Below are positions 1 through 64,000 of a stretch of 64,000 nucleotides of DNA, one piece after another. This stretch comes from Azolla caroliniana (Eukaryota; Plantae; Polypodiophyta): assembly GCA_043228905.1 (NCBI GenBank), contig JBHGNT010000011.1, positions 14,012,001 to 14,076,000 on the forward strand, in the 5' to 3' direction. A program made the position numbers and the translations under genes. Position 1 is the first letter of the stretch. Each line of letters begins with the position of its first letter. The notes below the pieces were generated by a model, which was not told where the DNA came from, did not search any database, and saw only the letters and a list, made by a program, of their open reading frames with translations.

Positions 1-1
1 T

Positions 2-330
2 TGGACTAATGAAGTGAATACTGCTTTTGTGGGTCTCAAGAAAGCATTTACATCACCTCCTATTCTAGCTCATGTTGATATGTAAAAACCATTTATTATT
101 GAAGCAAACACGTCATATTTCGCACTTGGTAGTATTTTGTCACAACAAGGCGACGATAAGAAGCTACATCCCGTGGTTTAGGAATTATTAGCTATAGTGG
201 ATTCCTTTGCACAATGGAGACATTTTCTAGAAGGATCTCCTAATCAAATCACAGTATTCAGTGATCACAAGAACCTTGCCTACTTCTAGAATGCTCGTGT
301 ATTAAAGCTTGGTGGGCCCAATTTCTCACT
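2..330 (+). mobile_element. Degenerate Ty3/Gypsy RNase H fragment (truncated by window start)
   Basis: Reads WTNEVNTAFVGLKKAFTSPPILAH..*KPFIIEANTSYFALGSILSQ..LHPV, then [32 protein letters not shown]. These are typical Gypsy RT-connection/RNase H motifs, with stops and a deletion. Confidence 0.85.
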
Positions 331-503
331 CATTTCGACTTCAAGATTGCAAGAAACAAGGGAAGGCAATGTCACAACACAGTGACATGAAATACATAGT
401 TGGTGAGGATTGAACCTAGTTGGGTTACATATTGCACCAGTCTTAAGCCACCCAACTATCCTTGTATTCTTCTTCATCTAATATACTTCTTGTTATCATA
501 ATT

Positions 504-506
<3 letters not shown>

Positions 507-561
<55 letters not shown>
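507..561. repeat. (TC)n microsatellite
   Basis: Perfect TC dinucleotide run. A second run lies at about 922-965. Confidence 0.95.
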
Positions 562-564
<3 letters not shown>

Positions 565-918
565 GTAAAAGCACACAATTATATTAATTGTATGTAAAAT
601 CCACTTAGTTACAACACTTCTTAGTTTCCTCTACCTATCATATGCCTATGTAGGGAGAGGGATGTTCTTTAATGCTACTAAAAAACCTGAATATGCATTT
701 GAGGAAATGATCCCCACATGCTCTAACATCCAAAAATTCCACATGAGAATACCTTTAAGCTTCTTTATATAGGCTTTCACCCCATGTCTATTATCAAACA
801 TGAAAGCATTACACATATTCCAATTGTGTTATAGACCCCAATAACATAAAATTTGGAACAATATCTCCATCTCATCATTTGATCCATTTTGAACATATTG
901 AGAAAAAAACCATTGTTG

Positions 919-967
<49 letters not shown>

Positions 968-1039
968 CCCCTCCCTCTCTTGTGATTCCCACACAGTCTT
1001 TTCCTTCTCTCTACATCTAATACTAATTCTCTCTATCTC

Positions 1040-2400
1040 TAGTACTGATTCCCTTTGCCTCTAGTACTATTCTTGACAATTACGATCCTCATGAGAGATT
1101 AAAGTGTTATCAATCTCATTGTTGTACCTAAGGAGAGGTAGGTTATTAATGTCTAGGTCGTTTGCAAGAAGCCAACTCACCACATTGCTATACCAAGAGT
1201 TACTATCTCCGGACTCATAGAGTGTTTGAGATGCCTCAAAAGCTTGGCGAGATATCCTATCTTGTGGTTGGTGATGTATCCTATGAATAAAAACTACAAG
1301 TTGGAAATGTGCTTCTACTAACATCGGTGGTAAAGTGAACTTTGCACTAATAATGTCATGTGGTACTGTCGATTTGCTTCAGAGTTGACGTGATAACATC
1401 GTCACCATATGGCCTCTCTAATTGCATCTACATGAAGAGATAGTGGCCCTAGAGCCCAAACCATTGATGCATACCTAGGGGAAGGGGTCAGTAATGAGTC
1501 GAAGAGCCACCCCTTAGTCTGTGTCTCTTGAAAGTATGCTTTGTGGCATTGTCTCTTTAAGAGTGAGAGGGATGTATATCCTCTCGTTAGTCTACCTTTG
1601 GCTGCTTGTGCCATCGAAAATTTACTTGAGTGAGCAGTGAAGGTAACTCCAAGATATACATATGATCCAACTACCTCAATTGCTCTATGAGAGATGGTTA
1701 GGTGACATTTAGTCCTAACTCAAGTAGATGTGTGAAAGATAAGGACTTCAGTTTTTCCTAGATTCACTATCAATCCTCGTTGTGTGCAAAAGTCATCTAA
1801 GCCATTAAGGTGCCTTTGTAGGTCATGTTCAGACTCAGAGAGCAAAACTATGTCGTCTAGATAGAGTAAGAGACTAACTTGCATACCCCCAAGGACTACT
1901 CCGTTGCCTCCCTTACGAGCAATAAAATCATTGATCTCATCAAATTTGTAGATCCCAAAAAGAGTCGATTATAGGGAGCAACCTTGTTTCACACCAACGG
2001 TGCTAGTGAAGCAATTGGATAGGACACTTGGGCATTGTACGTACCCGAAGACTTCCCAAATCATGTCATCTGGTATCTCTAGACTTTTAAGCCTATCAAA
2101 CAACCACTCTCTAGGGACTATGTCAAAGGCTTTGCAGAAGTCCACAAAACAACAATATAATTTCTTCTTGTGAGCCTTTGTTTGGTCAATTAAGCATCTA
2201 AGTGTGACGATATGGTCAATAGTAGAGAAGGCTTGTCTAAATCCAACCTGTTTAGGTGCTCGAAGACTTAAGGTCTCCATATAATCGTTGAGCTTTGCTT
2301 CCATTAATGCACCATATAATTTCGTGAGCGTATGACCTATCATAATGGTCCTATATGTATTTGGGTCCATGGTGTCCCCTTCTTTATGTATAGAGGCCAC
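1040..2400 (-). mobile_element. Degenerate non-LTR retrotransposon (RTE/RTEX-like) reverse transcriptase fragment
   Basis: ORF 1969-2400 has HKEGD..PNTYRTI, QVGFRQAFSTIDH, CFVDFCKAFD and GVKQGC. It continues downstream with LLYLDDIVLL (YADD box) and Y(L)G-type motifs in broken frames. Confidence 0.85.
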
Positions 2401-3995
2401 TGTTAAGCATGTTAGCCTACCAACTTGCTTCTTAACGGTTGGTTACTTCAATATGCTCAACAATCAACACATATAGGAATGTCATACCCCCCTTAACATG
2501 TGATAAACTCCGAGTGGTTCCATGAACCTTGTGTCCTCATAACTAGTTAGGTCTGAGCGCATTCTAGTCTTTGGTTCATTGTATATAAAATGTCGAGGAG
2601 TCGTGTTTCGAGAGATTCATGATATATATATATATATATATATAGACTATACATATATATGTACTGTATGCATAGAACGTAATATTCGTGTTCGTGGAGG
2701 CATCCAAACGTTTGAATACGTTTGAAAGGGGAAAAATGCGTGGTCCTTTTTTTCCCCTTTTTTTGTATTTTTTTTTTTAAGATACGTTGTCGCTTCCTCT
2801 CTCTCTCTCTCTCTCCCCACACACACACAGAATCATAGTCTGCATACTTTTTTGGGTGGGAGGTGAATGAACTCTGTAACCCGAATTAATTAGTAATGAA
2901 TGGATCCACAAAGGAATGAATGGCTTCCCAATTCTGATGCGATATGAGATCTTAAAGGGGGCATTTCTCTAATGAGGATGTAGGAGACACTCCACACTCT
3001 CATTGGTTTTTCTGCTGCACCAATCCAATGGGGGACTTTCGGTGGGGTGTGGGCAAAGCTCAATTGGAAGAAGAGAGAGAAAATGGGCGGGGGGGGGGGG
3101 GGGGGGGGGTGGGCTATGTCTGTATTTTTATAGCAAAAAAAAAAGAGAATTAGCAAGAAAAAGGCAGAGAGAGAGAGAGAGAGAGAGGATCATTCCTGCA
3201 CAGGGGAGAAAAGAAACACCTTTTTTGTGTTTTGTCTCTTTTTTGTTCACTTGGGATTTTGATTAATCGGATAATCAGAACAACGAGAAAGATGCTTGAT
3301 TAATCATCATCATCATCGTGGCGACAAACACATGTGATCTATACATACTTGCACACTAATTTACAGCTTCTCAAGAGCATCAAAGAAAGAGGTTACACCC
3401 CATTGGAAATTACAATGGAAATGGTTGATAAAGAGGAAGATGCTGAAAGGTTATTGAACTTGCAAAAAGAGCGAGAAATTTTAATACTGAAAATTCAAAT
3501 GATATCCTCAATAATAGTATGCAAGATGAGGACATTGAAGACAGTTATGTTGTTGGTAGTAATGAGGCACATTCTAGTGAGAGTCCTCAAACAAATTACT
3601 ATGTCAATTGAACTAGTAGAATTTTTTGTTAGTGTCATATTTTCTTCGTATTCTCGAATATAAGCTTTATGAGTTTTTGAATCTTTGATGATAGTTTATA
3701 ATGACATAGTCCACTTGTTGGGATTGAGAGTGAATCAATATATAATATAGGCCATATTCAATCCAATCAAACTTGTCAATCCAATCCAACTTGGAGATGA
3801 TTTACCATACACGTATGATACGTATGGTTCATTCTATGACTGTATGTATATACATGGGTGTTTTTTTTTTGAGGAATGCTCCTGTTTTGGGGATACTTTG
3901 GTGAAACATGGGAGGGGGGCTATTTTCGTAAATTGGGAAAATATATGCATTTAAAGAAGGATCCATCACTTGTGAAGAAAAAAGGTCTTTAGAGA

Positions 3996-6534
3996 ATGGA
4001 AGAAGAGAAACCTCAGAGCGATGGCGGAATAGCTCCTCCTTCCTCCTCCTGCTCCTCTTCTTCTTCTTCTTCTTCTTCTTCTTCTTCTTCCTTCATCTAT
4101 CCGACTGCTCAGGAACTTCCTCCTCGACCTCCTCTTGCTATCGACTATAATTATGAACATTTCTTCGTCACAGGCAAGTGCAATACCTTGTTCTTTTAAT
4201 ATTTCTGAGCTCTTCGTCTTCTATAAATTTTGTTCTTGTGTTTTAAATTCATGCAGACTTTATGAAGGAGATGCATGACCAGTACATTTACAGGCACAAA
4301 AACGGGTAAGTCTGGTTCTGTTTCTTTCTGAAGCATTCTCTTGTTTTCCAGTTTCTTCTTTCTGAATCTTCGTTTTGGTTTTGTTCCTCTCAATCATGCC
4401 TTGTCTCCTAGTTTTCCTTCTCCTAATTATGCTCGTATCTCGTTCTTTCCAAATTATGATTTTGACGCCTTCTGAATCACGTTGATAGAAAGTAGTTGAG
4501 GAGATTAATTGTTTCTTTGTCTGAATTGATCGAAACATAAGTAGTGTTCGGGATAAAAACTTCCGAATGTCGTGATTTGCAATGCATAAATTTTCTACAA
4601 ATTTATAATAAGGTTGTGTTACTTTCTCATCATTCCTGGTTGAGATAGCCTGTTGGAGATACCCAGTCTCATTCGTGTAAGGTTTTGGAACTTTTTTATG
4701 ATCACCTAGATTATATTGCATGAAAAAGTCACTCAACTGGTTCATATTAAATATATTCTGGATGTTCTTGCTTTGAACACCAGTGGTACCATACATTAAA
4801 TGATGTTGATATAGAAGATATATTTTTGAAATCACTTGTGTTTGCTAAAAAGACTTGCACAATGTCCGTTGTATTCTGAAGGTAGTACCTCGGAGAATAC
4901 TTTGTTTTCATAAAAAATTTATTCTCTTTGTGATGACAACACAAGGGTTTTAGCATTATTTTTTTAGCATGCCATGAGAATTCCCAGGCTTATACTTTGT
5001 ATTCCTTAAGTGATGATGATAAGCCTGGGGAATAATACATATTACTTCAGCATAAGATGAGGCTGCTCGTGCTACAAATTTGCATCAAGATGATACTGGT
5101 ATGTAGGATTCAATGCTCATATCCAATAGTTTTTGCAGGAGTTCTTGGTAGTTGAGGATATGTGAATGAAGCCAAGCCCATTCATTAGCGTACCATGGGA
5201 AAGTTCATTCCTAATTTTGCATTACAATACCGATACACAAGATATAGTTTTGCACCAAGAATAAAGGATTATTATATACATTTTTTGACATTTCACGATA
5301 ATTTTCACCTAAATTTGCATCATGTCTCTGATATGTGAGTTTTGTGCTTGGGAATATATAATGTTGCAGAAACCTTTTAATTCTCCTTATGTCTACGTAA
5401 TACAACCTCAGTTTTGGAAAATTTCATAGTAATTACATTTATCTACATTATAATGCCTGATGGACATGAAAGAATAACAAAACCACCTTGCACTCACAAG
5501 GTAACTGGTTGAACATTATTTCACAGGGTGTAGCAAACATTCTTTTGTTTATGGAAAGTAAACCTTGATGTGTAGATCGTGTATTTATAACATACTAAAT
5601 CTGCATTATAAACTTGTTTTGGAAATTGTTGGTTCTAGTAGATTTTATATGATTGAAACTTTTCTTGAAACAAAAACATTTTCTTTGGCTACTTTGATGA
5701 GTTATTGTATCTATTGTGTTGATGAACGTCTTCATTGTATTTGATGTAGTTTTCAAAAAGATTATGTGTTGTAGGATTGGCTTCAACACACATTGCACTG
5801 GATGGTAATGCTTCCATCACCACTGTGGATTTCAATGTTGGGAAGCAAAATAGAACTGAAATGAAGGTCACAGGAAAAAGGAAAAAAGTGAGTGTATATC
5901 AAGGAGTGACATTTTCTCTGTAAAAATGTGTAATCTTTATATTTCTTTGACAATTATTTTGCATATTTGGATCAATATTGTTGTAGGATGCACATATCCT
6001 GGAACCTAACTCCATACTATGCAAAATCATTTCAAATGACAACACTTTTGTTATCCGGTATCTCTTCTTAAATGTCTATGACAATTTAATGACAAAATGT
6101 CCCTATTGTGATATCCTTCATTTGATTTTTACTGTATACATTTGGCGCAGATGTTGTATAAAGGGAGCTCTTTTGGAAGTCAATGAGCGGCTCCTAAAGG
6201 AGCCATCTCTGCTTAAAACAAAAGTATCTCATTTTCCTCTAATTAAAGTACATGTATCATGCATAATGTCTTCATCAATGCATTCATTACACAGCGTTCA
6301 GATAGTTCGTGCATTTCACACGGTCTTCATGGATATGCTTCATTTCATATCTTCGTATTTTCTATTAGGCGAAAAAACTTACCATTCGATTATATCATTT
6401 CATTTATTTTATAGGCTGCTAGTGAAGGTTACATAGCCATCATAATGCCTCGGGGAGATGATTGGAAGAAGGCATCATCATCTCTTCTCACAGCTAAAGA
6501 GTATGAAGAGAAAAGGCCTTTCCAGAAAGCATAG
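3996..6534 (+). CDS. ABITRAM: Protein Abitram / Simiate (FAM206A; glycine-cleavage H-protein-like fold), 6 exons, about 205 aa
   Basis: Exons 3996-4173, 4257-4305, 5761-5887, 5987-6057, 6151-6223 and 6415-6534 total 618 nt and stay in frame. Protein: ...DFMKEMHDQYIYRHKNG LCVVGLASTH...VDFNVGK..MKVTGKRKK DAHILEPNSILCKI..IR CCIKGALLEVNERLLKEPSLL..EGYIAIIMPR...*. These are recognisable Abitram motifs. An N-terminal poly-Ser is encoded by (TCT)n. Confidence 0.9.
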
Positions 6535-7599
6535 TTACGTTCTTCATGAAACACCTGGAAGATAATTAGAAGTAAACTTATTCCTCCTTTCTTACCTTTT
6601 CTCTTTGCAATACACTGTATGGTGTTAGTCTGGGACAAAGATTTCATTTGTGCTTCACAGCTAAAATCTCCATTGCACCTCCCATCTTAAATTTTGATTG
6701 TGAATGAATTTTTAATGTTCAAACAATTGACAATTTTTCTGATTTTTCATGATAATTTCTTGTCTATTATCAACCTAAGAAATTGTCTATTCCTTGAAGA
6801 GGCCAGAGTAGGAATTTTCTTTTTTATGAAACCTAAAACGGAAACAGTGAAGTAAAAAAATGTTATTCTATTTTAAGTATGCATAAAGCTGCATTGTAAA
6901 CATTGGTAGTTTGATAACAAATATTCTCCTTTTCTGCCAAAGAATTTTGTAGTTAATGACCATTGTTAACTAAGGCTCACTAGTCATCAACTCATCAACT
7001 TCCTCGACCTTCGTTGGGTTGGATGTGTAACTTCCATCGTGTAAAGTGCTTAGAGAACATATTTGTGTAATAGTTCAGGAGGGGAAGTGTGCATGAAATG
7101 GACAAAAGAAGCAAGGGAATGATGAAAAGGAAAGTTAGTGATAGGTGAAGGTAAGGTAGGAAGGGGAAGAAGGTGAAACAAAAGGAGAAGTGTTCAAACT
7201 AGTAGTGAGGCAAGAGGAAAAGATTAAATAGATCAAAACCACAAAATCATATCCCCTATACATAGAGAACAAATAAGAGCATGAGGCTTGAGGTGAAGGT
7301 AGTCAAGGGTCAAACAAAAAAGAAATGTGTGCATATACTCATCAAATTCAAAAAGGAGTGCATATACTCAATGAATCGAAAAAGGTGTGCATAAATTCAC
7401 ACTACTAATCAACTGTCCCTTAGGTCAACCATATGAGATACAATCCCCTCATTGGGGATAACTACGGGCCCACTAGTGGAAACATTTGGACTTAGTGGCA
7501 TGAGGACACTATTAAATCACCTAGGGTAACATATTAGGCAACAAATTTACAATGATGCTTACTTGCTTCTTTGTATGGACTCTTTCCCATTGTATAGTT

Positions 7600-8354
7600 A
7601 AGGTGACCTTGTGAGAACATTTTGTTATGATGGTGTTGGCAAGTGATCCTTTCGCGAAGTTGTTGACACCTACATAGCAAAAATACCTAACACTTCATCC
7701 TTTTTCTTTATAGTGTACACCTACACTCTTTGAGAAAAAGCATCAACAAATGGTACATAGTAATGTTTTCCTCCCATTGAAGCTGTCTTGGAAGGGCGCA
7801 TCATAATGGACATAATCTAGAATGCCCATAATCTAGAATGCCCTTGGTATTATGGATTGCAGTGCTGAATTTCACTCTTGTCTGCTTGCCTTTAATACAA
7901 TGCCCATAGAACTCAACTTTCTGGTTTGCACTTCTTTCAATAATCCTTGATTTGATAACATTTTCATGTATTTGTTACCAGCATATCCCAAGCGGTTATG
8001 CGGAACTCTAGTTGCATCTATCTCTCCATCATTCATAGTAGCAACATTTGATGATGTTGTAATAACTGCACTTCCCTAATCGTAATACAAGTTATTGCTC
8101 TTTCGAGTTCCTTTCTGTGTCCCCGATGCTACGGATATGATTTTCATTACTTCAGTTTTTAACTTAACTTCAAAACCATTTGCTCCCAAACATCCCATGG
8201 AAATAAGATTCTTTGTCAAGGTTGGTACATATTTGACATCATTTAGCATTCTGAATAATCTATCATCATTCTTCAGACAAATTGAGCCTTTACCATGCAT
8301 TTCACAAGGAAACCATATCCCATATCCCATAACTATTGTTGTAGGTTGGGCCAT
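7600..8354 (-). mobile_element. Degenerate Ty1/Copia pol fragment (protease C-terminus, GAG-pre-integrase, integrase N-terminus)
   Basis: LNDVKYVPTLTKNLISMGCL...NLY, followed in broken frames by HNRLG, C..GKQTRVKFS..HNTKGILDY and SMGGKHYYVPFVDAFS. Confidence 0.8.
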
Positions 8355-10089
8355 ATATTGGTACTAGGGGTATTGTTTTGCCCCTAACACTAACTATGCG
8401 TAGGAAACCAAAATTGGGTTGCACATTTGTGCTAGTCTTGAGTCCTTAATTACTTCCAAATGCACCACATGGCTAGATTCCCTTAAAGGTGTTATAATGA
8501 TTGGTTTGTTATTGAAGTTAATCACATTAACCTCATAAATATGGCTTAAGGTATTAACGACAATATTCACACATCATTAATTACATTTATGTAATAGAAA
8601 ATCAAAGCCCTTAATGATCTTCACCCCTTGTGCCAGATGACCCCATGAGGTTCTATTGGTCACCTGAAAATGTATCAATATAGGTAGTATCTCCTTATTT
8701 CTTTGTGCATTCTAAATCTTAAATAGTTCTATTCGTGAACTAAGTACCAATAATGAGTAGAAGAAAGTTTCCTACTCCTAATTATTAGATTCTAACTAAT
8801 TAATTAAGCAAAACATAAGGAATTATAAACCAAAGAAAAGGGGGTTCTAAACTACCCGTCCACACCCCAACGATGATGTGAGACGGACCCAAACCTTCTC
8901 AATGCCCTATACCATCGAGGGTTGATGTGAGTCATACCTTTGATTCTATGAGGATTGTGCTGAGCTACCAAGAGCCACAACTAGGCTGTCATAGTCTGAA
9001 CATAAGTCAAGCCCCCCTTATAAGAAGGTAACTAGCCTTCTTATATAGGCAAAAACCTTTGGCCCTAGTTCGTTCACGCTTGTCTACTTTATGTGAAGTG
9101 GTTTAGTGATAAAATACTTAATAGTTAACTAACACTATAGAATTCAATATTACAAGTCATACCTTTGTTCCTTTTAGAATTAACCCACACATATCATAAG
9201 ATCAAGGAAAACTATGGAAAACCTAGCGAAAACTATGGAAACTTATGGTTATGGATGTAACAATTTCCCATCCTCTCTAGGTCAAATCCCTGGTGGTCTT
9301 GTTCATGTTTCACATGCATGCATGTATCTTCATGGTAAAGTTTCCCACACATGAGTGAAATCAAAGGACGTGACCTTCATTTAGGTCTAATTCTCTTTCT
9401 ACTATGAGGTGAACCAACCTTGTCATGTTTTCTTTAGCTCAACCGACCCTTCACCAATGAGAAGTAGTTCTTTGTTGTCATTTTTTATCATTAGGTTGAT
9501 TTTAATAATATCTTTGCAAGGTGTCCACTTTTTCAATATTTCGTTTGTCTACCAAAACAATGTCCAAAAAAATATAATTTCAATCCAAAATGAATTGTTC
9601 TTCTAAATTCTTTTTGCGCGAGGCGGTCTGAATATTTCAAGTGATACCATCCAGACATTTGGGTTGAGATCGTCCGACGTTGAAATCAAGAAATTGGTGA
9701 AGGATAAAAATGTTAGTACGTTTTGCTTCTTCTTTAAATTCTTATGCTTTTTATAGAGATTCTTGTACTTGACTTATAGGAGAGAAATTTAAATGAGAAA
9801 AAGGAAAAAGAAAAATAGCAATAAATTACAAAGGCATCAAGTGATTAGATCAAAATAACTAGATTAAGATAGTAACGTGATTATAGAAACATGTGAGATT
9901 GGTTGTCTGCCATTCTCAAGCTACTAACACTAATATATTATAACCTAAGCAAACTTTTTGTATGCTCTTGTAAATATCTAAACTAAGAAGTTTATATTGC
10001 CTCAATATGGCCTTTAGTGTTGAATGTAATAAGGTATGATCCATCAAAGCATACATAAAGAAACAAACGACACTTCAATAATTCAAAGA

Positions 10090-10304
10090 TACACTTTGTA
10101 CAAGACGAAAAATCATTGCATAGCTACATCACATGTTTGCATCAACTTTGCTCTATATGTGGCTATCATCAAACTTAGCGTGACTATTACATGACATTAC
10201 ACTTTGTACAAGACGAAAAATCATTGCATAGCTACATCACATGTTTGCATCAAACTTTGCTCTATATGTGGCTATCATCAAACTTAGCGTGATTATTACA
10301 TGAA
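10090..10304. repeat. About 108-bp direct tandem duplication
   Basis: TACACTTTGTACAAGACGAAAAATC...TATTACATGA occurs at 10090 and 10198, nearly identical. Confidence 0.9.
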
Positions 10305-12595
10305 TTTTCCAAGAAAATAAGCAACTCCTTAGTTCAAGAAGTTAGTTAGACCCTTAGTCATTGACAAGTTTTATGTTACACTCATAATTTGTGATGATGT
10401 TCCCGAATCAAAAACTTTGTTGTAGACCTTGAACTATTATTTACTCATGTTTCGCATCTAGATCCATTTGATGTAGTTTTTTTTTTACCAAAAAAGAATA
10501 TATTCCATTAGTTAAAATGTCATTCAGTACACAACTTTAGTCCCTTTATCAGGTAGTCATTACCTAATTCCATATGGGCGACATCACTTATTTATCTTAG
10601 ACATCACCTGCATTCAATAGCCCACATGTTTGGTCTCTATTTATTTATCTCATGTCATTCACACCCCTCTTTCATCTAACGGGAGGAGGGAACAACCATC
10701 TGGGTACTACGTATACCCATTCCAATTTCTACAACCATTGGTGTAGTACACCAACGTTTTCTAAAATTAAACCTCATTAATTCTGAAGCGTCATCTCTTC
10801 CATCAATCCGCCTATGTTGTGCCCTCAATGTAGTTATTAATGTCTGCCATATTAGCTTAATAGATTTTGCTAGAGGTCGTTTGTTTGCTAAAAATACCCT
10901 GGTACATCTTGTCATCCATATGCTCCATATGGTAATGGGTGCAAGCAACATCCATAGATCTCCAATTTTTTGCTTCTGGGCACTAACTATAGGTGCCCTG
11001 TTATCAGTGATCAATCGAATAGTTCCATTCTCCCCTCTGTACATTGCTTTGCATGCGCTATCAAATTTCTCCACATCATCAGCAAGATAGTTCCAACAAG
11101 CATGTCCCCATTTGAGGGTAAATGAGCTAGAGGCATGACATAGCAATCGTAATGCCCTTCCTCGTGACATTCCCATAGACAATGGGAAATGCTTTCTAGT
11201 TGTCCACATGCACTACATCTAGGGTCTACATTGGGGCCTTAGCCCACGCCCCTACCGGCAAGGCTTTATGCGCAATAAGCCATAAGCACATCATTATCTT
11301 GTGGCTACCACTGTCATGCCATATCATTTTCCAAAATTTATCTAATCTCCTTTCACTAATGCCTTCCTATATCCAATATTTATGTGCTGCAAATCTTTGT
11401 GTTCTTGCTCTAGAATAATTTGCCTCCCGATTTTCATGTTGTACTTGAAAATTTGAACCAACTTGGCACCCTCAATTCGTCCTTGACTACTCCAAAAATA
11501 CATCGTTGCATCCCATGATAGCTTATCTGCATGCCCTTCTATCGGCCAACACATTGTCGTCGGTTTGATCTCACTCAGCTTGGGGTCAACCATCATATCC
11601 TTTCATTTTTTGCAATTAACCTAATTGGTCTTTCAGTTTGATAGGTTGGTTGCTCACATATTGCCATTCCATGCTCTATTTTGTAGTAGCATGCCTCATT
11701 AGATCCAGCTTTCATTCCCTTAATTCCAGTTAGATAATTTCCAACATCTATAAGTCTTGTCCATTCAATTTTGGGGGGACTTATAGCTTCATCTTCCAAG
11801 GTTTGCGTGCAATGGAATCTGTAATTCTCGTTAGCATGCTTTTACCCTTGTTTATCCTCCATATTCTAGCCTTTTGAATGCCCACATCATTAGACAGAAA
11901 TCTCGTCCAATCCGCTAACGCATTCCCTTGGGCATTGATTAAGTTAGCCCGTTTGAAGCCTGCTTTTTGTCCTATCATCAACCCATCCACATCTCTGGTC
12001 AGTGGGTTCCAAACAATAGGCATGTACATTCGGGCATATGCATCATTTCTCCACCTACAAATGATTCCCTTTCTAATTCCTTGTCACGTCTTCATAATTC
12101 TAGCAGCACATACTCTGCGTACATCCCTAGTGTTTGGGTCACATTTCTGGCACAAAACCCCAAAAAGAGCTCATTGGCCAGCTTCCACCTTGTCTTGGTA
12201 ACCACATCTTTCATATACGTTTCCAAAGAATTTTCCAAGGTGCCTCAAGTGGTTGCAAGCTCCTGACCACCAATTTGCCTACCAAGGCCTTCGTTTGCAC
12301 CACGGGATCTATTAGTCCCACCCCACCTTCACTTTTTTCTTGTATAAGTGTGGTCCATGCAACCTTTGCACCAACATGAGTTTCCTCTGTGCCCCCCATA
12401 AGAAATTTCTAATAAGCCTTTTTATCACTTTCATTGACTTGGGCGCGATTATCCAGCATGCAGCAGTATGCCATATAATGGCCATTAGAACTTGATTTGC
12501 AATCACAATCTTGCCTGCAAAGGATAGTTGTCTTGCATTCCAGCATATTAGCTTCATTTTTATTTTGTCCACTAATAGATTGTAGTGTTCTGATC

Positions 12596-13049
12596 TGTAA
12601 AGAATCGGATATGATTCTTGTGTAGCGGAAGAGATGTATGTTATGTGTATGTGTGAGAGGAATTAGAGAAGAGAATAGAAACACAAGATAGATAAGCTAG
12701 AGAAATGAAATACTCAAGAAGAAGATGTATATTCACAAGTAGAATGAGAAATGAATATGTAGCATTACAAGGAGTCTCAACCGACTTAGTATGAAGTAGG
12801 AGGGTGCTTTATATAAAGTCACCCTCTCTCTTCATCAACTTTACAACAACCACTCTCTCTCTCTTGGGGAAGGTGAAGACTCATAGTCATGGGGAATATG
12901 TAACTCATTAGTTATGTGTCATAGAATATGATTCTATGACACATAGTTAATGTGTAGAGAGTAGTGGTGTAACTCTTGACCTTTGAGTAATCATAGATTC
13001 TCAAACGGTGTGTTCACACGTTGTGCTATGTTGAGCTTGATTCTCAACA
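12596..13049. mobile_element. Solo LTR (454 bp) of the same Copia family as 44944-56593, inserted in the LINE RT
   Basis: TGTAAAGAAT...ATTCTCAACA termini, flanked by TGATC/TGATT (5-bp TSD, 1 mismatch). It aligns along its length with LTRs 44944-45395 and 56142-56593. Confidence 0.95.
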
Positions 13050-13911
13050 TGATTGATCAATGTCCATATCGATTTTGAAACCCAACTATCTAGTATCTTC
13101 TCCTCTCCTCAACCATTTGAAATTGGGGTCCAGAGCCCAATTTAACACATGCTTATTACTAATCCAAATGCCCACTAATTTATTCCAGTTTATTTTAGCA
13201 CCTAAGCCCCTACAAAATTCATTAATAGCACTTTGCAGTCTATCCAAGTTGTTTGCATCACCCTTAACGTATGTTGTTGTATCATCAACATATTCTGTAT
13301 CAAGCAACATTCCTGCATCCTCGGGCAGGGGAAGGCCTTGTATTTGCCAAGATCTATCAACAATCTGATAATGCAATGCTTTTGCTGCAATAATGAATAG
13401 GTATGAGGCCAATGGGCATCCTTGCCGTGCCGATCGTGACGTCTTAAAGCTCTTCCCCATGCTTCCAGCCATTAACTTGGTTGGATGCATCCCTGTAAAA
13501 GGCAGTCGTTCCAAGGATCCATTGCTGCTTGAAGCCTAGGGCCTCCATCATTGCTTCAAGGAATTCCTATGAGATCCTGTCATATGCTTTTTCAAAGTCA
13601 AGTAACATTACTGCCATGTCCACTTCTTGCTCCTACGCCCATGCTGAATACTCCCAAAAAGTTATCACATTGTCAACAATGCTCCGGTTTTCTAGGAAGT
13701 CAGTTTGCGTTGTATGTATAATGTCCCCTAGTACTGTTTTCAATCAACTACTTACAACTTTAGCCATGATATTATAGGCATTAGTGAGAATCGTCAATGG
13801 TCGCCAATTACCGAGTATTGTCAAATCATTCCTCTGCACATTGTTGTAGGCATTAAACCTTCTGCCATAATGTATTGCATCCCTACCAACACATCATCCT
13901 TAATTAGATCC

Positions 13912-14817
13912 CAATGTTTGATGTAAAAGTATATAGGGAGTCCATCAATGCCTGCACAACTTTGTTTGTTCATATCTACAATTGCATCCCACAATTCCTG
14001 CATACATATAGGGGTATTTAGTCGGTTCATTATCCGAGCAGTAACCCTCTTCGGTATCCTATTTATTATATTTCTAAAGGCATCCTGATCAATATGTTCC
14101 TCTTTGCACACATTTAGTAGTTGCCTATAATAGCTCATGGCCATTTCAAGCATTTCCTCCTCGCATGTGGTCATTGTGACATTTGTCTTTTTTAAACGTG
14201 AAGGTTGGGTCCCGGAGCCTCTGCATTTGACAACTTCAAAAAAACCTTTAGTAACACGGTCTCCTACCCTCATCCAACTTGCTACTTTACTTTGATAGGC
14301 ATTGGTAGTCCTTAGTTTCTGATACATATCCACTTTGCATTTTGCCTCCTATAGTCGAGCCTCAATGTTTGATGTAAAAGTATATAGGGAGTCCATCAAT
14401 GCTTGCACAACTTTGTTTGTTCATATCTGCAATTGCATCCCATAATTCCTACATACATATTATTAGGGGTATTTAGTCGGTTCATCATCCGAGCAGTAAC
14501 TCTCTTCGATATCCTATTTATTATATTTCTAAAGGCATCCTGATCAATCTGTTCCTCTTTGCATACATTCCGTAGTTGCCTGTAATAGCTCGTGGCCATT
14601 TCAAGCATTTCCTCCTCGCACGTGGTCATTGTGCCATCTGTCTTTTTTAAACATGAAGGTTGAGTTCCAAAGCCTCTGCATTTGACAACTTCAAAAAAAC
14701 CTTTAGTAACACGGTCTCCTACCCTCATCCAGCTTGCTACTTTACTTCGATAGGCATTGGTAGTCCTTAGTTTCTGATACATATCCTGTTTGCATTTTGC
14801 CTCCTCTAGTCAGGCCT
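13912..14817. repeat. About 451-bp tandem duplication inside LINE ORF2
   Basis: CAATGTTTGATGTAAAAGTATATAGGGAG starts at 13912 and 14363. ORFs 13821-14333 and 14396-14782 encode near-identical peptides (SWMRVGDRVTKGFF...). Junction microhomology is CAAT. Confidence 0.95.
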
Positions 14818-16437
14818 CAATCCATACATTATTCGGGTATTGTTCCATTAGTCGTTGCATAGAAGCGACTGTCCATTGCATTTTCTGTAGTTTCTCCCTC
14901 ATCTCTTTTCTAATTTCAATTACTTCCTTCCGAAAGAAGCATGCACATTCCTCAATTTTCCTAACCAACCTATGAGCGGGATCATGATACATCCATTTGA
15001 CATTAGACCGTATTCTTCTTATGTCATCGAACTTTTATTGTCCATAACCAATTCCTTGCTCACCTTCACATTATGTGGCCTACATCGATTGTTTTCTTTT
15101 ATATGCAACAAAATTGGTGCATGGTCTAAGAACATCGTTCCAGGACAAATTATGCATTTGCCTTTCCTTTCGATGAACTAAGGGTCCAAATACCATTTGT
15201 TCAACTTGGACATTGTCCTCCCATGCATGCTTCCTCCTACTTTAGAGTATAGAAGAGATTTTTCTTTTTGCATCTGAAAGTTAGGTGCATTCCAATAGTC
15301 TATCACATTATATGCTAAGCAAAACTTATCTCGTGCATCTTTTTCCGCCCCTTGCACCGTGCCATTTGCATTTCCTCTTCTATCTTCTTGTTGCTCCACC
15401 ATATTAAAATCTCCTCCAATGATCCACAACTCTGCATCTGGTTTCTTGTCCACTAGTGCAACCAGAATTCTTTTCTTTCAGTAGCTGAATTTGGGGCATA
15501 TATGTTCAATATGCCCAAGTGCCCATATGTGTGTTTTATCCTTATATAGATAGCACGACCCTCTATTAAATACCCCCTACCTGTGTATGCTACATTATAC
15601 TTAGCTTTCATTGCTATAAGTACTCCCCCATGAATGTGTTCATCTCCCGTAGTTGCCAACCATGTATTGGTCCAACTCCCAAGGCAAATGTTTCCAATTT
15701 TGTCAATCTTCAGCCAATACATTTTCCTTCATCTGGAATTGGGTGCCACCAATTCCTTATCTATTCCATGTTAGCAACCTAAGATTCATTTCAACATATA
15801 CCCTGCATCTTTTGTGGCCTAGCCAATGCATTTTCAGCTTCCACTAGGTTGGCTAAGATCCTATATTGGAGATTATCCTCCGTGATCATTCTAGGAAGCT
15901 TCCTAAATTTCACATTTATGTAGCATATGCCTTGTGCATTCACCTTGCCCGAGATTCATATCATGGCATCTTTCCATTGTCTTTTCATTTTCATACCTAT
16001 TGCAATACTGTATGTTGAGTCTACATGAGCACCCATTTATTGTTCCAACCATCTGAGTGCTTCTTCTCTGCTCAGATGGTAGTTAGATTGATGGTCCAAA
16101 AAAGTTGATTCCCAACTTGTTTCCAAACCATGTATCGTTATAGGGGGGTTATGAACATCCACATACAATAGTTTAAAAATATTCAATATACATCATCCAT
16201 GGAAGTTGATGATAACATTCTTTTCCTCTAACTATTTATAAAGAACTTAAAATGTTTATAGACTATTTTCAATGTAGAGACACACATGCACGCACGTGCA
16301 CACACACATTTTAACATATCAATGACACATCATGGCCATTAACATTGGATTATATCATCCACTTTGAAGAGTTAATAAATTCAAAACATTTATTTAATAT
16401 TTTAATATACAAAGACACATACACATTTTAACATAAC

Positions 16438-17071
16438 CATAGATTGACATATTCGCATTCCTCCCCCACGAATGCAAGCAAATACGAATACGAATACATG
16501 TTCAAGTATTCATTTTCTTTTCTTTTTTATTAAAACAAAATTGAATTTTTTTCAAGCTACTAGCAGGTGAGTGAACAACAAACAGCCAGTGAAGAACCTT
16601 CACCCTGCATCCTATGCGTGATTATTACACCCTCACCTCCCCTTGCGTCCTATTCTTGGCCTACAAATTAGGGTTTTCGTTGAAAACCCTAAATTTAGTC
16701 GAAAACCTAATTTCGACCATATTTCCTCTTCTTAGCCTGTACCCTCACCTTCCCTTGCATCCTATTTTGGGTATGCAAACTCAAGGTTTTGCCGAAACCC
16801 TACTTTTAGCCAAAACCCTAATTAATAATTAATTAATTAATGTTTTGATGAATTAATTAATCTTTTGGTGAATAATTAATGTTTTGGTTATTCAATTCAT
16901 GATTAGTAAATTAGTTAATGTTTTAATAAATTAATTAGCTAATAGAGAATTAAATAATTTTTATTATGTAAATTAAAAACGAACGGTTTTATAACATTCT
17001 TGGAGCCATTTTGTATTCTCGAATATTACATATGGCGAATATCACGAATATCATGTATGTGTCAATCTATG
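16438..17071. mobile_element. Non-autonomous hAT-type DNA transposon / MITE (634 bp)
   Basis: TIRs CATAGATTGACA...TGTCAATCTATG. 8-bp TSD AACATAAC/AACATAAT. Subterminal CGAATA repeats and internal AAACCCTA motifs. Confidence 0.85.
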
Positions 17072-17904
17072 AACATAATTGTGGCACATCATCCCACATT
17101 TGATGATATCATTGTTTTGGTGTAAGTGCTAAAATTTTTAAAAGGTTTAAAAAATATTTTGAGTGGCTTTAATGTTGGTGTGTCTTTATTTGTACTTGCG
17201 CCAAGGAAATAACATTTTTTCTACTCTCAAAAAGAGGAATTTTTAGTGGGACCTATAGGATAAGGTAATGAAGTCAATAATGAGGTCATTGTGTTCAACA
17301 TGATAAAATTTCGTGATGGATTGTGTGTGATAAAATGGTGGATTGTAGAGTATGACATTGGGTTTCATTTCCCTTTGAAATTATCGAATTTTAGTGATGA
17401 TGAGTTGCTAACCATAGATAATTTGTGTGAATCTAGTTTTAAATTATTTTTGAAATGTATACGTGTAAATTTATAATTACCTTAATATAGTTCGTAGTTA
17501 TCTTAGTTAATGGGAGATTGTACTCATATAAATGAAGAACTTCACATTGTTGTGTTGCATTTAGCGCATTTGGTGAAAAGTGGAGACATATAGATGGTTT
17601 CTTGTTGAGTTCAAATGGTGGACAAGGGGAAAAGTTGAAACCATTTTGGGAAGAACATAAGCCATTTTTATAGTTGTGATAGTGTGGGTCTTGTTTCACT
17701 TCCATGTGCCTCACAGAGCATATCTATAGATTGATGGAGTTTTGCCTTCTATCGATGTCGTTAGCCTTGTGTAAGGACCAACGTATACCCTTTTGATGAC
17801 GAATTGGGCAAAGGTGGTTGTTGGACACTCTTGAGCTACTAATTTGCTTATGGTTTACTTATAAGTACTCTCTCTCTCTCTCTCTCTCTTTTATCGTAAT
17901 TACC

Positions 17905-17962
17905 TTACCCTAGTGGTAAGTTGTTAGCACTACAAGCACTACGTTTTGGGTTCGATACTCAA
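17905..17962 (+). mobile_element. Possible tRNA-derived SINE head remnant
   Basis: A-box-like TAGTGGTAAG and B-box-like GGGTTCGATAC at tRNA-like spacing, between CT repeats. No cloverleaf and no TSD seen. Confidence 0.3.
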
Positions 17963-18884
17963 CTTCCTCACCTCTCTATTATACTCTCTCTCTCTCTCTC
18001 TTTACTCTCTTACACACAATATCATCACCCCTGATCCTTGCCATGACCATTTCTATTGTATATAAGACTCTCCGATTTTACATTTTTGTAGCCCTCCCGC
18101 ACTTTTCTTAATACTAATGAAGGAAATCTTTATGAAGAAAAATAAAATGAAATAAAATAAAATACAAAGAGGTTTAACACCATACAAGAGGAGGAGATTA
18201 GAGTTTGGCTTACTTAGCTCTTAACCTAAATTTCTCTCTTCACTCTAATGGAGGATTAAGGAGATAAAAGAGGAGCTCATAGTATACTAATAGAAAAGTA
18301 GAAACCCTAAGAACGAATAAGAGCTTCCAAAGTCACTAAAAGGTGGCTTTTATGCTTTTTATAAGGCAATTGTCTCCCTTTCACACTAGGTTCCCCATTG
18401 GCCTACATTATTTCCTCTTTGGTTTATTCTATCCCCATTTTTCCTAAGGTTGGTTGAGGTTAGTGTCTCTTGTTGGTGCCACAATCGCCACAACTAGTGT
18501 GCTGACTGTCGGATACTTAATAGGTCTACACCTTCCATCTAAGGGACATTAATTAGTACCACAATATATGGCAAACGATTCATTCACATTTCTATAAGCC
18601 TTAAGTTTCTTCCACAATGACATATACGATTTCCTACAGTGTCTAATTGCTCACCAAATTTGTAGTTACATTTCTCAAATTTGGAAATTTTTGTCATGTT
18701 GTTAATTGACACCAATATAGTGTGTGTTTGCACAATTCACACAGGTCAGCTTGAAATACTCTTGAGATGAAGATCATGTTCCTATATTCTAGATATCGGG
18801 GTAGAATGCATCATCCTTTGAATGTGCACAATACTAAATTGTATTTCATGGAAGGCATTAAGAGTTAGCACCAACTCCACTCAA

Positions 18885-19232
18885 GCTTAAACTGAGCCAT
18901 TAAACCCTTTTTAAACGATTTGGCGGTTTGGTAGTTTAGTTTGGCTCAATTCAGGCTTGAGCTTTCGTAATCAGTTAGAGCTCGGTTTGGGATGGCTCAA
19001 GCAGAACCAAAGTATTTGGGCTAAACCGATTAATGCTTAATTGGTTTGGATAAAGTGGTTCCCCAATTTGTTTATGCTTAATTAGTTTGGCCAAACTGGT
19101 TAAGCCTTAACCAATTTAGGATTAGGTTTGGTTCAAGTTTAAAAATTCCCAAATTGGTTAATGTTTTAATCGGTTTGGTTTGAATTAGGCCAAACCGGTT
19201 AAGCCAAAATCGAACCACTACCGGTTCCTAGT
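18885..19232 (-). mobile_element. Non-autonomous DNA-transposon end with AAACCG/CGGTTT subterminal repeats (hAT-like)
   Basis: Dense AACC/GGTT motifs. The reverse complement of 19190-19232 (TAGGAACCGGTAGTGGTTCGATTTTGGCTTAACCGGTTTGG) aligns with 24963-25003. Confidence 0.55.
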
Positions 19233-20149
19233 AGGCATGGAGTTAGAGCATATCTATGAAAGTTGAGGGGAATATTGATCATTTGCCAATTTTGTTTATT
19301 AGATCAAGAAGTGAAATTTCTTTGGTTGGTGGAATGTTTGTCTTGCCTATTGATGGCAATTTAGCAAGTACGACTAGCCATGTAGTGGCGTTAACACCAC
19401 ACTTAGTAATATAATTGTGTGTTTTCATGAGAAAGAGAGAGAGAGAAAGTATGTATGTGTGTGCATGTGTGAGTAGCAAATGAGAATGATGACCTTTCAG
19501 ACATTACACGCACCAAATAGATATGGGTATACTTGGCAACCAATATTGGCTTTGCCTAGTCTAGATTCCCTAATCCCAAAGTTGGTGCTCGAGGAACCGT
19601 AGACAAATTGATCATTTGGTAGTGAGAATTCCATATTTGTTGTGCACATTAATGATGTAGGATTTGACTTATAAATCATATCTTATAACATCCAAGGTCC
19701 TTATTCTATGTAAGTTTTCTAATAGCCTATAATGCTTGCTAGAACCTACAACATGTATGACGAATTCTAAAAAAATAAGATTTCTTAGAATTAAGTGGTG
19801 GTGGGCTAAAAGTCCCACTCTACCCATTTGTATCCTAGTGTGAACACACTCATTAAGGTAGGGCTTAGTTACCTCTACTATAAATAAGGGGAACCAACTT
19901 TTTGTATGAAGTTCGACTAACTTAGGATTTTAATGTAACAGTCATCTTGAGCTCCAACTAACTTTCTCTCTATCTATTGTGCATTATCTTTGTTGAGATT
20001 AGAATAGTGTATTAATCCTATTCTACTTGACATGATTTGTTTGTTCATTCCATTAACAAGATCCATATAGTTTTATGCAAAAGTCAACTCAAGGCACACA
20101 TTCTGTCAACAAGTGGAAGTAGATGGTAAGGAACACTAATATACATCTC

Positions 20150-20640
20150 AAGAGTTCCTTAGACAAATATAGACCATTTTATTTTACATGATATGGAAAG
20201 CGATGGTGTCAAGTTTTAGATGTAGGATGGCATTTTCATCTTTCATTTGGTGCAAAGGTGTTTCTTTGGTGTGTGATGGTTAGTGGGTTGCTTTTGGCAA
20301 TGGATTTTAAAACGAAGACATATGTCGAATGGAACATGTGACAAACATTCGTTCATCACATGCCTAGTTGCTAGAGCCATTTGGGTTATTATATTACAAA
20401 TGTGGGCATCATTAACACATGTGCCAAAATTTTGTTATCTTTTAAATGGGTTTTCATTGATGGTGCTAGAGCTCTACCCACTTCATCATATCATGTGGTG
20501 TTTGACTATTTTAAGTATTTGGGAATGTGGTATAATTGGAGCATGAGAAATGGGTTCTTGTTTGATGGACTTTGTGGGGTACTACAACTTTGTAGGCTGA
20601 AAGGAAAGTTGATATAGCAATTTCAGCAACTAAGTCAGAG
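20150..20640 (+). mobile_element. Degenerate L1 3' fragment (zf-RVT region)
   Basis: ..KHSFITCLVARAIWV.. and ..MWYNWSMRNGFLFDG.. match the L1 ORF2 C-terminal H-x-F-x-x-C / W-x-x-W-x-x-RN signature. Confidence 0.55.
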
Positions 20641-21197
20641 GATGAGGTATCTAGTATTGTTGCACGAGAGAGAGAGAGAGAGAGATTAATGGAACGTTAA
20701 TGGTGTCTCATGGAAACCCCCTCGAAGGTCAATGTGCTCGTGTAGATTTGGTAAAAAAATGTTCGTTGTGATAAAGATGTACTACGAAAGTCAAATGGGG
20801 AAGGGGGGGGGGGGGAGAGAGGCCTCTGTTATGTTTTTGTTTGTAGTCCAATGAATTTACGAGGAACCAACATGCATGTAATGTATGTATGTACGGATTG
20901 GATAGCATTTGTCTGCGGTCGACAAAAAGAAGAAAGGAGAAGAAGAACCGAACCGACAGAGCAGGGCCCCACTTTGATGGCTCACAAGACATATGAAGAC
21001 GAAATAAAGAAGAAAACAAGAAGAGGAAGCAGAAGCAGCGTTGACGGTTTGTTCACACCTAAACCAAAAACACGGCGCACGAGTAGGGGATCTTCCCAAA
21101 CTCTCTTTTTATCTCCTCTCCTTTCATCTATCTCATCTATATGTATTCCAAACATGTGAATCCATTACTCCTCCTGTCCTTTTCACACCATAGTCTT

Positions 21198-21226
21198 TGT
21201 CTCCGCGGGAATTTGGCCTATAAAAA
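21198..21226 (+). promoter_or_regulatory. GH3-A core promoter: TGTCTC (AuxRE) + CCGCGGGAAT + TATA box
   Basis: TGTCTCCGCGGGAAT at 21198-21212 and TATAAAAA at 21219-21226, about 260 bp upstream of the ATG. The same module is conserved in the paralogue. Confidence 0.65.
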
Positions 21227-21483
21227 CCCCCACTCCAACACTCACCTCACCTCAACTTAAATCAACTCAAACTCAAGTCAAGCAAAAGCCCACTGCTGCT
21301 CAAATTTCAATTCCATCAACCCCCCCCCCCCCCCCAACCTCCTCCTCCTCCTGCTTGCCCTCTGCTGCTAATCCCACTTCATTCATTAATCACCGCTCAT
21401 TCTCATCATCCATCACTACTCCACTCCATTCTCAGATCCCATCACTACTACTAATCCCCATCATCATCATCATCATCATCATC

Positions 21484-23814
21484 ATGCCTGGCCGCCCACT
21501 GTGGATCATCCCTTCTTCCTCTGCCTCCAATTCTGATTCCGATTCCGATTTGCTGCCCGGTGACCATTTCCCATTACCAAGCGCCGCCCATCAGAAACCC
21601 AATCGATTCCAACCCGTCCTCGATCGGTTCGAGTATATCACGAAGAATGCAGCCGAAATTCAATCCGACTTACTCCACTCCATCATTAGAGAGAATGCTT
21701 CTTGCGAATATCTGCAACAGTTTGATGGTATCGAATCATTATTATTACGGCCGGTGGTCGGCGATGGCACGGGATGTCATGAGGTAACCGGAAAGATGAT
21801 ACAAGATGCAGATCATGGCATCCCAAGATTTCAGAAGACCGTTCCTCTGGTTACTCACGCCGATATCATGCCATTCATTCAAAGGATCGCGGAGCACGGG
21901 AATGATGGCTTGCCACGGGGGCTCCTCACGGCAGCCCCTGTCCAAGGCCTGTGCCTCAGCTCTGGGACCACTGATACCAAGGCCAAGTATCTTCTGTATC
22001 ACCATGGCCTCAGGGAAGGGACGCTGGAGGTAGCCAGCATCGCTGCGGCCTTTCGACAAGGGTGAGCTCATAATTCTTGTTTCCTTCACCTTAACCTACA
22101 CCCGTGACCACGTCATTCATTCTTTATAATGCGCCATTTCTATAAAAAAAATGCAGCTGATTCTCACAGCTTATTCTCACAGCTCTTTCAAATCATTCAT
22201 CGTCCTCCTGACTAAGTAATTAACCTTGCGTGCGCTGTTCCATCTGTGATGTGCAGGATTTATCCGGTGAAGCCTGGATCGCGCATCCTGGAGTTCCTCT
22301 TCTGCGGGAAGTTCTCGACAACCCAAGGCGGGCTGAGGGCCGGGACTGCCACCACTCACATGATCCGGACCGACGCGTTCCGCATGCGGCAGCAGAGGAG
22401 CGGATTCCAATCCTGTAGCCCTCAAGATGTCATCCTCGCTGCCGACTGCCGCCAGTCCATGTACTGCCACCTCCTCTGCGGCCTCCTCCACGCCCACGAA
22501 GTCGAAGTGCTAAGCGCCCCCTTCGCGTTCACACTCGTGGAAGCCCTCCGGACACTGGAGGCCGAATGGCGCACACTCTGTCACGACATCCGATCTGGTG
22601 AGCTCAACCAGAAGATCACGGACCCCGTCCTCCGGGCGACTATGGCAGAGCACATCCTCCGTAGACCCAATCCCGAGCTCGCGGACTCCATCGCTGCCAA
22701 GTGCCGCAGCTTGACCTCCAAACGAGCTCTGGAGTCAGGTGGCGCTTGGAAGGGCGTTGTCCGCACCCTGTGGCCGCGGTGCACCTACTTGCTCTCCATC
22801 CTCACTGGCGCAATGGAGGTCTACGTAGAGAAACTTGAGTTTTACACTGCGGGGACTGTACCGCTTGTGTCCGCTGACTACGGCGCCACCGAAGGCTGGA
22901 TCGGTGTCAATGTGGGCCCAAATTTGAGGCCTAGCGACGTGTCCTTCACCATTCTGCCCACGCTCGGCTTCTTCGAGTTCATTCCCTTGACCAGGAGATC
23001 CAGCTGCATGAGTGAGATATGTAACGGTGGTGGCGCAGCCCTGGCGGCATACGACGAAGGAACGCCGGTTGGACTGACGGACGTGGAAGTTGGTCAAGAG
23101 TACGAGGTGGTCATGACGACAGCATGGGGGCTGTACAGATACCGTCTAGGTGACATCGTGCGAGTCACAGGGTTCTACAACAACGCGCCGCAGGTGGCAT
23201 ACGTCTGCCGGAAGAACGTGATGCTGAGCCTCAACATCGACAAGATCACGGAGAAGGACCTAAAAGCTGTGGTGGACAGGGCGGCAAAGCGGTTGGTGGA
23301 GGCCAGCGGCGGCTCCATGGAGCTGGTGGACTACACGAGCTACGCCGACAGAAGCACGACGCCCGGTCACTACGTGGTCTTCTGGGAGGTGGAAGGGGAG
23401 TCGGGGGAAGTTGCGACCACCACCAACGCCAACACCAACACCATGGAGTCGATGCAGAGTTGTGCGAAGGCGTATAAGAGGAGGACATACGAAGGGCAGG
23501 AGAGGAAGCAGAGTAGTGCGGGAGATAAAAAGAGGAGGACAAAAGCGGAGGTGTTGGCCGAATGTGCGGCGCTGATGGACGGGTCGTTGGTGGAGGCAGG
23601 GTATGTGACGTCGCGGAAGATGGGGACCATCGGGCCTCTAGAGCTCTGCGTCGTGCGGCGTGGCACATTCTCGCGGCTACTGGACCGCTTCATGCAGAGC
23701 GGCGCGGCCATAACGCAGTACAAGACTCCGCGCTGCCTCGTCTCCGCCGATGCCCTCTCTCTGCTCCGCTCCTCGGCGGTGGCCAACATCTTCAGCCCCG
23801 CCGCCCTTTCGTGA
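21484..23814 (+). CDS. GH3: GH3 acyl-acid amido synthetase, group I (JAR1/GH3.10-like), copy A, 2 exons, about 711 aa
   Basis: Exons 21484-22061 and 22257-23814 (GT-AG intron, phase 2; 2136 nt). Motifs: LSSGTT..K, ADYGATEGWIGVN, FFEFIPL, GLYRYRLGD, NIDK.TEKDL, GHYVVFWE, IGPLEL, QYKTPRC. Confidence 0.95.
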
Positions 23815-24962
23815 TCTGTCTGCTTCACGTACATTCTTTGCAGTAGGAAGATTGATGAAGGCAAACAATGTATTATGTACATTCTCATTTAACCATATAA
23901 TGATGGCAGGGTCATTAAACCCTCTTCACACAATCCATTTTTTTAACACGTTTAAAATATATACATATTATGCGATACCAATTGGTAGCATGTAAACTTG
24001 TGTTAATAAGAATCTTAATGCTAGTCGAGGATCAATGCGCAGGCACACAACTGCAATCCTCTCAATAATCCACCTCTTATGAAAACACCCCTCTCTGACA
24101 TCCAGGGGTTTATTGTAAAATGTGTTGTAAATAAAATATGCCATTGTTGTTCGCTTGCACATTCAAAACCTAATGACTTACAAAATGTGTTGTAAATATT
24201 GTATACCATCATTGTTCAACGCAGACATTTATGGTACCTTTGCTTTTGTGTAAAAAAAAATTGCGGCTGGACATCCCACATTTGTCTCTTTCTTTCCATT
24301 TTCGGTACAAATGGTTTTCCTTACCCTTCTATATATCTAAAGTCGTAAGGTACTTTAAAGCATCATGGCATCCCTTACTTATCAAACCATTTTTCATGGA
24401 CCTACATTTATTGGCACCTTTGCAAGGCTCATGCTTAGCAATAAATCATTTCTTTCATGTGCATCATAAGGAAATGACTTTCATGGAAGCTACCCATTTG
24501 CAGTATTTTTAACCATTGATGTTGTAATAGATCCTTAAGTGTTTTGGTGTGCACAGAGATATACATAGATTTTAATATTGATTTCCGAGTTCAAATGTCT
24601 CTTGTGAGATACAAATATATAGTGCTTTCATGTTATACATGAGATTCAAGAACTTTACTAACAAATGTCAAAATTGAGAATGCATACTGTGTCGTTTTTT
24701 TATATTTTTTTAATAAATAAGGACACTATAGGTGTGGAAGTGTGGAGTTTTAAGTACTTGAAGTTGGCACAATGCTTTGGCCATGTTTGTAATTAGGAGT
24801 GGTGCTTTTTTGAGATGGGCACAAAAGAAGATAAAGATGGGATACGTAAAGAAGAAAAAGTAAAAGCTAAGTATAGCCTATACGTGAGACTTCGTAACAA
24901 GAATAGAGGAAGGTATATGAAGCTCCTCCCACGTGTATTGCCTCTAGGTACGTTGTACCGAG

Positions 24963-25500
24963 TAGGAATTTGGAGCGGTTTGGTTTTGGCTTAATTGGTT
25001 TGGTATTGTCCAATCCATACTGGTTTAGCCTTTTAACTCTTTGGAAGAGTTGAAACGTGAACCAAACTGAAAACCTAAGCTGGTTAAGCCAAAAACGGTT
25101 ATTGAATTTTTGTTTAATTCCGACCTCTCTGTCTCTCAATTTTTGGGACAGTGGGATGTGGGACCTTTTTTTTCTCTCCCCCTCAACTTTTGGTACAGTG
25201 GGATGTGGCACCGTCTTTTTCTCTCTCCCTCAAACTTTTGGGACAGTGTGGGCCTCTACCATAATTTTTAGCGGATAAGCTCAATTTGGAGGTGGGGGAT
25301 ATTAGAATCTCTCACGTGCAAAAAAGTTCTTTTTTTACCTCTCTCTCTCTCTCTCTCCTAAAAGACGATCTATCTTTATTTCTTTCCTCTCTCTATCACC
25401 TGAAAAATATAGAAATTGCTTAACTGGTCTTCCCTAGCAAAACGTTAAGCATGCTCAAACTTGAACCGAGTCGAACCGCTAGTATGGACTGCACATCTTT
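24963..25500 (+). mobile_element. Second copy of the AAACCG-repeat non-autonomous DNA transposon family
   Basis: Start TAGGAATTTGGAGCGGTTTGGTTTTGGCTTAATTGGTTTGG is homologous to 19190-19232 (inverted). It has internal TTTTGG(G/T)ACAGTG(G/T)G repeats. The right boundary is uncertain. Confidence 0.5.
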
Positions 25501-26688
25501 CTTTGAAAACGAGTTCTATTCTCTCTTTTAAGGCCGTTTAGTGTAAGGATAGGATTCTCATATACCCTTTCCTTGGTGAAATGGCGGAGTGGTTGTCATA
25601 AACAATTTTGAGCTACGAACACTTCTATATATTATAATCGAAAGAAGATAGGTCTCTAGGCATGAGCGTCACCCAGAATCATGGATTGGTGAGCAATGTC
25701 AAGGTATTAGTATTTTATTTGTTTACTTGTTAGTGTTAGTATTGATGGATTTATTATTCTTATAATGGTTAACATTGTTAATATTGCTTAGCATTAGTAA
25801 TATGATTGATGTTTATTGTTATTGCCATTATGATTAGGTATATATGTACACATATTGTGTATATTTATTTATTTATATTTAAATTTTGTACTATATGTAG
25901 TTTGTTTTCATCTAAAGCATGACATGGTTTATCTCTCATAGTGAATTCTAATTTGGGGAACTCACAAAAGAAGAATGAACCATATTATTTACAACTTACA
26001 AGCTTTCAAACTAAATTGAACCTTTGATCACACAAACATCCATTGAAAGTAGTCATGGACGCCCAAGGATCACACCAAGGCAAGCAAAAGTATTGGATTT
26101 CACATTCATGCTTTGACACCACAATAGAGGAATTTCCCTACCAATACCTTGACCTTAAATTATACCTCCAAATAAAGGCAAACTATATTAGACAACCCCT
26201 AAGGGCCTAGTGTGAACTAACCTAGGGGCCTTGGGTTTGGATATACAAATGAGGCCAACCTATCCTCATTAGGGAATCATTCAACTACATTGAGACTTGA
26301 TTTTGTGGTAAACAGACGCCTGTTGCAAGTGTGCGCCAATACGAGGTAGGATTTGAAGTTATAAGATGGTATGTGATGTTGTTCAAGGGTGGTGTTTGTC
26401 TCAATCCCTTTGCTCGAGGGTGGTTGGGTGGATCGACGCCCTTCTTTCTTTCTCTATCTCATTGTTTACTTAATGTTTCTTGCTTATATTAGAATAAATC
26501 TATAACATGAGGGGTTCAGACCATTGTATATAACCTCTCGGTGTCAAAGTAAGTGAGGACAATCATCAATCATCCTCAAATTGCTAGTATCATCTAGCCT
26601 TAGCTTGTAAACTTCCAGTCACGCAATAACTTAAATAAAAGGTTAACTAGAACCTCTTTACAAAGTCTTATGTTTTAGGTGTTAATAC

Positions 26689-26695
26689 TGTAGGA

Positions 26696-26730
<35 letters not shown>

Positions 26731-27479
26731 GATTATAAATGGGGCTCAAGTCTAAAGATAGGGGAAGAAACTAAAAAGTTACAAAGATTGAAAGGGAGAT
26801 TTGCAATTGGGAAGAATTCAAGAGAGGACCACTTAAAGATATACATGTATGTGGATTTCTTAATACTACTGAGGAAAGTCTTTGAAGGAAGAAAAAAAGA
26901 AGATATGTGGATGTGGATGCCGATGTCTGTGTATGTGTATGTACATTTGTATGTCTATGTGTGTGTGTTTGTTTCCATTTAGGTTTTTAATTTGTGTAAA
27001 GGCAAAACGGTATTTGTATGCGTCGGATCTTTGGGAAAACGTCCCTTTTATTTTTAAGGTTGGCAGGGGATAAGGGATAGAAATAAGAAAATGGAAAACA
27101 AATAATAAGTGGACTAGGTAGGTAGGTAGGCTACTCTCAGTGAAGCCTAGGCTCGGTTGCTCAGGGGCCAGGGCTCTAGCTAACATGTAGCCACCATGGC
27201 AGCAGAAGTAGCTACTGCTCCAGTTTTAGCGTCGACCAGAGAAGTGGTCGTTCATCTTTGCCCCCAGAGAGTTAGTTTTCCATGATGGAATCCTAGTGGA
27301 AATCTCCATGACCCAACACCCCCCCGGTCTTTGGGTAATTCTTTTACCCAACCCATGATCTCTTTGTCGTACCTCATTCACACATATGATGCCTAGTTGG
27401 TTGGGCGCACGCCCGTTCATCAAATTCTCTACTCTATAACTCGGAATTGTGAATCGAATATTTCATCGTAATCCTTACA
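26689..27479. mobile_element. Possible LTR remnant
   Basis: TGTAGGA...TCCTTACA termini, (AG)n at 26699-26727 and TATAAAT. No matching TSD. Confidence 0.3.
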
Positions 27480-28442
27480 GGAGATCCTTATGGGAGAACA
27501 TTAGATTTTATGCACCTGCATGCATGTACGAAGTTGAAATCCGCCTCCCTCAAAATTAAGATGGTTTTATGTGTAGATATTTACATGGTGCTCGGATTTC
27601 CAAGCCTAAAATTCTATTGGAATTCTTATTCGATCCCGAATCGCAAGAAACAATTTTTTACAATTTCTTTTTGAATACATAAAATTCGATTCATTATACA
27701 TCACTTTTACGATTTCTATCTTGAAGATTATAGATCACTTTCCCCTCCTTGTTGTCCCTATCTAGGTTCAAACCCTTGTCCTTATTTTTCAACTTGACAT
27801 TAGATTTTAACAAGACCTATTTTCAATTGATGTTTTAATCCGCATCTATTTTGAACGAAAATTCCGCAGGGCATGTAACCTGATGACATACCCTTGGGAT
27901 GGACTGGTCGTGTAGCGGCCTGAAGAAAGACCGTCAGGAAAGTCTGGTTGGTCATGTAACCTGGTCGGGAATATCCCTTTTGTGGAATCTGTATCAAGAA
28001 ATGCGTTTGGCAAAATGCTCTGTGGATACTGTCGCGAGAGAGAACCAGTCGGGTGCCAAGGGAAGCTGTAATCTTGTAGGAAAAATTTCTGCGTGTGTTT
28101 GCGATGGCATAGCACGTTTTTGGAAACCCCCCTGCACGCACCAGGTTTGGGTAATTCAAACGTGAGTGATGTTAATCGCCGAATGAGATTCCTAAACTGA
28201 GGTTGCTAACGCCAATGAAGTGGCCTCAATCAGCGACAGTGAATTGAGTAGTCCAGGGTGAGTGCCAGAACGAATGCTTCCTGCGCAGGTTTATATCAAG
28301 CCTCATAGCTATGAACTTATTAATCCTATGCCAAATCCTGCCCTCATGTCCCTGATAATAACGTCAAAGATGTGACCTCTTTTGGTAAGTTATCAAGCTC
28401 ACATCTTATTGATGGCGTTCTTCATGACAATCATACAAGGTA

Positions 28443-29141
28443 GTTGTGTAGGATTGTACGATTTTATTGAGGTAATCGGTGCCATTTTGGTTGTGTAGGA
28501 TTGTACGATTTTATTGAGGTAATCAGGTGCCATTTTGGTTGTGTTTAATTAAAGTAGGATTTGTTAAGGGTAATTAAAGTGTTTGGATTTCTTTAATTCT
28601 GTTAAACATGTTAAATAGCAATGGCGTCTAATGTTACAACACATTTTATCAACCACTATTTATCATTGAGTGGCGTAATTTGATGGAAGGTATATAGTTC
28701 ACGAGAGTGGGGTGTACCCATCCATTCCTGTACTTGCATTAAGGTTCCAAAAAACAAGTTTAAATACTACCAATTAGTATTAGATAATACTTATAAATTG
28801 GGGTTTATTAAAGTGGATTGGGTGGATGGGTGTAAGTTTTGGTTGTGTTTAATTAAAGTAGGATTTATTAAGGGTAATTAAAGTGTTTGGATTTCTTTAA
28901 TTCTGTTAAACATCTTAAATAGCAATGGCGTCTAATGTTTACAACACATTTTATCAACCACTATTTATCATTGAGGGGCGTAATTTGATGGAAGGTATAA
29001 AGTTCACGAGAGTGGGGTGTACCCATCCATTCCCGTACTTGCATTAAGGTTCCAAAAAACAAGTTTAAATGCTACCAATTAGTATCAGATAATACTTATA
29101 AATTGGGATTTATTAAAGTGGATTGGGTGGATGGGTGTAAG
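28443..29141. repeat. Adjacent 47-bp and about 304-bp tandem duplications
   Basis: GTTGTGTAGGATTGTACG.. at 28443 and 28490. TTTTGGTTGTGTTTAATTAAAG...GGGTGTAAG at 28533-28836 and 28837-29141. Confidence 0.92.
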
Positions 29142-29521
29142 GCGCATTACTTCAAAGGAGATTGACATATTGTAAATGAAGCAAGAGTGATTGCAAAGCT
29201 TCTAGATACCTAATGTGGAAGGAACCGTACTGAGCAACATATAGCAGTACAGACAAGTTTTGTACAATTCAATAGCAAAAGTAAGGCATGTGATAGAATT
29301 GATACAAGGGTTCTTCATACGTTTTATTATTATGCCAATAAAAATGATACAAGCGAGGCTTACGTCTGCAGGAATTAAATTACATAAATACAGCGGTAAT
29401 AAACTTGGCTTCAAGTAGTTAATTTAGAGTAGTACAAATGTTTAGGGTGTGTAAACTTCCTTATAGATTGTTGATATGTACATCTTATCTTGCCTTGATG
29501 AATACTAGCATGTCGAGCAGC

Positions 29522-31840
29522 TTACGAAAAGGCAGCTGGGCTGAAGAGGCTGGTGACGGCCGAGGAGCGGAGGAGAGAGAGGGCATCAGGAGCAACGAGG
29601 CAACGTGGGGTTTTGTACTGCGTGATGGCGGCACCGCTCAACATGAAGCGGTCCACGAGACGCGAGAAGGTGCCGCGCCGCACGACACAGAGCTCCAGAG
29701 GCCCGATGGTCCCCATCTTCCTGGACGTCACATACCCTGCCTCCACCAACGACCCGTCCATCAATGCTGCACACTCTGCCAACACCTCCACTTGGGGCGT
29801 CGTCCTCCCCCTTTGAGCTCCCGCACTACTTTGCTTCGCGTGACCTTCACATGCATGCACCCCCCTCTTACTTGCCTTCGCACAACTTTGCACTTCAGTG
29901 GTGGTGGTGGTCGTCGCAACTTCCCCCGAGTCCCCTCCCACCTCCCAGAAGACCACATAGTGACCCGGTGTGGTGCTTCTATCGGCGTAGCTCGTGTAGT
30001 CCACCAGCTCCATGGAGCTCCCGCTCGCCTCCACCAAACGCTTTGCCGCAGTGTCCACCACAGCTTTTAGGTCTTTCTCCGTGATCTTGTCGATGTTGAG
30101 GCTGAGCATCACATTCTTTCGACAGACATATGCCACCTGGGGAGTGTTATTGTAGAATCCGGTGACGTGCACGATGTCACCCAGACGGTATCTGTAGAGC
30201 CCCCATGCTGTCGTCATGACAATCTCGTATTCTTGCCCAACTTTCACCTCTGTCAATCCGACCGGCACTCCTTCATCGTATGCTGCCAGGGCTGCGCCGC
30301 TGCCGCCGCCACCATTACATATTTCATTTATGTGAGTTGATTGCCTGTTCAATGGAATGAACTCGAAGAACGCAAGCGTGGGCAGAATTGTGAAGGACAC
30401 ATCGCTAGGCCTCGAAGTTGGGTCGATATTCACACCGATCCAACCCTCGGTGGCAGCGTAATCGGCAGAGATGAGTGGCAGGGTCCTGGCAGTGTAAAAC
30501 TCGAGTTTCTCGACGTACACCTCCATGGCACCTGTGAGGATGGACAGCACGTACTTGCAGCGAGGCCACAGGACGCGTACTACACCCTTCCAAGCGCCAC
30601 CTGACTTGAGAGCTCGTTTAGAGGTCAAGCCACGGCACTTTCGGGCAATCATGTCGGCGAGCTCAGGATTGGGTTTACAGAGAATGTGCTCGGCCATAGC
30701 CTCTCTCAGGACGGGGTCAGTGATGGCGGGGTTGAGCTCACCGGATCGAATGTCATCGCAGAGCTGGCGCCACTGGATCTCCAGTGTCCGGAAGGCTTCC
30801 ACAAGTGTGAAAGCGAAGGGGGCACTGAGGACTTGGACTTCCTGGGAGTGGAAGAGGCCGCAGAGGAGGTGGCAGTACATAGATTGCCGACAGTCGGCAC
30901 CGAGGATGACTTCTTCAGGGCTACACGATTTGACACCGCTCCTCTGCTGCCGCATTCGGAACGCATCACTGCGGATCATGTGAGTGGTGGCAGTTCCTGC
31001 CTTCAGACCACCTTTGGTGACCGAGAATTTCCCGCAGAATAGGAATTCTAGGATGCGGGAGCCAACGTCCACCGGATAAATCCTGCAGATCAACAGCAAA
31101 ACATGCACGTTAATAACTTACAATCATGAATTGCATTTGTGGCAGGAATGATTTGAGACAGCAATTATGATGAGCAGCCATGCCGTGTTTGTTTTTTTAG
31201 TATTGTGGTATGATTTATTCAACTCAACTAAGTATCAATTATGAGCTTACCCTTCTCGAAAGGCCGCAGCAATGCTGCCTATCTCCAGTGTCCCTTCCTT
31301 CAGGCCTTCATGATACAGAAGATACTTGGCCTTGGTATCTGTCGTCCCAGAGCTGAGACACAGACCTTGGACCGGGGCTGCAGTCAGGAGGCCTCGCGGC
31401 AAGCTATCGTTTCCATGCTCAGCAATCCGTTGAATGAATGGCATAATATCAGGGTGAGTAATCAGAGGAACAGTCTTCTTAAATTCATCGATGTAATTTG
31501 CATCCCTTCTAATCTTGTTGTTCCTTATCATGTCCTCAGTAAGAACGGCTGTGTCAGATTCGGTCTCCGCCGCCACCGATGATAATTGCTCTATGCCTTC
31601 GATTTTTTGCAGATATTCACAAGAAGTGTTCTCTTGAATGATTGAGTGTAGTAAATCGGATTGAATTTCCGCTGCATTCTTCGTGATATAGTCGAACCGA
31701 TCGAGGATGGGTTGGAATCGATTGATCCTCTGATCGGTGCTCGGTAATGAAGAATGATCGTTGGGCAGAGGAATTGAATCAGAATTAGAAGAGGAAGAGG
31801 AAGAGGAAGAAGAGATGATAGAGAACGGGCGACCAGGCAT
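29522..31840 (-). CDS. GH3: GH3 acyl-acid amido synthetase, group I (JAR1/GH3.10-like), copy B, 2 exons, about 716 aa
   Basis: Exons 31840-31251 and 31082-29522 (GT-AG intron at the same position and phase as copy A; 2151 nt). Same GH3 motifs (LSSGTT, ADYAATEGWIGVN, YRYRLGD, QYKTPRC). Confidence 0.95.
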
Positions 31841-32038
31841 GATGGGGAGATGAGGAGGAGGGCCTTGATTAGTAGTGACGAATGATTTAAGAGGAATTAA
31901 GGGGGGCTTAATAGGGTGATTAGAAGCGCAATCAGAAGGGGCAGTGGGGGGGACGGGGCTTAATCAGTGAGCAAATCACTGAGCTGCCTTGGATCTACTG
32001 CTGCTGCTACTTGACTTGCGCAGACTTATGGGGGAGCC

Positions 32039-32066
32039 TTTTATAGCGAGAGATTCCCGCGGAGAC
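32039..32066 (-). promoter_or_regulatory. GH3-B core promoter: GTCTCCGCGGGAAT + TATA box
   Basis: The minus strand reads GTCTCCGCGGGAATctctcgCTATAAAA, sharing the 14-mer and TATA spacing with copy A. Further TGTCTC sites lie at 32446 and 32466. Confidence 0.65.
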
Positions 32067-33946
32067 TTAGGCTAAATACCAAAACTAGTAACTTTTAAAA
32101 AAAAAAAGAAAAAAAAAGGGAAGAAAAGAAGAACCAGCAAAAAGACAAAGAGGGGAAGGGAAGCGAAGGAAAGGAAAAAAAAAACAGAGAAAAATGCGAT
32201 CCGACCACAAAAACAATGATTTTTTCTTTTTAAATCAATTTAATTAAATATGTAATGCGAATTAAATGTTTTCCCGTATTTTAAATATTTGTTATTTGTT
32301 ATTATTTTATTTTGTGTGGTGTGTTTTGGTGAAAAGTCTCCCGGCTGCACGGACATCCCTGGCCGTGTTTGTCAATCGTCAACGCTGTGTGAGCGGACGG
32401 ACGGTCCAGATTTAATCGAGCGAAGCGTGTGGTCGGCCTCTCTCCTGTCTCTATCCGTAATCAATTGTCTCATGGGCCAAATTCGGTTTTAGACGACGTT
32501 AGTATATCGTCATTTCTTTCTCTCTCTTCTCTTTTATTTTGGGGTGACCGCACGCACGCACGCACTAACGCACTCTCTCTCTCTTCTCTTTTTTCCGTGT
32601 GAACACACACTCTCCCCTTTATCTTATTTCATGAATTTCTGATTTTTTGATCCAATAAACAACAAAATTGAACCATCATTATCTACTCCCTTCTAACCAT
32701 ATGCCTACCATCCTAATGCAAAAGCGCCGCGCATGTCCAAATTATATCTAAAAATGTGGTAAAGTGTCTCCATCTATGATCCCAGGTTCAAGCTCTCTCT
32801 CTCTCTCGTGACTTTTTCGTTTTCTTTCTTGACAAACCACGAGATTATTGGTCTGTAAAGAAACGTACCCAAGTCGAGGGACATTCCCAAATGTCATCAA
32901 AAGCGCTAAAACAATCCCCACATGCTCTAATATCCGTTGTGGTCAGGTACCTGTTTATTTCAACTTTCTAATTAATATATATATATTTATGTATACACAT
33001 GCAAATTTGTGTGTCTTGATTGGATGCATGACATGAACAAATGGTTTGGAAGATGTGATGCAACATAGTTGATTCATGATGTAGCAATGCAATCCGTTGT
33101 GAATGAGGCGTTTTTGCAACACCAATATAACATGGCATAGGGAAATATTGAGGATCACACTTGGCACCATTATAATTCATATATTGCAACTTACTATAAA
33201 AAAACCATATTCTAAACCAAATGGAAACCACACACACTAAATTCTAATGCATGTTAGATCCCATGTGATTGCCCACCATCCGACCCATTACTTCCATAGA
33301 ACTTATTGCATACTCACTTCAAAATAAAGACCGGACATTGGATCACAAATGATAATACTAGTTGATTATGGCCATTTTTCCCCAACCAAGATCGTGAGTT
33401 TATGTATTACACTTTGATACAATTTTCTCTACATTTCACCATGTTCAACTATGTTTTCCACAAATCTTGGACCCAAGCCAACCTTTCTACGAATTTCTCT
33501 CACTATCACATTGCGCAGTCTCATTTGCGATGCGAATTAGTAAAGTCCTTGAAAATCAAGAGTCAATAGTCAATTTTACATGTAATATGTGAAAACGTTA
33601 TTGTTTTAGTCTCATCGTTCATATTTGACCTTCAGAAATGACAATTCAATCAATCAATCTCTCAAGTAGTTTAATGTCATCGCACACTCTCTCTCAGACT
33701 ACCCATCATCTTCATATAATCCACATAGATCTTATGTATGTGTGTGTGGTACAAACTTTTAAGCTTGTCTTGAAAGGCCGAATTTAATCATTGTTCAACA
33801 AGCATAACCGCAATTTTAGTGATTTTGGTGATGTCCATACACCATACTAACCTTGGTTAGAAGTAGATTTGTGAGGCTACAAAAGGCGCATGCTCTTGTA
33901 TTAGTATCCACAAACAAAACCTTGTATTAGCTCGTGGGACAAGAAG

Positions 33947-34264
33947 TTAGCGGGCAGTGAAATCAATTATAGCGCAACGCTTGATGAACCAATCGCAACC
34001 TAAGGTGAGGGGGAAGAGTTGGTGGGGCAAGACATAAAAGTGGTGTGAGAAATTGAGATTGCCTAAGGTAACGGTGCAACAAGCTTGTGTGCAAGAGTGG
34101 TATAGATGTTGGTGATCGCAAAAAAGGACTTGAATGGAGGGAGTGGTGGGTGTCGTGATACCTAACTGGTGAACTAAGGCAGTGCTAATGGAAGAGATAC
34201 TACTACTAGAGACTAACAAGATCGTGTGGGTCAAGTGATTGATGGTGGCGGGAGTGATGTACAC
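33947..34264 (-). mobile_element. Degenerate retroviral-type aspartic protease fragment (Gypsy relic)
   Basis: ILLVSSSSISSISTALVHQLG...FYVLP...LTLGCDWF...IIDF resembles LVDSGA.SFIS...ILG.DW. The catalytic Asp is lost. Confidence 0.5.
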
Positions 34265-36131
34265 CTACGAAGTGGAAGAGGCAGATGCTTGGACGTGGGG
34301 GGTTGGTACCCCACATCTCCACCAATATGTGAAATGCACATAAGAGATCAAAACTAGCATACTTAGCTTCTTACTTCTTGCTCTATTTATATTTGATACA
34401 AAGGTACTCATTTGGGTTTGCATTGCTACATGCGTGCCAAAAAGGGTGTGCTAAAAGGGTGGGACACAGGAACACATGCACACCACAATATTAATCATGG
34501 TACAAAAAAACATTACAAGAGAGATCACATTACAACCATACATCTATATTTACGTTATATCAAGTGATATTTTTGCACGTTTTGAAAGTTACCATCCCAC
34601 AATCAACTTTAAAGTTTGGAAGATTAACTGTTGGCCAATGATTGTTGTCAACCTAAACATTGGCACTCTACTTCTTTAAAGAATGTCAACAAGCTTGGCC
34701 TAACGGTATAGATAATTCTGGTATAACAAATACATTCTCAACTTTTAATGCATAAGAATATGCCCACAATGGTGGGGTTAGGGAAAACTTTGTCTTGCCA
34801 TCCGAATTGGTTGATTGAGATCATGTGCATGGAAAGGGTTGTCGAGTACATGCTAAGGTTTTTCTGTTTTAAAAACTCACATCGACTTCATAGAATGGCT
34901 TGTGAAGCAAGTTAAAATATTCAAACAACTCACCAAACCAAAAACTTGATGTTCAAAGGGACGCTAGATGTGAAGAAAGAGTTTGGAAGATGTGAATGCA
35001 TTACACATTTTCATAATGCATCAATGCATTCTTTTGTGACTGAGGCCAATTTTGTAGCACCAATGTAATGTGACTGGGAAAGATATGAATGGCCATGTTT
35101 TGCACATTATATTATATATCTAATGCACCAAAATGCAAACCCATCTTACATGCTAGAGCTTTAACATTCCTCTTCTTGCCATCTACACTACTATCGGCAC
35201 ACAATACAATTTAGTTCACATTCTCTTCGATATGAGATGGGTTGTTGGGCCACATATGAGGACACTTGTTCATTTTGCATATCTGGCCTTGAACAAGTTC
35301 GTTCATCTTTAACATTTGATACAACATTCTATATTCGAGCCTTCTTTTCACACATAGTTAATATAATTAAATTCAAACACGCATTTCTCCCACAATCACA
35401 GGGTTAAGAAATCAAAGCTTAGTTGTGTCAGTTCCTCAAATAAATTTTTATAATCCTAAGCCACCTAGATGAGCAAATACATAATGCATGAATCTTATCA
35501 AAGTATTGTCCTAAGAGGTGAACATATATGCACGTGAATGAAACCTTAGTTGGGAGAAGTTTAATAAGACTCCTACGAATAAATACAAGTCCTCTCGGAT
35601 CACAAGAGATGAGCTTAAGAGTCCTATGCATAAGTACAAGCCCTTAGTTGGATCACAAGGGATGTCACTTTGTGTAGTGATATGTTATGTCTTGTTGTGC
35701 TATAAGAGTGGATGTTACATATCCCCATGTTCATTAAAAAGGAAGAAAAGAGATTCCTACCACTCCAATGCAGAGTTTTTTGAGTTAATTCGTACAACCA
35801 CATCATATTAGTGATTAGGATTCCAGAAATATGGTGAGACCCATCAAATGAGAGGGTTTAATGAGAGCCCATATAGTACAAGCTAAACAAGAGAACATGG
35901 CAAAAACAAAAGGTAGATGGCATATAAAATCATTATCATGTCTTGGAGTTTGAGGGATGGATCATGGTGACACTACTTGAATTACCATTGATGAGATACA
36001 TTACATATGCATTCTTCGCCCCATTTGAATGATTTTGTTTCCAAGAATAGGAATAGAATAATACACTCACATAAGCTCAATTGTTTAAAACATTGATTAC
36101 AAAATTGTGAGAGGTGGCCATCCACCTATTA

Positions 36132-38339
36132 TCATTCATGTGCCAAGTTTAACATGTAAAGGGAAATAAGATCACCTTGTCTCATAGTCATGATCTTGGA
36201 ATTGAGGCTAGAGCTTGAATAAGACCACCTTGTCTCATAGTCATAAGACTAGATTGTAGAAATCACATTTGTACACTTTGCCCTAATTTAGATATTGAGG
36301 ATGAGGAACATCTCACAATATGATGTAAAGCTTTCACAAACATAAATAATGTTCAGACCTACCAATATTACTTCATACACCAACTGGACATAACCTTGGA
36401 CACAACAATCCCCACGTCGCAGGCACATTATACAATCACTACTTAAGCATGTGAATGACCTTAAGAAAACAAACGAGCCATGTGTAAATGCACCCTTTAT
36501 CAACATAGGAGACTCTCCTTGTCATATTTGGGTTCCATTGATCGTATATTTGACCTCATGAGAGCAATAAAATATTATATCATATCCACATATTCTCATT
36601 CATGTGCCAAGTTCAACATGTGAAGGGAAATAAGACTACCTCATCTCATAGTCATGATCTTGGAATTGTGGAGGTTGGAGCTTGAATAAGACTAGATTGT
36701 AGCAATCACATTTGTAAACTTTGCCCTAATTTAGATATTGAAGATGAGGAACATCTCATAGTATGATGTAAAGCTTTCACAACCATAAAAAATGTTTGGA
36801 CCTACTAATTATTACTTCATACACCAACTGGGCACAACCTTGGACACAACAATCCCCACTTACTTAAGCATGTGAAAGACCTTAAGAAAATAAATGAGCC
36901 ATGTGTAAATGCACCCTTTATCAACATAGGAGACTCTCCTTGTCATATTTGGGTCCCATGGGTCATGTATTTGACCTCATGCGAGCCATAAAATATTATA
37001 TCATATGCACATATTCTCATTCATGTGCCAAGTTCAACGTGTAAAGGAAAATAAGGCTGCCTCCTCTCATAGTCATGATCTTGGAATTGAGGAGGTTGGA
37101 GCTTGAATACGACTAGATTGTAGAAATCAAATTTGTACACTTTGTCGTAATTTAGATATTGACGATGAGGAACATCTCATAGTATGATGCAAAGCTTTCA
37201 CAACCATAAAAAATGTTCAGACCTACCAATTGTTACTTCATACACCAACTAGGCACAACCTTCGACACAACAATCCCCTCGTCGTAAGCACATTATATGA
37301 TCACTACTTAAGCATGTGAATGACCTTAAGAAAATAAATGAGCCATGTGTAAATGCACCTTTTATCAACATAGGAGACTCTCCTTGTCATATTTGGGTCC
37401 CATTGGTTGTGTATTTGACTTCTTGAGAGCGATAAAATATTATATCATATCCACATATTCTCATTCATGTGCCAAGTTCAACATGTAAAGGGAAATAAGA
37501 CTGCCTCATCTCATAGTCATGATCTTGGAATTGAGGATGTTGGAGCTTGAATAAGACTAGATTGTAGAAATCACATTTGTACACTTTGCCCTAATTTAGA
37601 TATTGAGGATGAGGAACATCTCACAATATGATGCCAAGCTTTCACAACCATAAAAAATGTTCGGACCTACCAATTATTGCTTCATACACCAACTGGGCGC
37701 AACCTGGGACACAACAATCCCCACGTCGTAGGCACAATATATGACCACTAATTAAGCATGTGAATGACCATAAGAAAATAAATTAGCCATGTGTAAATGC
37801 ACCCTTTATCAACACAAGAGACTCTCCTTGTCATATTCGGGTTCCATTGGTCGTGTATTTGACCTCATGAGAGCCATAAAATATAATATCATATGCACAT
37901 ATTCTCATTCATGTGCCAAGTTCAACATGTAAAGGGAAATAAGACGGCCTCATCTCATAGTCATGATCTTGGAATTGAGGAGTTTGGAGCTTGAATAAGA
38001 CTAGATTGTTGAAATCACATTCATATACTTTGCCGTAATTTAGATATTGAGGACGAGGAACATCTCACGGTATGATGCAAAGCTTTCACAACCATAAAAA
38101 ATGTTCGAACATACCAATTATTACTTCATACATCAACTAGGCACAACCTCTCATAGTTGGACACAACAATCCCCACGTCTTAGGCACACTATATGATCAC
38201 TACTTAAGCATGTGAATTACCCTAAGAAAATAAATGATCATAAATCCACCCTTTATCAACATAGGAGACTCTCCTTGTCATATTTGGGTCCCACTGGTCA
38301 TGTATTTGACCTCCTAAGAGCCATGAAATATTATCATAT
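36132..38339 (+). repeat. Five-copy tandem array of an about 444-bp unit derived from a LINE 3' end
   Basis: Unit starts (TCATTCATGTGCCAAG) at 36132, 36596, 37017, 37461 and 37905. The unit translates to SHDLGIE.VGA*IRL..RNHICTLCPNLDIEDEEHLTI*CQAF, the C-terminal CCHC motif of a non-LTR RT. Confidence 0.9.
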
Positions 38340-41300
38340 TCCCATAACCCCAATAATGATGATATTTAGGGAGAGTGGCAATGATATGATGTTTGAGTTC
38401 TATGGGACCTTATTGAGCCAATTGTGTTGGCACTTAGTGGAATCATAACAATGACATAATAGGCTATGGTGCAATTGTAGAGAGAGGGAGAGATAGGCTT
38501 ATGAACTAGCATTGATTCAAAAGAGGCAAACAATATATATGTTATGTGATCATTATATCTAAATCCTCTTTTTATTGTATTTGTGTTGAGGGATAGAATA
38601 AGTACATAATTTTATCATCCCCCTATTTGTTTCATATGCATAAGAAATTGTAGGTATCAACATCAAATCACAACATTAATACTTTTGTTATGGCTTAAAC
38701 AATGGTAGTGTCTTGCTTGTGTCGTGTAATGGATTTTAAACTTACACTCGTTAAGAAAGAGAAACAGAGTATCATGAAACGAAAATAGAAAAGACTTAGA
38801 TATGTGCAATACCAAATTGCAAACAATGAAATGATATACAATATTATTTCTTTATGTAAATGATAGGTTTTCATGTATTGTTGAATATTGTGAGGATACT
38901 AATCCAACGGGACCCAATGATTATCAAACCATAAATGGAGAATCCTCAAAATTTTAGTGTCACAAGGATAAGAATAAACAAATTTGCAAGACCTCAAAAT
39001 ATACTGTTAATATAGTTGGAATATCCACAATGAGGATATTCCATTAAGTTTATTTTAGAATATTTCGGTCATAATAGATAAAAGAAATTACAATGGAGGT
39101 TAGAAAATCAATAGTTGACTTATAGTTGCATGAACCTCTATCCATCTTTATACTCCAAAACCCCCTATGTGAACACATAATGTGAAAAGCTTGTACTAAG
39201 AGGTCATATGCACATGAAAGCAACCTTAATTGAGGGACAGTATTCGAAGTATGACTCCAAGGGAGGTGTCTCAAGTTTAGCCTTTATGGTATGAATGTGG
39301 GTTTGATTTGTGTTGTGCCTTAGGATATTGATATCCTCTAAGATATTAAACTTCTACAATGTGCATTCACCCTTAATGGGACGGAAGCTAGTGGTTTACA
39401 AGCCGAATCAACTCAATACATGTATAAAGAAATGGCTAAATGTCAATGTGATCTTAAGCTTTCACAAAACATTTCTACATATGTTGTGATAATTTGAAAA
39501 CTTGTTTGTTCAAGGCATCCTCATGTAAAGTTGAGATTGGTGGCCAAGTAAAAAGACATGCAGATTTTGCAAACAAAACTTCAATTTTCAGATTGTTCTT
39601 TAATGAAATATATATGAAGATTGTTGGGTACCGCCTTGCTATTATTAAAGAATGATATGTTAAACATTTTAGGGTTCCAATATGAAGGTTTTTCAAAGAA
39701 GTATATCGTAAACGTCAAAGCATGAAAAAGGCGTAATGTAAAAACATGACCCTTCAATGGCTAGCAATATGTTGTTGGCTCTAATTGAGCCCATAATGGA
39801 ATTTAGCCTTTATGATATGAATGTGGGTTTGATTTGTATTGTGCCTTGTGCCTTGAGTGATGCAACCCCCTCCAATATGAATCTTAATAAGTAATTGAAA
39901 ACTCTCTTGAAACCTCAAATTACACTAAGGCCTCTTCATAGTGTGGCAAACCATTCCGAATTATCAAGAAAATTCATGAGGTTGTTTTCCAACTTATCAC
40001 TGTACCCAAGTATGAAAATGTATTTCCTCCATGGCCAAAAGTGAGTCCAATGTTTGCACTTAGGATGAACATGATCATATATAATTTTTGCCAACAGCCT
40101 ATGTGCAAGGGAAAAAATGGATACTAAATGTGCTAATTGTAAGGGGCAAAATTGAAGGAGAATTATAAATTTCAAGGATTTTAATTTTTGGGCCCTATGC
40201 AAAACTTATTGAGTAGAATATCTATGGAACAAATGTGTCCTTGGCTATCCTATTTTAAGCTAGCCAAGCAATCAATGAGCTTGTTATTGACCGGAAATGC
40301 TTTGTTCCTTGTTCCTCATTATCATCAAGGAGGAGATGATCTTATTTAGTTTTCTTCATTGTTCTCAATTGTAAGAATCTCGTCTCTCTTTATAATAGAT
40401 GGCATATTGTAAATGGTCAACACCTCTTCTATAATTTTGTATTCTCACCAACTTTGTTCCTAAACATTGGATATCCAAAAAAGGATTTCTTTTTTAGGTT
40501 ACGCTCATGTTGGTTTCACATTATATGATGGGGTGATGGTTGGATTTGTTTAAGTCATATGCCATGTTTGTGTGACCATTTGCAACCGTGTTGTGCTTGA
40601 GTAATAGGTATATTATTTGGTCAACGAAATAATATAAATATTTCACATAAGGAAATTGTCATTGCGGAAATTTCTGTAAATGTCAAAGCCTAGAAAACAA
40701 GATATACTAGTTGAATAGAATACTAATATGTGCTTATGGAGATTGGCAACCAAAAGAATAAGACATTATGGGCATTAGCACAATGAGAAAGTATATCTCA
40801 ATCATATTTATAATAAAAAGTTAGCATATTATACTTGGTGTAAATTTTAATATAATAAACAAAAAGTGTGAATGTGATGGTGTTAATGTAGACCTTATGC
40901 TCGCTAACCTTGAAGTCGTGGGCCTAATACTATGTTTCTTGTGAAGTGCATCACAACTTTGAGTTTAACATAATTATATTATATGAGACAAAATGAGAGA
41001 TGGGAAAAAGTAACAATGTGAATGTAAGTTGTGTCTAGAAGAGGAGAGGAAGTAATACTTTCTCATTTCAGAATGAAAGGAAAAGCAAAGAAAAAGTATA
41101 TATGTGAGAAATGTTCTCTCACAAATTAGTTGGTGGAAGAAGTGTTCTCCTTTTTCATTCTTCTTGGGTCACGATGCTACTAACTTATAAGAAAACGGAG
41201 AGAAAATGAAATTAGAACGAATGAATCACACTCTATTGTCTTTGTCACTGGCTGACTTAGCTACACAAACTTGGAAAAACCTCATAATGCAATGGCATCA

Positions 41301-42746
41301 TAGATTATGTTTTATACTGTAAGTTTGTGGGTATCTCTAACGGACTAGTCCAATGTTGTGTTGACCGTAAAAAACATTCATATTTAGTTGATGAATACAT
41401 ACATCACCACCTCATTAACAATTCCATGGCTTTACGAACGCACTTTCCACAACCTATGGTAATGCTTTTGAACAAAACTATAATATTATTCCTTCTCTCC
41501 ACGTGACTTCATAAATAACTATTCACCGACTAACTTGAAGTTCATTTATCAATATCGAGTTTATATTAGTATAATTGTAGCATATTGATGCTTATTTTCA
41601 AGCATTCATTGATGTTGCCTCTTTCCATGTGAATGGTGGGGAGTCATTTATACTAGAATAGTGCTTAATTTTCAAGCTTGCACTTTTTCCAAGTGGCATG
41701 TCTTTCTATCTTAGGTATACAAGCTCTTTTCTTTGGCCTAGACATATTTTTCAACCTCTACACTGAAAAAGGCTCAAACATTTTAGGAGTAGTCACACTT
41801 TTTATCGTATGGTAAAGGTGCACCACTTATCATTTATCTAGAACTAGAGTTGGGAAAGTGTTGAAATTTAGCTTTTAACTTTCTTCAACCATTCCTTTGT
41901 GGCATGCCTTTTCTTTTGTGTATGTGAATTGTAAATTTTCTTTTGTAAACAGTTTATGATGTTTAGGCTTGAAAACAGTTTTAACAATTTACCTTTCAAT
42001 TGTAAAATTTAGCCAATCATAACTATAGCTTATTGTGGTATAAAAAAAAGAAGGGAGTATGTTCAAGACTTCGTTTAAAATCCATTACCTTTAACTAAAA
42101 GGCAAAGTTAAGTGGCTCGAATTCAAGTCATCATGAGAGAGAGAAATTGATCAAGTAGTTTTCACAACTAAGATTTGTGGGTACCTTGTCACAAGAGAAG
42201 CTCCCTTTATGTCAATCTTACAAGCCATAAGAACCTATGACTATTTTCGTGGAGACAACTAAGGTTTTTTGTTTTTCATGTTATTTAAACTCTTACACAC
42301 GAGAGGGCTCAAAACGTTAGCTTAGTTGGTAAGGTTATCTGCAGGAGATAGGATGGCTATCTGGTCAACGCCCTATATTCTACAAGGCAAAAATATACGT
42401 GTAATAAAGATGTATGAAGGTTGGGCTTTGAACCCAAGGCGTTGTGTTCCTTGTCTGATAGCTTACCACTGGATAACAAAGTAACAAAGCAAAGGCAAAG
42501 TAAATAGAAGGAGAAATAGTTTGGGGCTTTAATAACAATATTTGAAGAAAACCTTACATAGTAAACCAATTATACTAGTTAGCCTTAATGATTAGAAGTC
42601 ATGTTTTGATGCCTCATCTAGATTTTTAAAGGAAATCTTGTAGAATTTTGTTCAAGATTTGGAGACTATTGTATCTTTTATTAGAGAATCTTACAAAATA
42701 TATTTTGTCACTAGGTATTTTTGGAAAAGAGTTTATAATATCTAGA

Positions 42747-43185
42747 GAGCTTATGCATACACACAATTAGATGGATTTGATATCTCTACAAGATGCCATT
42801 TACTATAATGAGGTGCATGATGAAGATAGAGAATACATTCCGGAAATTTGATAGCAATATTCCATTTAAGCTCTAGTCAAGCTAGGTCCGTCTTATGAAC
42901 TGAAGTAAAAATGTCTGAAAAACTAAAGATACTAACTTTGTGATATGTTTGTTGGAGTAAAAGGCTAATATGCCTAGAGTTGGTGGGAGCTTATGCATAC
43001 TGATACAACTTGATGGATTTCATATCTCTACAGGATGCCATTTACTATCATGAGGTGCATTAATGAAGATACAGAATACATTCCAAGAAATGTATGAACC
43101 ATAGTGAAAATGTTTGAAAAACTAATAGTACTATCTTTGTGATATGCTTATTGGAGTAAAATGCTAATATGCCTAGAATTGGTGG
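42747..43185. repeat. Imperfect about 240-bp tandem duplication
   Basis: GAGCTTATGCATAC...GATGCCATTTACTA...GCCTAGA(G/A)TTGGTGG starts at 42747 and 42987. The second copy has an internal deletion. Confidence 0.85.
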
Positions 43186-45701
43186 TTTCCAATTGGAAAA
43201 CATTGATTTGTTGTATTTTTGGATTTTGCCCAAACTATAAACTAGAGCTCATGTGCGACCATCATCATTAAAACATTGCCATTGTTTGAATGCTCACTTT
43301 CTTCATCTCTTGGGTTTAATATGAAACATAGATGGAATTATTGTTAACCACAAATTTGAGATTATTATAGAGTACAAAACCACTTCACCTTAGTCATTAC
43401 ACAATTTGGAGATCATTGTTAGAAGAATGTTCCATATGAGTTAGGGATTGCTTATGGATTTTGGACGCAACATATTTACATGCTGAGGTAATTAGACCTA
43501 TCGTGTTCAAGTCTATACTCAAAAAGTGTATGAGCAAGAAGGAAATCTTATTGTCAAATTTTAATTTGAGGTGTGATGAATTAAACTTGAGTCCAAAATA
43601 GCTTCCACCATTAGCCATGACTCTATTATGAATTAGGTTCACATGTTCGCTATTAGACGAGGAAATCATATTGAGTTCCATTACTGGCATAAAACTCTAT
43701 ACAAATGTTGTAGAAGGCCCAACAACATATCTGCCCACATGTCTCCCCCAACCTTGACAAATAATGTTAACATTACTCAACCTCCTCTACGTCCCATTTC
43801 AAAGTAATAAGTTGGCTACAATAACCTTAGTTAATGCTAGTGCCAATGTGCCAATCCTATCTTTTGATATTTGGGTCAATCAAGACTATCCCAAGCTTTA
43901 GTATTGCTATGACAAATAGACTTTAACACGCAAAGAACTCTTGCGTAAGATTACTTCCATTGAGATATGAATGTAGTGGAAAATTTGAAAATGTGGAGAA
44001 TAGATAGGTTTTCCTCACCCAACAAAAATATAAAAAGATGTGTGTTATGTGTTACTTGTAACACTTATGTGTGTGCGTGAGAGAGATTTTATCGTTGTCT
44101 TCAGAGGTCAAATATGACCTATAAGATTTTGTGATGGATGGACGAGTTGTGGTATAGGTTGGCTTCATTAGTTGCACAATCTCTGTAGAAAGCATAGTGT
44201 TGTAAGTGATGTGCCTTTTTTAAAACTAATGGAAGGATATTTTGTTTAAAAGAAGAAGAAGAAGAAGACCTAGGAGACAAAATATAACACTTTCACATAA
44301 TACATGTGAAAAAGAATAGCAAGTCTCAATGTTCAAGAACTTTAGACATGAATGTTGCAATTGAGAGTGCACAATATGAATGTGAGAGAGATTCGTGCAA
44401 GGATTGGTTTTGGTTGAAAATGTGTGGAAAACATTATCAGATGTGATCAAAGGCAAAGAACATTGTATCAAATTGTGATACCCAAACTCCCAAACATGTT
44501 TAGGGCAAAGTGTGCATTGTTGAATACACTCATATGCAATACAAGAGATCTCATAACTCAATTCAATGGTGCTCTCACCTTCTCTACTGTAAGTCTTATA
44601 ACCTGCACCAAACCTTGTGCTCTGCCCTTTGCTACCAAATATATCATTATCCTTTAGAGCATATTATAGAATCCCCCAACATGTTAATATTCAGTTTCAT
44701 GTTTCATTGATGCTTCTTTCTAAAAAATGATTTAGGGTGAACAAAATTTTTGGGAAATGTTGCCTTCACATTTTGCAAATTCAAAGGTATCTCAAGTAAC
44801 ATATAGGATCCTAGCTATAGATTATCTTTGGTCGTAAAAAAGTGAATTAGTGCAACTAATCTTTCATCCCACGATGGAAACCCCAATGGTATATTATTCT
44901 TAGATAAGACACAAAATGTGCCCAATAGTCGTTTGTTATTTTCTGTAAAGAATTGGGTATGATTCTTATGTAGCGGAAGAGATGTGTGTTATGTGTATGT
45001 GTGAGAGAAATTAGAGGAGAGATGAGAGAACACAAGATAGGTAGAAAAAGGAATACTCAAGAAGAAGGTGTATATTTCACAAGTAGAATAAGAATTACAA
45101 AATGTAGCATAATAAAGAGTCACAACCGACTTAGTATGAAGTATGAGGAGGGTGCTTTATATAGAGTCACCCTCTCTCTTCATTAAGTTTACAACAACCA
45201 CTCTCTCTCTTGGGGAATGTGAAGACTCATAGTCATGGGAAATATGTAACTCATTAGTTATGTGTCATAGAATATGATTGTATGACACATAGTTAATGTG
45301 TAGAGAGTAGTGGTGTGACTCTTGACCTTTGAGTAATCATGGATTCTCAAAAGGTGTGTTCACACGTTGCACTATGTTGAGCTTGATTCTCAACACGCCC
45401 CCTCAAGCTCAAGTCGGGTCGGTTCCTTTTGATTGATGTCCACTTCAGCTGGTATCCGGTTCAGACGATCTTCGGTGTCCGCTTCGGCTCGTACCTGGTT
45501 CGGACGGTATCCCAGTTCTCGCTTGTACTCCCCCTCAAGCTTGGCAAGTAAGGAATCGTTAATCCAAGGTCTGACAAGAATTGCCGAAACTTGTCGGCTC
45601 CTAAGGCTTTGGTGAAGATGTCGGCCGTCTGAAGATTCGTGTTGATGTGTTGAAGGTCGACATCTCCGGCCTGTACGTGCTCTCGAATGAAGTGATAGTG
45701 C

Positions 45702-46285
45702 ACTTCAATATGATTTGTGCGTGCGTGGAACACCGGGTTCCGAGCTAGATATATACTACTCATGTTGTCGTAGTAAATGGGAGTCGGATCCTTGATGGGG
45801 ACGCCCAGATCCTTCAAAATCCTCTTGAGCCATACGGCTTCACATGCAGCTATGGCTGTGCCCTTGTATTCGGCCTCCGTACTTCAATATGCTTTGTGCG
45901 TGCGTGGAACACCGGGTTCTGAGCTAGATATATACTACTCATGTTGTCGCAGTAAATGGGAGTCGGATCCTTGATGGGGATGCCCAGATCCTTCAAAATC
46001 CTCTTGAGCCACACGACTTCACATGTAGCTACGGCTGCGCCCCTGTATTCGGCCTCCGTACTCGAAAGTGTGGATCCTTGATGGGGACGCCCAGATCCTT
46101 CAAAATCCTCTTGAGCCATACAACTTCACATGTAGCTACGGCTGCGCCCTTGTATTCGGCCTCCGTACTCGAAAGTGTGGATCCTTGATGGGGACGCCCA
46201 GATCCTTCAAAATCCTCTTGAGCCATACGGCTTCACATGTAGCTACGGCTGCGCCCCTGTATTCAGCCTCCGTACTCGAAAGTGC
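45702..46285. repeat. Nested tandem repeats in Copia RNase H (179 bp x2 overlapping 107 bp x3)
   Basis: ACTTCAATATG starts at 45702 and 45881. The core GGATCCTTGATGGGGA...CTCCGTACT occurs at 45786, 45965, 46072 and 46179. Confidence 0.95.
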
Positions 46286-48511
46286 GACGGTAGGCTACTT
46301 CTTACTACTCCAAGATATTGCTCTGTTACCGAGCGAGAAGACAAATCCGGAGGTCGATCGTCGATCGGCTTTGTAGTCTGCCCAGTCCGCGTCTGTGTAC
46401 CCTTCGAGTCGTATTGGTGTGGCTGATGCGTAGTGAACGCCGTAATCCATTGTGCCGCTCACGTATCGTAATACTCACTTAGCGCAATTGAATCAGATAT
46501 CTCACGGAGTTTGCATGAATTGGCTAAGGAGTCCAACTGGATAGCTAAGGTCGGGTCGAGTGATCGTGAGATAGATGAGGCTCCCAATCAGTTGACGATA
46601 TTGGGTCGGCTCACACTCTTTTGTGCCGGAGTCGACATCCAATTTAAGGTTTCGATCGAGAGGGGTTGCCACAGATTTACACTGAGTCATCCCGAACTTG
46701 TATAACAAGTTGAGGATGTAGTGCCATTGGGAGATCATAATGCCGACCGGAGTCCGAATTACCTCGATGCCTAGGAAGTAATGAAGCTCCTTAATGTCCG
46801 TCATCTCAAATTTGTTGGAGAGGAGGGACTTCACCTTGTTGATGTCGACTAGACTTTCACCTCCAATGACCAGATCATCCACGTATAGGATGATGACAAT
46901 TAGGCTTCTAGAGTCGTGTCGTACGTAGAGGGAGTTGTCGGATTTTGACACTCGAAAGCCGATTTAATGAAGATATTGCGTAATCTTCGAATTCCAAGCA
47001 CGCAGTGCTTGCTTGATGCCGTAGAGTGGCTTCTTGAGTCGACACACGACTTTCGGATGAATGCGCGATTCGAAGCTGGGAGGTTTTACCATGTACACCT
47101 CCTCGTCTAATTCTCCTTGAAGAAAGGTGTTCTTGACGTCCATTTGGTGGAGGTGCCACCCTTTTGCCACTACACGTGCGATCACGGTCCGCACCGTCGT
47201 CATCTTTGCTACCGGGGCAAAGGTCTCTTCATAGTCGACTCCATGTGTTTGTGCGTATCCTTTCGCTACGAGTCGAGCTTTGTAACGGTTTATGGAGCTG
47301 TCGATATTATACTTCACCTTGTAGATCCATCTGCAGCCAATTGCCTTCTTGTGCGGTGAGTGGGGAACGAGATCCCATGTCTCATTCTTGGAGAGTGCTT
47401 GCATCTCCTCATTCATCGTTTCAACCCATCTTGGGTCCTTCGTGGCTTCGGAAAACGTTTCCGGCTCCCGTATTGTCGCTACCTTCAGCATAAAAGCGTA
47501 ATGGTACGCCATATAATTGTTGTAGCCAAATCGGTTTACGAGGTTCTTTTCACGGGTGGATCGGTGGAGCTTCTCGTTTGTGGATACTACGGCTTTCTCC
47601 GCTCCATTTGTCCGGATGTCAAGGCCTTCAAACTCACTATCGAGTGAGTGAGATGATTCGTTTCCGTCGAAGTGATCGTCTTCATACTCCGGCATTTTGG
47701 CCTTCCCTTGTCTAGCTTCGGACTCGGTCGAGATGTGCTTTGATGACTCAGAGGCTCTTGTGGTCCGCTCAATCGAGTTGTGATCGGATTTCTTCGAACA
47801 TGCGGGTAAAGCGTTCTTTATCCTCTATCTCTTGTTTGGCGGATTTCGGGTCGAGTGGAATCGAAGTCGAAGTTGTCTCTGGTGCGTACCAAGATGCGGA
47901 CTCATAAAAAACGACGTCCCGACTTACGCGAACTTTTCGAGTCGAGGGGTTATAGCACTTATACCCCTTTTGCTCCAGTGCGTATCCGATGAGGATACAT
48001 TTCTCCGACTTCGGGTCGAGCTTTTGTCGCTTTTCATCGGGGATGTGCACATACGCAATGGAGCCAAATATCCGGACGTGTGATAGATCCAGCTTCTTTC
48101 CAAAAAGCGTTTCGTGCGGCGTGAGGTCATGCACGCCGGATGTCGTACACTGATTCATGAGGTATACGGCCATGTTAACCGCTTCTGCCTAGTACGACTT
48201 CAGAACGTGCTTTTCGTTCATCATGACCCGTGCTACTTCGAGGATGTGCCGATTCTTTCGTTTGGCCACTCCGTTTTGTTGTCGCGTATGTCGACACGAA
48301 AACTCTCACCGAATTCCTTCTTTCCGTAGATACGCCGTAAACTCATCCGAGAAATATTCTTTGCCTCCATCCGACCGAAGACATCGTACATGTCGGCCCG
48401 TGGCTTTCTCGACTGCATTCTTGAATTTTTGGAAGTGTTCGAACACTTTGCTCTTTTGCTGCATCGGGTAGATCCAAGTGTGCCTAGAGAAGTCATCGAT
48501 GAAGGTCACGT

Positions 48512-51500
48512 TGTCGTGCCTTTCGGCTCCGGATCGTTGCGTGAGTCGGGTGGGAACCGCCGAGGTTTTGGACTAGGAGGAAGAGGAATACAAATTAAGG
48601 CTAGTTATGAATAGTAGAAAGAGAAGTAAGATAGCAATCTCGTGAATTCCACGAGTTTAGTGTATTTAAAACAATATTTAGATTATAAGAGTAATTTAGA
48701 TGGCAAAATTCGTGAATCCCACGAATATATTAGATTGATCAATCCTTGTATATTAATCAACACCCTTATACATATTTCTCTCCTCCTTATATAAAGATGG
48801 AAGAGGCTAAGAATGGCTTCATGCTTTTTCACCAAAAGTGTCCATGCACACTAAATGTGCATGTGATGCTTTGTCATTTCCTAAGTATAGGGCTCATGCA
48901 TGCTAGATGTGCATGAGTCACTTTTAATGTCACGTGTAAATAAAATATTTATTTATATGTATCTAAAATCGGATATATTATTTTATGGTTTTCACGTAGT
49001 GTGTGGAATACACTACGACACTCGCCCCCTCCGAACCCGCACATCCTCTGGTATGTGCCGAAGTTCTCGATTCCTCATATCCGTCTTCACCCAAAGCTTC
49101 CTCCGATTCTCCCCTTATGTCGACTATGAGTTGTAATTCACTTTCTTCGCTTCCCGTATCACCGTGGTCTTCGTCCGATTGCTCCTCGTTGTCGGCCTTG
49201 GCTTGGATCACATAGGGTTTGTCGTCGGTCCGCTTCTTGAAAATCTTCACCCACTTCCCGGCTATAGGCACTCGTAGTATTGTTCCATCCAACTCGGACA
49301 ATCGGTACGTTCCGTTGTCGAAGACTTTCCGAACCTCGTATGGCCCGAACCACCTTTTCGCGAATTTCCGCATCGTTGTATGTTGATGGTCCAAACTACT
49401 GTCATAGACAATCACCCAATCTCCTTCTTCAATCCTCCTCGGTCGTAGTCGGTGCTTTGTGTCGAACCGGCTTTTGTTCCGGAATCGTGCTTCTTGTTGT
49501 CGGCGTATTGCTTCCGCTATGTCTGCCGGTCTTCCCTCTAGTTGTCGTATCCGGACCGCTAGTAGTTCTTCCCGGCTCATCTCTTCCTTCCATGGTAGCA
49601 CTGTCCATGTTGCGATCGCGGTTTCCGTCGGCATTACCGGTGCTTGTCCGGTCATGAGTTCTGTAACCGGTTACGGAGCTATGCGTCGTCCGATCCGCCC
49701 ATAGTGCATACGGAAGCATCCGCGGCCAGTCCTTCACCTTTCCATCGCATGCCTTCGCAAGTGCTTTCACGATCGGACTATGTCCTCGTTCGATTTTCCC
49801 GTTGGCCTCCGGATTGTATGCCGTTGTCAGCGTTAACCGAACTCCGTGTTTGGCGAAGAATCCCCTAGCTTTGTCCGAGTCGAGTTCTCCCCGGTCCGCA
49901 ATCACTTGTCCTACGCACCCGTACCTGCAAAATACTTCCTCCAAAAGAAATTGGCATACCGCGGAACACGTTTTCCTCTGAAGCGCTCGACCTTCTACTT
50001 GATTCGTGAGATCTTCCCGAGCTAATACCAAGTATTTCTTTTGTCCGATCCCGGTCGGCATGGCCACTATGTAGACCATCCACTTGAAGTTGATTGTCGG
50101 TGAGAATGTCGGATGTAACTCATCTCGATGTCGAACCCCGGAGTAGACTTGACATTTCTCACAGCTTTCCGTGAACTTCGCGACATCTTTGTACATTTTC
50201 TTCCACCAATATTTTTGCTTGATCTTCACAAATGTTGCCCATGTTCCTCGGTGTCCAGCCCAATCGGATTCGTGAAACTCGGACATTATCCGGTTTCGTT
50301 GCTCTTTTGTCCCGACTACTCGAAGTGGTATACCATCCGGTCTTTTCGGCGCCCTCCATATTAATCCGTTTTCCAAGAAGAACTTTTGGACTTGCCTCTT
50401 CTTCCTTCGGATCTCGGCTCTTCTTCCTTCATCGTTTGTTGAATCCTCGACCTCTTGTAACATCTTTTCGATCATCAACCTTTCTCCCTCGTATTCTTCT
50501 TCCCGGAATTCTTGGATTACGTTCACTCGGCATATGTGCTCCGACGCGAAGTAGTCTTCGGAAACTTCTTCATTATTCGATTCAGTTATGTCATCTCCGA
50601 ACCGAGCCCTTGATAACATATCCGCTACCGCGTTGTCCTTCCCCGAGATGTGTCAAACCTCCGGATTAAGCGACTTGACATATGCAACCCACCTTAGCAT
50701 AGCTACATCCGGTATCGTACAACACCGCATCATCCCGAGTATCGGAAGACAATCCGTCTCGATCACCACTTCGGCTCCGATCAAATAATCCCGATCCAAT
50801 TTTATCGCCGACACGACTCCCCACAGTTCTCTTTTGACTTGTGCATATCCACGTTGCCTTTCGTTGAGAACCTTTGCTCTGAATCGGATCGGATACCGCG
50901 AACCATCCGAGTCGGCTTGATTGATGACCCACCCGATACCGGATGGACTTGTATCAACCGTTACTATGATCGGTCGGTCGTAGCTCGACTTCTTAAGTGC
51001 TTCTGCTCTCCGAAGTGTCTTCTTCAATTTCTTCATGGCTTTGGTGTGTTCCGGTTTCCATTCAAATTTCTTACCTTTCCACAACAAGTGGTAGAGCGGG
51101 TCCGCTATATGTGCATAGTGCGGAATCCATATGTGATAGAATGCACATGCACCGAGAAACCTTCGGACTTCGGATGTTGACTCGCATACTCCTCCATAGC
51201 TTGAATCGCATCGATCTTTGTTGGTGACGGTCTTCGGCCGTAGGGCCCACATAGATGTCCGACCACCAATATTTCTTCTTGCCCGAATGCCGATTTCTCC
51301 CCGGAAAGTGTTAGGTGCACATCTTCTAGCTTTCGCAACACTTTCTCGCAATCATGAATATGGTCGACCACGAACTTTCGGCATCCCCGATCATCCATAG
51401 TCTCATCTTTTTCTTCTACCGCGCATCCTTTCATCGGAATGTCATCGAGGAACGACATCGTTATCTCCGGAATGCAGTCTCGAAGCACCTTGTTCATCGC

Positions 51501-54500
51501 GTTCATCATATGAGCAACCGAGTTTGTCGCTTCTTGTGGTAGTGTGCACATTCGGACTAATCCTATCGGTGTTCGCATGGTTGTGATGTCTCGGCTCTCC
51601 ACGGCTAGTTGGAATTGGTCATACCCCGAGTATAGGTCTCCGATGGAGTATATCGCACGACCGGCAAAAGCTTCCGCAAATTCGTCCACTATTGGACCGA
51701 CTCCCGAGTTCCGGATCGTGACCTTATTCACCGGTTGCAAGTCTTGGATAAATCGGAGTGACCCATTCTTCTTCGGAACCGTAAACCATCGATTTGAGTA
51801 CGGAGCAGTTGATGGCTCTAGAATCCCCATCGCCACCTTCTCCTTGAGCAAGTCAATGACTTTCGGAATATGCGCTCGTGGCACCGGAATCGGCTTCAAG
51901 TTCCACGGTACATGGTCAATCGTGAAGATCACCATTGGCTCCACTATTCTCGGATCAACGCACCCTATCTCCCTTGATGTAAATGCAAACGCTTTGCCGT
52001 GTTGCTCCAACATCTCGCGAAACCGTTCTTCTTCTTTTTGTAATAGGAACCCACCTCCACCGATCCGAAGTTTCTTCCGGGTCTCATCCGTGAAGGCATG
52101 TCCGATATCCACGGACTTCTGAAGTGTCGGATCTCCCGAGACTTCTTTCCTCTTTTGTTCGCTATTGGCGGGTAGTGGTCCCGCGGCCGGTTTCACCTTC
52201 TTCTACACGGTCTTGTATTTCGTACTTACCATTGCTTCTTCTTTGCGGAGCGTATCCGGCTCCATTTTCGCAATGATCTCGTACATCTCGACCGATTCCA
52301 CCGGGACTACCCAGTTCCCTTGGCTTTTATCTTCCGCAAGCTCTTCAAGTCGTTGTAGCGTGCTCCCATAGAACACTTCTTCGACTATCCCCACGATTTC
52401 TTCATCTTCTTTTATTATTGATGCCGATCGCAACTTATCCTCCACTTGTCGGTATCCTTTCTTCAATCCTCCGGTTACGGTCGTGTACGTAGATGCCCCA
52501 TCTGGACCGATTCGTACATGTTTTGCTCCGAGAGTTTTCTTCCTGTGTGGGGTATCAGGGCTTCTCGGACTATCACTTCCCCACTCCACAACAGTCCGCT
52601 TTAAAAATCCATTCTCACTTGGGACAAGAGTTCCCTCTTGTTCCTTTCGTGATTTGCCGGCACCGTTAGGAATTGGACGAATTTCCCACCGTTTTGGCTC
52701 CAAATTCGCGCAAAAGCCGCACCGCTATCGAGCACCTTCGTCTCCATCCGTGATGCCGTGATAAAGGGTTGGCCGAGGATGACGGAATGTGAAACCTCAT
52801 CTTGCACGAAGAAATTTTGGTCGATCTCGACATCCCTGATCTTCACCGTCACATCCGGACAAGCCGCAAATAGATCTTCCGTTGCTTTGGTGGCCGCCCG
52901 AATCTTCCATCCACCATTGGAGCATTTTCCTCCGTACTTTGTCTTTTTCGCTTCACGAGATCCACGAGAAGATCGTGGAACTCCTTCTTTGCTATTCCGA
53001 GTAGCTCTCGAAGCGAGAAATCTACCCGGCTATCCAAGATTCTTTCCTCGAACACTCTTTTCAAGTCGGTTTGTTGTTCTATGTCCGAGGCGAGCTTCAA
53101 TGCCGGAGTCGCCTTTTCTTTTCCCTTACCTCTGGAGTTCCAGCTTTCCGGTATCTTCGATGGCCCGGCCGCATCCTCAATGCGTCGTCGTTTCTCGTCC
53201 ACATACACCTCATGCAATTGACACAGGGCGTATACGCTATTCTTGTCGACAGGGCACTCCCATCCCGTAGCTTCCCGGACGCCTTCCGCGGTGCTTCGGA
53301 TCTCGTTGGAGTCGGTTTTCTCGGTGTTTTCTAGAACTTCCGGCCAAAAAGACGTCTTTGCTCTCGATGACTCCTCGACACATATTCCCGCAGTTGTCGC
53401 ATAGTTGCTTCTTGCTGCCAATTCCTCCTCGATCACCTTCTTCATGCCGCCTTTCCGGAAGTTCGGTCGGAGTGGCTTCCGAGAGTCCATCGAATGAATC
53501 CGGTTTCCCTCATAGTAGATGAGATCCCGCCGTAGCGCCTCCTTATGCTTGTCGCAATCCCTCCAATTGTGTTTGGCGCTATCACACCATATGCACTGTC
53601 GGTCCGTATACTTGGAGCTTGTGGGGCGGTCATCCGACTTCTTCACCATCGCTATCTTCAGATTCTCCATCTCCTTCAATAGTTGCTCCACCGTAGATGC
53701 ATCAATCCCCTTCTCGGTTGTAGTCTCCCGAGCCCTCGGTTGATGGTCTTCCAATCCGGTTCTCGGTTTCAGAATCGGTTCCGAAACCCTCTTTTCCTCG
53801 TTGGCAAGCCATTGCCCCCTCTTCGTGTATCGCGCAACGATATCCCGCACGCTTTCCCATGTTTCGGTGAGGCCACTCTCCGTGGTCGTGTCCTCCAAGA
53901 GCACTTCGAGATCTTTCCGGTCCCGGACGTCCACGGCTCGTAAGAACATGATCACCTTGTCCGGTACGAGGATAGCTTGATCTCTCGCGGACAACCTCCC
54001 GAACCGGCTTTTGAATGCCGAAAACACATCAACGACCTTCAATCCCTTGTCCGGTGTCTCCACCCAATCTTCGAATCCCCTTCACGTCGCCTTGGAGGAA
54101 TCCTCGATGGCGAACGTCCTCTTTATCTCTTCTTCAAACGCCTCCCATGTCGGATTTTGTTGTCGTAGCCCATGGATGCTTGCTTGAAGCCCGTTGGTCG
54201 CCACCCGGTTGAAGGACGTCACTTGCAGTCCTTCCGATATTCCGCACCGTAGCATCTCCGCCTTGTAGTCCCGAAGATACTACGACACGTCTTTCCCGTT
54301 GAATTGCCCGTTTCGTTGCACGAGCCGCTCCACTGATGCCGCTATCTCCGACATTGCGCGTTGTTCTTGTAGCATGCGCTCGAACATCATCATCATGTTG
54401 CTAGCCTCCAGTTGATTTTCCATCTCCTTGCCACCCGGTATTCACGTCGGGTTCACCAATTGTGTCGTGCCTTTCGGCTCTAGATCGTTGCGTGAGTCGG

Positions 54501-54971
54501 GTGGGAACCGCCGAGGTTTTGGACTAGGAGGAAGAGGAATACAAATTAAGGCTAGTTATGAATAGTAGAAAGAGAAGTAAGATAGCAATCTCGTGAATTC
54601 CACGAGTTTAGTGTATTTAAAACAATATTTAGATTATAAGAGTAATTTAGATGGCAAAATTCGTGAATCCCACGAATATATTAGATTGATCAATCCTTGT
54701 ATATTAATCAACACCCTTATACATATTTCTCTCCTCCTTATATAAAGATGGAAGAGGCTAAGAATGGCTTCATGCTTTTTCACCAAAAGTGTCCATGCAC
54801 ACTAAATGTGCATGTGATGCTTTGTCATTTCCTAAGTATAGGGCTCATGCACGCTAGATGTGCATGAGTCACTTTTAATGTTACGTGTAAATAAAATATT
54901 TATTTATATGTATCTAAAATCGGATATATTATTTTATGGTTTTCACGTAGTGTGTGGAATACACTACAACA
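48512..54971 (-). mobile_element. Full-length (defective) non-chromovirus Ty3/Gypsy element with tRNA-Trp PBS (Gypsy-1; Phygy-like by inference), inserted in Copia integrase
   Basis: LTRs 48512-49020 and 54463-54971 (509 bp, about 5 transition differences). 4-bp TSD ACGT/ATGT restores the Copia YYVTFIDD frame. PBS TGGTGAACCCGACGTGAAT at 54440-54458. PPT GGAGGGGGCGAG. Domains: gag, PR C-terminal half, RT (YSGYDQF, FLDD), RH, INT with GPY module. No chromodomain. Confidence 0.97.
52544..52610 (-). other. Putative -1 programmed ribosomal frameshift signal (G GAU UUU + H-type pseudoknot)
   Basis: Minus strand: GGATTTT TAAAG CGGACTGTTG TGGA GTGGGG AAG TGATAGTCCG ..13nt.. CCCCAC. The gag-PR frame stops at TAA (52601-52603) while the -1 frame is open toward RT. 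Confidence 0.75.
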
Positions 54972-56622
54972 ATGTAGTATCGGCATCCGCCGAATGTCAC
55001 CATCTGAGCCAGACCCCATACATCATAATGAATTACGTCGAGTATGCCTTTGCTCACATTCCGTTCCTTCAGAAATGGGTGCCGATTTTGCTTGCCGAAT
55101 TGGCAAGCGGCACACACGCCTTCAATCTCTTTCTCTGTGAATGTAGGGAGCCCGATGAGGACTCCTTTCGATTGCATTGCCTTGAGCTTTTGGAGGTTGA
55201 TATGGCCAATCCACTTGTGCCATAACTCTATGTCGGAATCGGCTTTCATGCCCTTTGCAAACATGGCCGATTTCATCTCGTGTGAGTCGAGAATGAACAT
55301 TCGGCCCTCTCTTTGTCCGTGAGCGATGAGTCGGCCCTCTTTTTCGATGAAGCAACTGCCTTGATTAAATCGTACTTGCATTCCTTGCTCTACAATTTGG
55401 CCGACGGAGACCAAAGTCTTCGTGATAGTTGGTACATGCAAGACATTTTTAATGTAAGTTTCAGAAGGTTCCTCGATGGCTTCTGTCTTGATGCCGAAAT
55501 TGCGAGTGGTTTTCGTAACTCGGGCCTCGTCTGCATCGTCCTTGGCCGAATTGGCCTTTTCTTGCATGGCCACGTCCTCTTCCTCTGTCCGAATGTGTGT
55601 AGAGCATGTGGCCTTCCGAGGTGTTGCTCCTCGTTCGAACATGGTTTTCTTTGACGAACAACATAGATTGAAGATCAAAGAAGGAGGGTGGATTCTCCCG
55701 TGCTAATACGACGGTCCGCATCGCACTGAATCGTGGTGCAAGGCTGCCGAGGCATATTTGCACCATCTCATCATCGTCCACATTGACGCTTATCGAGCCA
55801 AGCGAGTCGCAAAGCTCCTTGATCTTCAAGGTGTAGCTTGTGATGGACATATCCCTTTGTTGAATGTTGTTCAACTCTTGGCGGAGTTGAAGCTTTCTCA
55901 CGGTATTGTTGGCGGCGAAAATCTTTCGTAGATTCTCCCACGCTTCCTTCGGCGTCTCGGCTTCTCGAATGTACCCGAGCATGTGGTCGTGAACACATGT
56001 CACCAAGCAATACAACACGAGCTATGTAGTGGTACTACAATAGCGATGAGCCGGTTCTTCTTGAACGTCGGCGTAGAGCACACCACACGATCACAATGAG
56101 GCGAGTGGGCTAGATCGAGCTACCAAATCGCTCTAATACCATGTAAAGAATCGAGTATGATTCTTGTGTAGCGGAAGAGATGTGTGTTATGTGTATGTGT
56201 GAGAGGAATTAGAGGAGAGATGAGAGAACACAAGATAGGTAGAAAAAGGAATACTCAAGAAGAAGGTGTATATTTCACAAGTAGAATAAGAATTACAAAA
56301 TGTAGCATAATAAGGAGTCACAACCGACTTAGTATGAAGTATGAGGAGGGTGCTTTATATAGAGTCACCCTCTCTCTTCATTAAGTTTACAACAACCACT
56401 CTCTCTTGTGGGGAATGTGAAGACTCATAGTCATGGGAAATATGTAACTCATTAGTTATGTGTCATAGAATATGATTGTATGACACATAGTTAATGTGTA
56501 GAGAGTAGTGGTGTGACTCTTGACCTTTGAGTAATCATGGATTCTCAAAAGGTGTGTTCACACGTTGCACTATGTTGAGCTTGATTCTCAACATTTTCAC
56601 ATGAACAACATAAATAGCACGT

Positions 56623-57040
56623 TGTCGTGAAGGATTCTGGCCATATGAGGAAACGAAGCCGGATTTGTGTGAACACGGGTGTGCACAAGTGCACATCTTT
56701 TGCACAAACATATGTAAATAGCATATTAATGGTAGGGTTTTGGTGATTATTAGGAAAGAACGATTCGATAGGTACTTTAGTACCACCTGGAGGGAGAGAA
56801 TCGAGGGGAGATTTGTGAGAAAACCGATTATCATAAAGATGATGTAACGGCCTTCCCTTGTGCTATAAAAGGGGAGGCCTTGAACTGTTTAGGGGATCCT
56901 AGATTTGGGAGGACGAAGCTCTGCATGTCAAAGTGCCAAAGCTCTCTCCTCTCTCTGTTTTGTGCTATATATTGCGGAACAAAAAGGTGAATCCTCTGCT
57001 CGCGCTAGAAGCCGGCATACTCCCGACCAGAGGATCGTCG

Positions 57041-57083
<43 letters not shown>

Positions 57084-58727
57084 GAGCTCAGAGCTCCTTC
57101 CCCGGCTGCGCCTAGTTGTACTCATTGTTTGTTCTACGCCTAATCGAATCGAGAGTCGTTGTTCTGTCTCTGTGTTCTTTTCTCATCTTTTCCGTTCTAT
57201 TCTGTTCGGTTTTGTGCCTGTTTGTGTTTGAGTGATGTTAGGATCTTCTGAGGTCACGTGCAAGTGGAGATAGTTGGTTGGCTCCACTTCCCTTTTTCTT
57301 ACTTTGTTTTCGGCTCCTTGGTTCAAGACCCTAGTGGTCCTGCCCCACTTCTACACATAGGCGTGGAAAAGCGCAACATCATTGGTGAACCCAACGTGAA
57401 GGGGGGCGACAGAGTGGTCCGAAGATGAGAGGAAGCGAACATGTTGAAGAAATGGCAGTGGCTATAGACCACCTAGTTAACGCTCGCGAAACCTTGCTAG
57501 GGCCATAGAAGCGATGGTCGACAAGATAGTTTGGTTTAATGAGAAAGACGCAACAAGCTAACTGGAAGCCTACAGGGCCAAGATGTTGATGAGAAATATT
57601 CTGGAGGACAGATGAGTGTCCAGATTTCCTCGGGTCGTAACGTCGAGCATCCATGCGGAGGTGCTCGAAGTGCAAGCGGACTACCATAATTGGGCAGACT
57701 TCGATGGGTGGCTGTTCGAGAAGTACAGCTTCGATGATTCTCTCCGCCTGTCGAAGAAAGATTTCATGGATTGGGTCAAGAGCCCCGGCATAGGCTGGAA
57801 TGCATCGATGTTCTTTCAGGAGTTCGAGTTGCGATTCGCGCGACTCTCGACACTAGACCGGACCGTGCTTGATACAAGCAAGGTTCTGTTGTTTGTTAAG
57901 TTGGTCAACTTGGTCAATCGCGATAACGTGGGTCTCCCCTTTAAGACGGATGAAGGGCTCATGGTCGATTGGGCCGCGGTTAAAGGAGTATGCAGCTGTA
58001 TCGACAAACGGAGAGACTGGAAAAACGCAGGGCCATCAACAGTTGGTCTCACCACGGAGTCAAGGGCTGAACTGGCACTGATCCCGATGGAGGAAACGAG
58101 AAGGTGGCTCGAGTCGGGCCAGGTTCTGACCATCATGGTCGCGAGACCGTCCTGGGGTGCGACTCAAGAGGAGATGACGAGGATGGCACGTGATCTCCTG
58201 ATCGCTCAGGCCTAAAGGGACGGCGGACATCAATCGCGCGACCGACGACCACTAGTTGACCAAAGGTGCATATGGTGTGATGCCGTTGGTCACGCCCGAA
58301 GAGACTACGTCCACTTCAGCGTAGCACTTAGGAGTAACGTGGTGTATCTTTGGAATGGGGGTGCACACGAGCGACATGCGAAGGCCGCTTGAAGTAAACA
58401 TCAGACGAGGTGGCATGAAGAGAATAATGGAGGAGGTGGTGACGCGTCATGTCGAGGCCATTCACTACTCGGTCTCGACCGACATCCATTTGAGCGGAGA
58501 GAAAGCCACCAGACCGAGGGCCGACTGCAGATTTTGGCCGGTAGTACTAGAGGGCTTCCATAGAAAGAAGCTGAAGAAGGAGGAAGTGGACTGCACAGAG
58601 AGGCGGGTCTGCAAAATCATCGGATGGAGCGATCTGGTTAAGGAGAAGACCAACTTTGTAGAAGCCGCGTGCTAGAACTACGAGGTTCTGGTCGACAACA
58701 AGTGGGCCAGAAAGGCCGGTGTCGCGT
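56623..58727 (+). mobile_element. Gypsy-2: 5' LTR, tRNA-Trp PBS and degenerate gag, interrupted by Gypsy-3
   Basis: LTR 56623-57378 (TGTCGTG...GCGCAACA) includes TATAAAA and (TG)n at 57044-57082. PBS TGGTGAACCCAACGTGAA at 57383-57400. gag peptides (FPRVVT..LFVK, C.WCD..GH) are homologous to Gypsy-1 gag. Confidence 0.9.
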
Positions 58728-61700
58728 TGTCACGCGCGTGCGTGTAGAACGAGGCGGGACCACCGGGGTCTTGGACCGAGAAATAACTGAGAAGGAGGGG
58801 AACGGGAAGGCAACAGACGCACTTGCACGCACACGAACGCGGGGCACACAGGAATCACAATGCATCAACACAACAAAACGAGACGACTAGAAGTCTGAGT
58901 ATATGAACACGTATGTATATTAATTTGTATGTGTATATCAAGACGGTTACAACTAACAGGCCGGCAAGGCGAACGCCGACGCCTGTTCACTCACACGTAG
59001 AAGAGCGAGATGGAGACTCTACCGGAAGCACACGGGCGTTCCACGAAGCAGAGTCAGCCTCCCGAAAACCTGCGCCCAACGAATACAGAGAAAGGAGGAG
59101 GAGAAGAGCTCGGTCCCCGTCCGACAGCACTTCGTCTTGCACAAAAAAAATGATCCCCTTTTCATTCCTCTCCTTCTCTTTTATAGCCCAAGGAGGGAGG
59201 CCGTTATCATTCGTTACATCATATTAATTCTCTGTCCGTTCGGACAGAGATACACCTTGATTCTCTCCCTATTGAATGCGTGCTATCTAGGATTTCATCT
59301 CAGCCGACTTGTACCTACCTACTTACTATACAACGAAAGTGTGCTCACGTGTAAGGGCCGATTTACACACGCTAAATTCGGTTTCCGCCTAGGGACGGTT
59401 TTCTTCACGACATCTGCCCCCACCTAACCACACATCCACCGGTATGCGCCAAAATTGGGCTCTTGCCGGAGAAAACCGGTCCATGCTTTACTCCTCGCCT
59501 TTCGGGTCGTCATCTGCCTCGGACCTTCCGTCGTCACCGTCCATGCTTTCCAGATCTGGCTCGCACTCGTGTCGTTTCTTAAATGCTTTGGCCCTCTTCC
59601 CCGCTACCAGTATTGCCATCCTCGTACCGTCGAGCTCCGCAAGATGGTAGGTCCCGTTGTCGTTGGCGCCTGTCACCGTGTAGGGCCCAAACCACCTCCT
59701 TGCAAACTTTCGCGTCGCCCTGTGCTGGTTGTCGAGGCTACTGTCATACACTAGGACCCAATCGCCTTCCCCGATTTTCTTCGGTCGCAGTCGGTGAGTC
59801 CAGTCAAATCGCCCTTTGTTCTTCAACCTTGCCAACCAAAGCTTCTCCGTGGCTCTTTCCACGTCCTCCGGCCTCCGCTCGAGCTGTCGAATCCGTGCCG
59901 CCAGCAACTCCTCTCGGCTCATCTCATCTCTCCAGTCCACCGTGGCCCATGAGGAGATCGTCCGTTCCGTCGGCATGATCGGCTTCTGTCCGTACATAAG
60001 CTCTGCTGGCATGAACCCGGTTACCGAACTGTGCGTAGTTCGGTCCACCCATAAGGCATAAGGTAGCAGTCGTGGCCAGTTCCCTACTTGGCCCCCGCAC
60101 GCCCGTACTAGCGCTTTGACTACTGGCCTATGTCCGCGCTCCACCTTCCCGTTAGCCTCCGGATTGTACACTGTGGTGAGCGAGAGTTTGACCTCTAGCC
60201 GGTCAAACAACTCTTCGGCCTCTTGCGCGTCCAACTCTCTGCGGTTAGCCACGATCTTCCCTACACTCCCGTACCGACATATCAAGTCCTCAATCAGGAA
60301 CCGGCACACAACCGCGGTTGTTTTGTTTTGCAGTGCTCGGCCTTCAACCTGGTTCATCAGATCCTCCCGAGCTAGCACCAGATACCGCATCTGTCCTACC
60401 CCCATCGGCATTGTCACAAAATCCACCATCCATTTGAAGTGGACGATCGGCGGGTAAGTTGGGTGGAGCTCGTCCCGGTGTCGGACTATGGAGTGCATCT
60501 GACAGCTTTCGCAAGTTGTCACGAACCGATGCACGTCCCGATACAGTCCCGACCACCAGTACTTTCCCTTTAGCTTCTCAAACGTGGCCCATGTCCCGCG
60601 GTGTCCGGCCCAGGGACTCTCGTGGTATGCCGACAACAACTCTTCCTGCTCCTCTTTCTTTGCCACCACTCGAAGCGGGATGCCGTCCCTTTTCTTCGGG
60701 TGCTTCCATATGTACCCGTCTCGTAGGAAGAATCGGTACGCTTTCTTCCGGATCCTGTTGGTCTCTTCCTTCGTCCACACCGCGTCCGGTGTCATTGTTC
60801 TTAGGAACTCGCCGATCTGGAGCCACTCCCCATCATACTTGCTCTCGTTGAAGTCGTTAAGCGCCGGAGTGCTTCCCTTTCCGGTTATTATGTAAGCCGC
60901 CTCGAAGAAGTCTACGCCGACTTCCTCGTCCTCCGAAACCATGCCGTCCTCGTTTTCGAACCTTGCTCTTGAGAGCATGTCGGCCATGGCGTTGTCTTTT
61001 CCGGAAATGTGTCGTATCTCCGGATTTAGGGACTTGATGTACGTTATCCACCTGAGCATCGTCAGGTCCGGCGTCGCGCATCCGGAAACCATGCCGAGAA
61101 TCGGCAGGCAGTCCGTCTCGATTATTACCTCTGTCCCGATCAGGTAGTCTTTATCGGCCTTCACCGCCGAAATGATACCCCAGAGTTCGCGTTTAACCTG
61201 GGCGTATCCTCGTTGTCGCTCACTGAGGACCTTCGCGTCGAACTGGATGGGGAACCTCATGCCAACGTCATCCTCTTGGTTGATCACCCATCCGATCCCG
61301 GTCGGGCTCGTGTCTACGATTACGTAAATCGGAGTGTCTCTGCAGTAGACAACCTTTCGGAGCGCCGGTGCCGTGGCAAGTGCTTCCTTCATCTTTCGGA
61401 CTGACTCCGTATGCTCGTCTCCCCATTCGAATTTACGCCCTTTCTTCAGCAACCCATACAGCGGCTCCGCGATGTGGGCGTAATGCGGGATCCAGATATG
61501 GTAGAACACGCATGCTCCCAAGAATCTCCGAACCTCCGTAACCGAATTGCAGTCATGCTTCATCGCAGAGATGGCTTCCACCTTGGCCGGAGACGGTTTC
61601 CTACTGTACGGCCCACATAGGTGTCCGACGACCATGATCTCTGATTGCCCGAAGGCCGATTTTTCTTCGGAGAAGGTGAGCCTCGCGCCTTCTAGTCTCT

Positions 61701-62288
61701 GCAGCTCCTTCTCGTAGTCATCGATGTGAGTCGCCACGAAATTCCAGCATCCGTCCGGTCCAATTGTCTCGTTTCTTTCCTCCACCGGGCATCCCCTAAT
61801 CAGGATGTCGTCTAAGAATGGCATGGTGATGATGGGATACAATCCCCGAGCACTTTGTTCATCGCGTTCACCATGTGAGCCACTGAGTTCGTCCCTGCTT
61901 GCGGTAGGGTACACATCCGCACTAGGCCGAGAGGAGTCCGCATTGTCGTAATGTCCCTGCTCTCCATGGCTAGTAGAAACTGATCGTACCCCGAGTATAG
62001 ATCACCGACAGAGTAAATCGACCTTCCGGAAAAGGCCTCCGGGAACTCATCTATGGTCGGTCCGATTCTTGCATTCTGAATGGTCACCTTGTTGACCGGC
62101 TGCAGGTCTTGAATAAAGCGCAGCGTGCCGTTCTTCTTTGGCACCGTAAACCACCGATTTGAATACGGGGCACTCAACGGTTCGAGGATGCCCATCTCCA
62201 CCTTTTGCTTCAGAAGCTCCATCAACTTCGAGATGTGAGCTCTCGGCACTGGAATCAGATTGAGATTCCACGGTACATGCGGTACCGT
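58728..62288 (-). mobile_element. Gypsy-3: 3' LTR and RT-RH-INT, interrupted in RT by Gypsy-4
   Basis: LTR 58728-59412 (TGTCACG...CACGACA) with PPT GGTGGGGGCAGA. ORF 61812-62249 is RT N-terminus (YSGYDQF). ORF 59488-61914 covers FLDD, RH (VDTSPTGIG) and INT (H..H..C..C, GPY). Confidence 0.93.
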
Positions 62289-64000
62289 TGTCGAGGTATT
62301 CCTCGCGGATGCGTGGAATGAGGCGGGACCTCGGGGGTCCTGTACCGAAGAGTAAGAGAGAGAGAGAGAGACCCACTACGTGCGAGCGTAGATTCACAGG
62401 GACACGGCCCTTCCACGCAAAGACGCGAGCGGGACAGCGACACAGAAAGACACGAAAGTATGTATGTATTGACAAGACAAACAACAAGAACACGAAGACA
62501 ACAAAACACGAAGTCGGTTACAACCGAACAGGCCGGCGAACAGATGCCGATACCTGCTCGTAAACGCACAAAGGGGGATGAGTAGGTTGGAGGTGCTGCC
62601 GGAAGCACTCGGGCATTCCTTAGAGCAGCGCGGGCCTCCCGAAACCTGCACAGAAAGAAGCTATGGCGTTTGCAACCAGAAAGAGAGAGAGAGAGAAGCC
62701 TTCGCACGCAAACCGACAGCAGTTCGTCCTCGACTCTCCGCGATCCCTCTACCCTCCTCGTCTCCCTCCTTTTATAGGCAAGGAAGGAGCCGTTTCCCCT
62801 TTACTCCCTACCTACCGAATCTACCTAGGATCTCCTATGTACAACTTAAGGCGCACGTGCATGAAGAGTCGGTTTCTACGCTCCGGTACACCGATTCCGC
62901 TTGTGGACGGTTTTCTTCACGACATCCGCCCCCACCTAACCGCGCATCCACCGGCATGCGCCAAATTGTGTTGGGACGGAGAAAACCGGTCCAGCCTTCA
63001 TTCCCCGCCCGTCGGTTCTTCCTCGGTTTCGGATCGATCGTCGTCCCGGTCCAGGTTAACCGGATCCGGCTCGTCGTCGTGACGCTTCTTGAACGCTTTG
63101 ATCCGTTTCCCAGCTACCGGTATCGCCACTCTCGTGCCGTCGAGTTCCGCCAGATGGTACGTCCCGTTGTCGTTGGCGCTTTGTACCACGTAAGGCCTGA
63201 ACCACCTCCTTGCGAACTTCCGCGTTGCTCGGTGCTGGTTGTCGAAGCTGCTGTCGTAGACTAGCACCCAGTCGCCTTCCTCGATCTTCTTCGGTCGGAG
63301 CCGGTGCGTCCAGTCGAACCGGGCTTTGTTCCTTGTCCTGGCCACCCGAAGCTTTTCCGCAGCCTGCTCCACGTCCTCCGGTCTCCGCTCGAGCTGTCGT
63401 ATGGGCGCCGTCAACAGTTCCTCCCGGCTCATCTCGTCTCTCCAGTCCATGGTTACCCATGAGGAGACCGTACGTTCGATCGGCATGATCGGCTTCTGCC
63501 CAAACATGAGCTCTGCCGGCATGAATCCGGTTACCGAAGTGTGCGTAGTCCGGTCAGCCCACAACGCGTAAGGCAGTAGCCGCGGCCAGTTCCCGACTTG
63601 ACCTCCGCATGCCCGAACTAACGCCTTGACGATCGGTCCGTGTCCGCGCTCCACCTTCCCATTTGCCTCTGGATTGTAAGCAGTGGTAAGCGAGAGCTTG
63701 ACCCCTAACCGGTCGAACAACTCCTCGGCCTCTTCGGCGTCCAACTCCCCGCGATCAGCCACGATCTTCCCGACGCACCCGTACCGGCATATTACGTCCT
63801 CAAGCAGGAACCGACATACGGCCGCAGTCGTTTTGTTCTGAAGGGCCCGGCCTTCCACCTGGTTCGTTAGATCTTCCCGAGCCAGGACCAGATACCGCAT
63901 CTGTCCTACTCCTATCGGCATCGTTACCAGGTCTACCATCCATTTGAAGTGGATGGTCGCAGGGTACGTAGGGTGAAGTTCGTCCCGGTGTCGGACTATG
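62289..64000 (-). mobile_element. Gypsy-4: 3' LTR and integrase (continues beyond window)
   Basis: LTR 62289-62924 (TGTCGAG...CACGACA) with PPT GGTGGGGGCGGA. ORF 62998-63939 is an integrase very similar to Gypsy-3. Confidence 0.93.

Follow-up and report, generated by a model that had tools for sequence, protein, structure and literature searches.

CWG depletion with CpG retention in a Phygy-like Ty3/Gypsy family of Azolla caroliniana, consistent with selection at silent codon positions

Organization and insertion site of Gypsy-1

The window analyzed here is a stretch of 64,000 nucleotides of Azolla caroliniana DNA (contig JBHGNT010000011.1). It contains a Ty3/Gypsy element, Gypsy-1, inserted in the integrase region of a Ty1/Copia element (44944..56593, minus strand; LTRs at 44944-45395 and 56142-56593, 98.5% alike). 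Gypsy-1 also lies on the minus strand, as oriented from its ORFs, primer-binding site, and polypurine tract, and it bears the hallmarks of its superfamily. The 5′ LTR (54463..54971) and the 3′ LTR (48512..49020), each of 509 bp with TG...CA ends, are enclosed by a 4-bp target site duplication of the NCGN type, whose right copy (54972..54975, plus strand) is one CpG transition away from the left copy (48508..48511, plus strand). The primer-binding site (54441..54458, minus strand) begins with TGG, and its primer is presumably tRNA-Trp; like the duplication and the polypurine tract (49021..49032, minus strand), it was located from the sequence. The gag (DUF4100) and protease region (52601..54420, minus strand) is split over several frames and lacks about 210 bp near 52910 compared with the related locus L003, while pol (49030..52724, minus strand), encoding reverse transcriptase, RNase H, and an integrase with a Tf2-1-like SH3 tail, is disrupted by stops and 1-nt indels. 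Pfam searches of the window ORFs and of the related contig L002 confirmed the domain order gag-PR-RT-RH-INT and gave no chromodomain family match at E 0.01-0.05; no ORF beyond gag-PR and pol was found in L002, L003, or Gypsy-1. Between the two LTRs, 5 of their 509 positions differ, in agreement with the identity of about 99% given in the first-pass annotation. All five differences are transitions, four of them at CpG, and two come from a single CCGG of the 3′ LTR that was hit twice. This CpG decay indicates that the copy did not escape methylation.

These features resemble those of the non-chromovirus Ty3/Gypsy clade Phygy, characterized, in the part of the description available, by a short, polyprotein-filled interior and an NCGN target site (Neumann et al. 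2019, PMC6317226). Gypsy-1 is 6.46 kb long, its polyprotein spans the interior, it has neither a chromodomain match nor an extra ORF, and its duplication is of the short NCGN type, as judged from one insertion only. That text describes Phygy as Physcomitrella-specific and, in the same part, does not mention CWG avoidance. The nearest named proteins to Gypsy-1 are those of the liverwort Riccia, with about 70% RT identity. We describe the element as Phygy-like only, by its features rather than by tree placement with Phygy references. Two other elements of the window served as comparators, namely Gypsy-3 (59383..62290, minus strand; CWG observed/expected, o/e, 0.79-0.85) and the Gypsy-4 integrase (62890..64000, minus strand; 0.94-1.07).

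Loss of CWG triplets with persistence of CpG and CCG/CGG

Direct counting over positions 48512-54971 gave 19 CAG and 17 CTG, 175 CCG and 135 CGG, and 456 CpG. The 36 CWG compare with 152.1±10.0 expected from 200 dinucleotide-preserving shuffles, the lowest of which held 125, and about 80% of the CAG/CTG triplets are gone from the Gypsy-1 family. Under the same shuffling, o/e was 1.42 for CCG/CGG and 1.24 for CpG, the LTR contained 0 CWG against 9.9±2.7 expected (lowest shuffle 3), and the reverse transcriptase stretch 51361-51720 had 1 against 8.3. CCWGG was likewise absent from the element (0 vs 8.3 expected). The hand counts of the first-pass annotation were all correct (no CWG in the LTRs, 1 CWG and 20 CCG/CGG at 51361-51720, and 10 CWG at 61801-62160 of Gypsy-3), as was its statement that CpG is not depleted. 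Its claim of richness in CCG/CGG also held, but not as a difference from the other elements: Gypsy-3 and Gypsy-4 share this enrichment (1.23-1.26), and the Gypsy-3 stretch itself holds 18 CCG/CGG.

Amino-acid composition was ruled out as the cause. With amino acids held fixed, Gypsy-1 has 32 CWG vs 144 expected (o/e 0.22; pol 0.19), compared with an o/e of 0.85 for Gypsy-3, 0.94 for Gypsy-4, and 1.11 for host GH3 genes, and with codon usage held fixed too, the count is 32 vs 81. Only 3/51 Gln codons are CAG and 5/112 Leu codons CTG. The depletion covers LTR, gag, and pol, shows no 5′ gradient in Gypsy-1, affects CAG and CTG of the sense strand equally (17 and 19), and occurs with every flanking base (e.g., 22 vs 86 and 14 vs 56). 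Scarcity of CWG alone is not distinctive, since o/e is also low in old intergenic DNA of the window (0.21-0.43) and in the Copia element around Gypsy-1 (0.28-0.51). The intergenic DNA, however, has lost CpG (0.34-0.41) and CCG/CGG (0.70-0.73) as well, the joint loss that, with a gain of TG/CA products, marks ordinary methylation-driven decay; Gypsy-1 does not fit this pattern. What distinguishes Gypsy-1 is the loss of CWG while CpG and CCG/CGG persist.

Families were compared by means of 80 loci found in public metagenome assemblies, the best 80 of 153 confirmed in a search seeded with Gypsy-1; high-coverage loci are family contigs collapsed from several related hosts rather than single copies of known age. 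Locus L042, whose longest ORF is gag and which lies on a false long branch, was omitted from the codon tests, and L061 and L080 were excluded from the decay spectrum (46/48 retained). The intact Gypsy-1-family contigs (L001-L003, L054) are poorer still in CWG than the window copy (o/e 0.13-0.26), and 13 of its 36 CWG read CCG/CGG in both relatives compared. The bias is thus inherited and a property of the family, as the first-pass annotation had proposed with an active progenitor as the source. It is not common to all intact families, for which o/e ranged from 0.13 to 1.0 across loci and from 0.15 to 0.87 inside one assembly. In the trees, the Gypsy-1 family is nested among undepleted families of the same host, and its true sister is L005, a family without the bias; Gypsy-3, previously taken for the sister, belongs to another clade (66% nucleotide identity).

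Causes unrelated to a chromomethylase (CMT) could comprise GC/CpG-biased conversion or repair, for which CpG o/e exceeds 1, avoidance of CAG as a splice acceptor, or an origin in an organism with CCWGG (dcm-type) methylation, in line with the missing CCWGG. Splice-site avoidance was ruled out because sense CTG is as depleted as sense CAG, and a dcm-type origin because all flanks are affected and the family nests among host families; the bias also recurs in unrelated elements, as described below. CpG-biased conversion was likewise ruled out, as the share of C before G is 0.54 vs 0.60 elsewhere, no TpG to CpG shift occurs outside C-n-G, and xCG codons followed by H are unchanged relative to the sister. 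Given the strand symmetry and the context controls, such causes are largely refuted and very improbable.

Direction of change at locked codon sites

Locked sites were defined as xCN codons followed by G, in which the protein fixes the C and the G and the middle base is silent; codons with no following G served as controls. The middle base was C or G at 111/123 locked sites of Gypsy-1 vs 110/218 control sites (p=9e-15) and at 89/95 vs 75/164 in L002 pol, the effect at locked sites amounting to about 18-fold odds, compared with 43/89 vs 82/161 in the sister L005. Codons lacking the C showed no effect of a following G (0.50 vs 0.51). When changes were polarized by sister and outgroup, W-to-S changes made up 15/17 of those before G and 21/40 of the others (p=0.015), a second comparison giving 17/18 vs 18/40 (p=3e-4); with the sister as the focal lineage, the values were 8/19 and 22/40. 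Among 22 locked CWG common to sister and outgroup, 17 had become CCG/CGG, 3 were kept, 2 were otherwise changed, and none was deaminated, while in a second set 23/27 had become CCG/CGG and 1 was deaminated. Survivor bias was ruled out, as locked sites are not fewer (95 vs 89 in L005). Residue conservation made no difference to the strength of the switch (21/22, 19/20, 49/53), and locked CpG was not avoided (xCG before H 64 vs xCA before H 70).

In contrast to locked sites, most CWG in frames 1 and 3 that outgroups also have had turned into TWG or CWA. At the sequence level there are two exits from CWG, a deamination-type exit where that change is silent and a middle-base switch where it is locked. 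The first-pass annotation had posed selection and deamination as alternatives to be separated by the direction of change. Both parts stood, as the move of locked CWG to CCG/CGG points to selection and that of free CWG to CAA/TTG/CTA-type triplets is deamination-like, but the either/or did not. Selection against CWG in the Gypsy-1 family is thus well supported by the codon patterns.

Part of the loss would be explained by a neutral process in which methylated CWG were deaminated little by little through many rounds of transposition and the triplet itself was not under selection. Old intergenic DNA reaches an equal CWG o/e (0.21), Gln and Leu codons have moved as deamination would move them, even where the locked-site switch is lacking (families L047, L049, L029), and the free CWG described above fit this process. 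Deamination cannot, however, change the middle base, and at four-fold sites before WG Gypsy-1 has C at 0/59 and T at 2/59 (p=2.5e-6 vs its own control and 4e-4 vs the sister), with no excess of T at these 59 sites. Enrichment of TAG, CTA, CAA, and TTG is only 1.02-1.15, although in both the element and intergenic DNA it is too weak to tell the models apart, and the fall of CpG (0.34) and CCG/CGG (0.70) in neutral DNA has no counterpart in Gypsy-1. The same T-excess test in a second family, L011, gave 16 pyrimidines at 73 sites (p=0.004 vs its own control), and 15/68 in the undepleted L024, so it does not discriminate there. A Leu codon-class test (CTR/CTY), designed to single out selection at the DNA level, was not specific, with odds of 0.42-0.59 in depleted and 0.41-1.10 in undepleted families. 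As a sole cause, neutral deamination is largely refuted, as it would explain part of the loss and not its pattern, and we regard it as the least probable of the readings considered.

Regarding the mutation spectrum, C-to-T changes in decayed copies affected 47/522 CWG, 113/2001 CG, 43/881 outer C of CCG, and 65/5049 CHH sites. Since CWG is the most mutable context, the agent acting against it would be CWG methylation, and at these rates a move to CCG/CGG lowers locked-site mutation by only 1.7-fold. Along the branches that lead to intact contigs of the family, 4/27 and 4/24 CWG sites changed, while CG changes (19/588 and 17/611) were CHH-like. Five decayed close relatives (L004, L006, L076, L015, L052) had 3/38 retained CWG mutated, without hypermutation, and these few retained CWG are probably constrained sites.

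The mutability of CWG would also fit a selective gain in mutational robustness, in which active copies are CWG-methylated yet unsilenced, deamination of a locked CWG kills the copy, lineages with CCG/CGG there survive longer, and free CWG are lost neutrally; selection would then act on the mutation load and not on silencing. Elevated change at CWG but not CG on the active-family branches agrees with methylated, mutating active copies. Leu CTG, in which both deaminations are silent, is depleted 5-11 fold, somewhat less than Gln CAG and locked sites, and makes up 6/14 of the CWG remaining in L002 pol; moreover, in a rough two-state calculation, a large population of copies with 5-7 fold hypermutability could arrive at about 5% W at locked sites. 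Robustness nevertheless requires CWG-only methylation of active copies, given that CCG/CGG is nearly as mutable in decayed ones and that locked CpG is not avoided. Under robustness, the switch should also be strongest in pol, which is conserved, but the observed switch is independent of residue conservation, is confined to gag in L017/L020/L021, and is most extreme in the low-complexity ORF and flanks of a pol-less element. We consider this reading possible but unlikely.

Recurrence, proposed explanation, and known systems

The bias is not unique to Gypsy-1, as had been supposed, but recurs in other Gypsy lineages, in the surrounding Copia, and in a pol-less element. The separate lineage L010-L013 showed the switch (11/13 locked vs 5/22 control, p=5.5e-4), and so did the surrounding Copia (44/55 vs 79/161). 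The switch was also found in gag of L017/L020/L021; in L017/L020 it was present in gag (44/49) and absent from pol (41/76; p=2.5e-5). The gag and pol trees of this clade agree, which rules out a chimeric origin of the L017 gag, and a switch in the less constrained, promoter-near gag rather than in pol fits silencing better than protein protection. In the pol-less element of L041, all 124/124 locked sites had C or G, with 1 CWG in 2.7 kb vs 93 expected; its low-complexity ORF with flanks had 5 in 4.1 kb vs 95 expected. Gypsy-1 and L005, L011 and L053, and gag and pol of L017 form natural matched pairs.

Gypsy-1 is decayed, and its Phygy-like family is present in high copy number. As the probable explanation of its bias, we propose that selection on transposing copies eliminated the triplet that a CMT-type chromomethylase prefers as substrate, which would delay CHG/H3K9me2 silencing. 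According to the portions of the cited work available, CMT prefers CWG and CCG methylation depends on MET1 (PMC5221884, PMC6453930, PMC9256654), CHG methylation has a greater silencing effect than CG on the TEs of moss (bioRxiv 2020.03.04.971267), and Ceratopteris, with two CMTs and without active RdDM, carries CHG methylation in its repeats (PMC9477723). The preference for CWG over CCG derives from moss and angiosperms, not from this host. CCG/CGG would be a refuge because CMT methylates CWG unaided, and CCG mainly after MET1 has acted at the inner CG. A newly inserted copy nearly devoid of CWG would provide little substrate for the CMT-SUVH loop, and this may prolong its transcription and yield more offspring copies, even if copies are eventually methylated, as the CpG decay of Gypsy-1 suggests. 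The gain from CWG loss would more probably be escape from CMT silencing than protection from lethal deamination.

Chances are about even that in this fern lineage several unrelated retrotransposons independently recoded LTRs and coding sequence from CWG to CCG/CGG, with CWG density an evolvable dial of silencing speed and families split by the limiting methylation pathway. If so, CWG-poor/CpG-rich and CpG-poor/CWG-normal families would reflect which pathway limits each, and CWG density would parallel, in plants, the suppression of CpG seen in animal viruses. How new TE copies are first recognized and silenced without RdDM in plants is described, in the part of the source available, as an open question (PMC13457619). 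A codon-level footprint against CWG, and not CCG or CG, may indicate the transposition-limiting mark without any methylome. The locked-site statistic needs sequence alone, is applicable to any plant TE library, and turns the loose idea of TEs shedding methylatable sites into a measurable effect. Were the explanation true, swapping CWG for CCG/CGG could slow transgene silencing as a design rule.

The closest precedent is ONSEN/ATCOPIA78 of Arabidopsis, whose LTR without CHG was proposed to block CMT3 and KYP/H3K9me2 (Cavrak et al. 2014, PMC3907296). As far as described there, CG and all CHG are missing, and only from an AT-rich (28% GC) LTR. In Gypsy-1, only CWG is removed, the LTRs holding 15 (5′) and 16 (3′) CpG and 5-7 CCG/CGG, and the bias extends through the coding sequence (5.4 kb, 48% GC), with a synonymous direction that points to selection. 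In Physcomitrium patens, the young LTR families Gypsy-11 and Copia-2 are likewise depleted of symmetric sites, with proposed methylation avoidance (Domb et al., bioRxiv 10.1101/2020.03.04.971267). Their LTR regions are CHG-depleted and CG-enriched, CHG being the stronger silencing mark. The available part of that study puts the loss down to deamination and contains no CWG/CCG split or codon-level test; unlike these elements as described, Gypsy-1 switches locked sites to CCG/CGG. Methylatable-site content also varies among maize TE families, carried by the element and not its surroundings (Stitzer et al. 2021, PMC8547701), although that account, as available, is descriptive, with CG and CHG both lost, tied to TG gain by deamination, and no CWG/CCG split. 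VANDAL families counter host methylation through the encoded protein VANC and binding motifs, according to the part available (PMC10398659); Gypsy-1, in contrast, has no extra ORF, and the escape proposed for it is passive sequence composition. No report of CWG-specific, CpG-sparing synonymous TE recoding was found in the literature searched, mostly without subscription papers or supplements. The precedent is the CG/CHG-free ONSEN LTR, and what is new is an element-wide, coding, CWG-specific, CpG-keeping, and convergent bias.

Finally, contigs low in CWG tended to be highly covered (rho -0.34, p=0.018, 47/50 contigs), a correlation that rests on two low-CWG clades, on loci from the Gypsy-1-seeded search, and on collapsed-contig coverage as a rough proxy for copy number. 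The highest-coverage contig, L036 (290x), has a CWG o/e of 0.76, so CWG avoidance is not needed for success. RNA depth was low for every family in two polyA RNA runs (about 12% read), and its differences are hints. Sense depth reached at most 11.6 and 8.1 over Gypsy-1 gag (from copies 90-95% alike) and at most 4.3 over Gypsy-3/4, an unfair comparison because these window copies are 84-89% alike to their family contig. For L041, where depth came from 166 and 95 mostly partial reads, the CWG-free part showed a sense depth of 0.7-3.5 in six successive bins in X23, and the CWG-normal part was mostly at 0.

Structure and surroundings of Gypsy-1

Gypsy-1 (48512-54971, minus strand) is a 6.46-kb Ty3/Gypsy element encoding gag (DUF4100), protease, RT, RNase H, and integrase, with no match to a chromodomain. 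Its features fit the Phygy clade as described in an excerpt of PMC6317226, a likeness by description and not by tree, and its nearest named proteins are from Riccia. The copy is disrupted into several frames and, compared with the same-family contig L003, is missing approximately 210 bp close to the protease; its LTRs are 99.0% alike, close to the estimate in the first-pass annotation. Because four of the five LTR differences and the single difference between the target duplications lie at CpG, the copy has probably been methylated since insertion. The element is nested inside a Ty1/Copia element (44944-56593) and flanked by a 4-bp, NCGN-type duplication (48508-48511/54972-54975); an integrase that seeks out CpG would preferentially land in young elements with abundant CpG, the Copia being one example, and insertion of this kind may have caused the nesting. 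The Copia LTRs contain no CWG (CAG/CTG) and little CpG (0.22-0.29), resembling those of ONSEN, and its interior is CWG-poor and CpG-normal; a related solo LTR is located at 12586-13049.

The window also carries an inverted pair of GH3 acyl-amido synthetase genes (21160-23814, plus strand; 29522-31963, minus strand), approximately 82% alike, each split into two coding blocks and depleted in neither CWG nor CpG, with best named protein relatives from Adiantum (60%, 59%) and Ceratopteris (54%), which makes a fern the likely host. A tandem array at 36120-38346 (approximately five units of 421-464 bp, 81-93% alike) is AT-rich and strongly poor in CWG and CpG, and a reverse-transcriptase fragment (RVT_1; 1969-2442, minus strand) lies within old, methylation-depleted DNA.

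CWG depletion in Gypsy-1 and its relatives

Gypsy-1 contains 36 CWG, 310 CCG/CGG, and 456 CpG sites. Dinucleotide shuffles predicted 152 ± 10 CWG for the whole element and 9.9 ± 2.7 for the LTR, both copies of which have none, while the observed/expected ratio (o/e) was 1.42 for CCG/CGG and 1.24 for CpG, as expected from the earlier claim that CpG is not depleted. The hand counts of the first-pass annotation were exact on recount (no CWG in the LTR; 1 CWG versus 20 CCG/CGG in the RT stretch 51361-51720; 10 CWG at 61801-62160 of Gypsy-3), and under the codon-aware comparison it had proposed, the coding pieces had 32 CWG versus 144 expected with amino acids fixed and 81 expected with codon usage also fixed. 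Gypsy-3 (59383-62290; 0.85), Gypsy-4 (62890-64000; 0.94), and the GH3 genes (1.11) were near the amino-acid-fixed expectation. The depletion is present in each of the three codon phases, equal on both strands, and extends beyond CCWGG. Of the 36 CWG, 13 are CCG/CGG in both same-family contigs L002 and L003 and just 11 are CWG in both; the progenitor was therefore even CWG-poorer, in line with the suggested inheritance of the bias. CWG poverty is common to the whole genome region, old intergenic DNA having o/e values of 0.21-0.43 (CWG), 0.34-0.41 (CpG), and 0.70-0.73 (CCG/CGG), which tempers the Gypsy-1 finding; under neutral decay, all symmetric sites are lost jointly.

Among the best 80 of 153 related loci (L001-L080, from public metagenome assemblies), intact contigs belonging to the Gypsy-1 family (L001-L003, L054; 90-95% at the nucleotide level) had amino-acid-fixed CWG o/e values of 0.13-0.26, and L002 used CAG in 0/37 Gln codons. 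Gypsy-3 had been taken as the sister element; in the tree, Gypsy-3 and Gypsy-4 fall in another clade and the sister is L005 (0.74), followed by L007/L008 (0.77-0.82). A second, separate CWG-poor clade (L010-L013; 0.16-0.26) adjoins L053 (0.71), and most families lie at 0.6-1.0. Inside a single assembly the ratio ranged from 0.15 to 0.87; the bias is therefore not common to all intact families, and the equal depletion in all young families considered in the first-pass annotation was absent. Low-CWG contigs had the highest coverage in five of the six assemblies containing one (rho -0.34 between CWG level and coverage, 47 contigs), yet L036, with the highest coverage of all contigs, is not CWG-poor. 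Causation could run either way, because abundant families meet more chromomethylase (CMT) and more efficient selection.

Direction of change and its possible causes

At locked sites, where a Ser, Pro, Thr, or Ala codon precedes a codon starting with G, the protein fixes C and G, leaving the middle base as the sole silent position. This base was C/G in 111/123 cases in Gypsy-1 versus 110/218 without a following G, in 89/95 versus 75/164 in L002 pol, 45/59 versus 64/169 in L011, and 44/55 versus 79/161 in the window Copia; the values were 43/89 versus 82/161 in the sister L005, 13/53 in L007, and 72/130 versus 136/207 in GH3. No such effect before G was seen at four-fold codons with a base other than C at position 2, and the number of locked sites was not lowered (95 versus 89 in L005). 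In eight intact families (L034, L035, L037, L039, L043, L045, L047, L051), the profile was opposite (CpG o/e 0.5-0.6, CWG 0.84-0.92, locked middle base C/G in just 6-20%), a hint that active families within a single host group fall under two different methylation regimes.

Changes were polarised with sister and outgroup trios, which share sequences and are hence not mutually independent; in the Gypsy-1 family, A/T had become C/G at 15/17 sites before G versus 21/40 otherwise (p = 0.015), and 17/18 versus 18/40 with deeper outgroups (p = 3e-4). The excess recurred with L011 as focal (11/13 versus 5/22) and was absent with L005 (8/19 versus 22/40). Shared locked CWG became CCG/CGG in 17 cases, were kept in 3, changed otherwise in 2, and were deaminated in 0, while CpG deamination would drive CCG/CGG to CWG, against the observed direction. 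Where deamination is silent, CWG did change in its direction, so that of the two causes left open earlier, selection fits the locked sites and deamination these others; the T excess before WG that C-to-T change alone predicts was not found at four-fold sites (C 0/59, T 2/59). The avoidance of CWG in Gypsy-1 is a real feature. Neutral mutation cannot produce the locked-site pattern, selection against CWG can, and such selection is very likely.

In 46/48 non-reference copies compared with the nearest intact ORF (non-synonymous positions, conserved residues), C-to-T change affected 47/522 CWG, 113/2001 CG, 43/881 outer C of CCG, and 65/5049 CHH; CWG is therefore the most mutable context in the host group, which heavy methylation of these sites would predict. 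Locked CWG might thus be selected against as hot spots of lethal mutation, an unlikely explanation overall, although it is in agreement with branch rates (CWG 4/27 and 4/24; CG 19/588 and 17/611; CHH 27/1031 and 36/1096) and with Leu CTG being lost somewhat less strongly. However, by the decay spectrum the swap to CCG/CGG lowers mutation at each locked site pair just from ~18% to 10.5%, CpG at locked positions shows no avoidance, and whether a residue is conserved or variable makes no difference to the effect (21/22, 19/20, 49/53; poorly aligned columns are included in the third class). Moreover, in L017, L020, and L021 the switch is limited to gag (44/49 versus 41/76 in pol; p = 2.5e-5), which is less conserved than pol (79% versus 94% between L017 and L021), the gag and pol trees of this clade agreeing; the switch score was higher in gag in 23/26 elements, which are not phylogenetically independent, and avoidance is extreme (124/124 locked sites) in the pol-less L041 element with its low-complexity ORF.

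Silencing avoidance is probably the main cause of the selection, a proposed mechanism of benefit, and the two may act together. A fresh copy without CWG would give CMT little substrate until CG methylation was established. In excerpts of the cited papers, CMT enzymes prefer CWG approximately three-fold in vitro (PMC9256654), CCG methylation also requires MET1 while CAG/CTG requires CMT only, and the feedback loop is proposed to be weaker for CCG (PMC5221884; moss: PMC6453930); CHG is the stronger silencer of moss TEs compared with CG (bioRxiv 2020.03.04.971267), and in Ceratopteris, which possesses two CMTs, repeats are rich in CHG and RdDM is not active (PMC9477723). The idea that TEs shed methylatable sites to evade silencing is already known: passages in these sources describe an ONSEN LTR without CG and any CHG (PMC3907296), young moss Gypsy-11 and Copia-2 with symmetric sites depleted, attributed to deamination (bioRxiv 2020.03.04.971267), and maize families without methylatable CG/CHG (PMC8547701). 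Within the literature searched (main texts, few subscription papers), no case emerged of synonymous recoding that spans a whole element, targets CWG specifically, and keeps CpG, backed by a directional test or by convergence.

Other CWG-poor elements

The most extreme avoidance among the elements examined was in the pol-less LTR element L041:7300-11400, whose gag-like start is shared with the neighbouring Gypsy. It has 5 CWG versus 95 expected (1 versus 93 in 2.7 kb at 62% GC), a CpG o/e of 1.24-1.34, and a 2337-bp CWG-free run at 61% GC; its 1098-aa low-complexity ORF had no Pfam match, and DNA sequencing runs from the organism group of the window contain relatives. In L017, L020, L021, and L026, CWG o/e is graded, from 0.10-0.38 in LTR and gag to 0.47-0.66 in pol, increasing towards integrase. 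L018, with gag grouping with L011/L012 and pol with the L017/L033 clade, is likely a recombinant with a CWG-poor 5' part. Finally, a second gag-like element in opposite orientation (L062:2438-4400; 501-aa ORF, CWG o/e 0.11) adjoins a CWG-normal Gypsy.
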